IMG/VR virus record: IMGVR_UViG_2802428982_000005
Location: 19,927 to 83,926 of that record
Strand: one strand, 5' to 3'
Length of the DNA stretch: 64,000 nucleotides
Source: a virus
Taxonomy: Duplodnaviria; Heunggongvirae; Uroviricota; Caudoviricetes
Shown: piece after piece, positions 1 to 64,000 of the stretch
Layout: each line of letters opens with the position of its first letter
Numbering within the stretch: position 1 is the first letter of the stretch
The notes under the pieces: generated by a model
The model's input: only the letters and a program-made list of their open reading frames with translations
The model's database searches: none
What the model was told of the DNA's origin: nothing
Program-made: the position numbers and the translations under genes

Positions 1-111
1 CCAGAACCAGCCAGTGACCGGCTCCTGCTGCTGTGTCTGTGGTGGTTCTTTCCACCAACCCAGTTGCGGCTCTGATGATTCCGGTTGCGGGTTGGTGGTC
101 CAGCTCATCTA

Positions 112-255
112 CGGACCGGCGAATCCTATGCAGGAGACCATCTGACCGTCTGCGTCGTTGGTGCCGGTGATCTGTATCCAGGACGGGTTGAGTTTTCCGT
201 CGGGGTCCAGGCCGCCGCGCTCGGCGGTGAAGGTGATGCCGGGCAGTTCGGGCAT
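112..255 (-). CDS. small hypothetical protein (49 aa) downstream of the minor tail gene
   Basis: ATG at 255..253, open to TAG 111..109; hand-translated MPELPGITFTAERGGLDPDGKLNPSWIQITGTND...; below the ORF-track size cutoff. Confidence 0.25.
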
Positions 256-295
256 GGTGAACGTGGTGGCCATGGCTGACGCCTCTCTATGGGGG

Positions 296-2812
296 TTATG
301 CGACTCGGCGGCCGTCGAATGTGGCTATGCCGGATAGGGCTGTGATGCTGCGTGAGACAACGGTTTCCGATCCTGTTGAGCCGTTGGACCGGATGTCGTA
401 GTCGACCGCGATAAATCCTGGCTGTACGACATCTCCCGCCACGAGCGGAAGCTCGAAGGGGCACCCCGAGGGAATAGAGCCGGTGATGCGGGTGCCGTTC
501 TTGTACAGCGTCCAGTAGGGCACAGACGTGCCCTTGGCGGTGACCGATCGGTAGGTGGTGTTGATGCGGTAGAGACCGGTCGTGGCGATCTCGATGCGAG
601 CCGTGCCGAGGTCGTCGAGAGTGACGTCGGTGGTGTAGTCGTTGAATGTGAAGAAGCCGGACGGGAATGCACCGGACGTGTAGGGGCCGTAGGTGACGTC
701 GGCGGTGCTGTCGCGTCTGATGCTCCATGAGTTTGACATCGAGAATCCCGCTCCCGCTGAGGTGTAATCGGACATCGCGAACGCGGCGATGCGGTAGGAG
801 TCGTAGGTGAAAAACGGGCTTGCCCGCTGCACGCTGAACATCGAATACCGGTATGCGGCACCAATGTTGATGGTGTTGCTCGCGTCGGTTGCGGAGAGGA
901 TTTGGCGGCCGTTGACGCGCACGAAGTAGTTGGTGCCTGAGCAGCGGATCTCGATACGCGCACCCTGCTTGACCGCCGAGAGCCCGGTTTGCAGTGTCAG
1001 CGGCGTGTTGAACGACCAGCTGCTGCCCGAGCGGGTGAACTTGCCGATGCGGATTTCGCCCTCTTTCGCAAGGCAGTAGGCGCCCTGGGTGCGGCCCGAG
1101 TCGCATCGGATGTAGACACCGGAGTAGTAGTTGCCATTTTGGGTGTCGCCCAGCACGAATGAGGCCGATTGGCCGTCGGTGGCGTAGGTGTAGTTGGGGC
1201 TGGCGAAGAAGTACCCGTCGGGGTTGCCGTTCTTGACGCCTGCATACCCGGAGTCCCCGCGGATGGTGATGTCGCCGGGGTTGGGGCCGGTGGTCCAGTC
1301 CGTCGAGTTCAGTGCGGCGCCGTCGGCACCCGAGAAGGTGAAGCTGTAGCTGTTGCCGCCACCGGTGTTCTGCTCGGTTTCCTGCTCTTGGAGCGTGGTC
1401 TGCGCCGCGATAGCGCTCTTGAGTGCATCGCGGGATAGGCCGAGCAGCGATAGCAGTGATTCCTTGGCCTGGTTGATCTGCTCACCAATGGTTCCCGTTG
1501 TGCTCGTGGCTGTTCCGTCGGCGCCGGTTTTGACGCCGGTAAGCATGTCGCCGAGGTTGCTGACCAGATCGTTGACCCGGCCCATGTCGAAATTGCCGAC
1601 GACATCGCCCGCGTTCAGTGTCCCGCCCGCGGTGAGCTTCTGAGTCTTGTTGTTGCTCAGTCCGAACCAGTCCTTGACGGCCTGGATGGTCGAGTTGATG
1701 GGTGTGACAACAAGCCCGGCGAAGATGTCCCGTATCTGGTTCAGCTGGGCATTGAGGTCGGGTAGATCAGTGACCTTGGTCTGCGGGAGTAGCGGGATGT
1801 TGCCTAGGCCAAGCAAACCCAGGATCTCCGCTGCGTCGATCTTGCCGTCAGCGGTGATTGCAGCGAGACGGTTTTGGACATCCCCGATCTCGGCGTTGAC
1901 CTGACCGGCGACGGTGTCGAAGAACTCCTTGAAGCGGTCCAGTCCGACCTTATGCGCCAGTTCCTCCAGGGCGTTGCCTATATCGGTGCCGAACTGCTCC
2001 AGCTGGGTGACCAGATCCTGCACGTAGTCCTGCGGCAGCTTCCCGGTCTTCCACGTGTCGGCGTCGTCGAACCAGACGGTGCCTGCGGTGGCGTCGCCGG
2101 TCACTAGGAGCGTGGTGCGGACTTCGTCGACGCCGGTGTCGGGCACGGTGTAGGTGCCGTGCAGCTCCACCCATCCGCTGCTGTCGGCCGCCGACGGTTG
2201 GTGCTGGGCAACCACTGTCGACGACACGGGGTTGCCCGCCAGGTACGAGGTGACGACCAGCCGGATGGGGTTGGTGCCAGCACCTGCCGCAAGGCCCTGC
2301 CAGCGGGTGAATACCTCCAGTTCCAAGTGCTGCTTCTTGGCCACCGGGATGGCGTTGGAGTGCAGGTATTTTGCGGTCCCTGCCATGATGGCCTTGACCG
2401 ATCCCAACGGGCTGGTGCGGCCGATGGTGCCGTCCCACAACCAGTCCGGGTTGTCGGCCACCGCGGCGTCGGTGTCGAAGCCGCCGTTGAGAAGCAGGTT
2501 CGGGAACCATTCGCCGATCTGTGACAAGGGAATGAGTGGCAGCAGTCCGGGTTTGATCCACGACAGGACGTTGGCGATGCCCTTTTTCAGCTCGTCCAAC
2601 CACTCGATGATTTCGGGGATGGGGTTGGTGGCGATGCCCAGCAGCGAGTCGATGAGCCGTTGGAGTTCCTTCTGGATCATCACCGGCAGCTGCTTGAGGA
2701 CGTCGCCGAGGTTGTTGATGGTCTTCTTGAGGGCCGGGTCCTGGGCGAGTTGGTTGGTCGGGTCGTATTCCGTCTTGAAGTTCTGTGGGACCAGATCGAC
2801 TGACCGAGGCAT
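296..2812 (-). CDS. minor tail protein (838 aa)
   Basis: ATG 2812..2810 overlaps the stop of the upstream gene (TAATG); N-term MPRSVDLVPQNFKTEYDPTNQLAQDPALKK typical of mycobacteriophage minor tail proteins; the first 115 aa of the ORF-track entry are run-in from another frame. Confidence 0.7.
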   Translation of the reverse strand: MPRSVDLVPQNFKTEYDPTNQLAQDPALKKTINNLGDVLKQLPVMIQKELQRLIDSLLGIATNPIPEIIEWLDELKKGIANVLSWIKPGLLPLIPLSQIGEWFPNLLLNGGFDTDAAVADNPDWLWDGTIGRTSPLGSVKAIMAGTAKYLHSNAIPVAKKQHLELEVFTRWQGLAAGAGTNPIRLVVTSYLAGNPVSSTVVAQHQPSAADSSGWVELHGTYTVPDTGVDEVRTTLLVTGDATAGTVWFDDADTWKTGKLPQDYVQDLVTQLEQFGTDIGNALEELAHKVGLDRFKEFFDTVAGQVNAEIGDVQNRLAAITADGKIDAAEILGLLGLGNIPLLPQTKVTDLPDLNAQLNQIRDIFAGLVVTPINSTIQAVKDWFGLSNNKTQKLTAGGTLNAGDVVGNFDMGRVNDLVSNLGDMLTGVKTGADGTATSTTGTIGEQINQAKESLLSLLGLSRDALKSAIAAQTTLQEQETEQNTGGGNSYSFTFSGADGAALNSTDWTTGPNPGDITIRGDSGYAGVKNGNPDGYFFASPNYTYATDGQSASFVLGDTQNGNYYSGVYIRCDSGRTQGAYCLAKEGEIRIGKFTRSGSSWSFNTPLTLQTGLSAVKQGARIEIRCSGTNYFVRVNGRQILSATDASNTINIGAAYRYSMFSVQRASPFFTYDSYRIAAFAMSDYTSAGAGFSMSNSWSIRRDSTADVTYGPYTSGAFPSGFFTFNDYTTDVTLDDLGTARIEIATTGLYRINTTYRSVTAKGTSVPYWTLYKNGTRITGSIPSGCPFELPLVAGDVVQPGFIAVDYDIRSNGSTGSETVVSRSITALSGIATFDGRRVA

Positions 2813-4215
2813 TAGACCGGCATGACCTCGACGTACAGCTGGGCGTTGGCCTTGTCGAACAGGTAGGCACCGGCGAGGCCGTCGTTGTACAGGTTGACGT
2901 AGACGGTGCCCTGGTTGCCGGTGTGGTTGGCAGGCACCAGGGCGTAGGTGTTGTCTGGCGTGATGGCCATGGTGGGGTCGGACGGTGTGGACGCGTGGGG
3001 CGACATGTGCGCCCACTGGGAGGTGTTGCCGAAGCCGCGGGCAATGAGTTGGCCGGAGGTGGGGTGTCCCAGCCGGACCTCGCAGCCGATGATGAGCGGG
3101 TCCTGATCCAGCTCCACGCCGGTCGCTTTGATTTTCCCGAACACAATCGGCTTCCACGGGAACGGTTGGGCGGGAATGGCAAAGGACCCGATGGGTGCCC
3201 GGGTGGAGAAGCCCAGGAAGTTGGTGAACGCTGCCTCGGGCACCGTGAACGGCCTAGGCAGGATCGACCCAATGGACATAGGCCGCCACTTACCGGATGC
3301 CCCGATGTTTTCGTCGAAGCCCAGAACCTGGAGGTGTTGTGGCGGGGTGGACATGTCGACGTCCGGGGCCTGCCCGAGGCTGGCGGCAACGCCTTGCGGG
3401 CCGCGCGGGACCTTCAAGTACAGGCGGCACGACGGCGCGTACGGCGACCCTGTCTGGTGGACGTAGGAGTCTTGGGCGCCCTCCGGCGGGAGAAGCTCGA
3501 CGCTCCAGCTGATCTGGGGCACCGGCCCCGGGGGGCCTTCCGATCCCATCATCAGGATGCGGTACTCCGTGCCGAACCAGATGTAGGCACGAGACCCGAT
3601 GAGGTTGGTGACGCCCTCCTGCTCGGTTGTCACGACCACGGAGGAGCTGGTGCCGCCGGTGGGCGTGCCGGTCATCTGCGGCTGCCCGATACCGGCCTTG
3701 GAACCGGCGAAGGTCACCGTGTAGGGGCCGCCGGGGTTGCCGACGACCTCGACGTCGCCGGTCGAGACGTTCGGCAGGGCAACCAGCGCGTCCTCGAACG
3801 CCTGAGCGGTGGCGTTACCGGCAATGGATGAGGTCGGCTGGCCGTCGTACGCGATGGTGAAGGAGGTGGGGTTGCCGTTGAGTGTCACCGTCTGGACCTC
3901 GTTGACGGTGGCGTAGTGGTTCATGATCCAGTACTTGCCGATGTCTTCCTCGATGTCCTGGAGGTTGGTCGGCAGGTCCTCGGGGTCATCGATCATCGAC
4001 TTCTGGAGGCGCAGGGCGAAGGCGTTGGTACCGGCCGGACCCTGTGGCCCCATGAGAGCGGGAACCACCAAAGTTGCCTGATCGCCTTGGATTTCCATGG
4101 TGACCGCGTACTGGTCCGGTGTCGCGCCGTCGGACACCACGGCGTAGATGTGGGTGTTCGTCAGCAGGGACTTGAGGTACACCATCAGGCCGATGGGTGG
4201 TACCGGTGCGGTCAT
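2812..4215 (-). CDS. minor tail protein with collagen-like Gly-X-Y stretch (467 aa)
   Basis: GPQGPAG / GPPGPVP repeats; position in the tail module directly downstream of the tape measure block. Confidence 0.65.
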   Translation of the reverse strand: MTAPVPPIGLMVYLKSLLTNTHIYAVVSDGATPDQYAVTMEIQGDQATLVVPALMGPQGPAGTNAFALRLQKSMIDDPEDLPTNLQDIEEDIGKYWIMNHYATVNEVQTVTLNGNPTSFTIAYDGQPTSSIAGNATAQAFEDALVALPNVSTGDVEVVGNPGGPYTVTFAGSKAGIGQPQMTGTPTGGTSSSVVVTTEQEGVTNLIGSRAYIWFGTEYRILMMGSEGPPGPVPQISWSVELLPPEGAQDSYVHQTGSPYAPSCRLYLKVPRGPQGVAASLGQAPDVDMSTPPQHLQVLGFDENIGASGKWRPMSIGSILPRPFTVPEAAFTNFLGFSTRAPIGSFAIPAQPFPWKPIVFGKIKATGVELDQDPLIIGCEVRLGHPTSGQLIARGFGNTSQWAHMSPHASTPSDPTMAITPDNTYALVPANHTGNQGTVYVNLYNDGLAGAYLFDKANAQLYVEVMPV

Positions 4216-4827
4216 CTAGTCCTCCTTGGGACGGGGTGCGTCGGTGTAGCGGACCTCTGGTTTCGTGTGCCACTCGGCGGTCACGACCGGCCCCTCGCCG
4301 TCGCGGCGTGCGGCTAGACCGCGGACGTCGGGTGGGCGGAGTCGGTCGTCGCTGTAATCGCCTGGCTGTAGGTCTCGTTCGGCGTCGTCGGGGGCGTTGA
4401 CGTCCACCCATGTGCACGCGTTCTCGTAGATGCCTGGGCCGTGCATGCGCCGCTTTTTGATGTGTGCGGTGGCGGTGCGGCGGAAGCCGTACAGCACTGC
4501 GGTCCAGGCGATGGCGAGGATGGTGGCGGACATATGGTTGAGGTCGTGGACGCGCCCGTTCTGGTCGACCGGGTACTCCATGACCTCCAGCAGCTCCAGG
4601 TATGCGCGCTGTATCTCGCGCATTTCTGCGACCTTCGCTGCCTGCTCGATGTCCAGTCCGGCGTCGAGACCGATCTGCATATCTGCTGTGAGGTCGCCAT
4701 TTTCGGCGTCGTCAGCTGCCTCGCAGACGGCAACGTCGCGCGGGGAGAGCGTCGCTGTGTCGGCCGCCGGTGGGGGCGTCTGGTCTGCCGGTACGCGGTG
4801 CGCCTTGCCTGGCCGGTCGGCGGCCAT
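4216..4827 (-). CDS. hypothetical tail-module protein (~203 aa)
   Basis: Start MAADRPGKA at 4827..4825 overlapping the upstream stop; ORF-track N-terminal extension rejected. Confidence 0.5.
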   Translation of the reverse strand: MAADRPGKAHRVPADQTPPPAADTATLSPRDVAVCEAADDAENGDLTADMQIGLDAGLDIEQAAKVAEMREIQRAYLELLEVMEYPVDQNGRVHDLNHMSATILAIAWTAVLYGFRRTATAHIKKRRMHGPGIYENACTWVDVNAPDDAERDLQPGDYSDDRLRPPDVRGLAARRDGEGPVVTAEWHTKPEVRYTDAPRPKED

Positions 4828-6662
4828 CAGAAGATGGTTCCTTCGCCGAGGAATTGGGACAGGGTCGTCCACACGGCCTGCAATGCACGAAGACCCCGCG
4901 CTGCGGGGTCTTCTTTGTCGCTGTCGTCGCCGATGGCCAGTTGCACTGTGACTGGCTCACTTCGGGACCATGTTCGTTTTATGGCGGTGATCTGGTCGAC
5001 GAAGATGATGCCGCCCTGTTCGAACCCGGCCCGGTCGCCCAGGCCGATGTCGATGTCTATGGCGTGTGGTCGGCCGTTGACGACCTTGACCGTAAAGCCC
5101 TGCCAGGCACGGGTTTTGTAGTGGCCGACGCGCATGGTGACGACGCCGGACAGGGTGTAGGCGGTGCCGCCGCCCTTCTCGAAATGCTCTTGCCAGGCCA
5201 TGTCGCCGGTCCAGAGCGCGCGGCGCGGATCGGTGAAGCGCATCCACGCCAGCAAAGTATTGTCCAGCTGGCCTTGGTAGAGGTTGTCCAGACCTTCGGT
5301 GCCCGGCTGCTGGTAGGCGCCGATTGCATAGTTGATTACCTGCGCTAATTGCGACAGCGCGTATCTGATAGCAAATGTCTGAGCTTGGTTGACAATCTGC
5401 GGGCTGCGGGAGCCCGTCATTACCGTCTTGACTGGCCCCTTGTGTTGTCGGCGCTCTGACTCGATGATTCCGCTGAATTGGCCGTCATACCATATGGTTT
5501 TCGGCTTCTCGGGTGCGACGCCGAGCAGCTTTCGGAACACCGGATCGGTCTCGCCGTCACCGTCCTCATCGAGGTTGATGAGGGTTTCGGTGATCATGTC
5601 GTCCAACGTGGCGCCGATGAGGTTGATGACGCCGTCGGCGGCCGTTCCGGTTGGGCCGGTCACGCCAGACTTGTCCTCGATGGCGAAGACGATGCAGTTG
5701 CGGTGCGGCCGAGTGGCGTCGTTGACGGCGTCCTCAGCGACGGTGCCGCGCACCAGGTCTACGAGTTCGGTGTGCGGGGAGTCCTTGTCTTCTTTGAGCC
5801 ATGTGTAGGCGCGGAAGTCGCAGCCAGCGTCCTTCAACATGTCGTTCATCGCCGAGTGCCAGTCGGTCCATGCGGCGCCGATGACGGAGAGGCGGGACTG
5901 GTCGAGGATGGGGTTGACGAACGCGACTTGCAGCGGCCAGGACAGCGGGTCGAGGCCGCTGATGCCTCCGTTGAGCCAGCCGAACGGGTTGAAGACGTTG
6001 GTTGGGATGGACAGGAGCGGGAAGAACAGGCGCGCCAGGTTGATGAACATGGACGCGGACAAGATGGTGCGTGTATTGCCTGGTAGCACCCACATTTTCG
6101 GCAGCTGGACCTCGGGAGGAAACACGGGGTTAGCGGCGAAGAGCAGGTTCTTTGCGTGCTGCCGGTTGCTGATCGCCTCCAGCTCCAGCGTGTGGACGCC
6201 GGACGAGTCACGCTTGGCGTTGATGCCGGTGACCTTCCCTCCCCACCGGGTCCGCCAAGTTGGCTGTGTAGGGATGGGGTCGACGACCAGGTGTAGGTCC
6301 TCGTGGATCTTCGTCTGCTGGAGGATGAAGTCGGTGAGCCAGTTGTCGTACCGCAGTACGACATTCGCCTGGCCGGAGTCCGAATTCATCTCCTCGACGG
6401 ACGCCAGCCGCTCGCCCGCGATTTGGGCGATGGGGTCCATGTTCTTGTCGAAGAGGCGCAGCATGGGCCGTTGGCGTGCCGCACCTTCAATGGCGTCGCG
6501 TCGGCCGCGCAGGTACTTGTAGGCCGACATGGGGTCTGTGGCAGGGTCCGGCTTGGTCGGCCGGTTCATCGTGTCTACGAGGGCGTCGTTGAGCCAGCGC
6601 GTGAACTCCAGTGGCGCTGTGGTTAATCCGTGCTGTACGCCATCTAGGAGTGCGCTAGTCAC
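4827..6662 (-). CDS. minor tail protein (611 aa)
   Basis: Large ORF in the tail module; L5 gp27-like position and size. Confidence 0.65.
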   Translation of the reverse strand: MTSALLDGVQHGLTTAPLEFTRWLNDALVDTMNRPTKPDPATDPMSAYKYLRGRRDAIEGAARQRPMLRLFDKNMDPIAQIAGERLASVEEMNSDSGQANVVLRYDNWLTDFILQQTKIHEDLHLVVDPIPTQPTWRTRWGGKVTGINAKRDSSGVHTLELEAISNRQHAKNLLFAANPVFPPEVQLPKMWVLPGNTRTILSASMFINLARLFFPLLSIPTNVFNPFGWLNGGISGLDPLSWPLQVAFVNPILDQSRLSVIGAAWTDWHSAMNDMLKDAGCDFRAYTWLKEDKDSPHTELVDLVRGTVAEDAVNDATRPHRNCIVFAIEDKSGVTGPTGTAADGVINLIGATLDDMITETLINLDEDGDGETDPVFRKLLGVAPEKPKTIWYDGQFSGIIESERRQHKGPVKTVMTGSRSPQIVNQAQTFAIRYALSQLAQVINYAIGAYQQPGTEGLDNLYQGQLDNTLLAWMRFTDPRRALWTGDMAWQEHFEKGGGTAYTLSGVVTMRVGHYKTRAWQGFTVKVVNGRPHAIDIDIGLGDRAGFEQGGIIFVDQITAIKRTWSRSEPVTVQLAIGDDSDKEDPAARGLRALQAVWTTLSQFLGEGTIF

Positions 6663-7676
6663 CTACCGAGACCTCTTATAGCGTTGCGGCAGTATCGCGG
6701 TGATCTTGGCGTTGGGATTGCTGTGCTTAACCCGGATCTGCGCGACGTGCCTGGATGGGACTGATGCTTGGAACCGCTTGTCGAATCGCTTCCACACCGG
6801 CTCACCGGTGGCTGCCAGGTCGTGCAGTAGGAAGTCCAGTATCTTTGAGCGCCTGGCGATCTGGTAGAAGATGTTGTCGACCGGGTCGTTGGATGCGGTG
6901 AGTGTCCGCTCCTTGGGGTCGGTGTCGACGAGGACGTATCCGTCGGAAGGGGCTATGAGGGGTAGCTCGACCATGCGTCCGCTGTCGCCGTCCTCAACCC
7001 AGCACCGGCCGGGCGGGACTATGAATTGGGTGTAGGACTCCAGGTCGCCGCGGTTGGGCAGCACGATGATGCCTTCGCCGTCGCCACCGAATTGTGCTGC
7101 GGTGGCGGGGTTGTTCTGCCACGTCGCCCAGATGGATGGCTTGCTGTAGTAGGGCTTCTGCGCCAGCCACTTCATCGGCCACTTGGCGAAGTTGTTTCCG
7201 AAGGCGACGGGGTCGCGCTTCTGGCTGCCCCCTACGGTCTGGGCGGGCCGGACCCTGATCCAACGCCAGCCGGAGAAGCGGGTGTAGATGCCGAGCCATC
7301 CGTCACGGTTCTCGTCCTGGCCGCGGAACCACCGGTCCTCAGCCATTCGGTACTGGAAGTTGTTGAACGGCACTCCTTTACCGCCGATGGAGACGGTGAA
7401 GTTGATTTCTCGTTTGAGGATGTTGGCGCGTTCGACGGTGGCCCCAAGCTCGTAGGCGCCTTCGGTTAGCAGTAGCTCGAAAGGCCAGTGGTGCTCGCCC
7501 TCAATGTCTTCGGACAGCTGCACGCCCTGACGTCCGGCGTTGATGCCGCCGTACATGTCGGTGAAGTCGCCGTCCGGTGAGATGTGGACGATCCGGGTGT
7601 CGAGCCCCTGGAGGGCCTTCGGCAGCTTGTCCCATTGGTCGTAGGCGGGGATCTCGGACTGCCGGATGTACCTCAC
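6663..7676 (-). CDS. minor tail protein (~337 aa, GTG start)
   Basis: GTG 7676..7674 overlaps the tape-measure stop TGA 7675..7673 (GTGA); the ORF-track N-terminal 140 aa are Arg/Pro-rich run-in. Confidence 0.6.
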   Translation of the reverse strand: MRYIRQSEIPAYDQWDKLPKALQGLDTRIVHISPDGDFTDMYGGINAGRQGVQLSEDIEGEHHWPFELLLTEGAYELGATVERANILKREINFTVSIGGKGVPFNNFQYRMAEDRWFRGQDENRDGWLGIYTRFSGWRWIRVRPAQTVGGSQKRDPVAFGNNFAKWPMKWLAQKPYYSKPSIWATWQNNPATAAQFGGDGEGIIVLPNRGDLESYTQFIVPPGRCWVEDGDSGRMVELPLIAPSDGYVLVDTDPKERTLTASNDPVDNIFYQIARRSKILDFLLHDLAATGEPVWKRFDKRFQASVPSRHVAQIRVKHSNPNAKITAILPQRYKRSR

Positions 7677-10600
7677 GGCCGAGGCAGTCCCGTCATCCGG
7701 GTGTTCATCCGGTCGGGCGGCTTCACCAGGCCTCCTGGGTCGTTGATGGTGACGGGGCCGTAGAACGCGGCACCGGTGGCGTTGCTGTTGTTGCTGTTCT
7801 GGTTGGTCGTGTAGTTGTTCCCGCCCGGGTTCTGGCTGTTGGGCAGGAAGTCGCCGACCTGTGGGAGCGCTGCCTGGAGTGCGTCGCCGACCACGCCCAT
7901 GCCGCCGTCGCCGAAGTCGAACTCTCCAAGGCCTCCGTTGCCGGGGCCGGGGGCGCCGCCTGGGCCATGGCGGTTGTTGCGCAGGGCCTGAGTACCCAAG
8001 GGGTTTTGCTGCTGTTGCTGCGGTCCGCCGAATGCGTTCTTGAGCATTCCGCCGATGGCGTTTGCGCCTCCGGTGAACAGCTTGAAGATGCCCCACTCCA
8101 TGGGGTTGGAGAAGATGGAGCCGTCGAGGCCGAGCATCTCCATGGCGCCGGACATCATGTCCTTGGCGAAGCTCTTACCATCGGGACCGCTGCCCGGCTG
8201 CTGGCCGTTGCGTCCGCCGCGGCCCCGGGCGTCGGCGTCGTTGACTTGTTCTTGCTTCGTGGCCAGGTCGTCCAGCGCGTCCTTGTGCTCGCGCTGCGCC
8301 CGGGATAGCCGCTCCTCGGCGGCTGCCTGCTCGGACGGCTTCACGTTCTTCTTGCTCTGTAGTTCGTCGAGCTTCCGTTGTGCCTGTTCGATGTCGAACT
8401 GCTTGTCCTGGACCTTCTGCTCTGCGTCGCGCAGTTGGCGTCGCTGTGCGGGGGATGCGCCGCCCCCACCGCTTCCCCCACCGCCGTAACCGCCTGCCCC
8501 GCCTCCTCCGCTGCCGGAGCCGTACATGCTGTAGCCGCCGCCTGCTGCGCCGCTGGGCCAGCCGTCGGGGTACATGGCGTTGACGGGGATGTACGCCTGG
8601 TTGGTGAACTGGGGGTCGTCGGCGCCTGCGGCGCCCGCGCCGACGGTGAACTTGCCTACGCTGCCACCGGATTCGGCGTTGCGGCCGTCGGGCAGCGTGA
8701 CGGCCATGTGGCCGCCGCCGGGGCCGCCGTTCTTCCATCCGACCCGGAGGGTGCCTGCTGGTCCGCGGCCCATGATGGCGCCGCGGGCGGCGAGCCAATC
8801 GGCTGCGTTACCGGTCGCCATTCGCTCGCCGTACAGGGGCTGGCCGACGGCGGCGTTGACGAGGACGGACGCGGCGCCGGAGCAGTCGGTGCCGGATGGG
8901 CTGTGGCCGCCGCGTACGTAGGGCGCGCCTGCCATGTCGTTGGCTGCGTCTTCGATTGAGATGGGGCCGCCGCCCGCGTATCCGGGTATGCCGGTGAGGA
9001 TTCGCAGGAAGTTGGCGGACGGTACCCAGCCGCGGTTCATGGCGTTGATGAGCGGCATGTTGTCGCGGGTGGACTGCGCGGTGTTGATCGATTCCCGGTT
9101 GGATACCTTGATGAATCCCCCTGCGCCACCGCCTATTACGCGGGCGAGGATGGAGTCGCTGGTGCCCGTCCCTGGGCCGCTGATGACGCCGCGGCTGTCG
9201 ACATGTCCACCGGAGGCGCGGCCGGGTACCTGCCCGGCGAGGGTGGCTGCGCTGAATACGCCCTGTAATCCGGGCGGCAAGATCGCGCCGAGTGAGTTGG
9301 CCAGTTTGAGGTCGATGGGAAGGGTGGCGGTCGTGTTGTTGACCTTGTACACCAGGTCGTTGAAACGCTTCTGCGCCTCATCGGTTGCGGCGGTGACCTT
9401 TACGATTCCGCCGGGCAGCTGCGTGACGGTGTACCCGAGTTCTTCGAGTTTCTTCTTCGTCTCGTCGTACTTCGCCGGGTCGACCTTGAGGTCTATCGAC
9501 TTGTTGTTGGGCACCGACACGATGGCGGCGCCGAGTTCCTTAAACCTGGCGGTGCCTTCCTCGGTCGCCTTCCACAAGCCGTACTGGGCTTCTGCACGGT
9601 CTCGCAATGACTGTGCGCCCTTGTCCGTCTCTCGTCGCTGCTCGTTGACGTTCTGAGTTAGCGTGATAAGCGACTCATTAGCGTCCGGCATGGCGTCGAT
9701 AATCTGTTGCAGTCCAACGAGATTTTGGTCACCGGGGTTGGCCGTGCGGTACTTTGCAATCTTCTCGTTGACGGTGTCCCAGCCGTTGCCCTCCTTGAGG
9801 AGCGCGTTGTACAGCTCGTCGGATGACACCCCCATGGCCTGGTACTGCTGCTGGATGACCTTCCAGTCCAGCTTCGTGCCGCCTGATCCGGTGATAGAGA
9901 CCTTGTCCAGGCCCTCCCGCACACCCTTGTCTAGCGCCAGCTTCTTGATGATGTCGTACGCCTGCGCATTTCCTGTTCCAGTTGCGGCGTCTACCAACAT
10001 GTTTGGGTCGATGCCTAGGCCCTTGGCGCGCCCGATGTCGGTGGTCTTGTAGGGGTCTTCCTTGCCGAACCGCTCGGCGGCCTTCCTACGGGTTTCGTCG
10101 GTGACACGACCGGTGTCCTGGTCCAGGGTGGCGCGCAATTCCTCCTCGGCCTGCTTCTGCTCCTGCGCCTTCTGCGCGGCCTTCTGGTGGGCGTCGGCAA
10201 TCATGCCCATAGCGATGCCGACACCGGCGGCGGCAACACCCCACGGGCCGCCGAGCATGGACAGGACCCCGGACCCGGCGAGCTTCATGCCGGTCATGGC
10301 TGCCCCGGCGGTTCCTGCGGTGCGGGAGAAGAACAGGGACCGGTCGGCAGCCTGGTTATAGCTGTCCCGCATCTGCGTGACCCATCCGCGTTGTGCGCGT
10401 GTCGATTCGCCAGCAGCTCGTGTCGCGTTCTCAATGGCCTGCTGTGCCTGCGCAGCGGGGGTACGCCATCCAGCGAAGGCGGTGCCCCATGCCTGGGTGG
10501 CCTTGGCGGCAACCTGTAGAGCAGGGCCGGTCAGCTTGGACTTGAGGTACAGGGCGGTGAGGACTGCGACGAGACCGGTGGTGAGCCATTGGTTGTTGCC

Positions 10601-12382
10601 GAGGATGTCGGCTACAAGTTTCAGCGGCGGCTCCAACGCCTGCATGGCGAAACCTAGTGCACGCCAGCCTGCTACGGCAGTTGCTCCGGCGCCCATTGCG
10701 ATGGCCTTGGACGCAGCAGCGAGAGAGGGTGCCAGGTCCTTGGCAGCGCTGGAAATGTCGCGCCAGCCCTGCCGGATCTGGTCGACCGCGGTACCGCTGC
10801 CTCCACCGCCGGTCCTGAGGTCACGCATCGCGTCGGCCGCCTTGTCCAGCCAGCCGGTCATCCCCCGACCGGCTGACTGCAAGGACGGCGAAACAAGATC
10901 GTAAAGAGCAAGTTTCGCGCTCTCGGCGGTGTTCTTTAGCCCTTCGACCACCCCTGGTAGGCCCTGCATCTGGGCGGCGGCCATCTCGCTGGCACCACCG
11001 GCGCGGCCGACGGCCCGGAACATCTCGTCGAACATCTGGACGCCGCCACCCGCTGCGACCATGGCCGCACGCATGGCGTCGGAGCCGAATAGGATGTTGG
11101 TGTCGGCCTGGAACTCCTCTTCGGTCATCCTCTTTGACGCTGCGGCAACCTGTTCCAGCATGGAGCGGTAGCCGACGAACTTGCCGGTGGTGTCGTACAG
11201 GGTCAGGCCCAGGCTTTCGATGGCGCCCTGTGCGGGGTTGCCCTGGTCAGTGATGGCCTGGAGCGAGGTCTTGATGAGGGTGCCTGCATCGGAGCCGCGG
11301 ATACCGGCGTTGGCCAGAAGTCCGAGGGCAGTGATGGTGTCCTGGGCGGTCAGGCCGAAGCCGTGGGCGACGGCACCGGCCTGCTGGAGGCCGAGGGCGA
11401 AGTCGCTGATGTCGCCGGTGGATGCGTTGGCGACGTTCGCCAACATGTCGGCCATATTGGCCGCCTGGTTGGCGTCCATTCCGAAGGCGTGGAGGGCGTT
11501 GGCCTGAATCTTGGCCGCCTCTGCTGCGGATACCTGTGCAGCGGTGGCCAATTGCAGGGTGCCGCGGGCCGCTGACATGGACTGGTCGACGTCGAATCCG
11601 CCCTTGGCGAGTTCGGTCATCGCCTGGGCTGCGTCGGAGGCCGATACCCCGGCGAGCTGGGTGTCGGCGCCCAGCTCGCGGGCGCGCCGCGATACGGCGG
11701 CCATCTGTTCAGGTAGGGCGCGGGTGACGCCCTGCATGGTGTTGAGCGCCGAGTCGAACGAAAGTCCCGTGTCTACAACACTTTTGACGGCGGCAATGAA
11801 CCCTCCACCTGCGGCCAGTGCGGCACCGGCGTTGAGGGCGCGCTGGAATCCCTGCGCGAAGCGAGCGCCGGAGTCCGACCCATACGCCTCGGCCCGCATA
11901 ATCAGCCCGGCACCGAACGGCATCTTGACCTGACCGGACGCCTGTGACTGCGCCTTCTGCGCACGCTCCAGGTCCCGGGTGGCGCGGGTCAGATTCTGTG
12001 TCGACAGCTCCTGCGCGCGCCGCGCCCGCGCCACTCCTTCCTCAGCGGCGGCCCGCTGAGTGGCTGTGGCCCTAGCCTTCTCGTTGAGTTCGTTGAGTCG
12101 TGTCTGTGCGACGGAGAGGCGGCCGGTGGCGTCCGCGTCTGCCTTCTTCGCAGTCGCGAGTGCCTTCTCCGCACGTTCGACCTGGCGGAGTGCGTCGACT
12201 GCCGACTTGCCGCTGGCGGCAAGGTTGCGGGCCATGTCGGCGCCCATGGTGCGGGTGGCACGCCCGAAGCGGCGTTCCGCGTCGCGGCCGATGCGTTCGA
12301 CGCCCGCGGCGAGGCCGGACGCCTCGGGCATGAGTGGCACCCATACTTGCGCCAGTTCAACGGCGGCGACTGCTGGACTCAA
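7673..12382 (-). CDS. tail tape measure protein (1569 aa)
   Basis: Longest ORF in the element; coiled-coil Ala/Gln-rich N-terminus; embedded Cys-containing peptidase-like motif PYVRGGHSPSGTDCSGAASVLVNAAVG; Gly-rich GGGYSMYGSGSGGGGAGGYGGGGSGGGG; sits immediately after the G/G-T chaperones. Confidence 0.9.
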   Translation of the reverse strand: MSPAVAAVELAQVWVPLMPEASGLAAGVERIGRDAERRFGRATRTMGADMARNLAASGKSAVDALRQVERAEKALATAKKADADATGRLSVAQTRLNELNEKARATATQRAAAEEGVARARRAQELSTQNLTRATRDLERAQKAQSQASGQVKMPFGAGLIMRAEAYGSDSGARFAQGFQRALNAGAALAAGGGFIAAVKSVVDTGLSFDSALNTMQGVTRALPEQMAAVSRRARELGADTQLAGVSASDAAQAMTELAKGGFDVDQSMSAARGTLQLATAAQVSAAEAAKIQANALHAFGMDANQAANMADMLANVANASTGDISDFALGLQQAGAVAHGFGLTAQDTITALGLLANAGIRGSDAGTLIKTSLQAITDQGNPAQGAIESLGLTLYDTTGKFVGYRSMLEQVAAASKRMTEEEFQADTNILFGSDAMRAAMVAAGGGVQMFDEMFRAVGRAGGASEMAAAQMQGLPGVVEGLKNTAESAKLALYDLVSPSLQSAGRGMTGWLDKAADAMRDLRTGGGGSGTAVDQIRQGWRDISSAAKDLAPSLAAASKAIAMGAGATAVAGWRALGFAMQALEPPLKLVADILGNNQWLTTGLVAVLTALYLKSKLTGPALQVAAKATQAWGTAFAGWRTPAAQAQQAIENATRAAGESTRAQRGWVTQMRDSYNQAADRSLFFSRTAGTAGAAMTGMKLAGSGVLSMLGGPWGVAAAGVGIAMGMIADAHQKAAQKAQEQKQAEEELRATLDQDTGRVTDETRRKAAERFGKEDPYKTTDIGRAKGLGIDPNMLVDAATGTGNAQAYDIIKKLALDKGVREGLDKVSITGSGGTKLDWKVIQQQYQAMGVSSDELYNALLKEGNGWDTVNEKIAKYRTANPGDQNLVGLQQIIDAMPDANESLITLTQNVNEQRRETDKGAQSLRDRAEAQYGLWKATEEGTARFKELGAAIVSVPNNKSIDLKVDPAKYDETKKKLEELGYTVTQLPGGIVKVTAATDEAQKRFNDLVYKVNNTTATLPIDLKLANSLGAILPPGLQGVFSAATLAGQVPGRASGGHVDSRGVISGPGTGTSDSILARVIGGGAGGFIKVSNRESINTAQSTRDNMPLINAMNRGWVPSANFLRILTGIPGYAGGGPISIEDAANDMAGAPYVRGGHSPSGTDCSGAASVLVNAAVGQPLYGERMATGNAADWLAARGAIMGRGPAGTLRVGWKNGGPGGGHMAVTLPDGRNAESGGSVGKFTVGAGAAGADDPQFTNQAYIPVNAMYPDGWPSGAAGGGYSMYGSGSGGGGAGGYGGGGSGGGGASPAQRRQLRDAEQKVQDKQFDIEQAQRKLDELQSKKNVKPSEQAAAEERLSRAQREHKDALDDLATKQEQVNDADARGRGGRNGQQPGSGPDGKSFAKDMMSGAMEMLGLDGSIFSNPMEWGIFKLFTGGANAIGGMLKNAFGGPQQQQQNPLGTQALRNNRHGPGGAPGPGNGGLGEFDFGDGGMGVVGDALQAALPQVGDFLPNSQNPGGNNYTTNQNSNNSNATGAAFYGPVTINDPGGLVKPPDRMNTRMTGLPRP

Positions 12383-13211
12383 CCGGTTACTCCTTTCTTC
12401 ATTCCGATGACGCGACCGGGCGACTCGCCCAGCGCGTAGTTGGCAGCGCGTAGCCGCTCGAATTCCTCAAGCGGCATCTCGTCGCAGGCGAGTAGCCCTG
12501 GCGGTGGTGGTCCCACCGGCCGCTCAGGCTGCGGCACAGGGGTGTTCGGGTCTACGCCCTCACGGGCAATGCGCTGGGGCATGGTGACCAGGCCCGCGTG
12601 CTGCTCCATCTGGGCAGCTAGCAGGTGAGACTCCCGGGTCCACCCGCCGTGGATGGCGTGGTAGACCGCGGTGCCGGGGGGTGCGGCCAGCACAATGGAC
12701 CCGAGCTTGGCAACAGGCAGCCGCCGGTCGTCGAAATCGGAGTCCTTGTCTAGCGATATCAGGTCGCGCTCGACCGCGTGCCAGTGCTGGCCGATGGCCC
12801 GGGTGAGCGCACCTATTCCCCCGCGGTCAGTTTCGAGTCGGCGAACCAGGCGTCGAAGACAGCCTTGTACTCGTCATCGTCGAGGCCGACGACGCGGAGC
12901 TGGATTTCCTTGGGCACTCCTGCCCAGTCCATCCACTCGAACGCCTGGAAGGTCTCGTCCAGTTGGTATAGCGCCCACCAGAATTGGCGGGTAGGTGGCG
13001 TGATCTCCGAGTACTTCGGAAACTGGACGACATACCCGCTGCTGGTCGTGAATTCGAACAGGGCCGTTCCGTCGGGGTACGGAGAAGGTGCCCCCGCCGG
13101 AGCGGGGGCCTCCTTCGTCTCGTCCACCGGTGCGTCGGCTGCCGCTGGTGCGGTTGCCTTCTTCGCACCCGGCTTGCGGGGCGATGCCTTGCGCGCGGTG
13201 GTGGTGCTCAA
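12379..13211 (-). CDS. tail assembly chaperone G-T fusion via programmed -1 frameshift
   Basis: The downstream ORF (frame 0) is open upstream past the G stop TAG 12815..12813; G-run GCGGGGGAA at 12824..12816 just before the stop; frame change 2->0 on the minus strand equals -1. Confidence 0.6.
12813..13211 (-). CDS. tail assembly chaperone (G-like, 132 aa; TTG start)
   Basis: Between major tail subunit and tape measure; TTG 13211..13209 overlaps the major tail stop (TTGA); no internal ATG until late in the ORF. Confidence 0.65.
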   Translation of the reverse strand: MSTTTARKASPRKPGAKKATAPAAADAPVDETKEAPAPAGAPSPYPDGTALFEFTTSSGYVVQFPKYSEITPPTRQFWWALYQLDETFQAFEWMDWAGVPKEIQLRVVGLDDDEYKAVFDAWFADSKLTAGE

Positions 13212-13789
13212 ATCGTCACCACGCCGTCGTTCCAGTACTGGTAGCCGTGGTTACCCTCGGCGTCGGGGAACGGCTTGAGCGTGCACTCGTAGGCCGCCAG
13301 CTCGGAGTGCGTCCACTTGATGGGCGCGACGGCGGTGATACGACCGATCGGGATGACCAGGCGCATGGAGATCAGGTTGTAGAAGCCGTCGAAAATCCAT
13401 GCGCCCGTGTCCAGGAGCTTGGCGTTCAGTTCGGCCTTGATCTCCGTGCCGGACGTGGTGCTGGCGGGGGTGACGGTGACGTTGGATGCACCGTGCACGG
13501 CCTTCTGCACGTCGGCGTTCATGACCTGGAGCAGCTTGAACTTGATTTCCAGGCCGTACTTTTCCTGGAGCACCGCGACTAGGTCGCCACCCCAGTTGTA
13601 CTCTTCCTGGTTCGACCGGTCCTCTGTGCGTTCCAGGCCGTCCTTACCGACGTGGCCAAGGTTGTTGAAGGCCACGGCGGGGGCGCCGACAGCGGTAGTC
13701 GGCAGGGTCGTGCCGACCGGTGCACGCAGGACGCCGCCGGTGACCCGCGGGGACGGGGCGGCCAGCTCCAGCACATTGTTGAGAGCCAT
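13208..13789 (-). CDS. major tail subunit (193 aa)
   Basis: Position between connectors and chaperones; typical size; no enzymatic motifs. Confidence 0.65.
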   Translation of the reverse strand: MALNNVLELAAPSPRVTGGVLRAPVGTTLPTTAVGAPAVAFNNLGHVGKDGLERTEDRSNQEEYNWGGDLVAVLQEKYGLEIKFKLLQVMNADVQKAVHGASNVTVTPASTTSGTEIKAELNAKLLDTGAWIFDGFYNLISMRLVIPIGRITAVAPIKWTHSELAAYECTLKPFPDAEGNHGYQYWNDGVVTI

Positions 13790-13865
13790 GCGGGGCTTTC
13801 CTCTCGTGATATGCGAAAGGCCGCCCCGGACGGGACGGCCTGATCTCCCGCGCGGGGGCGGTGAG

Positions 13866-14303
13866 TTATGGGGTGATGGGTGAGCCGATGGGCTGGCCCT
13901 GGACGCGCCAGGTGACCATCGACCGGTACCGGGGTGTCGCCACGTTCGGGTCCTTCGACTCGTGCGTCAGGCTCGTGGCGCGCGCCCAGACGACGTACCA
14001 GGTATCGATGGTGAGGCCGGTCGCGGCGTCCATGAGTGCTGTCGCGGTCCGCGAAATAGTCGACGCTTCAACCTCATCGGGGTGATAGCCGAACAGGATG
14101 AGATCGAGGTCCCATTCGAGGAGGTTGGCTCGGGAGCCGCCGCCGAACTCGACTCGCAGGAATCCGTCGGGCAGCGTGGTGTCGGCGCGGGTAGGCGGCA
14201 GTTTGGAGCCAACTGGAACCGTCAGGGCGGGTTGGGGTGTCAGGTACGTGACGGCAAGGGCCACCATGTCGGCGGGCAGCATGGCCGGATACAGGGCGGG
14301 CAT
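13866..14303 (-). CDS. head-tail connector / tail terminator-like protein (145 aa)
   Basis: Synteny: last of a run of small genes between capsid and major tail. Confidence 0.5.
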   Translation of the reverse strand: MPALYPAMLPADMVALAVTYLTPQPALTVPVGSKLPPTRADTTLPDGFLRVEFGGGSRANLLEWDLDLILFGYHPDEVEASTISRTATALMDAATGLTIDTWYVVWARATSLTHESKDPNVATPRYRSMVTWRVQGQPIGSPITP

Positions 14304-14551
14304 CAGCGGCCCCGTAATCCAGCGATCAGTTTGAGGAGCCGCGAGTTGGCGGCGTCGTCGCGGCGGGCTGCATAGGATGCGGCGACGATGAAGATACGTG
14401 GACGCTGCGTGTTTGGATCACGTTGCACGACAATCACGTAGCCGTCCGGCAGGCCCTCGGCCGCCTGGCGCGCGATCTGTTCGACGTACTCCCCGTATGC
14501 GTGTCGGATCTTGCGGAACCCTGCCATGTTGTACTTGATGCGTACGGCCAC
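14303..14551 (-). CDS. head-tail connector protein (start ambiguous: GTG 14551 or ORF-track 14608)
   Basis: GTG 14551..14549 overlaps the upstream stop TAG 14553..14551; synteny. Confidence 0.45.
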   Translation of the reverse strand: MAVRIKYNMAGFRKIRHAYGEYVEQIARQAAEGLPDGYVIVVQRDPNTQRPRIFIVAASYAARRDDAANSRLLKLIAGLRGR

Positions 14552-14928
14552 TAGCCGACCCGCTTGAGAGAAATTTCCCCGCCGAACATCCGCGAGTACT
14601 TCCGCCATGGCCCGTTGCGCCAGTCACCGTCAGCGCCCATACCGACGACATCGAAGCGGGCGCCGTGGATGTCGACCTGGTCCTGGGTTTTGTAGACGGT
14701 TGGGTCCTTCACCAGCATCGTCAACTCGGCGATGTGCCGGGCCACGTACTCCGGTGCTACCGGCTCGACTCTGTCGGCGGCGCGTTCACCGCGGGGGTAG
14801 AACGCCATTGCCCGCCGGGTTGTCGGGGTCTGCGCCACGCCACCAATGGTGTTGCCGTGCGCGTTCTTCCCTGTTGTCGCGCTGTACGGGTAGTGCGCGA
14901 TGTCGTAGGGCTCGGGGATGATGCTCAC
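14551..14928 (-). CDS. head-tail connector / head closure protein (125 aa, GTG start)
   Basis: GTG 14928..14926 overlaps the upstream stop TGA 14927..14925; only the C-terminal 125 aa of the 290-aa ORF-track entry are protein-like (VSIIPEPYDIAHYPYS...GEISLKRVG). Confidence 0.5.
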   Translation of the reverse strand: MSIIPEPYDIAHYPYSATTGKNAHGNTIGGVAQTPTTRRAMAFYPRGERAADRVEPVAPEYVARHIAELTMLVKDPTVYKTQDQVDIHGARFDVVGMGADGDWRNGPWRKYSRMFGGEISLKRVG

Positions 14929-15479
14929 GCGATGGCCTGGATGCGGTAGTCCGCCAGCCGGGAGCGGTGGTCGTTGTTGAGCGACAGGCCCGCAGTGCCC
15001 TTGAATTTGATGCGGAACGGGCCGCCGGTGGCCTCGGTGGCTACCGAGGACGGCAGCTCGATGCCGCTGGACGCCAGCTCCAGGATCACCGCCTTCACGG
15101 CCAGCGGTACCTCCGGGTAGCCGTGGGTGAAAGTGACCTCGGCGTAGCGGGGGGACGGCAGTCCGAACACTGGCCAGTACCGGCCGCGCGGCCAGGTGGT
15201 GCGGGTTCGGGTGATGAATCCCGCTTCGTCCCAGTCGTATTCGTCTGGTTCGAGCACCTGGCCGTCGACCTTCACGGACTCGACATCGGTGACATGAAGG
15301 GAGTGCAGCATGATGATGCCGCGCTCCCCTATCTCGCATCGCCGGTCGACCTCGCGCCGCGACGGTGCGATGTGCCAGTCGCAGTAGTCCCGCACCGCCG
15401 ATTCGGCGGTGTCTAGGAACCACTGCGGGTCACCGGCCTCGAACTTGCCGAGGTCAGTTGTCGTTACCAGGTCCGCCAT
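14925..15479 (-). CDS. head-tail adaptor (gp6-like connector), 184 aa
   Basis: ATG 15479..15477 (MADLVTTTDLGKFEAGDPQWFLDTAESAVRDYC...); upstream 61 aa of the ORF-track entry is Pro/Arg-rich run-in. Confidence 0.55.
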   Translation of the reverse strand: MADLVTTTDLGKFEAGDPQWFLDTAESAVRDYCDWHIAPSRREVDRRCEIGERGIIMLHSLHVTDVESVKVDGQVLEPDEYDWDEAGFITRTRTTWPRGRYWPVFGLPSPRYAEVTFTHGYPEVPLAVKAVILELASSGIELPSSVATEATGGPFRIKFKGTAGLSLNNDHRSRLADYRIQAIA

Positions 15480-15792
15480 GAGCGGCCTTGGTCTCCTCGG
15501 TCTTCGCCTGTGCCGGTGCGGGTTCCGCCTTGGCGGGGGTTTTGGCCGGAGCAGCCTTGGCGGGCTTGGCGGAGGCGTTCTCGGATGCGGGCGGGGTTGC
15601 CTTCTCCGGCGCCGCGACGGCGGCCTTGTTCTCGACCGGCGGGGCGGGCTCGACCGGGTCAATGTCTGCGCGCCACTCGGCGAGCTTCGCGTCGATGGCG
15701 GAGGTGTCTTCGCCGAGGGACGCCAGCAGCTCGCGCTTGGTCTCCAGTGCGGCGACGGTGTCGGCGACGGCGTCGCGCTTCTTTAGTGCCAT
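15454..15792 (-). CDS. small Ala/Pro/Lys-rich coiled-coil protein downstream of the capsid gene (112 aa)
   Basis: Low-complexity AKPAKAAPAKTPAKAEPAPAQAK; position after the major capsid gene (decoration/scaffold-like location). Confidence 0.4.
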   Translation of the reverse strand: MALKKRDAVADTVAALETKRELLASLGEDTSAIDAKLAEWRADIDPVEPAPPVENKAAVAAPEKATPPASENASAKPAKAAPAKTPAKAEPAPAQAKTEETKAAHGGPGNDN

Positions 15793-15880
15793 GGGATTTC
15801 AGCTCCTCTGTTGTCGTGTCGTGGTGCTGGGCGCACCCACCGCCCCGGGGTTACGGGGCGGTGGGTGGCCTAGCGGTGGG

Positions 15881-17260
15881 TCAGAAAGCGGGCGGGGTCA
15901 GTCCGCCGATCTCGACCACGGACTGCGGGTAGCGCCCGGCGGTGAAGGCCAGGTAGCCGTACACCTGGAGGCACACCGTCAGGTTCTTCGCGCCCGGCTC
16001 CGGCAGGGTGCGGGTACGGATACCCGACTCGAACAGCAGCAGGTCCGAGGAGCGCTGCACGTAGACAACGTCCTCGTTGGTGCCGGTGCCGTATGCGGTG
16101 CCGATGTTGGGGTCGGTCACCACGGGCAGGCCCTGGAGCTGGCCGACCACCTGCTGAGACGCAACGGCGTCCAGGGTGGCCACGGCGTTCTGCGGCGCGT
16201 TGGCCGCGGGCAGAACGAGCGGACGCTGATCGCCGTCCAGCGACGCGGTGAGCCAGCCCCAACGGCGGGGGTGCATCACGATGTGCGTCGGGGGCAGGAA
16301 CCGGCTGGTGTGGACCCGCTGGATGGCGTCGGCGATGGCCGCGTAGAACGAGGCCACGGTCAGCGCGGTGATAGCGATGGTGCCGATGCCCGGGGTGCCG
16401 TGAACACCCAGTACCTGGCCGCTGCTGCCGGAACCTCCGAGGACCTGGAGGTCCAGTTTGGTGCCGAAGTCCGCGATCAGATCCTGGAAGACGACCTCGT
16501 CGAAGTTGACGGGCGACTGGTCCAGGAGCTGGATGGCGACGTCCTGCTGACCGGCGACGGTCCGCACCTTGGCCTCGATGAAGTTGTCGTCGAGGTCCTG
16601 CTCGGTGACGGCCGCGTTGTCGGCGGTCTGGACAGCAGTAGCGGTCCCCGCAGTGACCTTGGGGATGTTGATGCTGTCGGTGCCGGACGGCAGCGGCTGC
16701 GCGGTGACCAGGTTGGCGTAGGCGCGGCCAGCGCGCGCCAGGGGCACGTACTGGTTGACCAGCCAGGCCGGGGGCACGAAGTAGCCGCCGTTGCCGTCGG
16801 TGCGGTCCAGGTCGCGGTACTCGGAGTCGTTGGCGACGTCCTGGGCGTGACGCTGGAGCCGTTCCAGGCTCTTGCCGTTGTCGTCCATGTTCCGCTGGAC
16901 CCGCATGAGGTCCTGGAGGTAGGACCGGCCGTTGCCCTTGGCGTAGGCGGCTGCTTCCTTGACCGACTCGACCCGGGACTGTGCGCGACGGACCTTGGCG
17001 GCCTCGTCGTTCAGCTTCCCGGACCGCTCGATTTCGTCGGACAGCTCCTGGATGCGCTCGTTGTAGCCCGCGATCTCGCCCTGCTTGGCCTTGATCTCGG
17101 CGGACTTGGCGCGGAATTCGACGTCTTCCTCAGGGGTGAGGTCCTGGCGGGCCTCTTCCTTGACGATGTCGGTGATGGCCGTGCGCTTCGCGAGCAGGGT
17201 TTCCAGCTCGGCCTCGGCCTTGGCGCGCAGCTCCATGAGCCGCTTGAGACGCTCCTCCAT
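15881..17260 (-). CDS. major capsid protein with N-terminal scaffolding-like coiled-coil (HK97-type), 459 aa
   Basis: ATG 17260..17258 preceded by GAAAGGAAC SD; MEERLKRLMELRAKAEAELETL coiled coil, then the capsid domain; follows the prohead protease. Confidence 0.8.
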   Translation of the reverse strand: MEERLKRLMELRAKAEAELETLLAKRTAITDIVKEEARQDLTPEEDVEFRAKSAEIKAKQGEIAGYNERIQELSDEIERSGKLNDEAAKVRRAQSRVESVKEAAAYAKGNGRSYLQDLMRVQRNMDDNGKSLERLQRHAQDVANDSEYRDLDRTDGNGGYFVPPAWLVNQYVPLARAGRAYANLVTAQPLPSGTDSINIPKVTAGTATAVQTADNAAVTEQDLDDNFIEAKVRTVAGQQDVAIQLLDQSPVNFDEVVFQDLIADFGTKLDLQVLGGSGSSGQVLGVHGTPGIGTIAITALTVASFYAAIADAIQRVHTSRFLPPTHIVMHPRRWGWLTASLDGDQRPLVLPAANAPQNAVATLDAVASQQVVGQLQGLPVVTDPNIGTAYGTGTNEDVVYVQRSSDLLLFESGIRTRTLPEPGAKNLTVCLQVYGYLAFTAGRYPQSVVEIGGLTPPAF

Positions 17261-17372
17261 GGAGGTTCGTTCCTTTCGTGGATGCCCGTGTGGGCGTTTG
17301 GATTTGCAATGGGGGCGGCCCGAGCGGGGCACCGGCGGCCCCGAGCGGGGGCAGGCCGTTCGACCCGGCGCA

Positions 17373-17402
17373 CGAAAAAGGCCCCCGAGGGTGTCGGGGG
17401 CC
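17373..17402 (-). terminator. intrinsic terminator-like hairpin between prohead protease and capsid genes
   Basis: Minus strand reads GGCCCCCGA-CACCC-UCGGGGGCC followed by UUUUUCGUG (plus ggcccccgagggtgtcgggggcc 17380-17402 with aaaaa 17375-17379). Confidence 0.6.
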
Positions 17403-17454
17403 TTGTGGTTGGTGCGTCGGGTGGAATTTGTGGGGCGCCTACCGGCGCCGGGTG

Positions 17455-18339
17455 TTACTGGTCGACGACTGCAAGCGCGTCGCTGAGGGACAGCACAGAG
17501 CCGTCCTCAGACGCAAAGCCCTGGCGCGCCATGGCTTCTCGTAGCGACATGCCCTTGGGGACGTCGTTCTCGGACCGAGATTGCATGAGCTGGGCTGCGG
17601 CAGCCGCGGCGTCTGCGGCCTGGCGGGCAGTGTCATGGGCTGCCTGTACCGAGGCAACCTTGTCGATGCTGCCCAGGGAGTTCAGGACAGCGCGTGCTCG
17701 GCGGAGAAGTTCCCCGTCAGATCGGATTTCAGCGAGCGCGCCGGGGTCGCAGTCGGCCAGGAACGCGAGGGCCTGATCGACTGACTTGAGTTCGGCGCTG
17801 GTGGTGGGGTTGGCGCCGAAGTTGACCACGGACACATCTCCCTTGTGCAGCGAAACCTCAGTGATGGTGCGCAGGGCGTAGTTGTCCTCCGGGAATTCCT
17901 CGGTGCACTCCCACTTCTGGCCCTTCACGCGGAACGCGAAGGACATCTCGTCCATGTCCTTGCGGCGCATCTTCGGCTCCAGCCGTTGTACGTCGGGGTC
18001 GGACCGGTCGAGCTGAGCTGTGACCTTGAGGCCGTGCCGGTCGACGCTCAGCTGGAGGGTGTCGGACTTGGTGCGCGCAAGCGGCATACCCTCGTGGTTG
18101 ATCAGCAGGTGGAGGTCCGGCTTCTCACGGAGGGTGTTGGTGAAGGCAGCCTTGTCTAGCTGCTCGATCCAGCCGCCAGCGTCGGGGCCGCCGTACATCT
18201 CGTACGGCTCGAACGTCGACGCGTACCCGGTGAGGGTGATGGTGTCGCTGTCCTCGCGGACTTCGAACGAGGATGTCCGGCGGTGCTCCCAGACGTCCTT
18301 GCGGTTGTCGCGGTCGGCGCGAATGGTGTTGGTGGTCAT
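17455..18339 (-). CDS. prohead (maturation) protease, HK97 family (294 aa)
   Basis: ATG 18339..18337 overlaps the portal stop (ATGA); MTTNTIRADRDNRKDVWEHRRTSSFEV...; portal > protease > capsid order. Confidence 0.75.
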   Translation of the reverse strand: MTTNTIRADRDNRKDVWEHRRTSSFEVREDSDTITLTGYASTFEPYEMYGGPDAGGWIEQLDKAAFTNTLREKPDLHLLINHEGMPLARTKSDTLQLSVDRHGLKVTAQLDRSDPDVQRLEPKMRRKDMDEMSFAFRVKGQKWECTEEFPEDNYALRTITEVSLHKGDVSVVNFGANPTTSAELKSVDQALAFLADCDPGALAEIRSDGELLRRARAVLNSLGSIDKVASVQAAHDTARQAADAAAAAAQLMQSRSENDVPKGMSLREAMARQGFASEDGSVLSLSDALAVVDQ

Positions 18340-19643
18340 TGGTCCTCCTGTCCCGTGCCTTCTTCGTCCTCGTCGTCCTCGTCGGCCGGTTCTTCTTCGG
18401 GGGTCTCGTCGTCCTCTGGTTCTGGCTCCACCTCGGACGCCCCGGGTGAGTCCGGGGGCGTCCAGCCCAGGGGCGCCATGTTGGTGGGTTGCAGCCGGAT
18501 GTCGCCGCCCTCCACGGGTTCCATGTCCTCGCGTTCGCGGATGTCGTTGACGCTGTAGACACCGGCGTCGCGACCGGCCTTGTAGGACGTCCATAGGGAC
18601 TTGATGTCGCCGCGGAGCAAGTCGTTGACGTCGAACTTCACGAAAACGCCGCGCGGAAGCAGTGCGGACAGTTGCTGCTCAATGCAGGTGAGCCAGGGGC
18701 GCAGGGTGTACCGGACGAAGCCGGTGGACTGCTGCTCGATGCCAGTACCCCATGAGGTCGTCTTCTCGGTGTCGCCGATCATGTGGGGCGGGATACGGAA
18801 CAACATGGCGATCTCGCCGCGCTGGTACTTACGCGTCTCCAGGAACTGGGACTCGTTGGGCGATATGGCGATTGGACGCCACTTCACCCCGCCGGACAAG
18901 ATCGCGGGGCGGCGACGGCCGCCATGGCTGGCGATCCATTGCTGTTGCAGATTCTTGGTTGCGGTGGCGTCTAGGACGAGGTCTGTTTCAAGGACGGAGC
19001 TGGGGTTGGCTGAGTCGCGGAAGTAGTTGAGGCCGTATCGTTCTGCGGCAAGGGCGATGCCGACGGCTGCTGCTGCGCGTTGTACGGGGGACAGTCCGAG
19101 TGCCGCTCCGGCGATGGGGTATCGCTTAATGTGGAGGATGTCGGAGCGGTCGACCTTGCTGCCCTCAACGTAATAGTTGGGGTTGGGCCACCGGTCCTTG
19201 TCGGGCATCTCCACTGTGATGCAGTCGGGATGGACGGGCATGATGCCGCGCGGCCGGTCGTCGGGTCCGCGGGATGTTATGTAGCCGTACCCGTTTCCAG
19301 TTACAGCCAGCGCTTCAACCAGCATCCAGACCCAGTCGAAGATCGTGTTTTCTACGTAAGGCTGTTGGACGATGACGGGCTGGGGATCGAGGGCCACCTT
19401 GGTCTTGCCCTGACGCCGGTACGCGACAAGCGGCAGCGCGGCGATGGTGTCGGCGAGAAGCGTTACGCAGGCAGAGAAGGCGGCGACCTGCATCTCGCGG
19501 GTGCCCGTCGGCGTCATGGACCCGTACCCGTACATGCCGTTCATCGCGGCGTCCTCGGCCGGGGTAGGCACAAACGACGAGCTGGTGATGGCCCGCTCCT
19601 CCACCGCGGGTGCGCCGGTGAAGATGCGGGACAGGAAGCTCAC
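18336..19643 (-). CDS. portal protein (435 aa)
   Basis: Size; position after TerL; acidic C-terminus EPEPEDDETPEEEPADEDDEDEEG. Confidence 0.8.
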   Translation of the reverse strand: MSFLSRIFTGAPAVEERAITSSSFVPTPAEDAAMNGMYGYGSMTPTGTREMQVAAFSACVTLLADTIAALPLVAYRRQGKTKVALDPQPVIVQQPYVENTIFDWVWMLVEALAVTGNGYGYITSRGPDDRPRGIMPVHPDCITVEMPDKDRWPNPNYYVEGSKVDRSDILHIKRYPIAGAALGLSPVQRAAAAVGIALAAERYGLNYFRDSANPSSVLETDLVLDATATKNLQQQWIASHGGRRRPAILSGGVKWRPIAISPNESQFLETRKYQRGEIAMLFRIPPHMIGDTEKTTSWGTGIEQQSTGFVRYTLRPWLTCIEQQLSALLPRGVFVKFDVNDLLRGDIKSLWTSYKAGRDAGVYSVNDIREREDMEPVEGGDIRLQPTNMAPLGWTPPDSPGASEVEPEPEDDETPEEEPADEDDEDEEGTGQEDQ

Positions 19644-19809
19644 TGCTCAGTCCGCCGCTCACGGCTAGGAGGCGGGTCTATCGCTAAACCTATTGCTACA
19701 CAACCTATTCCGGTGACAATTAACCCTGCTGGGGGGTAAATTACCCACACGCCAGCGACAATCGCGAAGATTCCTAGCAGCTCAACGAGCGTTGCTACGG
19801 CAAACCTGA

Positions 19810-21420
19810 TCACTCAAACTCCCCTCGTTCCCATCGCGCGATCTCCTCGTCGTCGGGCCATTCATGGATTACGGGTACCGGTTCTGGCTCCGGTATCCCC
19901 TTGGATTCGGCCCACGCCGCCGCGGCGCAGGCAACCAGCGGAGAGGCGTCGACCGGGCTTCCCTTGCGGTCGAATACCCATGCGTCACCTAGTGATTTCG
20001 CTGCGGCGGATGCGGCGGCGGTGTCTAGTGCTGCCTGGGGCCGGTGCTTGATGCCGCGTTGCACGAGGCCGTCGTAGAAGTCGCCGCACGCCTTCGCGAG
20101 GTCCGGGCCGCCCCACTCCAGCACTGGGATTTCGGCCTTTTCCATGCCCTCGATCAGCCCGGAGGCTGGCGCACCGCGGACCTGTACAGCCACTGCGACG
20201 AACTTTCCGGCGCGTGTGGAGTCGGTGAACCATGGGATGATCCAGTCGGTTCCGCGTCCGGCCTTCACGACTTCGACGTGTAGAAGGCCGTCCGCGCGGC
20301 GCGCCGCGATGGCGATATATGCGCGGGAGCGTTGGAAGTTGACGTCTACGGCAGCCCACACAGGCGCCCCCTCAGCCCTGCGTGAGTCCGGGTCCATCGT
20401 TTCCGCCCAGTGCTCGGGCTCGATGATTCCGGGCAACAAGGTGTCGACCCATTGGCATAGGTGCTCGGTCTTGAATCCGGCGATGTCGCCGCGCTTCGCC
20501 TCGTACTTGGCGGCCAGTGACTCCTCGTCGTGGCCCGGCAGCCAGCCGAGGGCGGGGTTGGCCATGGGCCACACCGACCGGTTGCTCGGCTCGGCGTCGT
20601 CCGGTGCCGACCACTCGAATAGGCCGGTGCTGGTGCCGTCGGTGTCCCGCCGGTAGATGTCTTCTAGGCAGCCCTGCCGGACAGAACGAAGCACCATGGA
20701 CCGCTTGTCACCGGCGTTGGATGCGCAGACAACTTGGCTGTTCGGCCGGGCAGTAGTGGTCGGGACGATGGCATCCCAGGCCAGCCAGTCGTGGTGCTCG
20801 CGCAGCTCGTCCAGCTGCGCCAGATCGACGGAGAAGGAACGGCCACCCTTGCGGTTTGCGGCGACCGCGCGCCATGACCGGCGGCCAGTCAGCAGCATGC
20901 GGTGCTTGCCGTTCGTCTGTACGTGCTTGACGAATTCCCGCTTGAGGGCTGGGCATTCGTCGACGTTGATGACGACTTCGCCCAGCGTCGCCTCGGCGTA
21001 CTCCAGACCCTGCGCGGCGATCAGGACCGTCTTCGCCGCCGGTGGCTTCCCGACCATCGGGCGGCCGGTCTTGTTGAGGTACAGGCGCCAGAGGCCGAGG
21101 CCGCGCAGCCACTGGGTTTTGCCGTTCTGGCGGGCGATCAATATGCAGACGGTGCGGAACCTGAATCCGGTTCCGTTGGCGCCCTTCTCCAGGGCATGGA
21201 TGTAAAGCCACTTCTGGTACGGCAGAAGTTCCCAGTTGACGACGTTTTCGAGAAAGTCGATGCAGCCAAAGCCCCACGAGGTAGCGGGGTTTAGACCACA
21301 CCCGCATTCGCAGGTCTCGGGTAGGTCGGGGTCGCAGTGATCAGCTAGGGGTGGCGTGAACAGCCTGGGGACCGTGTGTCCCCTAAGCGTTCTGTCGAGA
21401 ACGCCACTCGTCGAGGTCAC
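19810..21420 (-). CDS. terminase large subunit (536 aa)
   Basis: Size; Walker-like ATPase region, then nuclease region; preceded by a small HTH subunit, followed by the portal. Confidence 0.8.
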   Translation of the reverse strand: MTSTSGVLDRTLRGHTVPRLFTPPLADHCDPDLPETCECGCGLNPATSWGFGCIDFLENVVNWELLPYQKWLYIHALEKGANGTGFRFRTVCILIARQNGKTQWLRGLGLWRLYLNKTGRPMVGKPPAAKTVLIAAQGLEYAEATLGEVVINVDECPALKREFVKHVQTNGKHRMLLTGRRSWRAVAANRKGGRSFSVDLAQLDELREHHDWLAWDAIVPTTTARPNSQVVCASNAGDKRSMVLRSVRQGCLEDIYRRDTDGTSTGLFEWSAPDDAEPSNRSVWPMANPALGWLPGHDEESLAAKYEAKRGDIAGFKTEHLCQWVDTLLPGIIEPEHWAETMDPDSRRAEGAPVWAAVDVNFQRSRAYIAIAARRADGLLHVEVVKAGRGTDWIIPWFTDSTRAGKFVAVAVQVRGAPASGLIEGMEKAEIPVLEWGGPDLAKACGDFYDGLVQRGIKHRPQAALDTAAASAAAKSLGDAWVFDRKGSPVDASPLVACAAAAWAESKGIPEPEPVPVIHEWPDDEEIARWERGEFE

Positions 21421-21835
21421 TCACGTTGTCACCGGTGGCATCGCCACTGCCCTCGGTGCTCTCGTCGTCTTCGTTTCCGTCCGGGTCCGGCGGGTCTCCG
21501 CCAACCCGGCTCCCGGCCGCTGGCTCAAGCCCGAATAGCCGGGCCTCCTGCTGAGCGACGCGGCGGCAGTGTTCAGCAGATCGGGTGTCCCCGGCGACCG
21601 CCCGCGGGTAGTGGGCGGCCCACAACGCCTCCAGCCGCTCCAGGTAGACGTCGAAAGCCTTGTCGCGGAGCAGGTCGCGCCGCTCTGACTTCGCCATCTC
21701 GCGGCGTACCGCCTTGTGGCAGGCGGCCAGGGTGTTGTAGCCGCACGCCTCCTGGATGGCACGGAAGGACTTACCGGCGATGAACAGCCGCACCGCCTTC
21801 ATATCCCGCTCCAGGCGCTCGGCAGCGCGCATCAA
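21383..21835 (-). CDS. terminase small subunit (150 aa)
   Basis: Small HTH-containing protein overlapping the TerL start. Confidence 0.6.
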   Translation of the reverse strand: MMRAAERLERDMKAVRLFIAGKSFRAIQEACGYNTLAACHKAVRREMAKSERRDLLRDKAFDVYLERLEALWAAHYPRAVAGDTRSAEHCRRVAQQEARLFGLEPAAGSRVGGDPPDPDGNEDDESTEGSGDATGDNVSDLDEWRSRQNA

Positions 21836-23343
21836 TCCTCACCGTCCTCGTCCAGCTCGGGTTCCGCGATCAAGGTGACTTCCTCCCCGCAACGGCGTGC
21901 AGCCCGTATCCGGTCGCCCTTCACCAGCACCAAGATGTCCTGGTGCACCCGGCCCAGTGCGCGACCTTTGGAGAAGGGGCGTGCCGCGCGGGCGGCGTTG
22001 GACCCGATGGCGGTCAGAAGTACGGCGTCGTTGGCGAGCTTCATTCCGGTGGCCTCGGCCGCGCGCCAAACCAGGGATCGCATATCGCGTAGGTCCCCGC
22101 GCTTGTCGCGGGCTGACCCAACCACGAGTGCCGCGAACGAGTCGGGCCGCAGCACCCGGGCCACCTCGGCGATAGTCTCGATGAAGGCGGCATCGAACTC
22201 GTCCGTGGACATGGCCGACAGGTCGGCCGGGTCCTTGGAGTACTGCTCCAGGTCGTAATAGGGCGGGCAGCCGATCATCATGTCGAACGACTCGTCATCC
22301 AGGGTCTGGAGAACATCGCGAGAGTCGCCCTGAATCCACCGCGGTGCCGTGACGGTCGTGGCCATCTGCGGGAGTCGCGGCTCCACCACCGCCCACTGTT
22401 CCCCGTTCACCGCCAGCTGGTCACCGGACAGGTCGATGCCGGTGTACCTGCGGCCGAGTGCGGCCGATACGACACCCCGGACCGAGCCGCCGGACCACGG
22501 GTCGATGACGTCGGCCTCCACCGGTGAGAACCACGACACCAGCAGCTCGGCGAGCACCGGGTCGAATACCGAGATGGCGCCGCCCTCGGCGTAGAACTTC
22601 AGCTCGTCGCCGTAGCGCTCCATGATCTCGGCGGTGGTCAACGTCCGGCCGATCTTCTTCTCAGCGGCGTTCTTGATCTCGTACCAGTTGGCGTAGATCG
22701 ACTGAGGCGCCTTGAACGCCATGATGCCCGTTGCGGCACGGGCATCCGACCCACCTTCTGTATCGACCGAGCGGCCGGACGCCGAGGCGATCCCGAGCGC
22801 CTTCCACGCCTTAACCCGTTGCTTCCAGGCGCCCTGCTTGGCATCGAGCACCGTGAACGGTGGAACCCCGAACCGGGACGCCAGCGTGCTCTTGGCATCG
22901 GACACCGCACCGTCTCCGTCTGGCACGGTCAGCTCGGCCGCCAGCTCCTCCAGGTCGGCCGCCGTGTAACCGGTGCCGTCCAGCTCGTCCAGGCCCTCCA
23001 GGAGCGCCAGCAGTTCGGCGGTGTCGTAGTCACCCAGGTCGGACAAACGGTTGTCGGCCGCGACGATGGCCTTGGCCTGCTGCTCGGACACGTCCAGCAA
23101 CGTGGCGCTGATGGTGTCCCAGCCCAGCTTGCGGGCCGCCAGAAGGGTATGGTTGCCCGCCAGCACCTCCATCGGGCGACCGGTCTTAGTGCCCGCGTTG
23201 ACGACAATCGGCCGGTACTGGCCATGACGGGCCAGCGACTGGACGATGGCGTCGACCTGGCCCCGGCGCGGATTGCCGGCGAAAGTCCTCAGGTCGGTTA
23301 CAGCAAACACTCGGACGACCAGGTCCTCGGGGGTCATGGCCAT
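21832..23343 (-). CDS. ParB-like nuclease domain fused to N6/N4 DNA methyltransferase
   Basis: ParB N-domain LAGNHTLLAARKLGWDTI; MTase motifs DPWSGGS (motif I-like) and IGCPPYYDL ((D/S)PPY); start likely ATG 23343 or 23337 (ORF-track 23394). Confidence 0.7.
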   Translation of the reverse strand: MAMTPEDLVVRVFAVTDLRTFAGNPRRGQVDAIVQSLARHGQYRPIVVNAGTKTGRPMEVLAGNHTLLAARKLGWDTISATLLDVSEQQAKAIVAADNRLSDLGDYDTAELLALLEGLDELDGTGYTAADLEELAAELTVPDGDGAVSDAKSTLASRFGVPPFTVLDAKQGAWKQRVKAWKALGIASASGRSVDTEGGSDARAATGIMAFKAPQSIYANWYEIKNAAEKKIGRTLTTAEIMERYGDELKFYAEGGAISVFDPVLAELLVSWFSPVEADVIDPWSGGSVRGVVSAALGRRYTGIDLSGDQLAVNGEQWAVVEPRLPQMATTVTAPRWIQGDSRDVLQTLDDESFDMMIGCPPYYDLEQYSKDPADLSAMSTDEFDAAFIETIAEVARVLRPDSFAALVVGSARDKRGDLRDMRSLVWRAAEATGMKLANDAVLLTAIGSNAARAARPFSKGRALGRVHQDILVLVKGDRIRAARRCGEEVTLIAEPELDEDGED

Positions 23344-23394
23344 GTGGATTCCGTCAACTTTCGTCGGGGGGGGAGGACACAAGCCGGGCGGCAT

Positions 23395-23522
23395 GGGCCT
23401 CGGCTAGGCGTTTGAAGTTTCGGAGGCCCCTTACCCCTCTGATTGGCCCTGAGACGGCCGTTTGTGGGGTGTCGGGTGTCATCGGCCCTCTGTGGCACGG
23501 GGGCGTACAGGGCGTTTCAGCG
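23395..23522. other. non-coding gap between the HNH gene and the ParB-MTase/terminase block; candidate cos/packaging-site region
   Basis: Position only: an HNH endonuclease gene upstream and terminase genes downstream is the usual cos neighbourhood. Confidence 0.3.
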
Positions 23523-24275
23523 TCACCACTGCTCTGAGGGCAAACCGATGTCGATGTGGGCGTCGTCGGTGCCGCGTTTGAGGTTGCAGTCGCGGTGGGA
23601 GGGCCGGAGGTTGTTGATGTCCATGGCCAGCTCCGGGCGTTCCTTGACGGGTGCGGCGTGGTCGGCGTTAAAGACGTCGGGGTGGTAGGGGTCGGTGATG
23701 GTGTAGTCGATGGGGCGGTGGCAGATCCAGCAGGGTGCGCCGGTGGTGCCGTCGTCGTTGGTGTGGTGGGCGCAGGCTGTGCGGAAGTCGGCGACGAGCT
23801 TGCGGTAGGCGCGGGAGCGTGGGCGTCCGTCTGCGTCCAGTCCGGGTACGTCGGCGGGGTCCACGGGTGTGGTGGGCGCTTCGTCGTGGGTCTCGTACCA
23901 ATGGCGTGCTGCCTGCTGGATGTTGTGGGGCCGCTGCTGCTGGGCGCGGGCGAGTACTACGTCCTTGCCTGGGTTGATGGTTACGACCTCTGCGCCCAGT
24001 GCCCGGTACTTGGTGAGCAGGGCGTCGCTGGGGGTGGAGTGGATGACGTACACGTCGGTGGTGGCGATCAGTAGGACGGCGGCGTCTATGGCTGCCTGCC
24101 GGGCTGCCTTCGTTACGGCCTTCACGTGCTCGGGGTGGGTGTGGGGGTCACCGTGGGGCGGGGTGAGGACGTTGGCGATGGCGTCGTAGTCGATGGTGAT
24201 GTCGCCGGGCTGGGCGTTGGCCTGTACCCACGTGGACTTGCCTGCGGCAGGCGGGCCAGTCACCACGTACAGCAC
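23523..24275 (-). CDS. P-loop kinase-like domain fused to HNH endonuclease (250 aa, GTG start)
   Basis: Walker A YVVTGPPAAGKST; C-terminal HNH CWICHRPIDY...ADHAAPVKERPELAMDINNLRPSHRDCNLKRG; GTG 24275..24273 overlaps the upstream stop. Confidence 0.65.
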   Translation of the reverse strand: MLYVVTGPPAAGKSTWVQANAQPGDITIDYDAIANVLTPPHGDPHTHPEHVKAVTKAARQAAIDAAVLLIATTDVYVIHSTPSDALLTKYRALGAEVVTINPGKDVVLARAQQQRPHNIQQAARHWYETHDEAPTTPVDPADVPGLDADGRPRSRAYRKLVADFRTACAHHTNDDGTTGAPCWICHRPIDYTITDPYHPDVFNADHAAPVKERPELAMDINNLRPSHRDCNLKRGTDDAHIDIGLPSEQW

Positions 24276-24520
24276 TAGACCGCCACCAGGTGGCCGCACT
24301 CCAGGCAGCGGGGTGTGCCGCAGTAGCCGGTGATGCGGATGCGGTCGTCCGCGGCCAGGACCACGGCGCCGTGGGCGGGTGCGCCGGGTCCGGCCAGGGT
24401 GCCGTCCAGCCGGAACCACTCACTACCGCACTTGATGCAGCGGTGGTTAGAGGTAGGCGGGGTGCGGTGGTCGTCCAGACGGATGACGGAACCGCTCGAC
24501 TGGTTGACCTGCTCCTTCAC
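24275..24520 (-). CDS. small zinc-ribbon protein (80 aa, GTG start)
   Basis: CIKCGS...CLECGH pairs; GTG 24520..24518 overlaps the upstream stop TAG. Confidence 0.5.
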   Translation of the reverse strand: MKEQVNQSSGSVIRLDDHRTPPTSNHRCIKCGSEWFRLDGTLAGPGAPAHGAVVLAADDRIRITGYCGTPRCLECGHLVAV

Positions 24521-24822
24521 TAGGAACGCCCAGGTCGTAGGAGCCGGAGTGCTCGACCGCGGCAATGCTTGTATTTGGTGAGCATGCGCAGCAGTGGCCG
24601 CTTCCAGTGGGGCGCGGTCAGATAGCGGACCGTGTCGTGAGCGTCGGTGATGAGCGCGAGGGCACGGGCGAGTGGGTCCGGTGACCGGCGCGACGGGCAG
24701 GCGGGTGGTTCTAAATCAGGTGTAAGTCCGTCAGTGACGTGGACCCCTGAATATTTCTTGCCACTCACGTGGTCGATGTACACAACGCCGTCGATCACGA
24801 CGCCTACGCGCTGGCCGGTCAT
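24520..24822 (-). CDS. hypothetical protein (100 aa)
   Basis: ORF in the minus-strand operon; no recognisable motif. Confidence 0.4.
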   Translation of the reverse strand: MTGQRVGVVIDGVVYIDHVSGKKYSGVHVTDGLTPDLEPPACPSRRSPDPLARALALITDAHDTVRYLTAPHWKRPLLRMLTKYKHCRGRALRLLRPGRS

Positions 24823-25253
24823 CAGTGGAGACCCACGGGTTTATGGCCGCGGACGTCGGCGTCACCGGGGCAGCTGGTGCACAGGGCGTCTGGGCCGCCG
24901 AGCCAGTCGGGTGCCGGGTGCTCGCACTTGCCGTCGGCGTGGGAGGGGTGTCCGCAGTAGCCGCATGGGGGGTTACTGGTGTCAGCCTCTGGTCGCTCCA
25001 CGGTCGCTACAAACTCGCAGAACGTGTACTCGGCGAGTGGCCGGTCAAGGTTGGCGGCTGCGAGCGGTACACCGGTGTTCGGGTCCTTCGGCAGGGCGTC
25101 GACCGGTATTACGGCCGACGTGACCGCGACAACGGTGAGGCCGTCGGCCGCCGCGGTGGTCTCAATCGACTCGCGGGTGTGCCAGAGCACCTGGTCCATG
25201 TCCATGTCGGGAAGGACCGGGATGACGGCGCGGATGGTGCGCTGGTTGCTCAC
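24822..25253 (-). CDS. hypothetical Cys/His-rich protein (143 aa)
   Basis: ORF; CGYCGHPSHADGKCEHP metal-binding-like cluster. Confidence 0.45.
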   Translation of the reverse strand: MSNQRTIRAVIPVLPDMDMDQVLWHTRESIETTAAADGLTVVAVTSAVIPVDALPKDPNTGVPLAAANLDRPLAEYTFCEFVATVERPEADTSNPPCGYCGHPSHADGKCEHPAPDWLGGPDALCTSCPGDADVRGHKPVGLH

Positions 25254-25693
25254 CAGAACGGCCGATCATCGGCGCGGGGCGCGTGATATATGCGTGCGGG
25301 CGGGCCGTACAGCAGCTCCCGCGGTACCGGGACGTCGTCGAACACGTACGTGTCGGCCCGGTAGTGCGCGCCGCTGCGGCTCCGGCCGATAGACAGGAAC
25401 TGGACCCGGCCGCCGGAGCGGTGCCGGATGGACAAATCGTTGGCACTGCGGCAGACCCGCTCCAGATTGTCGATGCCTGGCATGAGATGGGCATTGACGA
25501 GGTTGCGGTGGTGTTCCTGTGCCACGGGCCAATCCGACGTCTCGTACAGCACCAACCGGCCGCGCCGAAGCTCACCGGCAACGAGGTCGAGCAGGATGTG
25601 CGTCTTGCCGTGCTGGCGGTCGCCGCTGACGGTGACCACGGTGACCCTCGGGCCACCGACGGCATCCTGGTGGACCTGCTCCGCGGTGGTCAC
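25250..25693 (-). CDS. small P-loop NTPase-like protein (147 aa, GTG start)
   Basis: Walker A VSGDRQHGKT; GTG 25693..25691 overlaps the upstream stop TGA; the ORF-track N-terminal 103 aa are Arg/Pro-rich run-in. Confidence 0.5.
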   Translation of the reverse strand: MTTAEQVHQDAVGGPRVTVVTVSGDRQHGKTHILLDLVAGELRRGRLVLYETSDWPVAQEHHRNLVNAHLMPGIDNLERVCRSANDLSIRHRSGGRVQFLSIGRSRSGAHYRADTYVFDDVPVPRELLYGPPARIYHAPRADDRPFW

Positions 25694-26082
25694 GCGTGGT
25701 GGTCCTGGATGTCCTGGATGACGGGCTGGTGGGCGTTGGCGAGCGGCTCCCGCGAGACCTCGCGGGCGATGGCGGCGTTGCCCCACATCAGGACTTCCTC
25801 CACCTTGGTCAACGCGAGGGACTTCTCGCGGCCCGGCGGGAGGATCGAGTCGAGATCGTGCGCCAGGTCCCGGCACTTCCCACGGATGCTCTCGTGTCGG
25901 GTGACCTGGTCGACATCGGGTCGGTGGTAGTTGAACCGGTGCTCGATGTCGACGTGACTGGCGGGGGTGCTGTGGAACATGGCTGGGTCTCCTTGGAGCC
26001 ATAGGTTGCAGGTCATGGTCAGACCTGCCTCGTCGATCACTGCTCGCAACAGCGGGTCGTGGAGGGCGGGCTGGGTCAGCAC
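25690..26082 (-). CDS. hypothetical protein (start ambiguous: GTG 26082, GTG 26091 or ATG 26016)
   Basis: Protein-like composition; no motif recognised. Confidence 0.4.
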   Translation of the reverse strand: MLTQPALHDPLLRAVIDEAGLTMTCNLWLQGDPAMFHSTPASHVDIEHRFNYHRPDVDQVTRHESIRGKCRDLAHDLDSILPPGREKSLALTKVEEVLMWGNAAIAREVSREPLANAHQPVIQDIQDHHA

Positions 26083-26447
26083 AGGTAGCACTTCTTCTTG
26101 GTGTGGTCGTGCTGGCGTCGGTGGCAACCGGGGCATTTGCCGCCGAGCTGCTGGCCGCAGTGCCCGCACACCTCTGGGGCGCGCGGTGCCGGTGCGGCGG
26201 GAGTGGGCAGTGTGAGGAGCAGGGTGTAGAAGGTCAGCGGCTGGGACGCCGGGTACGCCATGCCTGCGACGGTGTCCACGACGTCCGGGGTGAAGAGGTC
26301 GGGGTCGGTGGTGATCACCACGGGCTTGCAGCGGCGCCCCTTACGCGACTGCCCCGGTGTGATGATCTGCCAGCCGGTCAGGTCCAGTAGGTCGGCCAGC
26401 CGCTCGCCGTCCTCACGGCTGCGTGCGACTACGACACCGGCGCGCAT
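26076..26447 (-). CDS. hypothetical protein with C-terminal Cys cluster (123 aa)
   Basis: ATG 26447..26445 overlaps the upstream stop; C-terminal CGHCGQQLGGKCPGCHRRQHDHTKKKCYLC. Confidence 0.45.
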   Translation of the reverse strand: MRAGVVVARSREDGERLADLLDLTGWQIITPGQSRKGRRCKPVVITTDPDLFTPDVVDTVAGMAYPASQPLTFYTLLLTLPTPAAPAPRAPEVCGHCGQQLGGKCPGCHRRQHDHTKKKCYLC

Positions 26448-26929
26448 CAGACGGGCGCCGGGTGGTTCTGGAACCAGCCCTCGTACTGCTGCGGCGTGAG
26501 GAACGGATACCGCTGCACCGTCGTCAGGTTGACCGTCCCACCACCGGCGGTGGGGGCGACGATGGCGAAATTCCGCCATGACCGGTCACCGCGGTTGAAC
26601 ACGATGTTGGAGAAGCTGATGTCGATGTACAGCGGTTGATCCCACGCCAGGAGCGGGGTGTTGGCGATGAGCTTGACGTTGACCGTGCCATCCAGCTGCT
26701 TCAACCGGCCCTCGTCGAGACGGGCGGTGAAGGTGTCGAGCGCGAAGTCGGTGGGGCGTGGGTCGTACTCGGCGGCGCGGAACGCCCAGCCGGACGGCAC
26801 CCGGTACCGGAACAGGATGGTGCCGGTGACGGGTCGGATGTCCGGCTCGTTGTCCGGGTCGGTCTGGCGGTCGGTGACACCTGCCCAGGTGTCGTAGCTG
26901 ACCGTGAACGACTCTGGCAGAGCGCTCAC
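26447..26929 (-). CDS. hypothetical protein (160 aa)
   Basis: ORF; ATGA overlap with the next gene. Confidence 0.45.
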   Translation of the reverse strand: MSALPESFTVSYDTWAGVTDRQTDPDNEPDIRPVTGTILFRYRVPSGWAFRAAEYDPRPTDFALDTFTARLDEGRLKQLDGTVNVKLIANTPLLAWDQPLYIDISFSNIVFNRGDRSWRNFAIVAPTAGGGTVNLTTVQRYPFLTPQQYEGWFQNHPAPV

Positions 26930-27267
26930 TTGCCCTTGGCGCCCTTACCGGTGTCGGCTGTGGTCCCGTCCTCGCCGCCGGTCGTGTACGCCTCGCCGGT
27001 GTGCACGGTCTCCAGCACCTCGGGGTCCTGATTGGTGGCATCGCTGAGGTGGGCGTCCGGCGCGACGATCAACGACTCCGGCGGCACGCCGTCGAGGCTG
27101 ACGCCGTCCATGACGGTGCCGGTCGGGACGGCGGGGGCGGCACGACGCCCGGACTCGACGGCGGCCAGCGTCACTGTGCCCTCTGCGGTGAGGTCAATGG
27201 TGTATTCGTCGACATCCTGCAAGTAGATGACGCGGTCGTTGAAGCGGATCTCAAGGCGTGCGGCCAT
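26926..27267 (-). CDS. hypothetical protein (113 aa)
   Basis: ORF. Confidence 0.4.
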   Translation of the reverse strand: MAARLEIRFNDRVIYLQDVDEYTIDLTAEGTVTLAAVESGRRAAPAVPTGTVMDGVSLDGVPPESLIVAPDAHLSDATNQDPEVLETVHTGEAYTTGGEDGTTADTGKGAKGK

Positions 27268-27556
27268 CAGGGTCTCCTAAGTTGGGGAAGAGGGACTTGA
27301 AGGGGATGGACGGGAGACCGCGCAAGCGCGAAAGTAGCTCCGTCACAATGGTTTTAGCCAGTTCGTCGAACTTGTTGAGGCCAGCGCGGTCCAGGATTGC
27401 GCGGGTAACGGCGTCGGCGATCACGGGCAGCTTGTCGTCAAGTTCACCGATTCGCGCGAACACGCGGTCCAGTACCCGGTCAATCAGCTTGTCCAGCAGC
27501 CGGTCGATCAGTGTGTTTGATGGACGCCGAGCGGGCTGGACTTGGGAATCATCCAT
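27251..27556 (-). CDS. hypothetical protein (101 aa)
   Basis: ATG 27556..27554 with AGGGAG SD ~10 nt upstream; the ORF-track N-terminus is rejected as run-in. Confidence 0.5.
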   Translation of the reverse strand: MDDSQVQPARRPSNTLIDRLLDKLIDRVLDRVFARIGELDDKLPVIADAVTRAILDRAGLNKFDELAKTIVTELLSRLRGLPSIPFKSLFPNLGDPDGRTP

Positions 27557-27902
27557 TGCGCGTATCTCCCTGTGTAACAAAATGTTTGGGGGTGCACCGG
27601 GCCTAGTTACCCGTTCGGCCGTGACGCGACAGCTGCCCAGCTTGTTCCACGCGAGGGCAAATGGCGGCCCGGTGCACCGGCCTTTGGGGCTTCCCGCCAG
27701 CGCGGCGCAGCGCGCCCTCACCCCCAAGGAGTTGGGGCGTCCTGGGCATCGGCGTACCACCCGCCCGACAGGCCGGGCAGCGATGTGGTGGCGTACCTGG
27801 TGACCCCGGCGCCGAGCACGCGGCGAACCTGGGGCCGCGCGCTTACCGGCAGTATCAGCGGTACCGGGTTGACGCGGCGCGGGTCGGGAAGCGGATAAAC
27901 GA

Positions 27903-27932
27903 AACGCCCCCGGGGTGAGTACCGGGGGCGTT
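27903..27932 (-). terminator. intrinsic terminator-like hairpin closing the low-GC moron operon
   Basis: Perfect 11-bp stem aacgcccccgg / ccgggggcgtt with an 8-nt loop; on the minus strand it is followed by UCGUUUAU; lies 85 nt downstream of gene 28016..28345 in a ~450-bp non-coding gap. Confidence 0.5.
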
Positions 27933-28015
27933 CAAGGCACAGCGGTGCCAACGACATATGTATAACACGTGATACGGGCGCATGCCCGTACGCAGATCAG
28001 ACGGGTGTGTCGGGC

Positions 28016-36499: not shown

Positions 36500-37300
36500 T
36501 ATTGGGCGGGTGATGTGAACGTGTGTGTGCTGACCGGGATTTCGCTTTTACACCCGCACTGGGTGCGGGCGACAGGGCTTGAACCTGCATTACCAATTGA
36601 GTGATAACCGACCGAGCGTCCTGTTCACATCGGGTTGTCTGTCGTGCGAGCGCGTAGGTGGTGTGGGCGTGTGGGGTGCTGACCGGCGTATGTGGACAAT
36701 TGCCTCTACCAATTGGGCTACACCCCGCGAGCGAGGTGGTGGGGCTCGAACCCACACCTGACTGTTTTGGTAACCGACCTGCGTCCTGTCCACACCGCCT
36801 GCGCGCGTGCGTCTGCTGGTGTTTGAGGTGGTGTGAGCGTGTGGGTGTCGTCCGGGTTTTAGCGCTCTAGGCCACTGAGCTACAACCACTTTCGTGGTTG
36901 ACGGGATTCGAACCCGCGTCTCTCTCGGGAAAGGAGATAACCGAACGAAGTCCTGTTCACACCTTGTTATGTATGGAGTTGTGTTGGGTGATGGGGCGAA
37001 CGTGTGTGTGCTGACCGGGGTTTAGCGCTCTGCCAACTGAGCTACAGCCGGGGGCTGGCTGGCGGGACTCGAACCCGCGACCTCTCCATTAGCAAGTGGT
37101 AACCGACCTGCGTCCTGCTCGCACCATCTGGTGTCTATGTAGTTGTGGTCTGGGGAACGACGTGAACGTGGTTGGCGCTGGGCGGGTTTGGCTCCATTTC
37201 CCCGCTTGGCTCGGGGCGTTCTAACTTGAACTACGGGGGCGTACCCCGAGATAACCGACCTGCATCCTGTTCACGTCGTCCGCTGTTTTGTTGTCTCAAA
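36500..37300 (-). ncRNA. tandem array of about five ~165-nt tRNA-like / Y-RNA-like repeat units
   Basis: On the minus strand: D-arms GCUCAGUUGGCAGAGC, GCUCAGUGGCCUAGAGC, GCCCAAUUGGUAGAGGC; T-arms GCGGGUUCGAGUCCCGC, GCGGGUUCGAAUCCCGU, GUGGGUUCGAGCCCCAC, CAGGUUCAAGCCCUG; acceptor-like stem capped by a loop (CAACCAC-GAAAG-GUGGUUG); conserved 25-nt motif GUGAACAGGACGCAGGUCGGUUAUC (plus 36603, 36771, 36936, 37098, 37250); CA-rich spacers; exact 22-nt repeat gaacgtgtgtgtgctgaccggg at 36517 and 36998. Confidence 0.6.
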
Positions 37301-37304
37301 ACGA

Positions 37305-37322
37305 AGCTATACCGCGGTATAG
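37305..37322 (-). terminator. perfect 18-bp palindrome gctataccgcggtatagc followed on the minus strand by UUCGUUUUGAG; terminator or protein-binding site
   Basis: Between the secreted-protein gene (stop 37378) and the Y-RNA-like array. Confidence 0.45.
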
Positions 37323-37377
37323 CGGTGCGGCAACAGGATTGGGGCTTGGCTGTATAGCCGCTCGGTAGCCGCGACCA

Positions 37378-37716
37378 TCACCGTCCGGTACCAGCCCCTC
37401 CACTCGCCGAGGACCCACCGCTACCGGCAGACCCGCTACCAGCGCTGTTACCTCCAGTTTCGCCCGCGCCAGGACTTGCCGGAGCTGTAGGTGGATGGTG
37501 CTGGCCCTCGGGGCATTCCGGGTCCTCCGGGGGCTTGTATCCGCCGCCGCCTGCTGGCGTGAAGGGTGCCGGTCGGGCACCCAGGCAGGTCTTGGCGTCT
37601 GTCGCGGCGTACAGGCAACGGTCGGGGAACGCGGAAGCGGTGGCAGTTGGGAGTGCCGTTAGGGCGGCTATGGCGGCGCCCATGACGGAAATACGTTTTA
37701 CATAAAGGCTTTTCAT
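37378..37716 (-). CDS. small secreted Gly/Ser/Pro-rich protein with Sec signal peptide (~112 aa)
   Basis: MKSLYVKRISVMGAAIAALTALPTATASA|F signal peptide (AxA site); low-GC 5' region; start ATG 37716 (ORF-track 37752). Confidence 0.5.
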   Translation of the reverse strand: MKSLYVKRISVMGAAIAALTALPTATASAFPDRCLYAATDAKTCLGARPAPFTPAGGGGYKPPEDPECPEGQHHPPTAPASPGAGETGGNSAGSGSAGSGGSSASGGAGTGR

Positions 37717-37800
37717 GACTCGTAACGTATACAGAGCTATACACATAAGCAAGGCCGCTACGGCTTGTTCTTACGTATAGTGAACTATACATTCTGAGCC

Positions 37801-38052
37801 ATGGCAAGAGTGACACTCACAGCGAAAGCGCGGATGCGCGCCAACAAGCGCCGCGTCATGGCAGCACTCCGCAACGCCGGTATGCCGCTCCTCGTCGACA
37901 ACCGCGACGGCATCTGGCGCCTCTACTTCATAGGCACCGACGACACCGGTGTAGAGCTGGAGCTGATCCTGGTCCCACACGCCACCCAGGACTGGACCTG
38001 GGTATGTATCCACGCCATGCCCACCAAGTACCGGAAAGGAGGGGCACAATGA
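37801..38052 (+). CDS. small protein, possible BrnT/RelE-superfamily-like toxin (83 aa); first gene of the only plus-strand cassette inside the prophage
   Basis: C-terminal IGTDDTGVELELILVPHATQDWTWVCIHAMPTKYRK resembles the BrnT/DUF497 C-terminus; opposite orientation to all flanking genes. Confidence 0.35.
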   Translation: MARVTLTAKARMRANKRRVMAALRNAGMPLLVDNRDGIWRLYFIGTDDTGVELELILVPHATQDWTWVCIHAMPTKYRKGGAQ

Positions 38053-38252
38053 CCCTCATGAGCAGTCACAGCGAAGCCGACCTCAAGCGCCTCACCTTCG
38101 GCGATGACCTGGTCGTCGACGACATCGACCTCGACAAGGAAGAGTTCCTTGTCGGCGACGGAGTCCGGCTGACCAACGAAGCGGCCGAGAAGCTCGCAGC
38201 CGAAACCCTAGCCGAGGTCGAACGGCGAAACATCCAGGCAGAGAAAGGCTAG
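38049..38252 (+). CDS. small acidic protein, possible antitoxin-like partner (67 aa)
   Basis: ATG 38049 overlaps the upstream stop (ATGA); acidic; RLTNEAAEKLAAETLAEVERR helix. Confidence 0.35.
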   Translation: MTLMSSHSEADLKRLTFGDDLVVDDIDLDKEEFLVGDGVRLTNEAAEKLAAETLAEVERRNIQAEKG

Positions 38253-38256
38253 CCAG

Positions 38257-38418
38257 ATGGACGCGGTATACGTAGTAGATACAGGCAGCGAAGAGATCTA
38301 CGTTATCGCTGACCACGAATGCGCCGCGGCCGAGAAAGTGGCGGCGATGGTCGGTCACGAGGTCAACTACGCCGAGCACTATTCGGACGATCTAGACGAC
38401 ATGCCCGGGACGGACTAA
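38257..38418 (+). CDS. small acidic hypothetical protein (53 aa)
   Basis: ATG 38257 with GAAAGG SD 10 nt upstream; hand-translated MDAVYVVDTGSEEIYVIADHECAAAEKVAAMVGHEVNYAEHYSDDLDDMPGTD; below the ORF-track size cutoff. Confidence 0.4.
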   Translation: MDAVYVVDTGSEEIYVIADHECAAAEKVAAMVGHEVNYAEHYSDDLDDMPGTD

Positions 38419-38852
38419 CCAGGGATGCTTCGGACTGCCATCACTCGGCTGTACCAGCGTGCCTCTTCCTCGGGTGTGGTCGGCGCTGGCGGGTCGTTGT
38501 TCCGCATGTAGCGTTCCCACGCGGAACGGCGGCGGGTCTCGGCGTGGTGTTTCTCAGCGGCCTTGCGGGCGGCGCGTAGGTCGTTGCCGCAGTAGAGGTC
38601 CCGGGATGACGGAATAGCGTGCCAGTCGCGCGAGCCGGGCACGTATTCAGTGATCCAGCAGCGTTTAACGACCTCGGCGGTGGTGTTGGTTGACGGGTCC
38701 CAGAGGCGGTACTCCGTTGTCCGCGGCAACAGGGTGTACGTCCCGCCGATGTCGTCGCGGTGGTGGGCGACCCACAACCAGCGGCCCTTGTGCCAACGAT
38801 CCTCGATGCGTTTCCATGCCAGGGTCACGTCAACGAAGGCGATGCCGGTCAT
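38415..38852 (-). CDS. hypothetical protein (145 aa)
   Basis: ORF; its stop overlaps the stop of the convergent plus-strand cassette. Confidence 0.45.
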   Translation of the reverse strand: MTGIAFVDVTLAWKRIEDRWHKGRWLWVAHHRDDIGGTYTLLPRTTEYRLWDPSTNTTAEVVKRCWITEYVPGSRDWHAIPSSRDLYCGNDLRAARKAAEKHHAETRRRSAWERYMRNNDPPAPTTPEEEARWYSRVMAVRSIPG

Positions 38853-39193
38853 GATGTTCCGCCATTCTGGGGTGTGGCGATTGCCGCTGCGGTCATGCTC
38901 TTGACCTCTGCCATGTACCGCTCAAACCGCAGGCGCTGGGCTTTCTCGTAGGGGCGTTCTACACGTTGGGTTGGCCAGTCGGGCTCCATGATGCGGCGTT
39001 GGGCCTCGTCCTCGGCGGCGTCCATCACGCCGGTGATCCACCTGCCGTCGTTGATCAGTGGCCGGGCGTCGGCGGGCAGCGTCTCCACTGTCTCGCGGCC
39101 GTTCGTGGAGGGTACGCATTTGTAGAAGCCACCCCAGTGGTCGAGCTGCCAGAAGATCTGGCCGGACGGGGTTGCCCATAGTTCCCAGATCAT
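38849..39193 (-). CDS. hypothetical protein (114 aa)
   Basis: ATG 39193..39191 overlaps the upstream stop (ATGA); MIWELWATPSGQIFWQLDHWGGFYK. Confidence 0.45.
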   Translation of the reverse strand: MIWELWATPSGQIFWQLDHWGGFYKCVPSTNGRETVETLPADARPLINDGRWITGVMDAAEDEAQRRIMEPDWPTQRVERPYEKAQRLRFERYMAEVKSMTAAAIATPQNGGTS

Positions 39194-39615
39194 GCGCTGG
39201 TGCCTCCCTGTCGGCGGACGCGTTGGCGGGTGAGGTAGGCCAGGACGTCGGCGACGTTGTATTCCGGTTTGCCTTCCTGCCCGGTACGCTCGGTTATGCC
39301 GTCGCCCAGTCCCTTTCGTCGCCGGTACGCCCAGTTGCGGACCTGATGCTCGGTGAGTTGGACGATGTGGGCGAGGTGGATGACGAGGTCGGCGGCCGAC
39401 AACCACGCCTCCTGGTCGATGGGGGCGACGGATGGCACCGACCAGTAGACGCCGAGGTCTTGCCAGTACCTGTCGCGTTCGATGAGGGCCTGCATGGGGT
39501 CGGTGATGCGTCCGGCGGCGACATCTTCAAGGAGCTGGCGATAGGACAGGGCGACACGTTTCGCCTTGTCCTCGCGGCTGTCGCCGGTCCACTTCCAAAC
39601 CTTCTGATCAGTCAT
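39190..39615 (-). CDS. hypothetical protein (141 aa)
   Basis: ORF. Confidence 0.45.
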   Translation of the reverse strand: MTDQKVWKWTGDSREDKAKRVALSYRQLLEDVAAGRITDPMQALIERDRYWQDLGVYWSVPSVAPIDQEAWLSAADLVIHLAHIVQLTEHQVRNWAYRRRKGLGDGITERTGQEGKPEYNVADVLAYLTRQRVRRQGGTSA

Positions 39616-39699
39616 AGTCGTGCCCTATCGCTGGGCTGCGGCACACGTTGGTATGTCCCGTCTCTGGGGTCCATGGAAGCAGGTGCGGGGTACGCGGTT

Positions 39700-40053
39700 T
39701 CATGCGTCGCGGCTCCGTCCGCCGAAGGTCAACAGGATGCCAGCCATGGCGAGCCAGTCGTGCGCGGTGTTGCCGCCGTTGATGCGGTTGAGCATTTCGT
39801 CAGCCAGCACCAGGCACATGCGGCGGCGGGCTGGGTACGTGATCCAGCGTTCGGGCGGGAACTGCGGAACCTCGGTGACGGTGTCGGGGCATACCAGCGC
39901 GGTGTCGACGGTGTACTTGGTTGGCGCGGACAGCATGTCCAGCCAGTCGGAGAAGTCCGGCATAGCGGGGATGCTGGCGGCGACTGCCTCGGCGTACCGG
40001 CGGTAGACCCGTGTCTCCATAACGTGCAGGTCCTCCACCGCGGCGCCGGTCAC
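39700..40053 (-). CDS. hypothetical protein (117 aa, GTG start)
   Basis: GTG 40053..40051 overlaps the upstream stop TGA. Confidence 0.4.
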   Translation of the reverse strand: MTGAAVEDLHVMETRVYRRYAEAVAASIPAMPDFSDWLDMLSAPTKYTVDTALVCPDTVTEVPQFPPERWITYPARRRMCLVLADEMLNRINGGNTAHDWLAMAGILLTFGGRSRDA

Positions 40054-40406
40054 GTGGTCTGCCCCGCGCTGACGACCTTGTGCCGGGTGATGCTGCGGTA
40101 GTCCCACGACCCCGGCTCCAGCCCTGAATACCACGCCTGAGCGGTGCTCTCGTCGCCGAACACCACTTGCAGCCGGGAGCCGCCCTGGAGGGCGGTGCCG
40201 TCGCCCTGGTACCCCAGCCAGACCTCCTGCGTGGTGCCCTGGTTGGCGGCGAACCGGAGGAAGGCGGTGTAGCAGGCGGCGCACCACCAGTACTTCTCAC
40301 CTCTGGCGCCTGCGTGGGCGCCGCGCTCATAGTCCCGGGAGCTGGTGGACTCGGACCCGCACCGGTCGCATTTGTAGATGGTGCTGACGACCGTATGCAC
40401 GCCCAT
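40050..40406 (-). CDS. small zinc-ribbon protein (117 aa)
   Basis: ATG 40406..40404 (MGVHTVVSTIYKCDRCGS...CAAC); the ORF-track N-terminal 122 aa are run-in. Confidence 0.45.
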   Translation of the reverse strand: MGVHTVVSTIYKCDRCGSESTSSRDYERGAHAGARGEKYWWCAACYTAFLRFAANQGTTQEVWLGYQGDGTALQGGSRLQVVFGDESTAQAWYSGLEPGSWDYRSITRHKVVSAGQTT

Positions 40407-41455
40407 TAGTTGCCGCCCGACGGGGTGGTCTGCCGCTGCTCGGGTGTCTGGTGCGGTACCAGCCCGTCGTTGAGGATCGTGGTCACCTTGTCGACGACCA
40501 GTCGTCCGGCGCCCGCCTCGTCCAGCAGTGGCTCGTCGGCGACACGCTGGACCATGTCGTTGATGCCGTCGAGGCGCCAGTATGCCTCGGCTAGTAGGTG
40601 TTTGAGTTGGTCGAGTAGTTGCATGTTTTTCTCCCGTTCTTCGAGTTCGCGCATGAGGTCGATGACGCCGCGCTGGAGCCAGGGGTATTCCCGTTCGCCA
40701 TATGTTCGGCCGCAGGTGGTGCAGTCGTATTGGCTGGTGCCGTCCCAGCGGCCGACGGTGTAGGCGCCGCACTGCTGGCCGTCCCGTTTGACTGCGGGGC
40801 AGGGCATGGCGGAGTGGTGGCGTAGTCGGGGTAGGCCGAGGGCCTGGTAGACGTTGCGGGACAGCTCGATGAGTTGGAGGGCGATGTCGACGCCGTCGCG
40901 GTCTACGAGGTGGCGGGGTTGTCCGTGCTGGGGATGCCAGCCCTCGTCGCCGTCGGGTACGCGGCCCCAGACGAGCATGGGTTGGGCGGGCTGGGCCAGG
41001 AGTACGTCCAGGTTTTCGCTGACGACGGCGACGGAGCGGGCGACTACCTGACGTTGGTGGACGGTGAAGCCCTGGCGGCCGTGGCGCTGCCTGCCGGTCA
41101 GGTTCATCGCGTGTTCAACCATTTCCGCTGCGCGGTCGGCGGTCTCGACGATGTCGCGTTGGAGGGCGTCGCGTTGGGTGTTGAGGTTGATGGCTGCGGT
41201 GGAGGTCATGGTGACGCGTGCTCGGTCGACATACACGCGTTCCCCGATGCCTTCGTGGAGCCGGTCCCAGTCCCGGGGTAGGCCGTTGACGGCGTACCGC
41301 AGGCGGGTTAGGCAGCCGCCGCAGATCGCACCGTCCGCAATGAGTTGGCCGGAGGGTGCGTCATCTTCGTCGACGATGGTTGACCAGTCGTGGTTTACGC
41401 ATCGGTGTCCGAACGCGCAGCGGTGCGGATCACGTTGCGTCACAGGGTTACTCAT
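40406..41455 (-). CDS. large hypothetical protein with several Cys clusters (~349 aa)
   Basis: ATG 41455 (MSNPVTQRDPHRCAFGHRCVNHD...); CGGC, CPAVKRDGQQCGAY..CTTCGRTYGERE; function unknown. Confidence 0.45.
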   Translation of the reverse strand: MSNPVTQRDPHRCAFGHRCVNHDWSTIVDEDDAPSGQLIADGAICGGCLTRLRYAVNGLPRDWDRLHEGIGERVYVDRARVTMTSTAAINLNTQRDALQRDIVETADRAAEMVEHAMNLTGRQRHGRQGFTVHQRQVVARSVAVVSENLDVLLAQPAQPMLVWGRVPDGDEGWHPQHGQPRHLVDRDGVDIALQLIELSRNVYQALGLPRLRHHSAMPCPAVKRDGQQCGAYTVGRWDGTSQYDCTTCGRTYGEREYPWLQRGVIDLMRELEEREKNMQLLDQLKHLLAEAYWRLDGINDMVQRVADEPLLDEAGAGRLVVDKVTTILNDGLVPHQTPEQRQTTPSGGN

Positions 41456-41457
41456 GC

Positions 41458-41910
41458 TCACTCCGCCTCGCCCTGTTCCCATGAGTTGCGGCATGTGATG
41501 CAGGTGCGGAGGACGTACCTGCGGTGCGGGAACTCGGCGGTTAGCGGGCTGTCCCACCACGTCTCGTACTCGGGTATCTCGACCTGGTGTGCTGCCTGGG
41601 TGTCGCATTGGGGGCAGGTGTCGAAGGCGTGGAATTGCAGGTCGATTCGGTATGGGTGGGTCTTGCGTGCGAACCAGTGGCGGTCGTTGTCGCGGGCTTT
41701 CGGCGGCCATACCGCGATCTCCACTATGGTGCCGGTGACGTTGAACGGCAGGTCCAGGATGTCGCCGGGGTGCAGGGTGTCGGTCAGCCTGGCGCGAACG
41801 AAATCGTCGTGTGCGAGGTTCAGGCGGAAGGGTATTGGCCACTTCTTACCGTTGCGGTGCAAAGCAACTGGGGTTGTCGGATCGTCCAGGCGAACGGTCT
41901 GATAGGTCAC
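41458..41910 (-). CDS. hypothetical Cys-containing protein (150 aa, GTG start)
   Basis: GTG 41910..41908 overlaps the upstream stop; CPQCD...CITCRN. Confidence 0.4.
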   Translation of the reverse strand: MTYQTVRLDDPTTPVALHRNGKKWPIPFRLNLAHDDFVRARLTDTLHPGDILDLPFNVTGTIVEIAVWPPKARDNDRHWFARKTHPYRIDLQFHAFDTCPQCDTQAAHQVEIPEYETWWDSPLTAEFPHRRYVLRTCITCRNSWEQGEAE

Positions 41911-42518
41911 TGCTGCCTCCAAGTCTGTCCACACTCCGTGCACTCCCGGGTGACAGAGCCGGGGTCCTGTGTGCATGGCTGGATGTAGTGGGTGTTGATG
42001 AATCCGCAACGGGGGCAGGCGCATTGTGCGGCGAACTCAGATATTCGGTAGGTGTCGGGTCGTGTCGGTTTGGCTATCTCGGGTGCGCCTAGGACCTTGT
42101 AGCCCTGGCCGAGCCAGAGGTATGCGACCTCGCTAGTGCGGTCCCACCACCACTTGCCGATGTGGTCGGTGGCTGCGTTGACCATGCTAGGTAACTCGTC
42201 GTAGGAGTCGACCTCGCCGAACATGTACAGCGGCTGGCCTGGACCGGAGCGGGCAAGTAGTGCACGCCGTAGCGGGTTCGGTTCGACTCCGACCCAGCGC
42301 TCACCACCGACGTTCACGTTGCCGACGATGGTGTGGGCGGCGATGCTACCGCGGCTGGCCTGCACCGTGATGGTCCCGCCAGCCTGGATAGCGACGGAAT
42401 TGTCGCCGGAGATCTGGATCTGGTTGCCGCGTCGGCGATGCCCGAGCGTCAACAGGTACGCGGTGAATCCGCCACTCGCCGCAAGAAATAGCGCCAGGGC
42501 CTCAAGAATCACGCTCAC
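41907..42518 (-). CDS. membrane protein with N-terminal TM helix and C-terminal Cys cluster (203 aa)
   Basis: VILEALALFLAASGGFTAYLLTL TM; CACPRCG...CTECGQ. Confidence 0.45.
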   Translation of the reverse strand: MSVILEALALFLAASGGFTAYLLTLGHRRRGNQIQISGDNSVAIQAGGTITVQASRGSIAAHTIVGNVNVGGERWVGVEPNPLRRALLARSGPGQPLYMFGEVDSYDELPSMVNAATDHIGKWWWDRTSEVAYLWLGQGYKVLGAPEIAKPTRPDTYRISEFAAQCACPRCGFINTHYIQPCTQDPGSVTRECTECGQTWRQQ

Positions 42519-42829
42519 GACTCCAACCCCCGCGGCCGGTTGTTGATGCGTGCTAGCTCCATGCCCTGTCGCTCCAGTTCCTCCCGCTCAGCCGCGCGTA
42601 GGTACGCACTCTGCAACTGGAGGATGACGTGCCGTATGGCGTCTTGCTGGGTGTCGACGCAAGCGATGGGGTGTTGCTCCCAGGGCCGCCATATGCACCA
42701 TTGCGGCGACGCGGTCAGGACGTCGTCGGGCAGCGCGGACCAGTCCCGGCGCCGCCAGGGTGTCTGTTCGCCGTTCTGCGCTTTGCGTATGCGCCAACGC
42801 TTTAGCTGTTCTGGGGTCCACTCACGGTG
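42515..42829 (-). CDS. hypothetical protein (104 aa)
   Basis: ATG 42829 (MHREWTPEQLKRWRIRKAQNGEQTPWRRRDW...); upstream part of the ORF-track entry is run-in. Confidence 0.4.
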   Translation of the reverse strand, partial: HREWTPEQLKRWRIRKAQNGEQTPWRRRDWSALPDDVLTASPQWCIWRPWEQHPIACVDTQQDAIRHVILQLQSAYLRAAEREELERQGMELARINNRPRGLES

Positions 42830-43214
42830 CATCGAAAACCTCCTCGTATTTGCGTACATCGCGGACGATGTGTGATGGCTTGACGACCGGTGCCTGGCAC
42901 GTAGAGCACATGGGGATGACGCCAGCACGGGAAGCGGCGACCGTGCGGTCGCGTACCTCCCACATGGCCGCCATCCACAGCGCCCGTGCGCAATTCGTGC
43001 ACAACAGGAACACCTCGTTGCCGAACTCGTCGGCCTCCTCGCCGTCGCAGTTGTCCAGGACATGCACCGAGACGACCGCGGTGACCGGCCGCCTGCACGT
43101 GCGTTGCGGGTGCTGGCAGGTGGGGCGACGGCCGACAAACTGGTCGTTGAGCCCGACCAGCTGGGTATCTACTAGGGCTGCGATCTGCTGTTCGGTGAGG
43201 CGGTCTCCGGTCAT
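42822..43214 (-). CDS. hypothetical Cys-containing protein (130 aa)
   Basis: ATG 43214..43212 (MTGDRLTEQQIAALVDTQ...). Confidence 0.4.
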   Translation of the reverse strand: MTGDRLTEQQIAALVDTQLVGLNDQFVGRRPTCQHPQRTCRRPVTAVVSVHVLDNCDGEEADEFGNEVFLLCTNCARALWMAAMWEVRDRTVAASRAGVIPMCSTCQAPVVKPSHIVRDVRKYEEVFDAP

Positions 43215-43420
43215 CACAGGCAGCCCCCGGCGTGCACGGTCCAGCACTTGCCGCAGACGTCCGTGATGGCCGCTGGCGGCGCGGCGTTGGGGCAGTCCGT
43301 GTGGATGAGGGCGTCGTCGACGTACCGGACCCAATCGCCGACGCTGACGGGCTCGTCGCAGTCCTCGCATTGATCTGGGTACTTGGCCTGAAATGCCCGT
43401 GACGTCTCCCTGGCGGTCAT
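43214..43420 (-). CDS. small zinc-ribbon protein, paralog of 46873..47070 (68 aa)
   Basis: AFQAKYPDQCEDCDEPV...HTDCP...CGKCWTVHAGGCL vs AFQAKYRGQCRNCGEQI...HDQCP...CLDCHTIHAGECF. Confidence 0.5.
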   Translation of the reverse strand: MTARETSRAFQAKYPDQCEDCDEPVSVGDWVRYVDDALIHTDCPNAAPPAAITDVCGKCWTVHAGGCL

Positions 43421-44361
43421 CCGGCTGCCCTCTGCGCGTCTGTGTGGAGTGGGACGAGCTGTAGGGGTTTACGGCACGTGCAGGGCAGGACGCCGGAACC
43501 GTCGTCGGCCTCGATCCAGCCACCGCCCTGGCAGCGGGTGCACGCCTCCCGCCGGGCCAGGGCGGCTGCCCGGTCTGACTTCTGACGTTCGGCTGCCTCC
43601 TGGGCGGCTGCCTCGGATGCCAGTCGGACTGTCATGCAGTCGCGGCAGTTTGGGGGGTGTGGGTCCTTGATGTGCTTGGGGCAGCGGGTGGGCGCCTCCC
43701 CAACGTAACCACTTACCCAAGGTGACCCCTTCCCCCTCCCCTTCCCCTTCCCCCTAGTGATCGCGATGCCATCGGAATGGCATTCCAATGGCACATCGGA
43801 TTCCGATGGGTCTTCAATGCCATTGGGGTCGGTTTCGGATGGCATCGAAATGCCGTCGAGGTCACTGTCTGGGGGTGTTGGGTCGTCGTCCGGCCTTGGG
43901 TCTGTCGGGGTGCCGTCTGGCCCGGGGCCAGGTGGGTCGATCTGGTTGGCGACCGTCACCGCATCGGCACGGCGGGTGCGCCGCAACTCGGCCGCCAGCA
44001 CCGCACGCAGGCTGGGTGATTCGACGGCCTGGGCGCATTTCAGAGCGTTAGCGAACAGGTATTTGTGCTTGAGCACGCCGTCGTTGCGTATGTACGAGCG
44101 GACCAGCAGTTCCTCGGTGTCCTCGTCGTAGGCCACATAGAGGTGCTCGGCGAGTTCGTTTGTAGCGCGGCGTACATCGGCGACGCTGGTCTGGTCGCAG
44201 CCCTTCGCCCACTTGCTTAGTTGCAGCGGCAGGACACCGGCATTGTTCACATTCGGTTGCGACAACAGGAGCATGTACATGCGCTGCGCCTCGACGGATC
44301 GCTGCTGAAAGTCTTTGTCCCGCCATATGATTGTCAGAATCCGGCCATGGTCGCGCGGCAC
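43417..44361 (-). CDS. putative DNA-binding / replication-initiation-like protein with C-terminal Zn-finger (~314 aa)
   Basis: Winged-helix-like LTIIWRDKDFQQRSVEAQRMYMLLLSQPNVNNAGVLPLQLSKWAKGC; Pro/Asp-rich linker; C-terminal CPKHIKDPHPPNCRDC ... CTRCQGGGW...CTC; start approximate. Confidence 0.35.
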   Translation of the reverse strand: MPRDHGRILTIIWRDKDFQQRSVEAQRMYMLLLSQPNVNNAGVLPLQLSKWAKGCDQTSVADVRRATNELAEHLYVAYDEDTEELLVRSYIRNDGVLKHKYLFANALKCAQAVESPSLRAVLAAELRRTRRADAVTVANQIDPPGPGPDGTPTDPRPDDDPTPPDSDLDGISMPSETDPNGIEDPSESDVPLECHSDGIAITRGKGKGRGKGSPWVSGYVGEAPTRCPKHIKDPHPPNCRDCMTVRLASEAAAQEAAERQKSDRAAALARREACTRCQGGGWIEADDGSGVLPCTCRKPLQLVPLHTDAQRAAG

Positions 44362-44363
44362 AG

Positions 44364-44741
44364 CTATATCTCCTTCTGGTTGGCTAGTTCTAGTAGGACG
44401 TCCGCGTGGCAGGGGGCGTCGAGTCGGCACCAGCAGCAGAGGTCGTGGCCTCGGAGAAGTGGCACCAGGTCCTCCACGCGTTTCATGGAACCGAGGAGCC
44501 AGCGGCGATACAGGCGCACTGCGTAGGCCGCTGCCCACTCGTGTGTCCCAGTGCCTTGGAAGAACGTCCCTGGCCCCTCGACGGTCCAGACACGTACACG
44601 GCGGGCGCCCAGAAGGTCCGGCTCTGTTCCGGCGCACACGACCTTGAACGGGTTCCCCCATCGCCCGGGCCGGGCCACGCTGATCGCGCCTTCCGGTTTC
44701 CGCCAGCCCGCACTACGCCGCAACTGAATACGTCGGGGCAT
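44364..44741 (-). CDS. DUF4326-like protein (125 aa)
   Basis: GRWGNPF motif and C-terminal CCWC...C cluster; ATG 44741 (MPRRIQLRRSAGWRKPEG...). Confidence 0.4.
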   Translation of the reverse strand: MPRRIQLRRSAGWRKPEGAISVARPGRWGNPFKVVCAGTEPDLLGARRVRVWTVEGPGTFFQGTGTHEWAAAYAVRLYRRWLLGSMKRVEDLVPLLRGHDLCCWCRLDAPCHADVLLELANQKEI

Positions 44742-44743
44742 GC

Positions 44744-45472
44744 TCACCAGCCGAACTCCGTGGGCACATACACCTGGGTCTGGGACCGGATGAAGCCAGT
44801 GTCTAGGGGCGGCTGGTCGGACTCGGTGACGCGTATCAGGAGGCGCCAGCCTCGGGTCTCGGCCGGGGTGGCGGTATGGATGTTCCACCAGTCCCACGAC
44901 ATCCATTGCGCCAGTGGCGCGTCCAGGAAGTCGTCGTTGCCCATGCGCGGTGCTGCCGCATTCACCTTCTGTGTCAGCTCGCGGTACAGGCCGGAGTCCC
45001 CACTGTGCTCCAGGCCGACGACGTACGGGTGCCGCATGAACCGTGTGGGGCAGTCGTTCCCGACGTGGACGGTGTGGAACCGGGGCCGGTAGCCTCGCGC
45101 CTCTAGGAGAGCTTGGTGCGCCAGCGACGGAGCGCCGGTGTTGGAGGCGCTAGCCGACATAAGACTGGTCTCCTCGCCCGGCTTGTCTGCGTTACGCCGC
45201 GGTACGCCGTCGGTGTGCCAGCCGGGTATCGCCGGTATGAACCCGGGCAGCAGCAGCGACACCTTCGTGTCGACGTGCACGTGTGTGTGATCGCCGACAA
45301 TGGGCGCCTGCTCCAGGCACCGCCGGACAGCGGGGCCGCCGAACAGGACGGCGTTCTGGAGGCTGGCGCGTTCCAGGTTGGGGGTTGCCGGTATGCACTT
45401 GAGGTCGGTGTAGTCGAAGAAGTCGACGACCGGACCCGGTTGCACGGGGCGGGAGTTGAATGTGTAGGACAT
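44744..45472 (-). CDS. hypothetical protein with HxD...H-like cluster (242 aa)
   Basis: ATG 45472 (MSYTFNSRPVQPGPVVDFFDY...); IVGDHTHVHVDTK His/Asp cluster; possible metal-dependent enzyme. Confidence 0.35.
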   Translation of the reverse strand: MSYTFNSRPVQPGPVVDFFDYTDLKCIPATPNLERASLQNAVLFGGPAVRRCLEQAPIVGDHTHVHVDTKVSLLLPGFIPAIPGWHTDGVPRRNADKPGEETSLMSASASNTGAPSLAHQALLEARGYRPRFHTVHVGNDCPTRFMRHPYVVGLEHSGDSGLYRELTQKVNAAAPRMGNDDFLDAPLAQWMSWDWWNIHTATPAETRGWRLLIRVTESDQPPLDTGFIRSQTQVYVPTEFGW

Positions 45473-45474
45473 GG

Positions 45475-45891
45475 TCACTGGGTCACGGTCCATTCCACGG
45501 GGTGGACGGTCCAGCTGAAACCTGGCAGCTCCGTGCTGCTGTCTACCTCCAGTTGCGCGTCGCTGGGGGGTTGAATCACTAACCAGGTCAACCGCTTCTC
45601 GGCGGCCGAGTAGTAGCGGCGGGCGAGGCGACCGTCTGTGTGGACGGCCACGCTGCCCTCGGCGTAGCCCAGGCGCTTGACGTTGAGGGCGCGGAGTAAC
45701 CCGACCACTAGCTGTTTGGCTATGTTGTAATCCAGCTTCTGCGGGAAGCTGGGTATCTGCTTCTGTAGCCATACGATCATGGCAGCCAGCTCGGTGTCGT
45801 TGACGGTCACGCGGCCGTCCAGATATTCGGGTGGCACTTCCGGCGGGGTCTGGACCGGTGCGCCGTTGCCCAATGTCGCGTTGAGGTTCAC
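45475..45891 (-). CDS. hypothetical protein (138 aa)
   Basis: ORF. Confidence 0.4.
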   Translation of the reverse strand: MNLNATLGNGAPVQTPPEVPPEYLDGRVTVNDTELAAMIVWLQKQIPSFPQKLDYNIAKQLVVGLLRALNVKRLGYAEGSVAVHTDGRLARRYYSAAEKRLTWLVIQPPSDAQLEVDSSTELPGFSWTVHPVEWTVTQ

Positions 45892-46244
45892 GCTGTCTCC
45901 TTGTCATGGGTTGCGTTGCCGGACATGGGCGCCCAGCTGAGCAGCCCGTTGTGGTTGCTGCGGTAGTTGTCGACGGCCGCCTGTGCCTTATCTCGGCTGT
46001 AGTCCATGGATGTCCACCACTCGACGTCGTGCCAGACGTCCCGTAGCGCCTTCATCTGCTCGGATTCCCACGCGGTGAACGCCTCGTTGATGCGGGCGAT
46101 GAGTGCACGGGTGTCCCGTGCGGCGCGAGTTCCGGGAAAGGACGAGTCGAGGGCGTCGGCCATGTCGTTGAGGGTGGACATGTGGCACATGACTTCGTCT
46201 AGGTCGTCCGAGTACAGGTAGTTGAAGCTGCCGCCGCTCACCAC
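45888..46244 (-). CDS. hypothetical protein (118 aa)
   Basis: ORF. Confidence 0.4.
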   Translation of the reverse strand: MVSGGSFNYLYSDDLDEVMCHMSTLNDMADALDSSFPGTRAARDTRALIARINEAFTAWESEQMKALRDVWHDVEWWTSMDYSRDKAQAAVDNYRSNHNGLLSWAPMSGNATHDKETA

Positions 46245-46873
46245 TCGGCTCCCAGCTGCTCTATGCCGTCAGCCAGCACGTCGATGTTCACGGGCGCCAT
46301 CTGCCATGCGTCTACGCCCACGTGGAGCTGCCGTTGGTGCACATGTGGGAGGAAGCTGGCGCGGGAATGGGTGTGCCCGTGTAGAAGCCACTCGCCCTCG
46401 TCGCGGAGCCGGTACTGGTTGTAGCGCTGCTCCGTGGTGTGGTCGCCGCGGTAGGGCAGGTGCGAAAGCAACGCGGTGTGTCCGCCCACGCGGCGACGGG
46501 CGAACGGCTGCACCGACTGGAACACCTCCAGGTAGTGCGCCTGCCACTTGTGGGCGTCCCGATACATGGGGTGGACGCGGTCGTGGTTCCCGGAAACCAG
46601 GTGCTTCTCGCCAGGCCGTTCCTCGATCCACTTCAGCGCGTTACGTTGTGCCCCAGATGATCCGGCGCTGAGGTCGCCCAGCACCCACACCTGGTCGTGC
46701 GGCTGAACGACTGCGTCCCAATTCTCGGCGAGGGTCCGGTCGTGCCACCGGATGCAGTGCTCACTACGCTCAGTAGGGGCCAGCGGGACCGCGATGTTGG
46801 CGCGGTTGGCGCGTTCCTCCGCGACCAGGGCATGCCCGATGTGTAGGTCGGAGGTGAACCAGACGGTCGTCAT
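46238..46873 (-). CDS. calcineurin-like metallophosphoesterase (211 aa)
   Basis: Motifs SDLHIGH, VLGDLSAG, GNHD, GHTH in canonical order; ATG 46873 overlaps the upstream stop. Confidence 0.75.
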   Translation of the reverse strand: MTTVWFTSDLHIGHALVAEERANRANIAVPLAPTERSEHCIRWHDRTLAENWDAVVQPHDQVWVLGDLSAGSSGAQRNALKWIEERPGEKHLVSGNHDRVHPMYRDAHKWQAHYLEVFQSVQPFARRRVGGHTALLSHLPYRGDHTTEQRYNQYRLRDEGEWLLHGHTHSRASFLPHVHQRQLHVGVDAWQMAPVNIDVLADGIEQLGAEW

Positions 46874-47070
46874 CAGAAGCACTCCCCTGCGTGGATTGTG
46901 TGGCAGTCCAGGCACTTTCGCTCCTGCCGCCCGGGCTGTGCCGGATCGACCCCGTCAGGGCATTGGTCATGGACGATGTGATCGTGCACGTAGGTCGCCA
47001 AGTCACCCGGCTCGATCTGCTCACCGCAGTTACGGCACTGCCCGCGGTATTTAGCCTGAAACGCCATCAC
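46873..47070 (-). CDS. small zinc-ribbon protein, paralog of 43214..43420 (65 aa)
   Basis: See paralog alignment under 43214..43420. Confidence 0.5.
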   Translation of the reverse strand: MMAFQAKYRGQCRNCGEQIEPGDLATYVHDHIVHDQCPDGVDPAQPGRQERKCLDCHTIHAGECF

Positions 47071-48080
47071 GCCAACACCTGGGGGTAGCCGTCGAAGGTC
47101 CGGCCGTCGTGGTACAGCTCACGGCCCGCCGCCTTCTTCCCGACTCGGTACATGGAGGTCGGGCGGTGGTGTGGGAAGTCGGCGCGTATCGCCTCACCAC
47201 GACGCGGGCCGTCAGGCCAGTCCAGATCACCCGCGTTGTAGGTGTTTCCGTCGTCGGTCATCGCGATACCGTTCGAGAAGTCGAACCGGCCATTCTTCAA
47301 CGGCGCCATGGGTGTCCAATCGCCCCATTGCTTGAACAGGAACGGGACACCGGCTGCCACACACTGGCGGTGCAGGCTCTCCGCCCACCACGGATGCATC
47401 GGCCGCGCGCCCGGCCCAGACTCGCCGCCGACGATCACCCAGTCGATACCGCGGTCGAATTCGTCGCGGGCGAGCAACCCAGAAGTCGTCGTATCAATCA
47501 GACCCAGCAGCGGCTCGGCGCTAACGAACCGCACAGCGGCCGGAGTGTCATACAGGGCCGGGATGCGCAGTTCCGCACGCTTCTGGTCCTCGGCGCTCAC
47601 GCCCAACCAGACATTGGGCAAGTAGTGCTGATCTAGCGAAACACCGCTCTGGGGCAACCAAACATCGCGGTCGAGCCCTGCCACGCCAACCCGACCCCAG
47701 AAGGCATGACTATTCAGTAGCGACCGCATGCGCCCGTGACGCTTAGTGAGCACCTGGAACGTGTGGTGCGGAGAGAGAGCCATGACGGCGAACACGCGGG
47801 CGATGTACTCGTCGGGCACGTCGTCGTGGAACAGGTCGGCTTGTGAGCAGACGAAGATCTTCTTCCCGTCACGCTTTCGGAGTGGCCAGTCCAGACGGTT
47901 CGGGTGAAGTTGTACCGCCAGACTCGCCCCAATGCCTTCACCGTCAAACTTTCGGCCCGCGACACGAATTGGTGTCGATCGCTCGATGTAGCAGTTCAGG
48001 CAGCCATCACTGACACGGGTGCAACCGGTCACCGGTGACCATGTGGCGTCTGTCCATTCGATGCCGGTCTTGTCACCCAT
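47067..48080 (-). CDS. phage Gp37/Gp68-family protein (DUF5131-like, Cys-cluster enzyme), 337 aa
   Basis: N-terminal GIEWTDATWSPVTGCTRVSDGCLNCY signature; ATG 48080 (MGDKTGIEWTD). Confidence 0.6.
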   Translation of the reverse strand: MGDKTGIEWTDATWSPVTGCTRVSDGCLNCYIERSTPIRVAGRKFDGEGIGASLAVQLHPNRLDWPLRKRDGKKIFVCSQADLFHDDVPDEYIARVFAVMALSPHHTFQVLTKRHGRMRSLLNSHAFWGRVGVAGLDRDVWLPQSGVSLDQHYLPNVWLGVSAEDQKRAELRIPALYDTPAAVRFVSAEPLLGLIDTTTSGLLARDEFDRGIDWVIVGGESGPGARPMHPWWAESLHRQCVAAGVPFLFKQWGDWTPMAPLKNGRFDFSNGIAMTDDGNTYNAGDLDWPDGPRRGEAIRADFPHHRPTSMYRVGKKAAGRELYHDGRTFDGYPQVLA

Positions 48081-48670
48081 TACGCTGCCGCCGCCTTCGC
48101 CGCGTCGTACCGATTGATGCCCCACACGATGGCGTGCAGCGCGACGAGGAAGTGGAAGTCGTAGTCTTTGAGTTCCCATTCCCAGCTGTCGGTGAACTCG
48201 AAATCGCCGTGACGGAACTGGGTTAGCGCGTGGTGCGCCATACTCTCGTCGCCCATCTCGCCGTATTCGTCGAGAAGTACTTCATTGCAGATGGCCCGCC
48301 AGAGCGGTCGATGCGGTCCGTCGTTCCATCGGCACCAGTCGCGAAAATGGTCGTACACAAGGCGCTTGAACACGTCTTGGGAGAACGACATCGACCGCAC
48401 CGGGCCGCGTAGCTTCTCGGCCCAGTACTGCGGATTGATGTATCCAACGGGATTGCGGAAGAACTCGAACATGTCCTCAACACGGGCGAAGTGAAAGTCC
48501 TCTAGATCGCCGGTGATCACCAAGTGGCCAGGCCATGTCACGAGGTCGAAACGCCATATGCCGGTACCCGGTTCTGCGAACCGGATGTGTCGGTATAGCC
48601 CTTCTTCGCGCAGGACGGTCATCCTGTGGTTGCGAGTGGATATTGCCAGCATCTGCTCAGGTGTCGTCAT
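48080..48670 (-). CDS. hypothetical protein (196 aa)
   Basis: ATG 48670 (MTTPEQMLAISTRNHRMTVLREEGLYRHIRF...); upstream 104 aa of the ORF-track entry are His/Arg-rich run-in. Confidence 0.45.
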   Translation of the reverse strand: MTTPEQMLAISTRNHRMTVLREEGLYRHIRFAEPGTGIWRFDLVTWPGHLVITGDLEDFHFARVEDMFEFFRNPVGYINPQYWAEKLRGPVRSMSFSQDVFKRLVYDHFRDWCRWNDGPHRPLWRAICNEVLLDEYGEMGDESMAHHALTQFRHGDFEFTDSWEWELKDYDFHFLVALHAIVWGINRYDAAKAAAA

Positions 48671-48882
48671 AGTCCTGTCTCCGTTGGGTTGTCGACCCAT
48701 GGCTGGTAGTGCTCGGGGCAGCGGATACCGCCCTGGCCGTCGAGGTCGATGGCGATCATGGCGGGGTGGCCACAGTCGGTTATGCCGCATTCGCCGAGGT
48801 CGGTGTCGTTGATGGTGAAGGTGATTCCGCCGCTGGTGGTGTAGATGCCGGTGCGGATGTGGACTGTGTGGCTCACCGTCAT
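48667..48882 (-). CDS. small Cys-containing protein (71 aa)
   Basis: ATG 48882..48880 overlaps the upstream stop (ATGA). Confidence 0.4.
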   Translation of the reverse strand: MTVSHTVHIRTGIYTTSGGITFTINDTDLGECGITDCGHPAMIAIDLDGQGGIRCPEHYQPWVDNPTETGL

Positions 48883-49349
48883 TGCCCTTGGTCTGGTCGT
48901 ACTTCGACGGATGGGGTGACGTTGTGGCCAGTGCCCTCGTGGTGGCCGTCGGCCCATAGGTCACGGTCGTCCTCGGCGCCAAACGGGAGCTTCATATCGA
49001 CGCACTCCTGGCAGGAGGCGAGGTAGTACACCGCGGGGCGGCCGGGGAATACCGTTGGAAGGTTGACCTTTACGGCAATAGCGGAGGCTAGGCGCTCCCC
49101 GTCAGCGTCCAGAGGCAGGGCCATGTACCCCGCTCCATCGTCGCGCAGGGTCGCCTCCACGACGTACTGCTCGCTGACGTAAGTGCGGTGACCTTGCAGC
49201 GAGTTGTGGCGGACGGCAAATGCTTCCGCGTGAACCTTGCCTTCATCGGTGCCTGGGAATGCCCAGGTTTGGCCGTCGCTGTCACCGGGTCCGGGCGGGC
49301 ATACGGTGCATACGACGGCCCATTGCCGTTGTGTATCAATGATCTTCAT
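48879..49349 (-). CDS. hypothetical protein (156 aa)
   Basis: ORF; CTVCPPG...CQEC. Confidence 0.4.
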   Translation of the reverse strand: MKIIDTQRQWAVVCTVCPPGPGDSDGQTWAFPGTDEGKVHAEAFAVRHNSLQGHRTYVSEQYVVEATLRDDGAGYMALPLDADGERLASAIAVKVNLPTVFPGRPAVYYLASCQECVDMKLPFGAEDDRDLWADGHHEGTGHNVTPSVEVRPDQGQ

Positions 49350-50308
49350 CGGTTTACGTCGCTGTCTACGTCGCTGTGCACGTGCTCGATGGCCTTGTTA
49401 GGGTCTGCGGTGCGCCAGTCAGGCCACGTGCGTTGCTCGTTCCTGGTCTGCTTCGCAAGGATCGCGTCGATGATTTGTTGCGGTTCCCAGCCCGCGCGCC
49501 AGGCTCCGTCGAAGGCCAGGATGATGACGTCTACCCATTCGGAGATGTCGTCAGGGGCGTCCCGTATCTCGTTCAGCTCTTTGCCGATGTGGTCCAAGAC
49601 TCCGTTGGTTCGGGCACCCGGGCCGAAGGTTGCGAGGCTGAATGCACGCTGTCGCGCCAGGTGTGCTGCGTCTATTACGCGGGTGGGTGACGTGCCCGGT
49701 CGCTGCTGTTCGTCCACCGTTGTGGGCTCACCGCACCCGGCCGCCCCGAACTCGTCCCATGGGATAAACCGGTCTACTTCGAAGACCTCACCGCGCCGGA
49801 CGCGCATACGGTCGATGGCGTTGTCGACGTTGGTTTCATTCGCGCGGGCCTTGCACCAGAACCCCCATAGGCGTACCCGCCGCCCTGTCACGATGAGTGT
49901 CCAGCACGGGAGCTTGCGCTGATCGCGACGCGCGAGGAACTGATTTGAGTGCGTCGCGGCCGGTACTAACTCCACGCGGTGACGCCATGTGCCTCGCCGG
50001 AATGCCAGCGGCCGGTCGCCCCAGAACAGGCGCCACGGCTCCGGGGCGGACCTGACGGACCGACCCTCCTCAGTGACCTCCACGTACTGCCCCCACAACA
50101 TCAGGGAGACGAACCACCAGGGGTGGTCGTGCAGGGCGCGGTCGTCGTCGTCACGCAGGAACTTGTGTAGGTAGATGTTGAGCCACCGGTTGCGAGGGAT
50201 TACGTACCAGCGCAATAGGTACGGCGCCTCGCCTTCGGCGCCGATGGGTTGGTGCGGTTCCAGGCGCAGCCACTTGCGCAGCCAGCCTTTGTTGGTGGGC
50301 GCAGTCAT
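49346..50308 (-). CDS. two-domain protein with C-terminal MazG-like nucleotide pyrophosphohydrolase domain (320 aa)
   Basis: C-terminal LDHIGKELNEIRDAPDDISEWVDVIILAFDGAWRAGWEPQQIIDAILAK (MazG/HisE-like EExxE helix pair); N-terminal DHPWW-containing domain of unknown function. Confidence 0.5.
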   Translation of the reverse strand: MTAPTNKGWLRKWLRLEPHQPIGAEGEAPYLLRWYVIPRNRWLNIYLHKFLRDDDDRALHDHPWWFVSLMLWGQYVEVTEEGRSVRSAPEPWRLFWGDRPLAFRRGTWRHRVELVPAATHSNQFLARRDQRKLPCWTLIVTGRRVRLWGFWCKARANETNVDNAIDRMRVRRGEVFEVDRFIPWDEFGAAGCGEPTTVDEQQRPGTSPTRVIDAAHLARQRAFSLATFGPGARTNGVLDHIGKELNEIRDAPDDISEWVDVIILAFDGAWRAGWEPQQIIDAILAKQTRNEQRTWPDWRTADPNKAIEHVHSDVDSDVNR

Positions 50309-50697
50309 CGACGATCACCCGCTCCTTTAACGCGGAGACGGGCCGCGACAGTCGGGGCAACGCCGTCCCAGTTGTGCCAGGTGCGGGCGCAGGCTTGACA
50401 GATCCACGCTTCAAACGGGCTGTGCCCCGTCCTGACTATGAGGGACGCCTTGCAATACGCACAGCGCATAAGTGTCTCGACAGACACGGTTTCTGGCGGT
50501 TCGTCTTCGGACGAGACGGTGGCATGGATGCCCATGACGTTGGTCTCGACCTCCATGCCGCCAGTGAGCCGTTGCACCAGCTTGTCAGTGTCGACGGCCT
50601 TCGAGGTGACCTCGATCTGGTCGGCGAAGCTGCGGACCAGGCGGCCGGATAGGTCTAAGAGCGCGTTGACGGCGCGTTCAATGTCGTTGGTGGTCAA
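50305..50697 (-). CDS. hypothetical protein with C-terminal zinc ribbon (130 aa, TTG start)
   Basis: TTG 50697..50695 overlaps the upstream stop TGA (TTGA); CAYCKAS...CQAC. Confidence 0.4.
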   Translation of the reverse strand: MTTNDIERAVNALLDLSGRLVRSFADQIEVTSKAVDTDKLVQRLTGGMEVETNVMGIHATVSSEDEPPETVSVETLMRCAYCKASLIVRTGHSPFEAWICQACARTWHNWDGVAPTVAARLRVKGAGDRR

Positions 50698-50990
50698 TGT
50701 TTCTTCCCCTTGTTTCGGCGTTGGCGCCGGTTGCCGCCCGGGTGTGCCAACGGGATCTCGGCGCGCTGGTGGGCGCGTTGTGGTTGTGGGCGTGGGATAG
50801 ACCGGAAGGTGACCTTTGTCTGGTCGGCCTCGGGGTCGTAGACCGCGGCCACGGGTGTGTAGAGGGCTCCGAACATGTCCGGCCCCCATCGCTGGTTGAC
50901 ACTCATGACGTGGTCGGCGATGTCGCCCCGGTAGTTGAGGGTGTTTCGTTTGGCCGTGGGGAACATGTCGGCCTGTGTGAGTGTCGCCAT
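50694..50990 (-). CDS. hypothetical protein (98 aa)
   Basis: ATG 50990..50988 overlaps the upstream stop (ATGA). Confidence 0.4.
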   Translation of the reverse strand: MATLTQADMFPTAKRNTLNYRGDIADHVMSVNQRWGPDMFGALYTPVAAVYDPEADQTKVTFRSIPRPQPQRAHQRAEIPLAHPGGNRRQRRNKGKKH

Positions 50991-51469
50991 CAGGGCTCCT
51001 TGGTGTTGTTTTCGCAGGCGTGGCATAGGGCGGCTTTGACGCCCATGCGTGTGCCGGTGATCGCGTTTGGATTGGCGCACTTGTCGCAGGCTGGCGGATC
51101 AGCCCAGTGGTTGATGTCGCCTTGATAGAGGGCAAGTTGCCGGTAAACGTCCTTGCCGACGTCTGGCACTTCCGCATCCCAATTGGTCTGCTGCTCCAGC
51201 CATTTAGCGAACGCGACGGCCACGTCTGGGTCAACGGCGCGCGGCTCTCCCGGGCACTCGATGGGGTCTTCCTGGTAGAGCTTCACGACCTCTTTGCAGC
51301 TCACAATGTGGGTTAGAGACCACACCGCGGGGTTGAGGAACTTCTCGCCCGTGTCGGTGTCGACCATGATGGCCGGATGCATCGCGAAGTGGTCAGTCAC
51401 TTTGTCCGCGGTAACAGTCAGCCGGTCGCCCTTCTCTCCGACCAGTTCCAGCCGTACGAGTGTCATCAC
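50990..51469 (-). CDS. hypothetical Cys-containing protein (159 aa)
   Basis: ORF; CDKCANPN...CHAC. Confidence 0.4.
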   Translation of the reverse strand: MMTLVRLELVGEKGDRLTVTADKVTDHFAMHPAIMVDTDTGEKFLNPAVWSLTHIVSCKEVVKLYQEDPIECPGEPRAVDPDVAVAFAKWLEQQTNWDAEVPDVGKDVYRQLALYQGDINHWADPPACDKCANPNAITGTRMGVKAALCHACENNTKEP

Positions 51470-51741
51470 ACCTCCCCTGGTTCGAGTGCTTCGACGACCG
51501 GGTGGATGACCTGTGACGGGGCGAGGGTGACCGCGATTTCTGCTGTTATGGGCGAGAATTCAGCCGCATCCACTGTCACCCCGACCTTGACGGTGATCTG
51601 GTCGCGCGCCAGCTTCGCCGGGCGGTTGGCCCGGTACCCGGCGATACGCAGGCCGTTGACGACCTTGAGTCCGTCATCGCCTGTGCGGTAGCCGCGGGAC
51701 GCCTCCAAGATCAGGTAGCCGGTCGCGGTGTGTGTAGTCAC
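51466..51741 (-). CDS. hypothetical protein (91 aa, GTG start)
   Basis: GTG 51741..51739 overlaps the upstream stop (GTGA). Confidence 0.4.
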   Translation of the reverse strand: MTTHTATGYLILEASRGYRTGDDGLKVVNGLRIAGYRANRPAKLARDQITVKVGVTVDAAEFSPITAEIAVTLAPSQVIHPVVEALEPGEV

Positions 51742-52139
51742 CCGGCCGCCGCCTTCTCCTTGGCGGCCTGCTCTGCGGCCTTGATGTTGACCGCGTTCTC
51801 GATGATCGGGTCCATGTAGGTGTACGCGTCCCCGGGTAGCACGCTGACCTTCACCGTTTCGCCGCGCACCTTCTGGACTGCATTCGCCCACCGCCGCAAC
51901 TTGGCGACGTCGGACAGCTGCTCGGACGACGGGCAGGTGTTTTCTAGCCAGGTGTGCTGGTCGCGGAGGAACTTGCCGCACACGTCCTTCGCCCGCGGTA
52001 TCTGGTGCAGAAAGATCCGGTTGCCGGTCATGTGCGACAACAGGTCCTGCACCTGCACCACGGTGCAGACGGCGCCTTCGGGGAGTCCGTTGGTGACGGC
52101 TAACACCGCCACCAACGGGAACTCCTTCCTCCTGCTCAC
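51738..52139 (-). CDS. hypothetical protein, paralog of 33536..33922 (133 aa)
   Basis: See paralog alignment under 33536..33922. Confidence 0.5.
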   Translation of the reverse strand: MSRRKEFPLVAVLAVTNGLPEGAVCTVVQVQDLLSHMTGNRIFLHQIPRAKDVCGKFLRDQHTWLENTCPSSEQLSDVAKLRRWANAVQKVRGETVKVSVLPGDAYTYMDPIIENAVNIKAAEQAAKEKAAAG

Positions 52140-52960
52140 AGCTCGCGGATCGTGTCGGGCGCGGGACCGAACACGGACTTGATGACAGCCAGCTTCGCCA
52201 CCTCAGCGTCGAACGCCGCGTCCTTGACGTCCCCGGCGCGGTCCAGCTTGTAGCCGAGGAGCAAGCCGTCCTGGCCGATGCGGAACCGCAGGCGGGCGGT
52301 GAGGTCGTACACGTCGCCGCGCTCGTAGACGGGGATGCGGAGGGTGAAGTGCTCGGGCACCTCGATATGTCCGCCTTTGCCGCCAGCGGTTGCGGTGGCC
52401 TCCTCCTTGTACTGGAACTGCACCTCGCCGGACTGGGTTCGGTGGCCGGACTGGAACTCGACCTTGCGCTTCGTCTGGAAGTTCTGCACGACCTCCATCA
52501 GGTCGGCCGCCGGTGGTGAGGTGATGGCGGCTAGGCCGTCCTCGATGTGCTCGGCGAACGCAATCTGGTTGAGCAGCTTGCCGTCGGCTGCCGCCCAGTG
52601 GTTCCACTCGCGGGACAGCTGGAGCGCTACCACGATGCGGTGGTCACGCCAGCCTTTGTCGTTCAGTACCGCGGTGATTCGGCTGGGGCCGCGGTCGGCG
52701 TACGCGACGGCATCGAGGTGCAGGGCGCCGTCGGTCAGCTTGTTGAAGCTGTCGACGTCCAGCACGGTGGTGGTGCCGCGGTCGCGTCGAGGGTTCGGCA
52801 GGTACCGCTCCAGCGAGTCGAAGTCGCGGCCCTCGTCGTCGCGGGTGACGAACGACAGGACGTGCTCGGTGTCGGGAACAACCTGCTCGGTGCTGTAACG
52901 CTCCGCCGCGTTGGCGAGTTCGGCGACAGCGTCTGCCTCGGTACGGATTTCGTCGGTCAT
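52136..52960 (-). CDS. hypothetical protein (274 aa)
   Basis: ORF; no motif recognised. Confidence 0.45.
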   Translation of the reverse strand: MTDEIRTEADAVAELANAAERYSTEQVVPDTEHVLSFVTRDDEGRDFDSLERYLPNPRRDRGTTTVLDVDSFNKLTDGALHLDAVAYADRGPSRITAVLNDKGWRDHRIVVALQLSREWNHWAAADGKLLNQIAFAEHIEDGLAAITSPPAADLMEVVQNFQTKRKVEFQSGHRTQSGEVQFQYKEEATATAGGKGGHIEVPEHFTLRIPVYERGDVYDLTARLRFRIGQDGLLLGYKLDRAGDVKDAAFDAEVAKLAVIKSVFGPAPDTIREL

Positions 52961-52963
52961 GGG

Positions 52964-53329
52964 TCAGGCTTCCTTTCGGATGTTCGTGGTGCTCTCGGCG
53001 ACCGCTTTCATGGACTCGAACTGGAGTTGCGCCGGGTCGGTGCGGGTGACGTTGCCCTCGCGGTCGACGAACCAGAGGGATACCTGGCGGTCGGCCTGCG
53101 GCGCCTTGACAGTCACGTCGTCCTTGATGACCAACATGGAGGTGTTGGCCTGCTCAGAAACGCTGAGCTTCAACGTGAGTGACCCGGCCTTGCCGGTCGC
53201 GCGGACGGCGGCGACGACTTCCTTGAGGCCGTCGGACAGCTCGTCGTGCACGCGGCCCTTCTGTAGTTCCCGCAGGAAGTCGGCGAACGGGCGTACCCGG
53301 TCCGCTTCCTCGGGGGCTGGAGTGGTCAT
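52964..53329 (-). CDS. hypothetical protein (121 aa)
   Basis: ATG 53329 (MTTPAPEEADRVRPFADFLRELQKG...). Confidence 0.4.
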   Translation of the reverse strand: MTTPAPEEADRVRPFADFLRELQKGRVHDELSDGLKEVVAAVRATGKAGSLTLKLSVSEQANTSMLVIKDDVTVKAPQADRQVSLWFVDREGNVTRTDPAQLQFESMKAVAESTTNIRKEA

Positions 53330-53355
53330 ATGGGCGGTGTTCCTTTCGTGGGGTG

Positions 53356-54243
53356 TTACTTGATGGGTGCGGGGATGGTGGCGAGGGCGCCGGTGCCGGG
53401 CCAGCAGCCCCACGGCGACATGCCCTTGTCCAGTGCCTTCGTGATGCAGTTCTGCACAATCACGTTGGGGTCGTTGGACACTGATGAGGAGAGGATGCGG
53501 TTGGCCTCGGCCTGTTCGGTGGCCGTCTTCTTCGCCTGTTCGGCCTTCGCGGTGTTCGCGCGCTCTGCGTTGAGCTCGTTGATACGGGCCTCGGTGCCGT
53601 CGTCGTAGTCGATGGTGGGGACGGCGACGTCCAGGATGTCGACCTGGTCACCCACCAGGGCGCGCAGCTTCTCGGACGCTTCCTTGGCGAAGGTCTCCAG
53701 CGGTAATCCGTTGGCCCACTTGGTTGCCAGTGGGTCGAGCTTGGAGAACACGTCGTTGAGTGAGACCTGGAGGTTGCGGGTGATCAGGTTGGTGCGGACG
53801 TTGTCGAATGACCGGTATTGCACGTACAGCTCGTCGGCGGCGTCCTGCTTGATCTGCCAGCGCACGGATACGTCAGCGTCGGCGGTGGACGAGTTGCCTA
53901 GTCGGACCTTGATGCGGCCGGTGCCCTCGTATTTGTCGATCTGGACTGCTGCGTCCATCTCATCGACTGTCGCCCACGGCTTCTTCCAGTGCAGACCGTT
54001 GGACAGGGTGTCGCCGGACGGCTTTCCGAATACCGTCTCGATACCAACCTTGCGTGTACCAACGACCGTGAAGGAGCCGATCACGAGGACGAGGACGGCG
54101 ATAGCCAAGGCGATACCGCCAATGAACAGTGTCACTACGGGGCCATCAGCACGCCGGTTGAATCGGCGGCCGACAAGCCCGCCCAGCAGTAGCAGTAACG
54201 CAATACTGCCGAAGATCAGGAATGTTACGAATTCCCAGGACAT
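53356..54243 (-). CDS. SPFH/Band-7 (prohibitin/HflK-like) membrane protein (295 aa)
   Basis: Two N-terminal TM helices; signature VGIETVFGKPSGDTLSNGLHWKKPWATVDEMDAAVQ; coiled-coil Ala/Glu-rich C-terminus. Confidence 0.65.
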   Translation of the reverse strand: MSWEFVTFLIFGSIALLLLLGGLVGRRFNRRADGPVVTLFIGGIALAIAVLVLVIGSFTVVGTRKVGIETVFGKPSGDTLSNGLHWKKPWATVDEMDAAVQIDKYEGTGRIKVRLGNSSTADADVSVRWQIKQDAADELYVQYRSFDNVRTNLITRNLQVSLNDVFSKLDPLATKWANGLPLETFAKEASEKLRALVGDQVDILDVAVPTIDYDDGTEARINELNAERANTAKAEQAKKTATEQAEANRILSSSVSNDPNVIVQNCITKALDKGMSPWGCWPGTGALATIPAPIK

Positions 54244-54247
54244 TTGG

Positions 54248-55456
54248 TTAGTTCTCCTTGTTGTTGAGTGCGGCGATTAGGTTTGCCGCTTCGTTTTCGG
54301 ACAGGTCGTTGACGTCCGATATGTCCCTGCCGATGACCGTCTTGAGGTAGGCCAGTGCGTCGGCAGCGGATTCTTTGGTGCGGAACGAGTACTTGGCGTT
54401 GCCTAGAAGGCCGCGGACGGTGCCGATGTCCTTCTTCGTTGCCAGGTACTCGCCTCGGCTGTTCACTTCTGCCGGGTCGGCTCCGTCAGGTGTTCCGCTG
54501 CCGGACGGCGGGATGAGGTCACCGCCGTCCGGCGCGGGGACCTCCTCGGCCGCGGGTTCTGTAGCGCCCGAACCCGTTTCCGGGTCCCCGATGGTGGGCG
54601 CCAGATCACCGGTGGTCGTTGCCGCGGGGTCCGTCTTCGGAGTGGCCTTTGTTTCTGTTGCGCGGGCGGCGATTTCGTCTTGGGTGGACTGTGAGGCGGG
54701 CGGGAAGATCTCGCGCTGGTCCATGCCGTCGCGGGTGATGGAGGTGTACGTGATGCCCATCTGGGCGACGTCTCCGGCGTCCCAGGCGCCGCGCTTCTTC
54801 CCGATCCGGGCCTCCATCTGGGCCTCGGTGACACCGAGTTCCTGCCGGAACTTGGCGACCATGGTTTCGATGCGGTCCTTGAGGGGGACGCCTTCGCCCT
54901 TTTCCAGGGTGTTGCGGCACAGGTCCTGCGCCATCTCGGTAAACCACTTCGGCAGCACCGACGAAATGCATTCGCGGACAGCGCGGGCACCGGCGTTGTT
55001 GTTGTTGTTCGTGATGTCGCCGAGGTCGTTTAGCTCCTCGCGGCGCCCCTGCTTCATACGGGCGTGCGGCACGATGAACGTACGTGTGGAGCGCGTGTTG
55101 GTCTGGACGTCCCAGGCGAATGCCTGGATCTCGGACTCAGCTTTGAGGTCGTCGCGGTGCAGCTCGTTGACGCCGTATTGAACGTTGCCCCACAGCCGGG
55201 CCAGCTCGCGCATGAGGTGCACGGAGGGGCCGGTGCCGCGGTTGGGCACCTGGTAGAACGCCTGTACCGCCATGGCCATGCGGCTGCACGCGTCCCGCAT
55301 TTCCGCCTCCGCACGCTGGAGGTCACGGGGAATCTGTTGCGCCACAATGACTGCTGACTGGACCTCGGCGACGGCGCGGGACTGTTCCACCGAGGTGGCT
55401 TGGCTGATCGCGGTCCGGGGTGCGGCGGCGATGGGCTGGTACTGCGAGACGGTCAT
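54248..55456 (-). CDS. putative single-strand annealing protein (RecT/Erf-type, called by context), 402 aa
   Basis: Lies directly downstream of, and translationally coupled to, a RecE/YqaJ-type exonuclease; Asn/Thr/Pro-rich linker and acidic C-terminal tail; no family motif confirmed. Confidence 0.4.
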   Translation of the reverse strand: MTVSQYQPIAAAPRTAISQATSVEQSRAVAEVQSAVIVAQQIPRDLQRAEAEMRDACSRMAMAVQAFYQVPNRGTGPSVHLMRELARLWGNVQYGVNELHRDDLKAESEIQAFAWDVQTNTRSTRTFIVPHARMKQGRREELNDLGDITNNNNNAGARAVRECISSVLPKWFTEMAQDLCRNTLEKGEGVPLKDRIETMVAKFRQELGVTEAQMEARIGKKRGAWDAGDVAQMGITYTSITRDGMDQREIFPPASQSTQDEIAARATETKATPKTDPAATTTGDLAPTIGDPETGSGATEPAAEEVPAPDGGDLIPPSGSGTPDGADPAEVNSRGEYLATKKDIGTVRGLLGNAKYSFRTKESAADALAYLKTVIGRDISDVNDLSENEAANLIAALNNKEN

Positions 55457-56352
55457 TAGTCAAGGTCTCCTTCTTGCTGGTAGATGGCGTAGCTGGGCAG
55501 GGATATGGAGTTGATGCCCTGGCCGTAGTCCGGCCAGTGGTCGTTGGCAACGCATTGCGCGTAGAGGTCGATGGCCTTGCGGTTGCGTCGTCGGCCGAGA
55601 TCGATTGCGGCGGGGTCTAGTTCGTTGACCGACACGAGGTAGGGCGGGTTCTTGGACTGGACGATGAACACGAACGCGGCGTCGTCGGCTATCTCGCATG
55701 CCGCTAGCCCGTCGAGGTACCAGGGGGCCTGCATGTGGTACCCGTATTCGGCTGCCGCCTTGGCGAAGTGACCTGGGTGCGCCGATGTCGAGGTCTTGTA
55801 GTCGACAACCACCAGGCGGTGGCGGCCGGGGTTGGGGAGCCAGTCGGGCCGGAGGCGCAGTCGCACCCCGGTTTCAGGGTCGTGCCAGTACCCGGATAGC
55901 TCGGGTGTTCCGTCTGCCAGCAGGATGCGGGCAATGGGGTGCTCGCGGACCTTGGCGGCCATAGCCTTTGCCTCCGCGACATCGTCGATGTGCATGGGTA
56001 TCTGGCCGTTAGCGCGGGCCTCCTTCGCCGCCTCCTTCCACATAGCGGTCGATGTAGGCGAGTCGGACACCTTGCCGTCTTTGGTCAACCCGTGTTCCTT
56101 CGGGTCTAGCGCGACGATCTCCCCGCCCTCGCCGAGTACGTACAGGTGGGCAGCGTGGCCGAAGTCGTACTCCTTCTTCGGTGTCCGCGGCTGGTCCTGG
56201 TAGTGGCGGAATATCGCTGGGCATGAGGGCGCCAGGAGCGCGCGGGCGCCGGAGGAGGACAGGCTGCCGCGGTCTGCGTGGTAGGCCTCGTCGGGGATAC
56301 CGGCATACATGCCGTCCACGGCAGGGATCAGCTTGGTGTCGGCGGCGGTCAT
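55456..56352 (-). CDS. RecE/YqaJ-like PD-(D/E)XK exonuclease (298 aa)
   Basis: ATG 56352 overlaps the HNH stop; VVVDYKTS (D..E.K-type motif); MTAADTKLIPAVDGMYAGIPDEAYHADRGSLSSSG N-terminus typical of YqaJ-like proteins. Confidence 0.55.
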   Translation of the reverse strand: MTAADTKLIPAVDGMYAGIPDEAYHADRGSLSSSGARALLAPSCPAIFRHYQDQPRTPKKEYDFGHAAHLYVLGEGGEIVALDPKEHGLTKDGKVSDSPTSTAMWKEAAKEARANGQIPMHIDDVAEAKAMAAKVREHPIARILLADGTPELSGYWHDPETGVRLRLRPDWLPNPGRHRLVVVDYKTSTSAHPGHFAKAAAEYGYHMQAPWYLDGLAACEIADDAAFVFIVQSKNPPYLVSVNELDPAAIDLGRRRNRKAIDLYAQCVANDHWPDYGQGINSISLPSYAIYQQEGDLD

Positions 56353-56699
56353 GCGTTGCGGCCCTTCGGTAGGTAGTTGTCGTGCAGGTAGATGTCGTGC
56401 AGAGGCAGCGCGATGGGGGTGTCGTAGAGGTTCTGGCCGTGGGTGAGGGTGAGTCCGACTGCTTCGGCGTCCACCGGGTTGGTGGTGACCCAGTGGTGGC
56501 AGTCGCGGCACAGGTGCACGATGTTGGCCGGGTGCCACTGGCCGCCCTGTGACCGATTGCGGCGGTGGTGCATGTCTGTCCCGTGCTGCTTGCCGCACCA
56601 CTCGCACCAGCCCATTGACCGGCCCTTGACGTGCTCACGAGTCAGGTCTTCGGTCCACTGGGATATGTACGGCTCTGCCCAGATGTCCTCTGTTGTCAC
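56349..56699 (-). CDS. HNH endonuclease (116 aa, GTG start)
   Basis: CEWCG...HHRRNRSQGG...NIVHLCRDCHHW; GTG 56699..56697 overlaps the upstream stop. Confidence 0.65.
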   Translation of the reverse strand: MTTEDIWAEPYISQWTEDLTREHVKGRSMGWCEWCGKQHGTDMHHRRNRSQGGQWHPANIVHLCRDCHHWVTTNPVDAEAVGLTLTHGQNLYDTPIALPLHDIYLHDNYLPKGRNA

Positions 56700-56881
56700 G
56701 CTGCGGCTCGCCGTTCCCAGATGTGTTTGACGCGTGGGGTCCACGGCTCGCACAGGTCGAACTTCTCGTACGACATGGGGCAGCGCGCGATGCCGTGTGG
56801 GTCGTGATGCGCCAGGACGTTGCCCTTGGGTGTGCGGAACACGGTTGCACCACACACCGGGCAGCGTCGACGCGCGCTCAT
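56696..56881 (-). CDS. small zinc-ribbon protein (61 aa)
   Basis: CPVCG...C..C. Confidence 0.4.
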   Translation of the reverse strand: MSARRRCPVCGATVFRTPKGNVLAHHDPHGIARCPMSYEKFDLCEPWTPRVKHIWERRAAA

Positions 56882-57096
56882 TCGTCGTCACCAGGGGCCT
56901 CACGAAGGACGTTGTCTCGTACCCACTTACGGGCTGCGGCACGCGCAGCAGCGGTGGTTGGGAACGGTCCCGGGTGAAAGTGCACGTTGCCCTTGTTGGA
57001 GAACCAGCGCCAGCTCCAACCGGTGCCGTCGTTGCGTTCCTGGGTGGTTATGGCACCAGGTAGCGGCTTGGCCTTTTTGCGTGCTGTCATGCCGCT
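56878..57096 (-). CDS. small hypothetical protein (72 aa)
   Basis: ATG 57096 (MTARKKAKPLPGAITTQERNDGTGWSWRWF...); the rest of the 327-aa ORF-track entry is Arg/Pro-rich run-in. Confidence 0.35.
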   Translation of the reverse strand, partial: SGMTARKKAKPLPGAITTQERNDGTGWSWRWFSNKGNVHFHPGPFPTTAAARAAARKWVRDNVLREAPGDDE

Positions 57097-57872
57097 ATGC
57101 CCTTCTTGCGTAGTCGCTTGAGCCGTGCCTCGACGGATTCCGTTGTGACTCCCATGCGTTCGGCGATCTCGTCGTTGGACAGTCCGAGGTCGAGGTAGTC
57201 GCGGTACAGGTCGATCCACACGACCTGCCCTCCGCGGACGTGGGCCGTTGCCGCTGGGTCGTCGATTTCGGTGTCGTCCCATGCCACCGGCGGCGGCCAT
57301 CCCCTCTGCGTGGCGATGCGCCGTGCGACGTCGGAAGGACCTGGGACCTCCTGCAACTCGCGGTACAGCGCGTCGATCTCTCGGGCGCGGGCCACCGTGA
57401 CCTTCTTGACGGCGCCCGTCGCGACCTTGGACAGGCCGCCGGGGTCTAGCCCGAGGCGTACCGAGAGGTGCTGTTGAGACCATCCGACCGCGGAAAGGGC
57501 CAGGACGCGGCGCCGTGAACCGGTGGCATCGATCCGCGCGCCAGCGGCCATCTGCGGCCCAAACGGACATACAGGCACCGGGATAGCGAGGATGGCGGCG
57601 CGGGTGGTCCGTTTCACCAGCCGTTGGTCTTCCCTGGTCAGGAAGTCGATGGCGCGGTGGGTCACTCCAGCTAGTTCTGCAATTCGGGATATGCCGACGC
57701 CCGCTGCTATGAGGGCGAGGACGCGGGTGCGGGTGTCGTCCGCTGGTACGTGTAGTGGGCTCCAGCGGCCGTCGGAGACGGCGAGGCGCCGGTACTTTGC
57801 GTAGTGGGTGGGGCACAGCCCGCGGGCCTGCACCAACTCGGTGCAGTTGGGGCGGGTGCATTCTTTCCTCAT
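57087..57872 (-). CDS. multi-HTH DNA-binding protein with N-terminal Cys motif (261 aa)
   Basis: CTRPNCTELVQARGLCPTHY; repeated helix-turn-helix-like segments (ISRIAELAGVTHRAIDFL; NDEIAERMGVTTESVEARLKRLRKKG). Confidence 0.5.
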   Translation of the reverse strand: MRKECTRPNCTELVQARGLCPTHYAKYRRLAVSDGRWSPLHVPADDTRTRVLALIAAGVGISRIAELAGVTHRAIDFLTREDQRLVKRTTRAAILAIPVPVCPFGPQMAAGARIDATGSRRRVLALSAVGWSQQHLSVRLGLDPGGLSKVATGAVKKVTVARAREIDALYRELQEVPGPSDVARRIATQRGWPPPVAWDDTEIDDPAATAHVRGGQVVWIDLYRDYLDLGLSNDEIAERMGVTTESVEARLKRLRKKGIAA

Positions 57873-58123
57873 GCTGCGCGGTTCCTGCGGCGCGCCTTGC
57901 GGGCCGCGCGGTTCCTGCGGCGCCGACGCTGGACCTCGTCTGCGGGCACTGTCCCGGCGTAGGTGTTGGCCTGTCGTTGCAGTCCCAGGAAGACGGCGTA
58001 CCCGAGGGTGTTGGAATTGGCGGCTGTCTGCTTCCGTAGCCGCTCCATGGGCGATAGTTCGCTCATGGAGATCTCGATGTTCTTGCTCACCAGTTGGTTG
58101 TGGCGTGCGACGGGGTCGTTCAT
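57869..58123 (-). CDS. small basic protein (84 aa)
   Basis: ATG 58123 overlaps the upstream stop (ATGA); C-terminal RRRRRNRAARKARRRNRAA encoded by a tandem 17-bp direct repeat. Confidence 0.4.
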   Translation of the reverse strand: MNDPVARHNQLVSKNIEISMSELSPMERLRKQTAANSNTLGYAVFLGLQRQANTYAGTVPADEVQRRRRRNRAARKARRRNRAA

Positions 58124-58692
58124 TGGTCCTTCCCGGGGTAGAGGCGGCGGAAGCATTGGACGGTTGCGCGGGCGTCAGCTATCGCGGTGTGTTCGGCTTC
58201 GTTGGTGACGCCGACGAGTTCGCAGACCTTGGCGAGGCCGGGTATGTCGTCCGGCGAGATGTCGAGTTGGCCTGCGGTGTAAGCACATAGGTCTGCGAGC
58301 CGGTGGTGCCAGGGCTCTTCGATGCGGGTGCTGACCCCGGCTACGAGTGGCCCCTGTTCTAGCTGCCACGCGTATCCGTTGAGGAGCATGTCGGCGTCGA
58401 ACCTGGGGTTGGCGCCTGCCAATGTTTGGCCGTGCAACAACTCGAACAGGTCTTGGTAGCAGCGAATCGAGTTGTTGCGGTCGAGCTGGTCTTTGTACAG
58501 CGCTCGCTCGTGGTATTTGTTGATCCGCATGGCTTCTCGGTCCGCTTGTCCTAGTGCCTCGCCGGTGATGAAGGGCACGAAGTGGATTTCGCGTCCGTTC
58601 TTGAGGTTGATCGCGGCCACTTCCACGGGTAGATGGACGGCCCGGTCGAGTCCGGTTGTCTCCAGGTCGATGACCCATACGTCGCGGCTCAT
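58120..58692 (-). CDS. DnaQ-like DEDDh 3'-5' exonuclease (190 aa)
   Basis: Exo I VIDLETTGL, Exo III HTAIADARA; ATG 58692 overlaps the upstream stop (ATGA). Confidence 0.7.
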   Translation of the reverse strand: MSRDVWVIDLETTGLDRAVHLPVEVAAINLKNGREIHFVPFITGEALGQADREAMRINKYHERALYKDQLDRNNSIRCYQDLFELLHGQTLAGANPRFDADMLLNGYAWQLEQGPLVAGVSTRIEEPWHHRLADLCAYTAGQLDISPDDIPGLAKVCELVGVTNEAEHTAIADARATVQCFRRLYPGKDQ

Positions 58693-58988
58693 GCAGTCCT
58701 CCAGCGGGATGCCTTGGTGTACAGGTCGATGAGTGGTTGATGCCATGGGCAGTAGGCGGATACCGAGAGAGCGATGACGCGTCCGGCGGCCTGGTCGGTG
58801 AACCCCCGTTGGTTGAGCGCCTGGCCGATGCTGTTGATGCCGTGGAAGGTTGGGTCGGCGCCGACGATGACGCAGACTGCGCCGCCGATGTCATTGGCGA
58901 CGTCGTTTACCCTGTCGGCCGACGCAGGCGCTGCGGTAGCGAGCGCCAGCGCGGCAGCCATAGCGGCGGCGGGAAGTTGGCGAATCAT
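58689..58988 (-). CDS. small secreted protein with Sec signal peptide (99 aa)
   Basis: MIRQLPAAAMAAALALATAAPASA|DR (AxA cleavage site); 2 Cys in the mature part. Confidence 0.5.
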   Translation of the reverse strand: MIRQLPAAAMAAALALATAAPASADRVNDVANDIGGAVCVIVGADPTFHGINSIGQALNQRGFTDQAAGRVIALSVSAYCPWHQPLIDLYTKASRWRTA

Positions 58989-59599
58989 GCTGCGGCCTCC
59001 ACCAGCGCCAGGAGGCTACGCACGCGGGGCACTCGGTCCTCGTAGATGTCTGGATACTCTTCGGCTCGACGCAGATAGCTATCGAGCGCGCCTCGGAATC
59101 CGTCGCGCTCTTCGGTGGTGAGCAGCGCCCATTCGTCCGGCAGGGCCACGGCGGCGTCGCTATAGATCGCGGTGCTTCCGAGATTGCCTCCGGGGTCGGT
59201 GATCACGGACATACTGGCGCGGCGGTCGTAGAAGGCGGCCTTGTAGAAGACACTGACGCGTTCTACGCCTCGGTCGTCGACGATGGTTGAGTGCATGGCG
59301 TGTTCACTGCCCTTGCGTGACCACCCTTCCGGGAGGGTGGCCCGAACGAATAGCGGATCGCCCTCAACGCGTTCGCCGCGTTGGAATCCCCACTGTTCCA
59401 GAACATCCCAGCCACTGATGTCGAGCATTGCGTCGCCCTCGCCTGACCACACTCGCCCGGCGTTGGCAGGGAGGAGGTCGGACGTGAGGAGCTGCTGTTG
59501 CCCAGTTCGCTCCATGCCCTCGATGTAGTTGGAGGTGTTGCCGTTCAGGCAGCCAGCTAGGTGCTCGATGGGGTGGCGTTGCGAGGTGTTCTCAATCAT
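58985..59599 (-). CDS. hypothetical protein (204 aa)
   Basis: ORF. Confidence 0.45.
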   Translation of the reverse strand: MIENTSQRHPIEHLAGCLNGNTSNYIEGMERTGQQQLLTSDLLPANAGRVWSGEGDAMLDISGWDVLEQWGFQRGERVEGDPLFVRATLPEGWSRKGSEHAMHSTIVDDRGVERVSVFYKAAFYDRRASMSVITDPGGNLGSTAIYSDAAVALPDEWALLTTEERDGFRGALDSYLRRAEEYPDIYEDRVPRVRSLLALVEAAA

Positions 59600-59776
59600 G
59601 CTGCTGTACCCCAGATTTCAGCCGGGCTGCCATGCTTGGCGGCCAGCTCGTCCCAGATTGGGTTGGGACTTGGGGGCGTCGGTGGCGGTGTCGGTTGGAC
59701 ACCGAATAGGGCGCGGCGCCACCACTTGGATTCTCGTACGGGCATAGCTGTCTCCTTGTGCTGAGTGAGTGGTTGA

Positions 59777-60133
59777 TCAGGTCAGAGCTAGTTGTTGGCT
59801 GCCGCCGAGGCGGTAGTGCATTTCCGCGACACCGTTAGGGGTTAGGTAGATCTGTTTGGGACGTTCTTTGGTTTGCCCTGCGGGCGTTTGGTATTCGCCG
59901 CCGTCGTGGAGTGCGAGGTAGCCGAGGGTTACGGATTCGGCGTAGGCGATCCAGCGGTGGTCACGGCCGCGGAATATCCATTCCTCGCGGGCCATGGCGT
60001 CGAAGAGTTGGTCGCGGCCGACGGCGATTGCCGGGTCGAGGGATAGCAGGCGCGCAGCTTCGGCCACGGTTTGGTCGCCGGTGATGTCCGTGAGATGCAT
60101 TGGCAACTCGGGTCGTTGGTGGATGCGCGCCAT
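59777..60133 (-). CDS. KilA-C-like antirepressor domain protein (start 60133 or 60100)
   Basis: VAEAARLLSLDPAIAVGRDQLFDAMAREEWIF...WIAYAESVTLGYLALHD...QIYLTPNGVAEMHYRLG matches the KilAC pattern (HTH-like helix, then Y..GY.., then TPKG...). Confidence 0.45.
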   Translation of the reverse strand: MARIHQRPELPMHLTDITGDQTVAEAARLLSLDPAIAVGRDQLFDAMAREEWIFRGRDHRWIAYAESVTLGYLALHDGGEYQTPAGQTKERPKQIYLTPNGVAEMHYRLGGSQQLALT

Positions 60134-60229
60134 GTCATCACCGGGCGGCCATGACGTTGACCGTGAGGACGACGCCAACGAAGGCACCGAACAGGAGCAT
60201 CCAGAACATGGGGACGACTACCTCGCGGA

Positions 60230-61093
60230 TCACCGGAGTACTTCCTGTGCTGGTGCGCCTACGAGCTGCGGGAAGTTGGTCTTATTCCAGCCTCCCTTGG
60301 GCTGCTGCAACCGGGCCACGTGGTGGTCGGATAGCCAGTGGTTGAAAGCGGCGACGAAGTAGCCGATGGCCTCGGCGTCGGGCATCTTGAAGCCCTCGCC
60401 ACGAACGCGGTCGAACCTGTTGCGCAGTGCAAGGATTGGCGAGCCGATTTCGAGGCCGACGCCGTCGAGGGTGCGTTGAAAGAATTCGGAGGTGACCTCG
60501 ACACCGTGGATGCGGCCGATGCCCGCGTAGACGGCCATGATGAGGCCGCGGCGCGCCTTGATGCGCGTGTAGTGGGTGCCGCGCCTGATCAACTCAAAGG
60601 TGTCGGGGTTGGCGAGGGTCCATTCGACGATCTCAGAGCTGGTGACTGCGCCGGTGGCGCGGTCGGTGTAGAACCAGCCGCGCTCCCAGATAATCAGCGT
60701 CTTGACGGCCGAGGCATCGGACTTGGAGGCGGTGATACCGGACAGGTTGAGTTGGTCGCTGGGTGACCGTTTGGTGCCCTGATCCATGGTGATCTGGGTT
60801 TCGGGTGGCAGGTTGCGGACGACGACCGAGTCGATGGACACACCGCACAAGGAGACGGCGTGAAGGCGGTGCTGGCCGTCCAGCAGGGCGCCCTCGGTAT
60901 CGAATTTGATTGCCTCGCCGTTCATCTGCCAACGGCCTGCCTCCATGTCGGCGGCCAGCTGGATGACCTTGCGCTCGTTGAGGGGGCGGTTGTGGGTGTT
61001 GAACTTGAGGTACGCGTCGGCGGTCGGGCCGTCGATGGTTTCGATGTCCGTCGTGATGGCCGGTGGCCGGTGCAGCGGTATAGCATTCGACAT
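60230..61093 (-). CDS. ParB/Srx-superfamily DGQHR-motif protein (287 aa)
   Basis: ATG 61093..61091 with AAGGAG SD 8 nt upstream; GALLDGQHRLHA. Confidence 0.55.
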   Translation of the reverse strand: MSNAIPLHRPPAITTDIETIDGPTADAYLKFNTHNRPLNERKVIQLAADMEAGRWQMNGEAIKFDTEGALLDGQHRLHAVSLCGVSIDSVVVRNLPPETQITMDQGTKRSPSDQLNLSGITASKSDASAVKTLIIWERGWFYTDRATGAVTSSEIVEWTLANPDTFELIRRGTHYTRIKARRGLIMAVYAGIGRIHGVEVTSEFFQRTLDGVGLEIGSPILALRNRFDRVRGEGFKMPDAEAIGYFVAAFNHWLSDHHVARLQQPKGGWNKTNFPQLVGAPAQEVLR

Positions 61094-61113
61094 GAAGCAA
61101 CTCCTTGTTGTGG

Positions 61114-61953
61114 TTACGAGGGGAACTTCTCGATGACGCGTTGCAGCGCGTCTCGTGCGCGGACCAGGTCGCTCTTGCGTAGGGCGAGTTGGTCCGCGTT
61201 CTTGTCGAAGCGGTCGTCGGCCGCCAGTGCCTCTATCCGCTTCACCGCCTTCGTGACTGCCGTGGTGGCGTCGTCGAAGGAGTCTGTGATCGGTTTCCGG
61301 CGCGCTGGGGCTGGCGCTGGCTCGGGTTCCGGTTCTGTCGCGACAGGTTCCGTCAGGTCGTCGCAGTAGCGGTGGATGTCGTCGAACTCGTCGAAGCGTT
61401 CGCGGTCTACACCGTCGGTCACGGGTGCGTTGTGCACGACTGAGTACCCGTCGCCGGAGATAAGCAGCGACGGGGTCAGTGGTGGCCCGGAGGCCGTCCC
61501 GCCTTCGCACATCGGGGCGGTCTCCGGGTGGTCTTCGGTTGTGGGGAGGTCTGGCACGACGGCCAGGTGAGGGCGGACAGGCTGGGTGGACGCGTACGTC
61601 TTGCCGTCGGTGCCCATGACAGCCGCAGGTGCGGCAGATGCCGCGCCTGACAGGTCGCGGCGGACGGTGCGGTCATCGACCCCTATCGCGGAGCCGATGG
61701 CGCGCGTGGACAGCCCGAGGTCGCGCAGGGACTGCACCACCTCGCCGCGGGTCTCGCGGGGCAGCTTGAACCAGGTGGACCCGAACTCGCGTTCGCAGTA
61801 GACGTCCCAGGTCGGGTATCCGAGGACAGCCCAGGCGCGGTCTGTGTATGCCTTGGCGATGAGGTCCCAGGCGCGGTCAATGGTGGTGCGGATGCGCTCG
61901 GTGAGGTCACGAGCGGCTGACGGGGACATAGCGGTGGCTGCGACGGTGCTCAT
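61114..61953 (-). CDS. HTH DNA-binding protein (279 aa)
   Basis: LGLSTRAIGSAIGVDDRTVRRDL helix-turn-helix; second gene of the early (Cro-side) operon. Confidence 0.45.
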   Translation of the reverse strand: MSTVAATAMSPSAARDLTERIRTTIDRAWDLIAKAYTDRAWAVLGYPTWDVYCEREFGSTWFKLPRETRGEVVQSLRDLGLSTRAIGSAIGVDDRTVRRDLSGAASAAPAAVMGTDGKTYASTQPVRPHLAVVPDLPTTEDHPETAPMCEGGTASGPPLTPSLLISGDGYSVVHNAPVTDGVDRERFDEFDDIHRYCDDLTEPVATEPEPEPAPAPARRKPITDSFDDATTAVTKAVKRIEALAADDRFDKNADQLALRKSDLVRARDALQRVIEKFPS

Positions 61954-62183
61954 GACGCGGCCTGGGCGTAGTCGTTGAGGTCGCGGGTGGCCTGGCGCGC
62001 CTGTGCGTATAGGCGCACTGCCTGGTGGTCGAGCAGGTAGGTCTTGCCGACCAATCGTGCAGGGATGCGGCCGGACACAGCGAGTGCCTGGAGAGTCCGT
62101 TTAGAGACGTCATACAAGGTGGCGGCCTTGCTGACGGTGATCTCGTCGGCGGTGGTGCTCGACTCTTCGGGGCGTGCGGGCAT
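61950..62183 (-). CDS. Cro/excisionase-like HTH protein (77 aa)
   Basis: ATG 62183 (ORF-track TTG 62219); VSKAATLYDVSKRTLQALAVSGRIPARLVGKTYL, a MerR/Xis-type helix-turn-helix; divergent from the repressor. Confidence 0.55.
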   Translation of the reverse strand: MPARPEESSTTADEITVSKAATLYDVSKRTLQALAVSGRIPARLVGKTYLLDHQAVRLYAQARQATRDLNDYAQAAS

Positions 62184-62336
62184 GCGCCTATCTTGCGCAT
62201 ATTCGCAAACTGCACGCAAGTGCCTTGTCTGAGATTTGTGCAGATAGGAACCGTTTAGCGTTTAGCTAGCAAGTGGCCATAGTTTGCGGATGGTTGCAGT
62301 TATGCCCACTTGCGGCCGTGCGCGTACGCGCATACC
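62184..62336. promoter_or_regulatory. divergent repressor / Cro-like intergenic control region
   Basis: Imperfect 16-bp palindrome ttgcgcatattcgcaa (62194-62209); direct repeat gtttagcgtttagc (62252-62265); lies between divergently transcribed HTH genes. Confidence 0.45.
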
Positions 62337-62645
62337 ATGCGCAATATGACTGCTGCATTCGAATCGGGAAATATCCCCCCGAGCCGCCTGCGACACCGCT
62401 TACGGATCGCACGCGAGGAGGCGCAACTAGATCAGCACCAACTAGCCGAACTCATGGGAGTCGGCCGGTCGGTGGTTGGCAATTGCGAGAGCGGACGGAC
62501 GGTGCCGAAGAAGATCGTCGTCAACGCTTGGGCATTGGCCTGCGGCGTGCCAGCGAGTTGGCTAGCCACGGGTGAAGGTGAGCAGCCGCCGGAAGATGAC
62601 GGCCCTATGGTGCGCCCGAAGGGATTCGAACCCCTAACCTTCTGA
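62337..62645 (+). CDS. XRE/cI-like immunity repressor whose ORF ends inside the host tRNA-Arg (start 62337 or 62346; ORF-track TTG 62310)
   Basis: HTH LDQHQLAELMGVGRSVVGNCESGRTVP; last ~12 codons (MVRPKGFEPLTF) are encoded by the tRNA-Arg 3' half; stop TGA 62643-62645. Confidence 0.65.
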   Translation: MRNMTAAFESGNIPPSRLRHRLRIAREEAQLDQHQLAELMGVGRSVVGNCESGRTVPKKIVVNAWALACGVPASWLATGEGEQPPEDDGPMVRPKGFEPLTF

Positions 62646-62683
62646 TCCGTAGTCAGATGCTCTATCCGTTGAGCTACGGGCGC
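62608..62683 (-). tRNA. tRNA-Arg (anticodon ACG), 76 nt with encoded CCA; prophage attachment junction at its 3' end
   Basis: Minus strand GCGCCCGUAGCUCAACGGAUAGAGCAUCUGACUACGGAUCAGAAGGUUAGGGGUUCGAAUCCCUUCGGGCGCACCA; cloverleaf with anticodon loop CUACGGA. Confidence 0.85.
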
Positions 62684-62731
62684 TTACTATTCAATTGTTG
62701 CAGGTCAACAGGTTTGGCCTGCAGACCGACG

Positions 62732-62820
62732 CGGAGGCGAGAGGATTTGAACCTCCGGTCCCCCGTAAAGGGGACAACTCATTAGCAGTGAGTCCCATTC
62801 GGCCGCTCTGGCACGCCTCC
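62732..62820 (-). tRNA. tRNA-Ser (anticodon GCU), long variable arm
   Basis: Minus strand GGAGGCGUGCCAGAGCGGCCGAAUGGGACUCACUGCUAAUGAGUUGUCCCCUUUACGGGGGACCGGAGGUUCAAAUCCUCUCGCCUCCG. Confidence 0.8.
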
Positions 62821-62956
62821 TGAACTTCCTGAGCGGGACTCCGGACCCATAAAAATGGATCCCGAACCGCCGAGGGCACAGAGTACAGGGCCGCGCGCCC
62901 CAAAGGCAAAGCCGTTGGTCGTCATCGGGCCCCACGTGCCCCGATAGTCTGGTCAC

Positions 62957-64000
62957 GTGCCCGCACGACTTCGCCCCGAACTGACCGAACTACCGGCCTA
63001 CACACCGGGCCGAAACGTCCCCGGCGCCATCAAGCTCGCCAGTAATGAGACCGTGCAGGAGCCGCTGCCGAGCGTGCGGGCCGCCCTCGCCGAGGCGGGG
63101 TCGCTGATCAATCGGTACCCCGATAATGGCTACGCCGAGCTGCGCTCGCACCTGGCCAAGCACGTCGACATGCCGCCCGAGCACATCGCGGTGGGGTGCG
63201 GGTCGGTGAGCCTATGCCAGCAGCTGGTCCAGATCACCGCAACGGTGGGCGACGAGGTGCTGTTCGGCTGGCGGTCCTTTGAGACCTATCCGTTGGTGGT
63301 GCGGGTCGCGGGGGCGACTCCGGTGCAGGTACCGCTGGTCGACCACACCTATGACCTCGCCGCCATGGCGGCCGCCGTAACCGACGTCACCCGGCTGATC
63401 TTCGTCTGCAACCCCAACAACCCGACCGGCACCGTGGTGCGGCCCGCCGAACTGCGGCGGTTCGTCGAGTCGGTGCCGCCGCATATCCTGATCGCGATCG
63501 ACGAGGCCTACGTCGAGTACGTACGCGAGGACTTCACCGACAGCCTCGCACTGGTGCGTGAGCACCCCAATGTCGTTGTCTTACGCACCTTCTCAAAGGC
63601 ATACGGCCTGGCGGGGCTGCGAGTCGGCTACGCGGTCGGCGATCCCGATGTGATCACCACACTGGGCAAGGTGTACGTACCGTTCAGCGCGTCGAGCCTG
63701 GCGCAAGCTGCCGCGGTGGCTTCCCTCGGCGCCGCCGAAGAGCTGCTCGCGCGCACCAATGACGTTGTCACCGAACGCGCCCGGGTGACCAGTGCGCTGC
63801 GGGAAGCCGGCTATCAGGTGCCGCCGTCGCAGGCGAACTTCGTGTGGTTGCCGCTGGGCGAGCGCTCCACCGAATTCGCGCAAGCCTCCGCCGAGGCCCG
63901 AATCATTGTGCGCCCCTTTGGAACCGATGGCGTCCGGGTGACCATCGGAGCACCGATGGAAAACGACGCGTTCCTGAAGTTCTCGCGCGCCTGGCGCTAG
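62957..64000 (+). CDS. hisC: class I/II aminotransferase (histidinol-phosphate / aromatic aminotransferase, HisC2/Pat-like); host gene
   Basis: GTG start; 347 aa; FSKAYGLAGLRVGY PLP-lysine motif; NPNNPTG; N-terminus resembles mycobacterial HisC2/Pat. Confidence 0.7.
   Translation: MPARLRPELTELPAYTPGRNVPGAIKLASNETVQEPLPSVRAALAEAGSLINRYPDNGYAELRSHLAKHVDMPPEHIAVGCGSVSLCQQLVQITATVGDEVLFGWRSFETYPLVVRVAGATPVQVPLVDHTYDLAAMAAAVTDVTRLIFVCNPNNPTGTVVRPAELRRFVESVPPHILIAIDEAYVEYVREDFTDSLALVREHPNVVVLRTFSKAYGLAGLRVGYAVGDPDVITTLGKVYVPFSASSLAQAAAVASLGAAEELLARTNDVVTERARVTSALREAGYQVPPSQANFVWLPLGERSTEFAQASAEARIIVRPFGTDGVRVTIGAPMENDAFLKFSRAWR

What the first reader, a model, noticed from the sequence alone, without database searches (positions are those of the whole stretch)
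36500..37300. The repeat units look like circularly permuted tRNAs: T-arm, then loop-capped acceptor stem, then D-arm
Reading the minus strand, each well-preserved unit runs: conserved 25-nt motif GUGAACAGGACGCAGGUCGGUUAUC, then T-arm (e.g. GCGGGUUCGAAUCCCGU), then the acceptor 3' strand CAACCAC, a GAAAG loop and the acceptor 5' strand GUGGUUG, then UA, then D-arm GCUCAGUGGCCUAGAGC, then a conserved AAAACCCGG and a CA-rich spacer. A 3' half placed before the 5' half, with the acceptor stem closed by a loop, is the topology reported for YrlA-type bacterial Y RNAs. In those, the termini sit where the anticodon stem would be and form the Ro-binding helix. A four-to-five-copy array with covarying stems (CAGCC/GGCUG in another unit) and an exact 22-nt repeat (gaacgtgtgtgtgctgaccggg at 36517 and 36998) points to recent duplication and selection on structure. 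I could not identify by hand the 3' strand that pairs with the conserved 5' motif, so the Ro-binding helix is unconfirmed.
Basis: seen in the sequence. Interest (0 to 1): 0.8.

Follow-up and report, generated by a model that had tools for sequence, protein, structure and literature searches.

The report
Six Y RNA genes beside prophage Ro60
The repeats are six tandem genes for Y RNAs, three of them complete permuted tRNA mimics, lying directly upstream of the Ro60 protein gene of a Mycobacterium abscessus prophage: a known kind of RNA, but an unusually large, unannotated set.

Summary
On the minus strand, 36408-37280 holds six tandem units. Units 2-4 carry a full permuted tRNA-like module (T arm, loop-closed acceptor stem, D arm). 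Unit 5 has no D arm, and units 1 and 6 have no tRNA-like module. Across 22 units from diverged loci, 96% of cells pair against 34-43% when partners are slid, and 19 of 32 pairs have compensatory changes. All seven acceptor pairs covary and the universal tRNA positions are invariant. A model built from these finds exactly six hits in the 64 kb window. In 31 related loci every hit lies upstream of the Ro60 gene on its strand, 1-7 per locus. This matches the YrlA/YrlB Y RNAs of Chen et al. 2014, although Rfam's YrlA model scores below threshold. Two corrections: there are six units, not four to five, and they are old paralogues, not recent duplicates. Verdict: new member of a known kind.

The parts
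37158..37280 (-). Unit 1: Y RNA-like unit with a Ro-binding frame but no tRNA-like insert. Outer stem GACGACGUGAAC (37269-37280) / GUUCACGUCG (37158-37167); motif GGUCGGUUAUC (37250-37260); degenerate inner 3' strand CCGCCCAGC (37177-37185), with U.C where other units have the invariant U.G.
   Evidence: Model R1 gives 40.6 bits, E 3e-8, and this unit was not in the training set. Fold z-score -2.3. Coordinates. This unit type occurs only in close relatives, so its insert could not be tested by covariation.
36992..37128 (-). Unit 2: full YrlA-type Y RNA. Outer stem 37117-37128 / 36992-37001; motif 37098-37108; V arm CCACUUGCUAAUGG 37086-37099; T arm 37062-37078; acceptor-like hairpin 37045-37061; D arm 37027-37042; inner 3' strand CCGGUCAGC 37010-37018.
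   Evidence: R1 136.8 bits. Rfam YrlA 38.9 bits, E 1e-6, over the full model 1-114. The published M. smegmatis YrlA 5' probe target maps here. 81-89% identical to counterparts in diverged loci.
36829..36966 (-). Unit 3: full YrlA-type Y RNA. Outer stem 36955-36963 / 36830-36838; motif GUUCGGUUAUC 36936-36946; V 36921-36937; T arm 36901-36917; 7-bp acceptor stem closed by GAAA 36883-36900; D arm 36864-36880; inner 3' strand CCGGACGA 36848-36855.
   Evidence: R1 124.6 bits. Rfam YrlA 28.8 bits. The minimum-energy fold equals the proposed structure, z-score -3.3, 0/200 shuffles. The inner helix UUCGUUCGG/CCGGACGA covaries with GCAGGUCGG/CCGGUCAGC of unit 2.
36659..36799 (-). Unit 4: full YrlA-type Y RNA. 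Outer stem 36788-36796 / 36660-36668; motif 36769-36779; T arm GUGGGUUCGAGCCCCAC 36739-36755; 7-bp acceptor stem closed by CUCG 36721-36738; D arm GCCCAAUUGGUAGAGGC 36702-36718; inner 3' strand 36678-36686.
   Evidence: R1 93.5 bits. Rfam YrlA 28.5 bits. It carries the compensatory A15:U48 Levitt pair where 20 of 22 units have G15:C48.
36511..36634 (-). Unit 5: Y RNA with a T arm (36572-36588) and a 9-bp acceptor-like hairpin (36551-36571) but no D arm. Outer stem 36623-36631 / 36512-36520; motif 36603-36613; inner 3' strand 36529-36537.
   Evidence: R1 77.4 bits, not in the training set. 86-90% identical to the same-position unit in L011/L013, whose Rsr is about 75% identical. Fold z-score -2.8.
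36408..36490 (-). Unit 6: minimal (YrlB-like) Y RNA with the Ro-binding frame and a short insert. Outer stem GGCACGAGC 36479-36487 / GUUCGCGCC 36409-36417; motif AGUCGGUUACC 36460-36470; inner 3' strand CCGGCCGC 36427-36434.
   Evidence: R1 38.4 bits, not in the training set. A minimal unit is the last before rsr in most related loci with more than one unit (L011, L013, L015, L017-L021, L028).
34666..36381 (-). rsr: Ro60 orthologue, 571 aa, GTG start at 36381, RBS AAGGAG at 36389-36394, 27 nt after unit 6. Predicted protein partner of the six RNAs.
   Evidence: Pfam TROVE 1.2e-46 and vWA_Ro60 4.3e-63. PDB 2NVO (D. radiodurans Rsr) 3.3e-104 and 1YVP (Xenopus Ro60) 3.9e-100. Annotated 'Ro-like RNA binding protein' in the 98%-identical prophages.
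37306..37323 (-). Perfect palindrome GCUAUACCGCGGUAUAGC followed by UUCGUUUUGA, 25 nt upstream of unit 1. It is either a terminator of the upstream gene or an operator, and it marks the 5' boundary of the array's transcription unit.
   Evidence: Terminator-like hit, though the count of such sites in the region is no higher than in shuffles. The GCTATAC half-site occurs 7 times against 2.06 expected, with 4 of the 7 at 37306-37742. Its role was not tested.

Best explanation
The region is an array of six Y RNA genes of the bacterial YrlA/YrlB class. They are co-oriented with, and immediately 5' of, the Ro60 (rsr) gene of a cluster-MabK-like Mycobacterium abscessus prophage.

Shown here by sequence, covariation and synteny:
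- Each unit pairs its own 5' and 3' ends into an outer stem of about 9 bp, an internal loop, and an inner helix (NNNN[G/A]UCGG / CCGG[U]NNNN with an invariant U.G) followed by UUAYC.
- Between the strands sits a variable module. In units 2-4 it is a circularly permuted tRNA body: V arm, T arm, acceptor stem closed by a tetraloop, then D arm. In unit 5 the D arm is missing. Units 1 and 6 have other short hairpins.

Inferred from the characterised systems (D. radiodurans Yrn1, Salmonella and M. smegmatis YrlA/YrlB, Thermus phage phiLo Yrl1/2):
- The array is transcribed with rsr as one precursor, probably early in lytic growth.
- It is cut in the 20-29-nt A/C-rich linkers.
- Each RNA is bound on its terminal helix by the Rsr ring.
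- The RNP then uses the distal module to tether Rsr to another factor (PNPase in the known cases) or to gate RNA access to the Rsr cavity.
- The tRNA-like modules are expected to be substrates of tRNA enzymes. [quoted passage not shown]
For: Partner gene: the Ro60/Rsr orthologue starts 27 nt downstream on the same strand.

Structure:
- RNAalifold on 22 units from the window and 15 diverged loci recovers the outer stem, inner helix, T arm, 7-bp acceptor stem and D arm. 19 of 32 pairs have double changes.
- 96.2% of cells are paired against 34-43% when partners are slid, and 0/500 shuffles reach the observed values.
- The Ro-binding frame holds over 45 distinct units of all types: 84.9% paired against 27-39% slid.
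- U8, A14, G18G19, G53, U54, U55, C56, A58 and C61 are invariant in 22/22 units, and unit 4 has a compensatory A15:U48.

Specificity:
- Model R1 gives exactly six hits in 64 kb with filters off, including three units not used to build it.
- All 113 hits in 27 loci lie on the rsr strand within about 1.1 kb upstream of rsr.
- Untrained phages BearBQ, FuzzBuster, Magritte and SM23 score 97-109 bits, each just upstream of a Ro-like or 'RNA-binding protein' gene.

Link to validated RNAs:
- The Rfam YrlA model is the top Rfam hit for units 2-4 (E 1e-6 to 1e-3).
- The target of the published M. smegmatis YrlA 5' probe matches unit 2 orthologues at 21/23 (PMC4201824).
- The literature definition is met: within 4 kb of rsr, same strand, V/T/AS/D order.
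Against: - No expression, processing or binding data exist for this locus. The prophage cluster is reported as largely silent in lysogens (PMC8092301).
- Rfam's YrlA gathering score is not reached (38.9 against 69 bits).
- The literal GNCGAA(N)G motif of Chen et al. is absent from all six units.
- Folding energy alone does not separate units 2, 4 and 6 from shuffled sequence (z +0.9, -0.5, +0.6).
- No sigma-70-like promoter was found.
- Unit 1 has a weakened inner helix and no diverged relatives, so it could be decaying.
- The effector that the tRNA-like module engages is unknown even in the model organisms.
Confidence: 0.9

Rival explanations
1. The repeats are a tandem array of ordinary or decayed tRNA genes read out of register. 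The T arm and 3' acceptor strand of one tRNA, followed by the 5' acceptor strand and D arm of the next, would imitate a permuted tRNA. Chen et al. 2014 name this artefact explicitly.
For: ARAGORN calls an odd 'tRNA-Thr(tgt)' on unit 2 of L001/L007 and a 'tRNA-Arg(tct)' on the first unit of L019. GenBank MW584167 annotates a tRNA-Thr there. Rfam's tRNA model gives 28.1 bits (threshold 29) across units 2-3. My own model gives 20 bits on the real tRNA-Ser/tRNA-Arg pair at 62649-62778, which shows the artefact exists.
Against: Each 5' acceptor strand pairs with the 3' strand of its own unit (6, 7, 7, 7 of 7), 3-4 nt away across a tetraloop, and not with that of the next unit (4, 4, 5). All 7 of these intra-unit pairs covary across loci. 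No anticodon arm follows the D arm; the Ro helix does. ARAGORN finds no tRNA in the window's array. The Rfam tRNA hit needs a 100-nt insertion and has mismatched acceptor pairs. The ARAGORN calls have anticodons at positions 38-39 and disappear in near-identical sequences.
Confidence: 0.02
2. The array is a long structured 5' leader of the rsr mRNA, acting in cis on stability, translation or autoregulation by Rsr binding its own leader. It would not be a set of separately released small RNAs.
For: There is no terminator between unit 6 and rsr. The RBS lies 14 nt after unit 6. No internal promoters were detected. Co-transcription with rsr is also what the best explanation assumes.
Against: In M. 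smegmatis, the homologous YrlA and YrlB are made from one precursor with rsr and accumulate as discrete Rsr-bound RNAs (PMC4201824). Each unit closes on itself with its own covarying terminal stem, separated by unstructured A/C-rich linkers. That is the design of excised modules. Copy number varies from 1 to 7 without change to the rsr start region.
Confidence: 0.05
3. Only some units are functional Y RNAs. Units 1, 5 and 6, which lack a complete tRNA-like module, are decaying duplicates with no role.
For: Unit 1 has U.C in place of the otherwise invariant U.G and two mismatches in its inner helix. It is found only in close relatives. Units 1 and 6 score lowest. Close relatives gain or lose a unit, 6 against 7.
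Against: The unit-5 type (T arm, long acceptor hairpin, no D arm) and the minimal unit-6 type keep their positions in loci whose Rsr is only 62-76% identical. Their helices covary there, for example L020 UUUCGGUCGG/CCGGUCGAAG and L018 UUCCAGUCGG/CCGGUUGGAG. Validated Y RNAs without a full tRNA module exist: Salmonella and M. smegmatis YrlB (PMC4201824).
Confidence: 0.15

Closest known systems
Mycobacterium smegmatis YrlA and YrlB (Chen et al. 2014, RNA 20:1715; PMC4201824)
   Same: They lie upstream of rsr on the same strand. YrlA has the order Ro-binding 5' strand, V, T, acceptor-like stem, D, then 3' strand. The 7-bp acceptor stem matches units 3 and 4. A smaller second Y RNA sits between YrlA and rsr. 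The published YrlA 5' probe target (UUACCACUUCUAAUGGAAUGGUC) matches unit 2 orthologues at 21/23.
   Different: M. smegmatis has two Y RNAs, and this prophage has six of at least four structural types. M. smegmatis YrlB has a T arm, and unit 6 here does not. [quoted passage not shown]
Salmonella Typhimurium YrlA (Rfam RF02553; crystal structure 6CU1, Wang et al. 2018)
   Same: It has the same permuted tRNA topology and the same conserved T and D arm sequences. It is the best Rfam match for units 2-4.
   Different: The window units score only 28-39 bits against a gathering score of 69. The 5' motif is GUCGGUUAYC, not GNCGAA(N)G. Here both strands of the Ro-binding helix are recognisable and covary, whereas Chen et al. 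report only the 5' strand as recognisable in Salmonella and M. smegmatis. There is no rtcBA operon context.
Mycobacteriophage YrlA-like RNAs (e.g. phage ET08; 22 phages in Chen et al. 2014)
   Same: These are phage-encoded Ro60 genes with YrlA-like RNA close by. Cluster C phages (ET08, Alice, Sebata) share the T-to-D core with unit 2 at 74-76% identity.
   Different: The text of that paper describes no array of this size. It reports 355 YrlAs in 276 genomes, about 1.3 per genome. I could not read its supplementary tables, so prior listing of multi-copy phage loci cannot be excluded.
Thermus phage phiLo Ro60 with Yrl1 and Yrl2 (NAR 2025; PMC12135203)
   Same: A phage Ro60 gene is preceded by Y RNA-like genes. 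These bind the phage Ro60 and, together with host PNPase, form a ternary complex. This is the only experimentally studied phage case and is the model for the mechanism inferred here.
   Different: It has two RNAs with a CGAA motif, and the paper's text never uses the term 'tRNA-like'. The Ro60 is very diverged. The organism is a thermophilic lytic phage, not an actinobacterial prophage.
Deinococcus radiodurans Yrn1/Yrn2 and metazoan Y RNAs (RF00019)
   Same: These are modular RNAs whose paired 5'/3' ends form the Ro60-binding helix. Several paralogous Y RNAs occur per genome (four in human; up to four small RNAs near D. radiodurans rsr).
   Different: Rfam Y_RNA gave no hit even at E <= 10. 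The T/D order differs in Yrn1. Metazoan Y RNAs have no tRNA-like module.

Membership tests
YrlA-type bacterial Y RNA (definition of Chen et al. 2014) | Encoded within 4 kb of a Ro60/TROVE gene, on the same strand | tested here: met
   The array at 36408-37280 (-) ends 27 nt before rsr at 34666-36381 (-). The same holds for all 113 hits in 27 related loci.
YrlA-type bacterial Y RNA (definition of Chen et al. 2014) | Stem formed by pairing of the 5' and 3' ends that carries the Ro60-binding site | tested here: met
   The outer stem and inner helix are predicted by RNAalifold. Over 45 distinct units, 84.9% of cells pair against 27-39% slid, and 10 of 19 pairs have double changes.
YrlA-type bacterial Y RNA (definition of Chen et al. 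2014) | GNCGAA(N0-1)G motif near the 5' end | tested here: inconclusive
   The literal pattern is absent from all six units. They carry [G/U]UCGGUUAYC instead, which Rfam's YrlA model aligns to its cggCgaA positions. The validated M. smegmatis YrlA probe target begins UUACCAC, identical to what follows GUCGG in unit 2. The accepted actinobacterial members therefore probably share this variant, but I could not read the M. smegmatis sequence itself.
YrlA-type bacterial Y RNA (definition of Chen et al. 2014) | Nearly invariant T and D stem-loops with tRNA-universal nucleotides, T before D | tested here: met
   Met for units 2-4: U8, A14, G18G19, G53, U54, U55, C56, A58 and C61 are invariant in 22/22 aligned units, and the 15:48 pair is G:C in 20 and A:U in unit 4. 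Unit 5 has the T arm only. Units 1 and 6 have neither, so they are YrlB-like rather than YrlA.
YrlA-type bacterial Y RNA (definition of Chen et al. 2014) | Acceptor-like stem-loop (AS) between T and D, variable in sequence but conserved in pairing | tested here: met
   7 of 7 pairs have changes on both sides and 95.4% of cells pair. Pairing is within the unit.
YrlA-type bacterial Y RNA (definition of Chen et al. 2014) | Bound and stabilised by Rsr; modified or processed by tRNA enzymes (TruB, DusA, RNase P, CCA-adding enzyme) | not testable with these tools
   This needs immunoprecipitation, Northern blots and modification mapping. Only the 7-bp acceptor stems of units 3 and 4, the RNase P determinant named in PMC4201824, can be read from the sequence.
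Rfam RF02553 (YrlA) | Score at or above the curated gathering threshold (69 bits) | tested here: not met
   The best scores are 38.9, 28.8 and 28.5 bits (E 1e-6, 9e-4, 1e-3 in a 1.3-kb search), and there is no hit at the gathering threshold. By Rfam's own criterion these are not members. They are the top-scoring family and match the model end to end.
tRNA gene (RF00005 / ARAGORN) | Contiguous cloverleaf with an acceptor stem formed by the two ends and an anticodon arm between the D and T arms | tested here: not met
   ARAGORN finds none in the array. The Rfam tRNA hit of 28.1 bits (threshold 29) is a chimera of units 2 and 3 with a 100-nt insert. The order is T, acceptor, D.
Metazoan-type Y RNA (RF00019) | Match to the Y_RNA covariance model | tested here: not met
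   No hit at E <= 10 in 36200-37500.

The most novel reading that the evidence does not exclude
The expansion to 6-7 structurally different Y RNAs in M. abscessus prophages could be a deliberate panel of tRNA decoys or adaptors, not simple redundancy. After RNase P nicking and CCA addition, each would present a different tRNA-like body: class-I D arms here, class-II-like D arms with an extra hairpin in relatives such as L011 unit 1 and L019 unit 3. The phage Ro60 RNP could then intercept host tRNA-targeting defence nucleases or toxins, or recruit Ro60/PNPase to particular damaged tRNAs during lytic growth. Against a panel of specific identities: within one unit type the acceptor stem sequence drifts freely between loci while pairing is kept. 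The closing loops are often stable GAAA or UUCG tetraloops. Both point to selection for a closed hairpin rather than for a particular tRNA identity.
Probability: 0.1. Interest if true: 0.7.

Novelty: new member of a known kind. Interest (0 to 1): 0.33.

Why it matters
Y RNAs with tRNA-like modules next to Ro60 genes are established, in phages as well, so the class is not new. This locus adds three things.

1. It is one of the largest Y RNA sets seen next to a single Ro60 gene. There are six units here and seven in sister prophages, against one or two in the bacterial loci and most lytic phages sampled. The structural types are conserved in position. That makes it a natural system for asking why Ro60 needs several Y RNAs and what the tRNA-like module binds.

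2. Both strands of the Ro-binding helix are recognisable and covary here, including an invariant U.G. This gives a testable binding-site model for actinobacterial Rsr.

3. There is a practical annotation point. These RNAs are unannotated in the deposited prophage and phage genomes I inspected, or are mis-called as tRNA genes (prophiGD43A-5 'tRNA-Thr', Magritte 'tRNA-Arg', SM23 'tRNA-Asn'). This inflates phage tRNA counts.

The host is a clinically important pathogen for which phage therapy is being developed.

Tried and rejected
- Rfam at gathering threshold finds nothing in the array. Only the permissive scan shows YrlA below threshold.
- Single-sequence folding energy is an unreliable discriminator here. 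Units 2, 4 and 6 fold no better than shuffles, and the minimum-energy fold of unit 4 is not the conserved structure. I relied on covariation instead.
- Re-permutation test: each unit was rebuilt as acceptor-5' + D + a borrowed anticodon arm + V + T + acceptor-3' + CCA. All three are called tRNA by ARAGORN, and T-arm shuffles abolish the call in 7 of 9 cases. Most constructs with a shuffled D arm or a swapped acceptor strand are still called, so the test has low specificity and I gave it little weight.
- The tandem-tRNA artefact was considered and rejected.
- 'Recent duplication' was rejected. The exact 22-nt repeat is the conserved inner-helix 3' strand, internal loop and start of the outer 3' strand of units 5 and 2.
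- The sigma-70 promoter scan found none. Mycobacterial promoters are poorly covered by that consensus, so this says little.
- The supplementary tables of Chen et al. 2014 are not held, and two reviews were not held. I could not check whether M. abscessus prophage loci or arrays of this size were already listed.
- Ungapped matching of the M. smegmatis YrlB and YrlA-3' probe targets gave no convincing hit in the window. A first version of that script timed out.
- Pfam on neighbouring ORFs gave no RNA-repair or nuclease partner, no RtcB and no PNPase. It found only DUF7736 and a weak HTH.
Full report
**What is there**

Read on the minus strand, window 36408-37280 contains six tandem units of 83-141 nt separated by 20-29-nt A/C-rich, G-poor linkers. 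The last unit ends 27 nt before a GTG start codon at 36381, which is preceded by the RBS AAGGAG at 36389-36394. This opens a 571-aa ORF (34666-36381, minus strand). The ORF has a TROVE domain (1.2e-46) and a Ro60-type vWA domain (4.3e-63). It matches D. radiodurans Rsr (2NVO, 3.3e-104) and Xenopus and human Ro60 (1YVP and 9NEN, about 4e-100).

The window is about 98% identical to the M. abscessus prophages prophiT37-1 and prophiGD43A-5 of cluster MabK. There the gene is annotated 'Ro-like RNA binding protein' and the array is not annotated, apart from one 'tRNA-Thr'.

**Checking the observation**

- The exact 22-nt repeat is at 36517 and 36998.
- The 25-nt '5' motif' is a consensus with three copies at 1-3 mismatches. 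Its invariant core is [G/U]UCGGUUAYC, present in all six units.
- The acceptor loop of unit 3 is GAAA, not GAAAG.
- There are six units, not four to five.

**The Ro-binding helix exists**

In each unit the 5' end pairs with the 3' end. Examples are unit 1 GACGACGUGAAC/GUUCACGUCG, unit 3 GGUGUGAAC/GCUCACACC, unit 4 GGUGUGGAC/GCCCACACC and unit 5 GAUGUGAAC/GUUCACAUC. An internal loop follows, and then a second helix that uses the conserved motif: unit 2 GCAGGUCGG/CCGGUCAGC and unit 3 UUCGUUCGG/CCGGACGA.

I built fixed-length composites of the four strands for 45 distinct units of every type, from the window's relatives and diverged loci.

- 84.9% of cells form standard pairs, against 27-39% when the 3' partners are slid by 1-3 columns.
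- 10 of 19 pairs have changes on both sides.
- No shuffle out of 500 reaches the observed covariation score. The two measures that count pairs or pair types do not exceed the shuffles (190 and 241 of 500).
- Two features stand out: a nearly invariant U.G next to the invariant CGG/CCG, and a recurrent A.C mismatch in the outer stem.

**The permuted tRNA module**

I aligned 22 full units: three from the window and 19 from 15 other loci whose Rsr is 62-98% identical. RNAalifold was given no structure. It returned the outer stem, inner helix, T arm, a 7-bp stem between the T and D arms, and the D arm. 19 of 32 pairs have compensatory changes.

- 96.2% of cells pair, against 34-43% slid. All five measures exceed 500 of 500 shuffles.
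- All seven acceptor pairs covary.
- The universal tRNA positions U8, A14, G18G19, G53, U54, U55, C56, A58 and C61 are invariant in 22/22 units.
- The tertiary 15:48 pair is G:C in 20 units, A:U in window unit 4 (compensatory) and A:C in one unit.

The caveat of the tool applies. The structure was derived from this alignment, which favours it over slid versions on the paired-cell measure. The count of double changes (19 against 5-9) and the per-helix results do not depend on that.

**Unit types in the window**

| Units | Content |
|---|---|
| 2, 3, 4 | V, T, acceptor and D arms |
| 5 | T arm and a 9-bp acceptor-like hairpin, no D arm |
| 1 and 6 | Ro-binding frame with other short hairpins (YrlB-like) |

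A covariance model built from the 22 units (R1) was run over the whole window with filters off. It gives exactly six significant hits: 136.8, 124.6, 93.5, 77.4, 40.6 and 38.4 bits. Three of these (units 5, 1 and 6) were not in the training set. The next hit is 20 bits on the genuine tRNA-Ser/tRNA-Arg pair at 62.6-62.8 kb, and everything else is 14 bits or less.

**The main rival: tandem tRNAs read out of register**

Chen et al. 2014 warn of this artefact. It is excluded here for four reasons.

- Each 5' acceptor strand pairs with the 3' strand of its own unit (6, 7, 7, 7 of 7) across a 3-4-nt loop, not with that of the next unit (4, 4, 5).
- These intra-unit pairs covary.
- ARAGORN finds no tRNA in the window's array.
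- The sub-threshold Rfam tRNA hit is a chimera with a 100-nt insertion.

ARAGORN does call odd tRNAs, with the anticodon at position 38-39, on unit 2 of some near-identical relatives. The reason is that the V arm (CCACUUGUAAUGG) looks like an anticodon loop. This explains the 'tRNA-Thr' in GenBank MW584167. The published tables list one tRNA for prophiGD43A-5 and none for prophiGD43B-2, a MabK prophage of the same length.

**Comparison with relatives**

In 31 related loci from IMG/VR, GTDB genomes and GenBank phages, every model hit lies on the rsr strand within about 1.1 kb upstream of rsr.

| Copies per locus | Loci |
|---|---|
| 1 | L027, phage FuzzBuster |
| 2 | Mycobacterium and actinobacterial MAG loci L024-L026; phages Sparky (L018), BearBQ (L028) and SM23 (L031; second hit only 21.8 bits); viral contigs L015, L016, L023 |
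| 3 | Magritte |
| 4 | L017, L020, L021 |
| 5 | L011-L013 (Rsr about 75% identical), L019 |
| 6 | The window and most close relatives |
| 7 | L007, L008, L010, which carry an extra unit between units 2 and 3 |

The types keep their order across loci. The unit-2 type is followed by others, and in most loci with more than one unit a minimal unit is last before rsr.

Within the window the units are only 54-74% identical to each other. Units 2 and 5, however, are 81-90% identical to their positional counterparts in loci whose Rsr is 63-76% identical. The array is therefore old and maintained, and it is not a product of recent duplication. The 22-nt identity between units 2 and 5 reflects constraint on the Ro-binding strand.

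**Comparison with what is known**

The anatomy matches the YrlA class defined by Chen et al. 2014 (PMC4201824):

- within 4 kb of rsr and on the same strand;
- a 5' Ro-binding motif;
- V, T, AS and D arms in that order;
- in M. smegmatis, a YrlA plus a smaller YrlB made from one precursor with rsr and bound by Rsr.

M. smegmatis YrlA, which has a 7-bp acceptor stem, is cleaved by RNase P and receives CCA. The target of their M. smegmatis YrlA 5' probe maps to unit 2. The match is 21/23 in L010 and L011, and one inserted base plus two substitutions in the window.

Two formal criteria fail. Rfam RF02553 is the best Rfam family for units 2-4 but scores 28-39 bits against a gathering score of 69. 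The literal GNCGAA(N)G motif is replaced by GUCGGUUAYC. I therefore file these units as YrlA/YrlB-class by the literature definition, and as outside Rfam's current threshold.

That paper reports 355 YrlAs in 254 bacteria and 22 phages, so multi-copy loci are known. I found no text describing arrays of this size and no paper on Y RNAs in M. abscessus prophages. I could not read the supplementary tables.

**Mechanism**

*Shown:* structure, covariation and synteny.

*Inferred from the model systems:*

- Co-transcription with rsr. No terminator lies between them. A palindrome or terminator-like hairpin at 37306-37323 sits 25 nt before unit 1.
- Excision in the linkers.
- Binding of each RNA's terminal helix by the Rsr ring.
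- Use of the distal module to tether Rsr to an effector, or to gate its cavity. This is as in D. radiodurans and Salmonella (Rsr-Y RNA-PNPase) and Thermus phage phiLo (phage Ro60 + Yrl + host PNPase; PMC12135203).

The locus lies among early lytic genes, and MabK prophages are reported as mostly silent in lysogens (PMC8092301). Expression is therefore expected on induction rather than in the lysogen.

**Verdict**

The class is already known. The new content is the size and heterogeneity of the array, a well-supported two-strand model of the Ro-binding helix, and the annotation errors. Interest is modest.

Noticed in passing
L001 4220-4298 (GenBank MW584167 gene 51); L030 2487-2563 (OR553905 gene 117); L031 2485-2551 (PQ655446): Deposited phage genomes annotate 'tRNA-Thr(tgt)', 'tRNA-Arg(tct)' and 'tRNA-Asn' genes. 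Each overlaps the 5' two-thirds of a full-length Y RNA hit (139.5, 96.9 and 98.4 bits) just upstream of a Ro-like gene. They are most likely mis-called YrlA RNAs, because the V arm imitates an anticodon loop. ARAGORN reproduces the calls for L001/L007 and for L019.
   Followed up: yes
L007/L008/L010 3242-3388 versus window between 36967 and 36991; L004 3455-3579: Prophages more than 97% identical to the window carry a seventh unit between units 2 and 3. It is related to the third unit of L011/L013. L004 has a truncated third unit abutting the next. The array gains and loses units, presumably by recombination between them.
   Followed up: partly
L011 3233-3403, L013 3236-3403, L019 3659-3801, L020 3755-3894, L021 3758-3893: Some units in relatives have a D arm of the long, class-II tRNA style (GUGGCAGAGCGGCCUAAUGC, like tRNA-Ser/Leu/Tyr) followed by an extra hairpin. 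Different Y RNAs in one array may therefore imitate different tRNA classes. The window has none of this type.
   Followed up: no
window 37306-37323, 37352-37358, 37736-37742: There is a cluster of GCTATAC/GTATAGC half-sites upstream of the array, including a perfect 18-bp palindrome 25 nt before unit 1. The motif occurs 7 times in the window against 2.06 expected, and 4 of the 7 are here. It could be an operator for the Y RNA/rsr operon and the divergent toxin-antitoxin pair, or simply a terminator.
   Followed up: partly
window 37801-38052 (+) and 38004-38252 (+): A toxin-antitoxin pair is transcribed divergently from the array. It is annotated BrnT-like toxin and antitoxin in the 98%-identical prophages. 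Pfam gave no hit for either ORF here. An RNase-type toxin next to a Ro60/Y RNA locus may or may not be a coincidence.
   Followed up: no
L018 (phage Sparky) 2994-3552: Four ordinary tRNA genes (Ser, Pro, Trp, Tyr) lie directly upstream of Sparky's YrlA (3611-3749), YrlB-like unit (3759-3833) and rsr, all on one strand. This suggests tRNAs and Y RNAs share a precursor and its processing enzymes.
   Followed up: no
window 62608-62683 and 62731-62820 (-): These are two genuine tRNA genes (Arg-ACG, Ser-GCT). The Y RNA model scores 20 bits across the pair (62649-62778), a live example of the tandem-tRNA false positive. MabK prophages integrate at a tRNA 3' end, so these may mark the attachment site.
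   Followed up: no
All units; alignment A2 columns 7/45 and 20/32: The outer terminal stem carries a recurrent A.C mismatch (31 of 45 units; A-U or G-C in the window's units). The inner helix carries a nearly invariant U.G next to CGG/CCG. Both are candidates for specific Rsr contacts.
   Followed up: partly
window linkers 37129-37157 and 36967-36991; also linkers in L011, L019, L024, L025: The linkers share a loose ACAACU..CAUA motif (CACAACUACAUAGAC, CACAACUCCAUACAU, and GAUACAACUUCACAU in L011). It might be a processing site.
   Followed up: no
window 37378-37716 (-) and 33536-33922 (-): Upstream of the array is a 112-aa ORF with a hydrophobic N-terminus and a Gly/Ser-rich tail and no Pfam match. 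Downstream of rsr is a DUF7736 protein (6e-25). Neither suggests an RNA-repair partner such as RtcB.
   Followed up: no

Follow-up and report, generated by a model that had tools for sequence, protein, structure and literature searches.

What are three short, tightly packed genes doing on the plus strand of a prophage when every adjoining gene is read from the minus strand, and do they form a toxin–antitoxin (TA) cassette, as the initial annotation suggested? The 64,000 nucleotides analysed here (the window) belong to a Mycobacterium abscessus prophage of cluster MabK and are ~98% identical to the MabK prophages prophiT37-1 and prophiGD43A-5. In the GenBank records of both, gene 1 (plus strand, 37801-38052, 83 aa) is labelled "BrnT-like toxin" and gene 2 (plus strand, 38049-38252, 67 aa) "antitoxin", and Dedrick et al. 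(2021; PMC8092301) place the TA of prophiGD43A-5 among the early lytic genes, on the strand opposite to theirs. The TA identity of the pair is therefore already known from public records and from that study, in which the RNA-seq shown for TA modules concerns MabA1 rather than MabK prophages, and the module is to that extent largely ordinary. The reading that we hold to be probable is a two-gene type II TA pair, carried as an accessory cassette by the MabK prophage. Beyond its known identity, the pair offers some modestly new observations: an antitoxin lacking its DNA-binding domain, a toxin lacking an active-site histidine, and a putative shared operator.

All immediate neighbours of the three genes are indeed on the minus strand, and the AT skew changes sign across 37800-38400. 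The cassette is not the only plus-strand island of the prophage, as had been claimed, since a second plus-strand gene at ~27258-27803 matches gp60 of prophiT37-1, and the immunity repressor (~60.9-61.4 kb) is on the plus strand too. The coordinates of the three ORFs (83, 67 and 53 aa) were confirmed, as were the overlap of genes 1 and 2 in an ATGA at 38049-38052 and the convergence of stops, that of gene 3 (38416-38418) overlapping the stop of the minus-strand gene 38415-38852. Homologues were found for each of the three genes. Over all prophage pairs compared, dN/dS was 0.10-0.32 for gene 1 (0.10-0.19 in divergent comparisons) and 0-0.44 for gene 2 (0.17-0.44 against more divergent relatives), and gene 3 gave a dN of 0.20 with saturated dS. 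Judged from these sequence comparisons, all three are real ORFs under purifying selection and not chance frames.

Genes 1 and 2 have the generic layout of a type II TA system, being small, adjacent, co-oriented and coupled, with a basic toxin (pI 10.3) and an antitoxin as acidic as had been proposed (pI 4.3), and the pair is kept in all MabK-like loci examined. The cassette is widespread: for P0011, a variant of gene 2, the collection lists 175 contigs and indexes 237 blocks. Similarly, in the unrelated phages L005-L007 the toxin–antitoxin pair forms an inverted island within a co-directional minus-strand array, as in the window.

The RelE/BrnT fold that had been suggested for gene 1 was borne out, although not by Pfam, in which DUF497/BrnT and RHH had been named as the expected families of genes 1 and 2 and neither protein found a match. 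Gene 1 gave nothing in Pfam even at E<=1, BrnT (PF04365) and DUF4258 (PF14076) included, and PF04365 matched none of the 9 or 66 gene 1 relatives scanned. DUF4258 appeared below threshold in 7 of the 66 (best E 0.0033), and some relatives are named 'DUF4258 domain-containing' in UniRef. NCBIfam and PADLOC scans of genes 1, 2 and 3 returned no match. As these curated libraries were silent, classification was made via profiles, PHROGs and structure. Gene 1 matches a PHROG annotated 'toxin' (E 6e-36). A first search recovered only 8 homologues, and it took an exhaustive profile search and then a second one to arrive at the wider family and at RelS, the M. tuberculosis toxin of the RelS-RelI pair (Rv2663-Rv2664, PDB 9SDC; Han et al., NAR 2026, PMC13284704). 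The 66-sequence family profile found RelS (9SDC_C) in the PDB by hmmsearch at E 2.5e-8, and hhalign of the family against RelS gave a probability of 95.5% (E 1.5e-8); pairwise BLASTP aligned a 21-residue core only (E 7e-4). RelS itself reaches only E 0.11 and 13.2 bits against PF04365, for which the cut-off is 34.5. The AF2 model of gene 1 (pLDDT 91.7) has a RelE/RNase-T1-like fold resembling the BrnT crystal structure, and its Foldseek E-values are weak, about 0.1. We are confident that gene 1 encodes a RelE/BrnT-fold protein of the family that includes RelS.

RelS, whose toxicity has been established by experiment, cuts the anti-Shine-Dalgarno sequence of 16S rRNA in assembled 30S subunits, and its antitoxin neutralises it by covering the basic site; a Lys-His pair near the N-terminus is needed for the toxicity of both RelS and BrnT, and alanine at K9, H10 or H64 of RelS severely lowers toxicity (PMC13284704). 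In both systems the toxin precedes the antitoxin, measures ~80 aa and falls into one predicted fold class, and R8, G42, D44, G47 and H64 of RelS are kept in gene 1 as R11, G45, D47, G50 and H71. They differ in that RelS-RelI is chromosomal and the present pair prophage-borne, and in their antitoxins: gene 2 is unrelated to RelI, for which an HTH and a likeness to ClpC2 are described. Gene 1 would most likely block translation by cutting RNA, and the analogy with RelS makes the 16S rRNA 3' end a possible target; the link to this newly characterised family at least provides a concrete target hypothesis, although the chemistry may differ. In the alignment, K9 of RelS corresponds to Met12 and H10 to Arg13 or a deletion, so that two of the three toxicity residues are missing and H64 alone is kept, as the invariant His71; R69 is aligned with Met73. 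Of 123 family members, 108 have the histidine equivalent to H10, which is missing from the phage subclade.

With the Lys-His pair gone, gene 1 could be a relic, its catalysis dead or attenuated, and the pair could be kept for a purpose other than growth arrest by the toxin: gene 2 might, for example, draw off host RelS-like toxins as a decoy antitoxin, or gene 1 might bind RNA or ribosomes but not cut. The DNA-binding half of the antitoxin is missing as well, and in one complete genome (L009) an IS110 element lies between genes 1 and 2 with no apparent harm, a tolerance that could point to low toxicity; the Shine-Dalgarno sequence of gene 2 has been regenerated there despite the insertion. The divergent comparisons, however, place gene 1 under strong purifying selection, R11, D47, G50 and H71 vary little or not at all in the wider family, and Y77-R78 is invariant in the nine closest relatives. 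Moreover, the whole phage subclade shares the His-to-Arg change, including the pairs of Gordonia phage Eyre and the metagenomic L004 and L005, which have full RHH antitoxins; the change is therefore older than the truncation of the antitoxin and compatible with a canonical TA layout. E. coli RelE, for its part, uses Arg, Lys and Tyr instead of His. Taken together, we regard a relic as unlikely and retain the reading of a probable RNase toxin.

Eyre gp31/gp30 (annotated as BrnT-like toxin and BrnA RHH antitoxin), L004 and L005 are the closest relatives characterised by annotation. The toxin is 63% identical to gene 1 and has the same His-less N-terminal motif, ARRR. From BrnT-BrnA of Brucella abortus (PDB 3U97; PF04365) the pair differs in several respects: gene 1 falls below the PF04365 threshold and lacks the Lys-His pair, and BrnA carries a C-terminal RHH that gene 2 does not have. 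Gene 2 and the RHH antitoxins beside the Eyre, L004 and L005 toxins belong to one family, phrog_25971. The partners of the related toxins, 102-119 aa long, cover positions 1 or 10 to 113-116 of this profile and include the RHH, whereas the 67 residues of gene 2 cover only positions 12-55 of 116. Against PF01402 the L004 partner reaches 20.8 bits (cut-off 20.5), and the RHH part of the full-length antitoxin relatives shows weak matches to ORF56, MazE7, CopG and Arc. No RHH model in Pfam or the other scans matched gene 2, and no RHH remnant was found downstream of it when the RHH halves of three full-length antitoxins were compared by tblastn with the window and two relatives, in a run that also missed the short similarity between gene 2 and the N-terminal halves. 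In 9SDC, the antitoxin chain was matched neither by a profile of gene 2 nor by one of its full-length relatives (E<=10). From these alignments, gene 2 is best described as the N-terminal half of BrnA-like antitoxins that has lost the RHH domain. One predicted protein, P0055, combines the toxin, a gene-2-like segment (BLASTP with gene 2, E 6e-5) and an RHH, which could reflect either a genuine fusion or a read-through in gene calling.

An AF2 model of gene 2 alone, of low confidence, has residues 1-40 disordered and a helix at 43-65. An acidic, largely disordered protein of this kind would most likely wrap the basic face of the toxin and so neutralise it. Its translation would be coupled to that of gene 1 through the ATGA overlap and a strong Shine-Dalgarno sequence, AAGGAGGGG (plus strand, 38036-38044), read from the sequence inside the 3' end of gene 1. 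The initial annotation had assigned the strong site to gene 3, which is preceded by the weaker GAGAAAGG; gene 1 has none. Because gene 2 has no RHH, the pair is probably unable to repress its own promoter. Antitoxins without a DNA-binding domain occur in PaaA2-ParE2, where PaaR2 is the regulator, and in epsilon-zeta with omega. The antitoxin of the present pair is likewise cut to its toxin-binding segment, with regulation presumably in trans, but no linked regulator of the PaaR2 or omega type lies beside it.

Gene 3 (plus strand, 38257-38418, 53 aa) could be thought to fill that place as the missing regulator or chaperone of a three-component system comparable to paaR-paaA-parE or omega-epsilon-zeta, given the tight packing of the cassette, with a gap of 4 nt between genes 2 and 3, and an antitoxin without a DNA-binding domain, as in such systems. 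Its composition and distribution argue otherwise. The protein is very acidic (pI 4.05) with one basic residue, and Pfam, PHROG, NCBIfam and PADLOC scans gave no family match and no DNA-binding signature. Homologues of ~80% identity occur in MabJ and MabI prophages that have no gene 1 homologue, and in other MabK-like prophages with the same pair the third slot is occupied by different genes. A three-component system is thus very improbable, and we reject gene 3 as a TA regulator. As the slot is variable and its occupant occurs elsewhere without the toxin, gene 3 lies outside the TA core and is an unrelated passenger, and the module consists of two genes rather than three. The TA-like character first proposed for all three genes accordingly holds for genes 1 and 2, on homology and existing annotation, but not for gene 3.

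A sigma-70 consensus scan found no promoter in 37200-38700. The promoter that we propose is a weaker one, read by eye, for which conservation is the support: a -35-like hexamer TTGTTC (plus strand, 37765-37770), kept in related prophages, stands 17 nt before a -10-like hexamer TACATT (plus strand, 37788-37793). As TACATT is 7 nt from the A of the gene 1 ATG at 37801, a leaderless mRNA starting at this ATG is predicted. The spacer and the -10 element are overlapped by a palindrome of the form GTATAG-N4-CTATAC, GTATAGTGAACTATAC (O1, 37775-37790), a putative operator that ends 10 nt before the ATG. The cassette promoter thus appears to be both leaderless and covered by the palindrome. A second copy, GTATACAGAGCTATAC (O2, 37727-37742), lies 48 bp from O1 and ends 10 nt before the ATG of a divergent gene, and a third, GTATAGTGCACTATAC (34269-34284), kept in relatives, ends 10 nt ahead of a minus-strand gene whose ATG is at 34258. 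Besides gene 1, therefore, two other genes in the window are preceded by the palindrome, and the same geometry of -10 element and start is seen at these two palindrome-associated starts. The pattern GTATA-N6-TATAC has 4 matches in the window against 0.17 expected, and across 8 related prophages the half-sites are kept and the central 4 nt vary. Further copies occur in the att-proximal right arm, beside a polymorphic toxin cassette whose expression in lysogens has been reported (PMC8092301). The CTATAC half-site was not found near the junction of the repressor and the early promoter (60.9-61.4 kb), and for this reason a role of the palindrome as operator of the immunity repressor is unlikely.

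The presence of the same palindrome before at least two other genes of the window suggests control by a trans-acting factor of the prophage or the host. Were a lysogen-active repressor to bind the palindrome, the cassette could be silent in the lysogen. A rival reading gives the pair a role in the lytic cycle: the palindrome-controlled promoters would stay shut in the lysogen and fire soon after induction or infection, gene 1 would be an RNase that shuts off host translation or reprograms ribosomes, gene 2 would serve as buffer or timer, and neither addiction nor defence would be involved. The cassette is surrounded by early lytic genes (PMC8092301), the gene at 34258 lies in the same early array, and a palindrome over the -10 element is in the classic position for repression; the palindrome-associated genes also look leaderless, and removal of the anti-Shine-Dalgarno sequence as by RelS (PMC13284704) would in principle favour leaderless mRNAs. 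Against this, the cassette runs opposite to the lytic operon, and the homologous pair of Eyre adjoins the integrase and the immunity repressor in the same orientation. The palindrome is also missing from the repressor/early-promoter region and its extra copies accompany a toxin cassette of the lysogenic state, and gene 1 lacks the Lys-His pair on which RelS toxicity depends. A lytic-cycle function therefore seems improbable to us. In the preferred reading of a two-gene TA pair, the cassette would be expressed in the lysogen and would likely serve in defence against other phages or in prophage retention. M. abscessus is a drug-resistant pathogen against which phage therapy is in use, and therapeutic phages may meet a barrier in prophage-borne TA modules.

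The comparison with RHH-bearing relatives suggests how this regulatory arrangement might have arisen. The promoters of the Eyre, L004 and L005 pairs carry two CATGTAnTACATA boxes, 31-32 bp apart, in place of which the window has the GTATAG-N4-CTATAC palindromes. It is conceivable, although we put it forward only tentatively, that the MabK lineage rewired a BrnT/RelS-type TA by losing both the RHH and these autoregulatory boxes and placing the pair under a trans-acting regulator that recognises the palindrome in a small leaderless accessory regulon, which may include the genes beside the polymorphic toxin cassette and an unannotated gene for a putative secreted protein. In that case a signal at the level of the prophage, and not antitoxin turnover, would govern the release of the toxin. 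The change from His to Arg in the active site could, on this tentative view, also point to an RNA target other than that of RelS. The shared palindrome and the absence of an RHH from the antitoxin hint at a regulatory arrangement worth attention, but do not overturn current understanding.

The putative secreted-protein gene is the divergent ORF downstream of O2 (minus strand, 37378-37716, 112 aa), which is unannotated in GenBank. Its control region is common to the cassette, so that the latter is not fully self-contained, as had been supposed. The ORF is kept in 6 relatives, in one with an in-frame 3-aa indel, with a dN/dS of about 0.15, and its N-terminus, inspected by eye, reads as a putative signal peptide. 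Two refinements of the public annotation follow, namely the addition of this missing gene and a corrected start for gene 1, whose annotated version probably lacks the first three codons. Downstream of the divergent ORF, a terminator-like hairpin (minus strand, 37306-37323) has the stem CTATAC-CGCG-GTATAG.

The plus-strand cassette at 37801-38418 comprises three short genes, gene 1 (37801-38052, 83 aa), gene 2 (38049-38252, 67 aa) and gene 3 (38257-38418, 53 aa), located as described in the initial annotation, whose reading of a toxin–antitoxin (TA) cassette is correct in substance; the feature is real. The reported ATGA overlap was confirmed between genes 1 and 2 (38049-38052), the stop codon of gene 3 does converge on and overlap that of the opposing gene (38415-38852), and the AT skew changes sign over the island. 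The flanking genes were said to be all on the minus strand, which holds for the immediate neighbours but not for the whole prophage; nor is this the only plus-strand island, as had been claimed, because a plus-strand ORF at ~27258-27803 (prophiT37-1 gp60) and the immunity repressor at the att end share its orientation. In addition, the strong Shine-Dalgarno (SD) sequence assigned to gene 3 was misplaced: AAGGAGGGG (38036-38044) precedes gene 2, whereas gene 3 has a weaker one (GAGAAAGG) and gene 1 has none. Against the most divergent relatives (loci L014 and L015), dN/dS was 0.10-0.19 for gene 1 and 0.17-0.44 for gene 2, closer pairs being uninformative owing to too few differences; gene 3 and its prophiGD43A-4 homologue gave a dN of 0.20 with saturated dS. 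All three ORFs are genuine genes.

Across 1.6 kb around the cassette, identity is 98.1% to Mycobacterium phage prophiT37-1 and 96.3% to prophiGD43A-5, two M. abscessus prophages that belong to cluster MabK and are integrated at attB-1 (PMC9934374; PMC8092301). As window and prophiT37-1 record positions sum to 61380, the window corresponds, in reverse, to roughly the prophage's initial 61 kb, together with ~2.6 kb of host DNA carrying tRNA-Arg and tRNA-Ser. GenBank labels gene 1 a “BrnT-like toxin” in both prophages and gene 2 an “antitoxin” in prophiGD43A-5, and Dedrick et al. (PMC8092301) have published the prophiGD43A-5 pair as a TA encoded on the strand opposite to the early lytic genes around it; thus, the core of the finding is already in the literature. 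What is added here is the relationship to RelS, the absence of the Lys-His pair, the antitoxin lacking a ribbon-helix-helix (RHH) domain, a probable true start, a putative shared palindromic operator and an unannotated neighbouring gene. In GenBank, the toxin begins at GTG 37810 (80 aa); however, the N-terminus MAR[IV]xLTA is kept among its relatives, which, along with the promoter spacing, makes ATG 37801 (83 aa) the probable start.

Gene 1 found no match in Pfam, NCBIfam or PADLOC and matched PHROG 36779 (“toxin”, E 6e-36). A direct homologue search returned 8 proteins, an exhaustive profile search 111 representatives and a second profile search 1093 proteins, nearly all of those listed being 70-100 aa long; the few named matches belong either to actinobacteria (Nocardioides, Agromyces, Gordonia, Gulosibacter) or to Gordonia phage Eyre (gp31), with source names including “DUF4258 domain-containing protein” and “BrnT-like toxin”. 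When a 66-sequence family profile was compared with solved structures, one significant match was obtained, 9SDC chain C “Toxin” (E 2.5e-8; 95.5% probability in hhalign). The AlphaFold prediction from a 122-sequence alignment is a confident model (pLDDT 91.7, pTM 0.80) of beta-alpha-alpha-beta4 topology, and its top two Foldseek matches were BrnT and 7vd7, with weak E-values, in agreement with the RelE/BrnT fold initially proposed; 9SDC was absent from the matches of both fold searches (Foldseek PDB library to April 2026).

Several residues of the wider family are invariant or nearly so (R11, D47, G50, H71 and P74), and the nine closest relatives all share Y77 and R78. Gene 1 is under strong purifying selection and is therefore functional. 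The RelE family is notorious for flexibility in its catalytic residues. The structure 9SDC is that of RelS (Rv2663) of M. tuberculosis, an acutely toxic protein of BrnT-like RelE fold, which, acting on assembled 30S subunits, cuts the anti-SD of 16S rRNA between C1520 and U1521; K9A, H10A and H64A severely lower its toxicity, K9 and H10 are important in BrnT too, and the antitoxin RelI covers K9, H10, H64 and R69 with an acidic N-terminal helix (PMC13284704). In gene 1, however, K9, H10 and H64 correspond to Met12, Arg13 (or a one-residue deletion) and His71, and R69 aligns with Met73 family-wide. Histidine occupies the H10 column in 108 of 123 family members and is absent in the phage subclade of gene 1, Eyre gp31 and the toxins of loci L004 and L005. 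A mechanism identical to that of RelS cannot be assumed, and gene 2 does not resemble RelI.

Gene 2 is acidic (pI 4.3, vs 10.3 for gene 1), and its close homologues, all of 61-67 aa, were found in Mycobacteroides alone. The more distant gene 1 relatives are followed by proteins of 102-119 aa (L004:4243-4602, L005:3229-3573 and Eyre gp30, the last annotated as BrnA antitoxin/RHH). Both forms match PHROG 25971, the long partners from position 1 or 10 through 113-116 and gene 2 only over 12-55; the C-terminal end of the long partners is an RHH (RHH_1 at 20.8 bits against a cut-off of 20.5 in L004). Furthermore, a 187-aa predicted protein (P0055) unites toxin, gene 2-like segment and RHH, with matches to RHH_5 and Arc, and its residues 89-123 align with residues 14-49 of gene 2 (BLASTP E 6e-5). 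No RHH remnant follows gene 2 in the window or its relatives. Gene 2 is therefore a BrnA-like antitoxin reduced to its toxin-proximal half, the DNA-binding half having been cleanly removed. One gene 2 variant has 175 listed contigs and 237 indexed blocks in the collection. The short form constitutes a lineage that is stable, under selection and widespread. Predicted alone (pLDDT 57), gene 2 is disordered over 1-40, followed by a helix at 43-65, an arrangement typical of antitoxin binding segments, though short of proof. Gene 3, which is very acidic and gave no family match, has homologues (~80% identity) in MabJ and MabI prophages without the toxin, and quite different genes take the third slot beside the same pair in other MabK-like prophages (111+83+83, 111+102+67, 155 or 94 aa); the slot is variable, and gene 3 is a passenger there.

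The palindrome GTATA-N6-TATAC occurs four times in the window (0.17 expected). Two copies lie upstream of gene 1 (37727 and 37775) and a third perfect copy at 34269-34284, and those at 37775, 37727 and 34269 each end exactly 10 nt before an ATG, namely of gene 1 (37801, plus), a divergent ORF (37716, minus) and a minus-strand gene (34258). A -35 of TTGNNN or TCGACA type stands 4 nt before each, and a TACNNT hexamer begins with the last three bases of the palindrome, leaving 7 nt to the A of the ATG. Such an arrangement predicts leaderless mRNAs and a putative operator across the spacer and -10. A consensus promoter scan made no call at the proposed gene 1 promoter. A comparison of eight related prophages showed conservation of the half-sites (GTATAG and CTATAC) and variation in the central four bases, as would be expected of a dimeric DNA-binding protein. 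In the RHH-bearing relatives (Eyre, L004 and L005), two CATGTAnTACATA boxes are found instead, 31-32 bp apart and flanking a TTGAC -35, the classic layout for RHH autoregulation; we infer that RHH loss went together with an operator change and control in trans. prophiGD43A-5 has further copies in its right arm, at 69101 (7 nt ahead of the ATG of gene 109), 73200 and 73656, which lie near a lysogenically expressed polymorphic-toxin cassette, and no copy was found at the repressor/early-promoter junction. An additional GTATAG-N4-CTATAC-type copy at 27960-27975 is, like these and that at 34269-34284, intergenic and beside gene starts. These additional copies suggest that MabK prophages have a small accessory-gene regulon.

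We propose that a weak SigA-type promoter would give a leaderless transcript of genes 1-2-3, from which gene 1, without an SD, would be translated modestly and gene 2, through its strong SD and ATGA coupling, in excess, so as to bind and mask the basic face of the toxin. Depletion of gene 2, or a state change of the operator-binding factor, would free the toxin to block translation via RNA cleavage. The most probable role would be defence against heterotypic phage, or prophage retention, following proposals for other mycobacterial prophage TA modules (PMC8092301).

Within the complete M. abscessus genome CP014951.1 (locus L009, 2304-4001), an IS110-family element sits precisely between the two genes of the pair; the toxin's final four residues are altered, and the IS end regenerates the antitoxin SD (TAGGAGGGG). 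Both genes are intact, but their coupling is lost. The ORF diverging from the toxin promoter (37378-37716, minus, 112 aa), which has its own palindrome, is unannotated, with four Cys, a Gly/Ser-rich tail and an N-terminal segment, MKSLYVKRISVMGAAIAALTALPTATASA, that by eye resembles a signal peptide. Six related prophages retain it (dN/dS ~0.15), and in one of them it has an in-frame indel of 3 aa; different genes occupy its slot in L014 and L015. A terminator-like hairpin after this ORF for a putative secreted protein (37306-37323, minus) has the stem CTATAC-CGCG-GTATAG, the operator half-sites in everted order. The plus-strand gene at 27258-27803, the second in an otherwise minus-strand prophage body and a homologue of the hypothetical protein prophiT37-1 gp60, has a terminator-like GC hairpin and a one-mismatch palindrome just downstream. 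In addition, YrlA (Y RNA-like, RF02553) gave three matches below its gathering score of 69 (28-39 bits, best E 1.3e-6) at 36677-37106 (minus), directly upstream of a Ro-like TROVE/vWA gene (34666-36489, minus). ARAGORN found no tRNA at 36677-37106; its call at the corresponding position of prophiGD43A-5 is a 79-nt “tRNA-Thr(tgt)”, likewise annotated in GenBank, and this call probably represents the tRNA-like arm of a Y RNA.

Follow-up and report, generated by a model that had tools for sequence, protein, structure and literature searches.

Why SPFH genes are carried by T4-like coliphages, mycobacteriophages and giant viruses is a modest wider question, and a 2026 paper states that the reason "remains unclear." A gene in a caudoviricete genome raises this question at a single locus: what might a two-pass SPFH membrane protein do for the phage that encodes it, on which side of the plasma membrane, and at which stage of growth? 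The gene lies in a 64,000-nt stretch of DNA (positions 19,927 to 83,926 of IMG/VR virus record IMGVR_UViG_2802428982_000005), here called the window, which is a cluster MabK prophage of Mycobacterium abscessus. The gene and its family are already known, and the finding itself matters little, since both are annotated in GenBank and PHROGs. The family is tractable, with genetic tools available for mycobacteriophages, both lytic and temperate carriers, and a predicted outward orientation that can be tested cheaply and decisively. Its homology to Rv3090 of M. tuberculosis, together with the patatin phospholipase gene that neighbors Rv3090, ties phage biology to mycobacterial envelope biology.

The locus and its expression

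The complete coding sequence of the SPFH/band-7-like membrane protein lies on the minus strand at 53356..54243 and, from the open reading frame list and its translation, encodes 295 amino acids plus a stop codon. The sequence-only reading had placed a 295-residue open reading frame at exactly these positions, with no mention of the strand, and our translation from the ATG start codon agrees with the sequence quoted there. The product is 100% identical to an NCBI protein (P0001) named "SPFH domain-containing protein [Mycobacteroides abscessus]." The window shares 94.7 to 96.8% DNA identity with prophages prophiGD43A-5 and prophiT37-1, in which the counterparts of the gene, gp18 and gp17, respectively, are named "band-7-like membrane protein"; the MabK alleles of the protein are 89 to 90% identical in amino acid sequence to that of the window and show allelic differences only. 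The earlier description of a prophage-encoded SPFH/Band-7 membrane protein therefore holds, on the MabK assignment and on the Pfam match given below. The open reading frame, its SPFH core and its gene neighborhood are not products of chance.

The gene is number 18 in a co-directional early operon of the MabK prophage, which begins at excise. RecE-like and RecT-like genes lie upstream, and a 121-aa PHROG-204 gene, a DUF2303 gene and a DUF7736 gene follow downstream, an arrangement that bears out the earlier placement beside recombination genes. A Shine-Dalgarno sequence, AAGGAG, was read directly at 54254..54259 on the minus strand, 10 nt 5' of the ATG. The TAA stop codon of the RecT-like gene (54248-54250) is 4 nt before the ATG, and an intergenic promoter therefore has no room. 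No sigma-70-like promoter was found between 52900 and 55600 in a scan whose E. coli-type consensus fits mycobacterial promoters poorly, and the terminator scan found none near the gene on its own strand. RNA-seq of the GD43A lysogen indicated that most of these prophages are silent except for toxin-immunity cassettes, a general statement that is not specific to gene 18 (PMC8092301). In Alice, Sham, Kudefre and Bricole, the homologue is located in the same early, non-structural arm of the genome. We consider it likely that the gene is switched on together with the early lytic genes, following induction or infection, and is not transcribed in the quiescent lysogen, because it belongs to a co-directional block, combines the 4-nt spacing with a ribosome binding site, has no promoter or same-strand terminator that the scan detected nearby, lies in a prophage reported to be largely silent in lysogens, and is found in the early arm elsewhere.

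Domain architecture and fold

The protein has the SPFH fold and consists of two transmembrane (TM) helices, the SPFH domain, a 39-residue helix and a tail with a Cys pair; it belongs to PHROG 200 and occupies the operon position described above. We hold its identity and this architecture with high confidence. The SPFH (Band_7) domain covers residues 58-214 (53602..54072, minus strand), as defined by Pfam, the AlphaFold2 model and Foldseek. The SPFH core noticed earlier was confirmed by Pfam Band_7 (PF01145), which matched residues 60-244 over profile positions 2-175 of 176 with an E value of 1.5e-18 and 67.9 bits, compared to a cut-off of 23.6. The AlphaFold2 model has a mean pLDDT of 81.7, with values of 84-93 in the beta/alpha core of the domain, and the invariant columns of the family contain family-specific SPFH motifs (RLGNSSTAxAD and FDNVRxNL).

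A Foldseek search against the PDB returned 62 matches at E<=0.001, and the top 50 were all SPFH proteins or the related major vault protein. The best match was HflC (7vhq_G; E=4.9e-13, 22% identity). The leading folds, HflC, erlin, prohibitin and HflK, had E values of 5e-13 to 3e-10 and ranked above QmcA (4.5e-8) and flotillin (about 1e-7); the ranking of subfamilies is tight, with stomatin at about 5e-11. HflC was also the sole match, albeit a weak one (E=0.026), in a sequence-profile search of the PDB, where the alignment spanned TM helix 2 and the start of the SPFH domain. A single-sequence PDB search yielded sodium-channel fragments only, which were dismissed as noise. No HflK/HflC model of NCBIfam matched the protein at E<=0.1, the one match obtained being irrelevant (10.9 bits), so that the protein does not count as an equivalog of either, and the Flot and Band_7_C domains of Pfam were not found in it.

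E. coli HflC/HflK, the best structural match, resembles the window protein in that the SPFH domain directly follows a TM helix, and its extracytoplasmic SPFH face is predicted for the window protein as well. The two differ in several respects. HflK and HflC are encoded by a gene pair, whereas the window protein is the product of a single gene with no second Band_7 gene among its neighbors; it has two TM helices instead of one, and its putative wall helix has 39 residues in place of the long CC1-CC2 of HflK/C. HflK/C have historically been tied to phage biology through lambda CII and FtsH. Prohibitin and erlin, the next-best folds (E about 1e-11 to 1e-12, 14-20% identity), are eukaryotic hetero-oligomers whose C-terminal region differs from that of the window protein; their SPFH cages are turned toward a compartment other than the cytosol and are associated with machinery for proteolysis or quality control. 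Flotillin, stomatin and QmcA share the SPFH fold and an N-terminal hydrophobic anchor with the window protein but face the cytoplasm, opposite to its predicted orientation. Pfam searches of the protein and nine neighboring genes found no NfeD partner and no Flot or Band_7_C domain.

Membrane anchor and predicted orientation

TM helix 1 (residues 3-28; 54160..54237, minus strand) was defined by hydropathy and as an AlphaFold2 helix with a pLDDT of about 90. It begins almost at the N terminus, where the conserved motif is M-S/T-W-Q/E. TM helix 2 (residues 34-56; 54076..54144, minus strand), defined in the same two ways, ends in V-I-G-S. Kyte-Doolittle peaks of 2.56 and 2.98 and the modeled helices thus agree with the two N-terminal TM helices seen earlier, and two TM segments are present in 119 of 125 homologues. 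The basic loop between them (the GRRFNRRADG region; 54145..54159, minus strand) has a net charge of +3 and is predicted to be cytoplasmic. Across the family, net loop charge is ambiguous, being positive in 56 homologues and zero or negative in 46; the positive-inside rule was therefore applied to counts of Lys and Arg in place of net charge. By these counts, the loop has a mean of 3.15 Lys plus Arg residues, compared to 0 in the N-terminal tail, in 118 of 119 homologues. The Alice loop is acidic and has no Lys or Arg at all.

A lipobox-like L-x-G-C closes TM helix 2 in 34 of 104 homologues, including prophiGD43A-5 gp18 (LIGC). The window protein has Ser in V-I-G-S where gp18 has Cys; PHROG 200 is labeled as a bacterial lipoprotein, and the window allele is without the lipobox that would define one. 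Its TM anchor is 54% identical to that of gp18, the contrast between sister alleles being 54% against 96-100%. LeBron gp49, a distant mycobacteriophage SPFH protein, has a canonical lipoprotein signal peptide.

Judging from these sequence features, the topology is probably N-out/loop-in/C-out, which would put the SPFH domain, helix and tail outside the plasma membrane, on its periplasm-like face. We favor this orientation because the loop is rich in Lys and Arg, a Cys pair is conserved, lipobox variants occur, LeBron gp49 has a signal peptide, the Rv3090 tail is mannosylated, and the fold matches that of HflC. An outward SPFH face would be shared with HflK/C, prohibitin and erlin, unlike flotillin, stomatin and QmcA.

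The C-terminal helix, the tail and Rv3090

The SPFH domain is followed by a long Ala/Glu/Lys-rich helix in the AlphaFold2 model (residues 215-253, 39 residues; 53485..53601, minus strand). The coiled coil reported earlier is accounted for by this one helix, although the coiled coil of HflK/C is far longer. In a profile search, it aligns with the coiled-coil region of HflC, and it is equivalent to the oligomerization, or wall, helix of SPFH cages. The remaining residues, 254-295 (53359..53484, minus strand), form a tail with the pattern DPNV-x-V-x-N-C(266)...G-C(280)-W-P-G and a Thr/Pro-rich end, which AlphaFold2 models with low confidence (pLDDT 40-62). C-x13-CWP is found in 119 of 120 homologues, the window protein having Cys266 and Cys280; Alice, Kudefre and Sham have a Cys pair as well, and one occurs even in a Streptomyces phage protein at 26% identity. 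We infer, with fair support, that Cys266 and Cys280 form a disulfide on the outer face and that the Thr/Pro-rich tail is able to carry O-mannosylation.

The family also holds conserved chromosomal members, including the Rv3090-patatin locus. Rv3090, an "alanine and valine rich protein," is likewise about 295 residues long and has the two TM segments, the SPFH domain and the GCWPG tail. The window protein is about 58% identical to the patatin-linked Rv3090-type clade over residues 57-295. Its tail is identical to the published Rv3090 peptide at 14 of 23 positions; chromosomal homologues have tails that agree with this peptide at 77-95%. Peptide 274-295 of Rv3090 was hexosylated in culture filtrates of the wild-type and PMT-overexpressing strains (PMC7287972), and no reliable glycopeptides were detected in the PMT (rv1002c) mutant in the same study (PMC7287972). 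By sequence comparison, then, the window tail is homologous to the O-mannosylated tail peptide of Rv3090.

The genomic setting of the two differs. Rv3090-type genes are located 12-47 bp upstream of a patatin-like phospholipase gene, a synteny seen in about 22 chromosomal loci. This synteny is absent at the prophage gene, which is followed by the PHROG 204 and DUF2303 genes in an early operon that lacks a patatin gene. According to papers that cite Cui et al. 2022, Rv3090 has been termed a virulence factor (PMC10917576, PMC11619525). It is also reported to be associated with the cell wall and to promote late apoptosis and dissemination. Published work on Rv3090 has called it a protease as well; the sequence gives no hint of one.

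Distribution among phages

The sequence-only reading had held SPFH proteins to be uncommon in phages, a view contradicted by the data. The protein matches PHROG 200, a low-numbered PHROG family, with an E value of 5.9e-60 over residues 2-284. A tblastn search detected the family in 368 phage records out of 50,697; coverage reached 80% or more in 226 of the 368, and the host genera include Mycobacterium (258 records), Streptomyces (89), Gordonia (15) and Rhodococcus (5). Most of the annotated phage records that were listed give the product as "band-7-like membrane protein." The carriers include many myophages of cluster C (~155 kb) and Streptomyces phages of ~130 kb; both groups are lytic. The SPFH fold was found in 31 viral representatives in BFVD at E<=0.001, and SPFH open reading frames in T4-like phages were noted as early as 2006 (PMC1524935). 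On the strength of the 368 phage records, PHROG 200 and the published annotations, SPFH genes are common in actinobacteriophages. The family, made up of two-pass proteins of the SPFH superfamily, is shared by actinobacteriophages and mycobacterial chromosomes.

PHROG 200 members (prophiGD43A-5 gp18, prophiT37-1 gp17, Bricole gp118 and Alice gp24) have the same architecture as the window protein, and amino acid identity to it is 67% in cluster M and 43-48% in cluster C. No conserved gene partner was found, since the neighborhoods of Alice, Kudefre, Bricole and Sham differ from one another. A MazG gene follows the band-7 gene in two of these four phages; by annotation, the PHROG-204 and DUF2303 genes adjoin it in none of the four, and neither at the window nor in the four phages is there an FtsH-like or NfeD-like neighbor. 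LeBron gp49, whose overexpression causes mild growth inhibition (PMC13148394), was considered as a proxy for phenotype and dropped: it is an SPFH lipoprotein, although BLASTP detects only a 10-residue tail motif in common.

Possible functions

Our best guess, by analogy, is that the protein forms a cage like that of HflK/C, located on the outward side of the membrane, and is made early in lytic growth. The much shorter wall helix, the missing second subunit and the lack of an NCBIfam HflK/HflC match count against the analogy. To our knowledge, all SPFH proteins solved so far oligomerize, and the top structural matches found by Foldseek are all cage-forming SPFH complexes. By the same analogy, the SPFH domains and long helices would mediate oligomerization into a ring or cage enclosing a membrane patch. 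Such a cage could enclose or exclude a host membrane complex, for which the FtsH protease caged by HflK/C offers a precedent; we regard this step as possible but doubtful, and the target of the cage is a guess, because no partner gene is conserved beside band-7. Phage and host membrane proteins, along with the envelope, would thereby stay in working order until programmed lysis sets in. Taken as a whole, the explanation of an outward, two-pass, cage-forming SPFH protein expressed early in the lytic cycle is, in our judgment, evenly balanced between right and wrong. It bears on the earlier proposal of a membrane-level role during lysogeny or infection: lysogeny is disfavored by the position inside an early operon with no promoter-like site detected for the gene itself, the reported silence of the prophages in lysogen RNA-seq and the lytic carriers, while a role in infection stays plausible.

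An early, outward membrane protein might instead serve superinfection exclusion, stopping genome entry by other phages at the plasma membrane; it could do so by capping or sequestering a membrane component needed for DNA entry. Exclusion proteins that share this location and timing include T4 Imm and Sp, HK97 gp15 and the lipoproteins Ltp and Llp. The predicted extracytoplasmic, membrane-anchored and early character of the band-7 protein would suit such a role, as would its patchy spread over unrelated phage clusters with no conserved partner and an anchor that diverges sharply between sister alleles (54% versus 96-100%), as in an arms-race or mosaic module. Yet the SPFH domain is highly conserved with respect to housekeeping chromosomal copies (about 58% identity), which favors a shared biochemical role over recognition peculiar to phages; the prophage region is reported to be silent in lysogens, so that a lysogen would not be protected; and the literature search turned up no SPFH protein shown by experiment to act in exclusion. 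The tie to abortive infection or exclusion systems suggested earlier also found no backing in PADLOC-DB, where the protein matched no defense family (BrxE, at E=0.02 and 12.7 bits, is spurious noise) and the three genes downstream had zero matches. We judge exclusion unlikely. A flotillin-like microdomain scaffold, as implied by the sequence-only reading, would require the other orientation, with a re-entrant or N-in hairpin holding the SPFH domain on the inner leaflet like flotillin, stomatin and QmcA, where it would bring together proteins for replication, assembly or lysis. Stomatin and flotillin typically have hairpin anchors, the net charge of the loop is not uniformly positive (that of Alice is acidic), the fold also matches stomatin and QmcA significantly, and the gene lies among DNA-metabolism genes. 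Against these points stand the invariant Cys pair, the lipobox variants, the LeBron signal-peptide lipoprotein, a loop with 3.15 Lys and Arg residues on average where the N-terminal tail has 0, the lack of an NfeD partner or a Flot or Band_7_C domain, and the homologous Rv3090 tail, whose O-mannosylation is PMT-dependent and was observed in culture filtrate (PMC7287972). The evidence points to an outward HflK/C-like domain, and an inward scaffold is improbable.

The relationship to Rv3090 suggests a further role, that of a fitness or virulence factor expressed in the lysogen that alters the M. abscessus envelope or the interaction with the host cell. The identity of about 58% to the Rv3090-type clade and the common tail motif are consistent with it, as is the description of Rv3090 as a virulence factor in the citing papers (PMC10917576, PMC11619525); since the genome scan returned no chromosomal copy in M. 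abscessus, the prophage would add a novelty. This role has only a slim chance, however, as the gene lies in the middle of an early lytic operon and not at an att-proximal "moron" site, no promoter of its own was detected, prophage regions outside toxin-immunity loci are reported to be silent (PMC8092301), and many large carriers are lytic. Lysis timing, in which the cage would hold holin or exported endolysin components on the outer face until late infection, fits the membrane location, the outward orientation and the mild growth inhibition by LeBron gp49 (PMC13148394). But LeBron gp49 is not detectable as a full-length homologue, an annotated lysis gene adjoins band-7 in none of the five phage genomes examined, and expression is with the early genes; a role in lysis timing seems very improbable to us.

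Chromosomal loci and the history of the family

A broader version of the early outward cage would unite the phage SPFH proteins and Rv3090 in one exchangeable family of outward, glycosylated, disulfide-bonded cages, deployed early to seize a host envelope function. We offer it as a speculation with little likelihood of being correct. If it were true, the candidate roles would be a novel superinfection block or a trap for a host membrane enzyme, for example FtsH or a patatin-type phospholipase such as the neighbor of Rv3090, and either Rv3090 would be a domesticated phage gene or phages would have repeatedly stolen a host scaffold. In a rough neighbor-joining tree, chromosomal clades nest among phage lineages; as the tree carries no support values, a phage-to-host direction of transfer is left unclaimed. 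Variable flanks were considered as a sign of prophage origin for chromosomal loci and rejected, since the sign fails for L012 and L032, which are sited among metabolic genes. Among the chromosomal loci with variable flanks, L013 and P0093 alone were confirmed as prophage.

The band-7 gene, its product and its prophage

The band-7 gene lies at window positions 53356..54243 on the minus strand and, according to the ORF list and translation, encodes 295 aa from an ATG start; read directly, the sequence has a Shine-Dalgarno motif, AAGGAG, 10 nt 5' of this ATG, and the RecT-like gene's stop codon is 4 nt before it. Pfam Band_7 (PF01145) matches residues 60-244 of the product at E=1.5e-18, and the score of 67.9 bits exceeds the cut-off of 23.6 bits. 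Hydropathy analysis revealed two N-terminal hydrophobic segments. An AlphaFold2 model (57 homologues as input; mean pLDDT 81.7) comprises TM-type helices at residues 3-28 and 34-56, a beta/alpha SPFH core at residues 58-213, a long helix at residues 215-253, a short helix at residues 259-272, and a disordered C-terminal end after it, the tail being of low model confidence. Foldseek returned 62 PDB matches to the model at E<=0.001, and the top 50 consist entirely of SPFH proteins and their relative, the major vault protein. The analysis as a whole establishes the fold, architecture, family, and operon position of the protein. All features named in a sequence-only reading of this DNA, which gave no strand, are present: the SPFH/Band-7 identity, the two TM helices, and the position next to recombination genes, since RecE-like and RecT-like genes precede band-7. 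Its coiled coil corresponds to the long helix after the core, a single 39-residue Ala/Glu/Lys-rich helix.

The window region shares 94.7% identity over 6 kb with Mycobacterium phage prophiGD43A-5 and 96.8% with prophiT37-1, both cluster MabK prophages of M. abscessus with integration-dependent immunity (PMC8092301, PMC9934374); the left end of the prophage is at about window position 62,645. The band-7 gene is gp18 in prophiGD43A-5 and gp17 in prophiT37-1, both annotated as "band-7-like membrane protein," and an NCBI protein with 100% identity is named "SPFH domain-containing protein [Mycobacteroides abscessus]." The gene's identity was thus already on record, and the finding repeats an existing annotation. 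The TM1-loop-TM2 anchor (residues 1-57, window 54073-54243) is 54% identical to prophiGD43A-5 gp18 (8734-9621 of the prophiGD43A-5 region, L001), against 96-100% for residues 58-295 and 91-99% for the flanking genes; this divergence within band-7 is either a sharp mosaic boundary or a fast-evolving anchor.

SPFH genes in phages

The supposed rarity of SPFH proteins in phages is incorrect for those of actinobacterial hosts. By tblastn, 368 phage records carry a homologue (Mycobacterium, 258; Streptomyces, 89; Gordonia, 15; Rhodococcus, 5), and in an evenly spaced sample of these, about half were cluster C myoviruses of ~155 kb, Alice, ET08, and I3 among them. Cluster C myoviruses and ~130-kb Streptomyces phages are lytic. 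The SPFH protein matches PHROG 200, the phage family of band-7-like membrane proteins, at E=5.9e-60, and BFVD holds 31 viral representatives with an SPFH fold at E<=0.001; their sources are giant viruses and phages that infect Streptomyces, Rhizobium, Vibrio, and Salmonella. SPFH ORFs of T4-like phages were tabulated as early as 2006 (PMC1524935), while a 2026 paper states that the reason for phage SPFH genes "remains unclear" (PMC13239085); our literature searches found no functional study of phage SPFH proteins. In SlimJimmy (OQ995428, 63462-63596), the last 44 residues of the protein are left, at 73% identity and with no annotated feature, in what looks like a gene remnant.

Orientation in the membrane

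The main refinement over the existing annotation is orientation: the SPFH domain probably faces out of the cytoplasm, as argued by six independent, indirect lines of evidence. Of 125 homologues, 119 have two TM helices. The TM1-TM2 loop has a mean of 3.15 Lys+Arg and, in the SPFH protein (GRRFNRRADG), a net charge of +3, although the net charge varies across homologues and is not always positive, the Alice loop being acidic; the N-terminal tail of 4-6 residues has no Lys or Arg in 118 of 119. The C-terminal tail carries the motif N-C-x13-G-C-W-P-G in 119 of 120 homologues, the sole exception appearing frameshifted, and a Cys pair is kept in Alice, Kudefre, and even the Streptomyces phage Sham (26% identity). 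In a protein with few other cysteines, such an invariant pair suggests a disulfide and hence an oxidising compartment.

A lipobox-like L-x-G-C ends TM2 in 34 of 104 homologues; this position reads LIGC in prophiGD43A-5 gp18 and VIGS in the SPFH protein of the window, where Ser replaces the lipobox Cys. LeBron gp49 (3927-4823 of the LeBron region, L006), a distantly related SPFH protein of a mycobacteriophage (Band_7 E=1.2e-7), has a classic lipoprotein-type signal peptide (…VVAC); it is devoid of the Cys pair, and its tail, KAVEKGITPW, resembles KALDKGMSPW of the SPFH protein. The C-terminal peptide of Rv3090, the M. tuberculosis chromosomal homologue (residues 274-295, GISPLGCWPGSSALPTIAVPGR), was detected with a hexose in culture filtrate of wild-type and PMT-overexpressing strains, and no reliable glycopeptides were detected in the PMT (rv1002c) mutant in that study (PMC7287972). 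The tails of patatin-linked chromosomal homologues match this peptide at 77-95%, while the tail of the SPFH protein agrees with it at 14 of 23 positions, among them GCWPG and the conserved Thr. Mycobacterial O-mannosylation takes place during Sec export. We infer, with fair support, the outward orientation, the disulfide, and a possibly O-mannosylated tail.

Foldseek ranks HflC first among solved structures (7vhq_G, E=4.9e-13, 22% identity), then erlin, prohibitin, and HflK, all four of which face a non-cytosolic compartment; QmcA (4.5e-8) and flotillin (~1e-7) come lower in the ranking, although stomatin almost equals the top matches. HflC is also the sole PDB profile match (E=0.026), its alignment covering TM2 and the beginning of the SPFH domain.

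Chromosomal relatives

A scan with two peptide patterns, covering one genome per species, identified 44 loci, nearly all labelled Mycobacterium, Mycolicibacterium, or Mycobacteroides and the rest from metagenome bins; it returned no chromosomal copy in M. abscessus or M. smegmatis. At ~22 loci of slow growers, including M. marinum, M. gordonae, M. gastri, M. szulgai, and M. asiaticum (L007-L009 of M. marinum, 8001-10619, and L014-L036), Band_7 is followed 12-47 bp 3' by a patatin-like phospholipase and then DUF732. The arrangement looks like an SPFH-phospholipase operon, suggesting functional pairing; the peptide match places Rv3090 in this group, its patatin neighbour presumably being Rv3091. 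Another ~17 loci, from fast-growing and environmental mycobacteria and metagenome bins (L040:3064-7757, L037-L049, and L052-L054), have a fatty-acid desaturase, an MpaB-like (MpaB/Lcp-like) oxygenase, Band_7, and, ~35 bp 3' of it, a Ser/Thr protein kinase. Two further Band_7 loci lie among other metabolic genes, and the M. franklinii locus and an M. abscessus copy (P0093, an NCBI homologue) are both within prophages.

In a rough neighbour-joining tree without support values, the SPFH protein falls with the cluster M phages, and each of the two chromosomal clades is embedded among lineages of phages and prophages. The gene has clearly been exchanged between phages and hosts, in a direction on which we make no claim. 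Passages in secondary sources describe Rv3090 as a "cell wall-associated protease" and virulence factor (PMC10917576, PMC11619525). Rv3090-type sequence has no protease signature, its family being SPFH; a possible origin of the label is the COG name "regulator of protease activity HflC," carried by several homologues.

Expression and possible function

In prophiGD43A-5, band-7 is gene 18 of an unbroken co-directional block that runs from excise through antirepressor, DnaQ-like exonuclease, HNH endonuclease, RecE-like, and RecT-like genes to band-7 and, beyond it, many genes without a known function. No intergenic space precedes band-7, no sigma-70-like promoter site was found in window 52900-55600 with an E. 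coli-like consensus that fits mycobacterial promoters poorly, and a scan of the surrounding region found no terminator on the band-7 strand. Published RNA-seq of the GD43A lysogen describes most such prophages as silent outside the toxin-immunity loci, in a general statement that does not single out gene 18 (PMC8092301). In Kudefre (with an annotated immunity repressor), Bricole (cluster M), Alice (cluster C), and Sham, the homologue sits in the non-structural arm among early-type or nucleotide-metabolism genes. These four share no neighbour gene; a MazG-like pyrophosphohydrolase gene lies directly 3' in two, Kudefre (NC_060136, band-7 then gene 54) and Bricole (KT591491, gene 119). Operon position and varied neighbourhoods therefore point to a self-contained function expressed in lytic growth, with fair support for early expression, and argue against a lysogeny "moron." The sequence-only reading was correct in its observation and identification; its interpretation is supported only in part, the rarity premise being wrong and the lysogeny role disfavoured.

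All solved SPFH proteins among the best fold matches (HflK/C, prohibitin, erlin, stomatin, flotillin, and QmcA) form a ring or cage around a patch of membrane, in which a protease such as FtsH is often enclosed. By analogy, our best guess is that the phage protein would assemble a cage at the outer surface of the plasma membrane shortly after lytic growth begins; the cage might enclose or exclude a host membrane complex and could stabilise the membrane and its proteins until lysis. Superinfection exclusion is an unlikely but appreciable alternative: the SPFH protein resembles known exclusion proteins in location and timing and has a hypervariable anchor, but no defence family is matched, and the domain is conserved with housekeeping copies. 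We consider a cytoplasm-facing, flotillin-like scaffold improbable, although the variable loop charge would allow it. An Rv3090-like fitness factor expressed in the lysogen has a similarly small chance, the kinship with Rv3090 standing against the gene's place in the early block, and a regulator of lysis timing is more doubtful still. The value left in the finding lies in the predicted outward orientation and the Rv3090 connection, a tractable handle on why phages carry SPFH genes.

The only published phenotype among relatives is mild growth inhibition or mild cytotoxicity of LeBron gp49 (PMC13148394); we rejected it as a proxy, since BLASTP aligns only a 10-residue tail motif with the SPFH protein.

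Among the neighbours, the gene annotated "RecT-like ssDNA binding protein" (window 54248-55456, minus strand) is without a Pfam match; residues 10-277 of its product match PHROG 3657, of unknown function (E=6.5e-107), and C-terminal residues 252-400 weakly match a RecT-like PHROG (E=3.5e-7), and the RecT assignment is therefore thinly supported. Directly 3' of band-7 (window 52136-53329, minus strand) lie two genes, PHROG-204 (121 aa) and DUF2303/PHROG-210 (274 aa), from low-numbered PHROG families of unknown function; neither is annotated beside the SPFH gene in Alice, Kudefre, Bricole, or Sham. A 320-aa ORF (window 49346-50308, minus strand) appears to be a fusion of an N-terminal cysteine-dioxygenase-like domain (PHROG 4786, residues 4-153) and a C-terminal dATP/dGTP pyrophosphohydrolase (PF04447, residues 222-310).

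What the first reader, a model, noticed from the sequence alone, without database searches (positions are those of the whole stretch)
62184..62690. Repressor ORF runs through the attachment junction into host tRNA-Arg: signature of integration-dependent immunity
The plus-strand XRE/cI-like repressor gene is transcribed toward the host, and its last ~12 codons and TGA stop (62643-62645) lie inside the 3' half of tRNA-Arg(ACG), the reconstituted tRNA end at the att core. In mycobacteriophages with integration-dependent immunity (BPs, Brujita, Charlie-type), attP lies inside the repressor gene. Integration truncates the repressor, removes its C-terminal degradation tag and stabilises it, and the integrase ends up at the opposite prophage end. 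That matches the absence of an integrase anywhere in this 62-kb stretch. The element is much larger than the described phages of that type.
Basis: partly seen in the sequence, partly recalled or inferred. Interest (0 to 1): 0.7.

Follow-up and report, generated by a model that had tools for sequence, protein, structure and literature searches.

The report
Prophage repressor gene truncated by integration

Summary
An XRE-type repressor ORF (+ strand, 62346-62645) runs into the 3' half of tRNA-Arg(ACG) (- strand, 62608-62683) and stops at TGA 62643-62645.

The window is M. abscessus contig FSOG01000002.1, positions 20017-84016. I recovered the missing left junction on that contig, 12.6 kb left of the window. 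It carries:
- a duplicate of the att core
- a 35-codon continuation of the repressor frame ending in -EADAA
- a 334-aa tyrosine integrase

No integrase lies in the window. The reconstructed phage-form repressor is 134 aa against 99 aa in the prophage. It is 58% identical to the BPs-type repressor, and the similarity stops exactly at the crossover.

The element is a 75.3-kb cluster MabK prophage at attB-1, 94-97% identical to prophiGD43A-5 and prophiT37-1. GenBank notes on those records and Dedrick et al. 2021 (PMC8092301) already describe attP inside the repressor, including the stop codon completed by the first host base.

- Size is not unusual; MabK prophages and cluster Y phages are about 76-78 kb.
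- The integrase has no -AA tag.

Side observations:
- A satellite-like element sits in tandem at the far junction.
- A natural variant has a frameshifted tag.
- Y-RNA-like hits lie next to a Ro60 gene.

The parts
62346..62645 (+). Prophage (truncated) form of the immunity repressor, 99 aa. In-frame alternative starts at 62337 (ATG, 102 aa) and 62310 (TTG, 111 aa).
   Evidence: ORF list. Pfam HTH_31/HTH_3/Phage_CI_repr. 58% identity to Grizzly gp33 over residues 1-99. The alignment with gp33 and Bipper gp51 favours the ATG at 62346. Protein identical to that of prophiGD43A-5.
62643..62645 (+). Junction stop codon TGA. TG comes from the shared core and A is the first host-specific base. The phage form reads TGG here.
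   Evidence: attL in the window compared with the far junction of the same contig. The same statement is made for MabK in PMC8092301.
62610..62644 (.). 35-bp common core GTGCGCCCGAAGGGATTCGAACCCCTAACCTTCTG (attL copy). Identity between the two prophage ends extends to 38 bp (62607-62644).
   Evidence: Second copy at FSOG01000002.1 7383-7420. Left boundary from host-flanked far junctions in L026, L027, L034, L049 (GATGA|GTGCGCCC) against phage (CTATG|GTGCGCCC). Right boundary from CTG|ATCC (host) against CTG|GTCA (phage).
62608..62683 (-). tRNA-Arg(ACG), intact. Its 3' part (62608-62644) is the att core region and is supplied by or shared with the phage. It is transcribed towards the repressor gene.
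   Evidence: ARAGORN. Rfam RF00005, 71.6 bits, model 1-71.
62184..62345 (.). Divergent regulatory region between the repressor and the cro-like gene. Contains a 16-bp imperfect palindrome, TTGCGCATATTCGCAA (62193-62208), a candidate operator.
   Evidence: Repeat search. The motif occurs only here in the window. No sigma-70 consensus promoter was found. Function is inferred by analogy with the BPs 33-34 intergenic region (PMC4557955).
61950..62183 (-). Divergently transcribed small HTH gene, annotated 'excise' in relatives. It occupies the position of the cro-like gene (gp34) of BPs-type switches.
   Evidence: Pfam HTH_17, 1.2e-07. Annotation of prophiGD43A-5 gene 2, Grizzly gene 34 and Bipper gene 52.
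1..62644 (-). Right-hand 62.6 kb of a 75.3-kb cluster MabK prophage, with most genes on the - strand. The remaining 12.6 kb (lysis genes, polymorphic-toxin cassette, integrase, repressor 3' fragment, second core) lies left of the window.
   Evidence: 94-97% nucleotide identity and collinearity with prophiT37-1 and prophiGD43A-5. Contig stitching. Length 75,278 bp including both cores.

Best explanation
The window holds the tRNA-side attachment junction of a complete, integrated cluster MabK temperate phage of Mycobacterium abscessus. The phage uses a BPs-type integration-dependent immunity switch.

In the free phage the genes are ordered cro-like gene <- | -> repressor -> integrase. The attachment core, a copy of the 3' part of host tRNA-Arg(ACG), lies inside the repressor reading frame.

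The phage-encoded repressor is 134 aa. It carries a 35-residue C-terminal extension ending in -DAA, which by analogy with BPs gp33(136) marks it for proteolysis, so it does not establish immunity. Integrase-mediated recombination between this core and the tRNA-Arg gene splits the gene. The 5' part now runs into host sequence, where the first host base turns TGG into TGA. That gives a stable 99-aa repressor that maintains lysogeny. The tag-coding fragment and the integrase end up 75 kb away at the other junction.

Shown here: the gene split, both cores, the in-frame tagged extension, the integrase position, and homology to the BPs-type repressor. Inferred, not shown: degradation of the long form, stability and activity of the short form, and operator binding.
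For: 1. The overlap of ORF and tRNA is real.

2. The window equals FSOG01000002.1 20017-84016. L012 matches the window with no mismatch over 10,273 nt. L050 overlaps L012 identically over 8,531 nt.

3. On that contig the second core lies at 7383-7420. It is followed by the in-frame extension ...EADAA* and by the integrase at 7651-8655.

4. The repressor protein and its extension are identical to those of prophiGD43A-5. The GenBank record of that prophage annotates 'attP within the immunity repressor' at both ends, with a tyrosine integrase beside the far end.

5. Across about 40 MabK far junctions from other genomes there are 14 nucleotide variants and 5 protein variants of the extension. Between the variant groups they are 51-86% identical in protein and 66-87% in nucleotides. 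All are exactly 35 codons, all end in -AA, and only the repressor frame is open in all of them.

6. The repressor is 58% identical to the BPs-type repressor (Grizzly gp33), and the similarity ends at the crossover. The core is present in frame in the Grizzly and Bipper repressor genes, each followed by its integrase.

7. Experiments on BPs show that gp33(136) is degraded through a C-terminal tag and that gp33(103) is the active repressor (PMC4557955 and PMC3694055).

8. Dedrick et al. 2021 list MabK among the clusters with integration-dependent immunity at attB-1. They describe the stop codon formed by the first bacterial base, the tRNA transcribed towards the truncated repressor, and integrases without -AA tags.

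9. There is no integrase in the window. Pfam hits for ten other large ORFs are unrelated to recombinases.
Against: No experiment exists for MabK repressors, so tag-dependent degradation is carried over from BPs.

The integrase lacks the -AA tag of the classical systems.

prophiT37-1 and one other genome (L028) lack one base just after the core. Their phage-form repressor would end ...LTFC* without the tag, yet T37-1 still yields attP DNA in culture supernatants (PMC9934374). The tag may therefore not be indispensable in this cluster.

No consensus promoter was detected. The candidate operator occurs only once in the window.

No unoccupied M. abscessus attB was retrieved. The scan matched only Mycolicibacterium species and uncultured (metagenome-assembled) actinomycetes, so attB is reconstructed from attL and host-flanked far junctions.
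Confidence: 0.9

Rival explanations
1. The switch architecture is inherited from a BPs-like ancestor, but in MabK phages immunity no longer depends on integration. The extension would not be an effective degradation signal, and the long and short repressors would both be active.
For: The integrase has no -AA tag (PMC8092301). Natural variants (prophiT37-1, L028) have the tag out of frame, and T37-1 still releases attP-containing DNA. The switch sits in a 75-kb genome that also carries an antirepressor (KilAC domain, Pfam ANT, 3.4e-10), so other layers of control are possible.
Against: The extension keeps exactly 35 codons and an -AA end in 14 nucleotide variants that have diverged to 66% identity, and only that frame is open in all of them. 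This argues for selection on the tagged product. The frameshifted form is rare: 1 of about 40 junctions, plus the T37-1 record.
Confidence: 0.08
2. This is an ordinary tRNA-integrating prophage. The repressor ORF merely happens to stay open into the tRNA, and the overlap has no regulatory meaning.
For: Many prophages integrate at tRNA 3' ends. In GC-rich DNA an open frame of about 12 extra codons is not rare.
Against: The frame continues for 35 conserved codons across the reconstructed attP. Free phages carry the core inside the intact repressor gene, in the same frame. The integrase lies at the far end rather than next to the repressor, as expected only if attP lies between them.
Confidence: 0.02
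3. This is a decaying prophage remnant whose repressor was truncated by deletion, with the integrase lost.
For: No integrase is present in the 62.6 kb visible in the window.
Against: The full element is present on the contig: 75,278 bp, two identical 38-bp cores and an intact 334-aa integrase. It is collinear with complete MabK prophages. The relative T37-1 excises and appears in supernatants.
Confidence: 0.01

Closest known systems
Cluster MabK prophages of M. abscessus at attB-1: prophiGD43A-5 (MW584167) and prophiT37-1 (OQ417969). Described in Dedrick et al. 2021 (PMC8092301) and in PMC9934374.
   Same: 94-97% nucleotide identity across the window. Same tRNA-Arg site. Repressor protein and 35-aa extension identical to prophiGD43A-5. 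Same cro-like, DNA-binding, ParB-like nuclease and antirepressor genes next to the junction. Integrase in the same 90% cluster as that of prophiGD43A-5.
   Different: A mosaic of the two. The repressor and integrase ends are GD43A-5-like. The polymorphic-toxin region left of the window (748-aa TPR_23 protein) is T37-1-like but lacks one gene. In this genome the far junction abuts a second integrated element rather than host DNA.
Integration-dependent immunity of mycobacteriophage BPs and cluster G relatives (gp33/gp32/gp34). Broussard et al. 2013 Mol Cell, cited through PMC3694055 and PMC4557955.
   Same: Homologous repressor: 58% identity to Grizzly gp33, ending at the crossover. Same gene order, cro-like <- | -> repressor(core) -> integrase. 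tRNA-Arg-derived core inside the repressor gene, 33/35 identical. Truncation by 35 residues here, 33 in BPs.
   Different: The host phage is 75 kb, not 42 kb, and is otherwise unrelated in most genes. In Grizzly the repressor and integrase genes overlap; here 122 bp separate them. The C-terminal extensions are not alignable: Grizzly ends -DKAS, this one -EADAA. The integrase here has no -AA end.
Cluster Y mycobacteriophages (Bipper, 77.8 kb; also Typha, Cracklewink)
   Same: Similar genome size. The repressor gp51 contains the identical 35-bp core (35/35), ends in -CDAA, and is followed by a tyrosine integrase. Tail and head genes share about 77-78% nucleotide identity with parts of the window.
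   Different: These are free phages of M. smegmatis. Only 9-15% of the first 24 kb of the window aligns at the DNA level.
Brujita-type (cluster I1) and Charlie-type (cluster N) integration-dependent immunity
   Same: Same principle: attP within the repressor gene (PMC3694055).
   Different: No sequence match to these appeared in the searches here. The actual relatives are BPs-type.

Membership tests
Integration-dependent immunity switch (BPs type) | [quoted passage not shown] | tested here: met
   Joining attL (window) to the far junction of the same contig gives one 134-aa ORF that spans the core.
Integration-dependent immunity switch (BPs type) | Integration truncates the repressor at a stop codon at the junction (20-35 residues shorter) | tested here: met
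   TGA 62643-62645 is formed with the first host base. 99 aa against 134 aa, so 35 residues are removed.
Integration-dependent immunity switch (BPs type) | Integrase lies downstream of and co-oriented with the repressor in the phage, and so at the opposite prophage end after integration | tested here: met
   Integrase at FSOG01000002.1 7651-8655, 122 bp after the repressor 3' fragment, on the same strand. None in the window.
Integration-dependent immunity switch (BPs type) | Phage-form repressor carries a C-terminal ssrA-like (-AA) degradation tag | tested here: met
   The extension ends ...LEADAA. All five protein variants in relatives end -AA. This tests sequence only. Degradation itself is a separate row.
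Integration-dependent immunity switch (BPs type) | Divergently transcribed cro-like gene sharing a regulatory region with the repressor | tested here: met
   HTH_17 gene at 61950-62183 (-), 162 bp from the repressor start. Same arrangement in Grizzly and Bipper.
Integration-dependent immunity switch (BPs type) | Integrase also C-terminally tagged (-AA) | tested here: not met
   The integrase ends ...LPPLYPGS. PMC8092301 reports the same for MabK and several other clusters and still counts them as integration-dependent. This feature is common but not defining.
Integration-dependent immunity switch (BPs type) | Long form unstable and inactive, short form stable and confers immunity | not testable with these tools
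   Shown for BPs gp33(136) and gp33(103) only (PMC4557955).
Integration-dependent immunity switch (BPs type) | Sequence homology of the repressor to a characterised member | tested here: met
   BLASTP against Grizzly gp33: 58% identity, E 1e-37, over residues 1-99 and 1-103.
Cluster MabK prophage at attB-1 | Genome-wide nucleotide similarity to MabK members | tested here: met
   prophiT37-1 covers 100%, 79% and 90% of the three window segments (97.1%, 95.9% and 96.4% identity). prophiGD43A-5 covers 99%, 93% and 94% (95.5%, 95.1% and 93.8% identity).
Cluster MabK prophage at attB-1 | Integration at the 3' end of the tRNA-Arg gene next to tRNA-Ser, with the tRNA 3' end rebuilt | tested here: met
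   tRNA-Arg at 62608-62683 is intact and tRNA-Ser lies at 62731-62820. The prophiGD43A-5 record starts at the position equivalent to window 62644. I did not check the ATCC 19977 coordinate of attB-1 directly.

The most novel reading that the evidence does not exclude
The switch itself leaves no room for novelty. The most novel reading still open concerns its surroundings. The tRNA-Arg site may be a habitual tandem docking site. At this site a roughly 10-kb element uses the same 35-bp core and sits against the integrase-side junction of MabK prophages. It encodes its own tyrosine integrase, a primase/polymerase-like protein, a short major-head protein, a scaffold-like protein and an HNH nuclease. 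It could be a capsid-forming phage satellite that uses MabK phages as helpers. This would be a satellite type not yet described for M. abscessus.

Among 18 distinct far-junction contexts, 12 abut another integrase-bearing element, 8 of them with this 387-aa integrase. This element lies outside the window. Its dependence on a helper is pure inference.
Probability: 0.12. Interest if true: 0.5.

Novelty: already known. Interest (0 to 1): 0.12.

Why it matters
There is little new biology here. This is another isolate of a described prophage cluster, carrying a described switch.

It has practical value for annotation. In M. abscessus lysogens the active immunity repressor is the truncated gene at the tRNA-side junction. 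The integrase and the tag fragment lie 75 kb away. Pipelines that expect the repressor and integrase side by side, or that call the repressor 'partial', will misread such prophages.

For phage therapy and for the use of repressors as selectable markers, the short prophage form is the one to clone, as PMC8092301 points out.

The case also shows that a reader working from raw sequence alone can recognise this architecture and correctly predict what lies beyond the window.

Tried and rejected
1. Retrieving an unoccupied M. abscessus attB. I used an exact 48-nt pattern spanning host flank, core and anticodon arm. It matched only six Mycolicibacterium and uncultured (metagenome-assembled) actinomycete genomes, and not the M. 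abscessus representative. The core boundaries were therefore derived from attL plus host-flanked far junctions.

2. Reaching the left junction. Extending 10 kb from a window gene fell 3.7 kb short. Integrases P0001, P0002, P0003, P0123, P0135 and P0137 led to other genomes. P0136 finally hit the window's own contig.

3. Operators and promoters. No sigma-70 consensus promoter or terminator was found at 61900-62720. The 16-bp palindrome is unique in the window, so there is no evidence for dispersed BPs-like operator sites. I left this as a candidate only.

4. The Broussard 2013 primary paper (PMC3557535) is not held. I cited its content through PMC3694055 and PMC4557955.

5. I considered and rejected three alternatives: chance ORF overlap, a decayed prophage, and a hidden integrase in the window.

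6. Serine recombinases were not searched with a dedicated profile. Pfam scans of ten large non-structural ORFs showed none. The annotated relatives list only the one tyrosine integrase in the stretches I read.

Full report
**1. What is in the sequence**

ARAGORN finds two tRNA genes on the minus strand: tRNA-Arg(ACG) at 62608-62683 and tRNA-Ser(GCT) at 62731-62820. Rfam confirms both as full-length tRNAs, at 71.6 and 51.6 bits.

A histidinol-phosphate-aminotransferase-like ORF follows at 62957-64000, so host DNA starts at the tRNA.

On the plus strand an ORF is open from 62310, with in-frame ATGs at 62337 and 62346. It ends at TGA 62643-62645. Its last 38 nt lie inside the 3' half of tRNA-Arg.

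The product matches the Pfam families HTH_31, HTH_3, HTH_19 and Phage_CI_repr.

A small HTH_17 gene is transcribed divergently at 61950-62183. Further in lie a DNA-binding protein, a ParB-like nuclease gene and a KilAC-domain antirepressor.

**2. What the element is**

The junction region (61900-62644) is 97.7% identical to the start of GenBank record MW584167, prophiGD43A-5 of M. abscessus.

The three segments of the window (1-24000, 24001-48000, 48001-62700) are collinear with prophiT37-1 and prophiGD43A-5. Identity is 94-97% and coverage 79-100%.

Both are cluster MabK prophages of about 76 kb integrated at attB-1 (PMC8092301 and PMC9934374). Both GenBank records annotate the immunity repressor as a split feature at the two ends. 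A tyrosine integrase is annotated next to the far end.

**3. The window's own left junction**

A 54-aa protein encoded at window 109-273 led to contig FSOG01000002.1 (assembly GCA_900140105.1). That contig matches the window with no mismatch over 10,273 nt.

I searched with the MabK integrase and looked up members of its clusters. Integrase P0136 lies on the same contig. The locus containing it (L050, contig 1-18655) overlaps the first locus identically over 8,531 nt. So the window is contig positions 20017-84016.

At contig 7383-7420 (window -12633..-12596) lies ATGGTGCGCCCGAAGGGATTCGAACCCCTAACCTTCTG. This is identical to window 62607-62644.

Directly after it, in the repressor frame, come 35 codons, WSVVRNPLTCIDTEPTDLVAHRSRRRAAELEADAA, and then a stop. 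The 334-aa integrase starts 122 bp further on, on the same strand.

The prophage is 75,278 bp including both cores.

A profile built from 121 tyrosine integrases finds nothing in the window (best E 0.46). It scores 1.5e-153 and 1e-59 on the two integrases in L050.

**4. Anatomy of the crossover**

In other genomes some far junctions are flanked by host DNA (L026, L027, L034, L049). They read ...GGATGA|GTGCGCCC. The phage side of attL reads ...CCCTATG|GTGCGCCC.

On the other side the host continues CTG|ATCCGTAG, the anticodon arm, and the phage continues CTG|GTCAGTAG. The strict common core is thus 35 bp, 62610-62644.

The phage reads TTC TGG (Phe-Trp) and goes on. The lysogen reads TTC TGA. 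The stop codon is completed by the first host base, exactly as PMC8092301 states for MabK.

In prophiT37-1 a C/T difference within the core (the position equivalent to window 62635) is phage-type at attL and host-type at the far junction. If it reflects the parental sequences, strand exchange occurs in the last 9 bp of the core. This rests on one polymorphism.

The native host gene has CTC after the discriminator base, whereas the phage-supplied end encodes CCA.

**5. Is the extension meaningful?**

Across about 40 MabK far junctions in other assemblies there are 14 nucleotide variants of the extension, giving 5 protein variants. Between the variant groups, protein identity is 51-86% and nucleotide identity 66-87%.

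Every one is exactly 35 codons and ends in -AA (EADAA, DTAAA, ETAAA, HTAAA). Only the repressor frame is free of stops in all of them. That is the pattern expected of a translated, selected C-terminal tail.

**6. Relation to the characterised systems**

The 134-aa reconstructed repressor is 58% identical (E 1e-37) to gp33 of Grizzly, a cluster G phage of the BPs type. The alignment covers residues 1-99 against 1-103 and stops at the crossover. In BPs the prophage form is gp33(103) and the phage form gp33(136) (PMC4557955).

Grizzly and the 77.8-kb cluster Y phage Bipper carry the core (33/35 and 35/35) inside their intact repressor genes, in the same frame. In each the integrase follows, and a divergent 'excise'/cro-like gene precedes. 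Bipper gp51 ends in -CDAA.

For BPs it has been shown that the long form is degraded through its C-terminal tag and that the short form is the active, tetrameric repressor. Integration is therefore required for immunity (PMC4557955 and PMC3694055).

**7. Most likely mechanism**

This is a BPs-type integration-dependent immunity switch in a MabK phage.

Shown here: the split gene, the two cores, the tagged in-frame extension, the integrase at the far end, and the homology.

Inferred from BPs: proteolysis of the 134-aa form, and stability and repressor activity of the 99-aa form.

Points of caution:
- The integrase ends ...LYPGS, without an -AA tag. This was already noted for MabK.
- prophiT37-1 and one other genome (L028) lack one G right after the core. 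Their phage-form repressor would end ...LTFC* and the tag is out of frame.
- I found no consensus promoter. The only candidate operator is a 16-bp imperfect palindrome at 62193-62208.

**8. Novelty**

There is none for the finding itself. Dedrick et al. 2021 name MabK among six clusters with attP inside the repressor gene. They describe the junction stop codon, the convergent tRNA and the untagged integrase. The repressor protein here is identical to that of prophiGD43A-5.

**9. Things seen on the way**

- Left of the far core in this genome is a second integrated element, not host DNA. It has a 387-aa tyrosine integrase, a primase/polymerase-like protein, a short major-head protein, a scaffold-like protein and DUF2742. 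In a complete copy (L036) it also has an HNH nuclease and an NlpC/P60 protein. In L016, L028 and L040 it is bounded on the host side by the same 35-bp core.
- Of 18 distinct far-junction contexts, 12 abut another integrase-bearing element. The two M. abscessus prophage papers do not mention this. The mycobacterial satellites reported in a 2025 preprint are of a different kind, with a serine integrase and a tape-measure protein.
- A Ro60/TROVE gene at 34666-36489 is preceded by three sub-threshold YrlA (Y RNA-like) hits.

Noticed in passing
Outside the window: FSOG01000002.1 1-7382 (window -20015..-12634), locus L050 1-7382. Complete copies in L016, L028, L036, L040.: A second, roughly 10-kb integrated element sits in tandem against the integrase-side junction of the MabK prophage and uses the same 35-bp tRNA-Arg core. 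It encodes a 387-aa tyrosine integrase, a primase/polymerase-like 515-aa protein, a short (282-aa) major-head protein, a scaffold-like protein, DUF2742 and HTH proteins. In the L036 copy it also encodes an HNH nuclease and an NlpC/P60 protein. The gene set resembles a capsid-forming phage satellite. 12 of 18 distinct MabK far-junction contexts abut another integrase-bearing element. The two M. abscessus prophage papers read here do not mention it.
   Followed up: partly
prophiT37-1 (L004, record end) and FSJC01000005.1 (L028, about 9680-9700): One G is missing immediately after the att core (CTTCTG-TTAGG against CTTCTGGTTAGG in L026). The phage-form repressor would then end ...LTFC* and the -TAAA tag ORF is out of frame. 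This is a natural variant in which integration would barely change the repressor. It was seen in two assemblies.
   Followed up: partly
L043 1-340 (FVNJ01000002.1, contig end): A genome assembly contains an uninterrupted, attP-like arrangement at a contig end: a T37-1-type repressor 5' part, the core, a GD43A-5-type tagged extension, then the integrase. It could reflect tandem MabK prophages or reads from the excised circle.
   Followed up: no
window 34666-36489 (-) and 36677-37106 (-): The prophage encodes a Ro60/TROVE protein (TROVE 1.5e-46, Ro60 vWA 4.9e-63). Just upstream are three YrlA (Y RNA-like) matches below Rfam's gathering score (best 38.9 bits, E 4.6e-06, full model length), plus an overlapping weak tRNA-like hit. 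The gene is annotated 'Ro-like RNA binding protein' in relatives. The RNAs are not annotated in the stretches I saw.
   Followed up: partly
window 62607-62610 compared with host-flanked far junctions (L026, L049, about 9650-9660): The native host tRNA-Arg gene is followed by CTC, so CCA is not encoded. The phage-supplied 3' end in the lysogen encodes CCA. The lysogen's tRNA-Arg precursor therefore differs at its 3' end from that of a non-lysogen.
   Followed up: no
window 28000-32000: G+C dips to 0.59-0.60 against about 0.65 elsewhere. The region includes a 493-aa ORF (29873-31354, -) with no Pfam match and ORFs on the opposite strand. prophi79-1 and other prophages share only patchy similarity here. 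It may be a mobile or defence-type insert in the early region.
   Followed up: no
window 47067-48179 (-), 49346-50308 (-), 55456-56607 (-): Other identifiable early-region genes: a DUF5131 protein (5.1e-87), a dATP/dGTP pyrophosphohydrolase-domain protein, and a PD-(D/E)XK/DUF3799 exonuclease (RecE-like in relatives).
   Followed up: no
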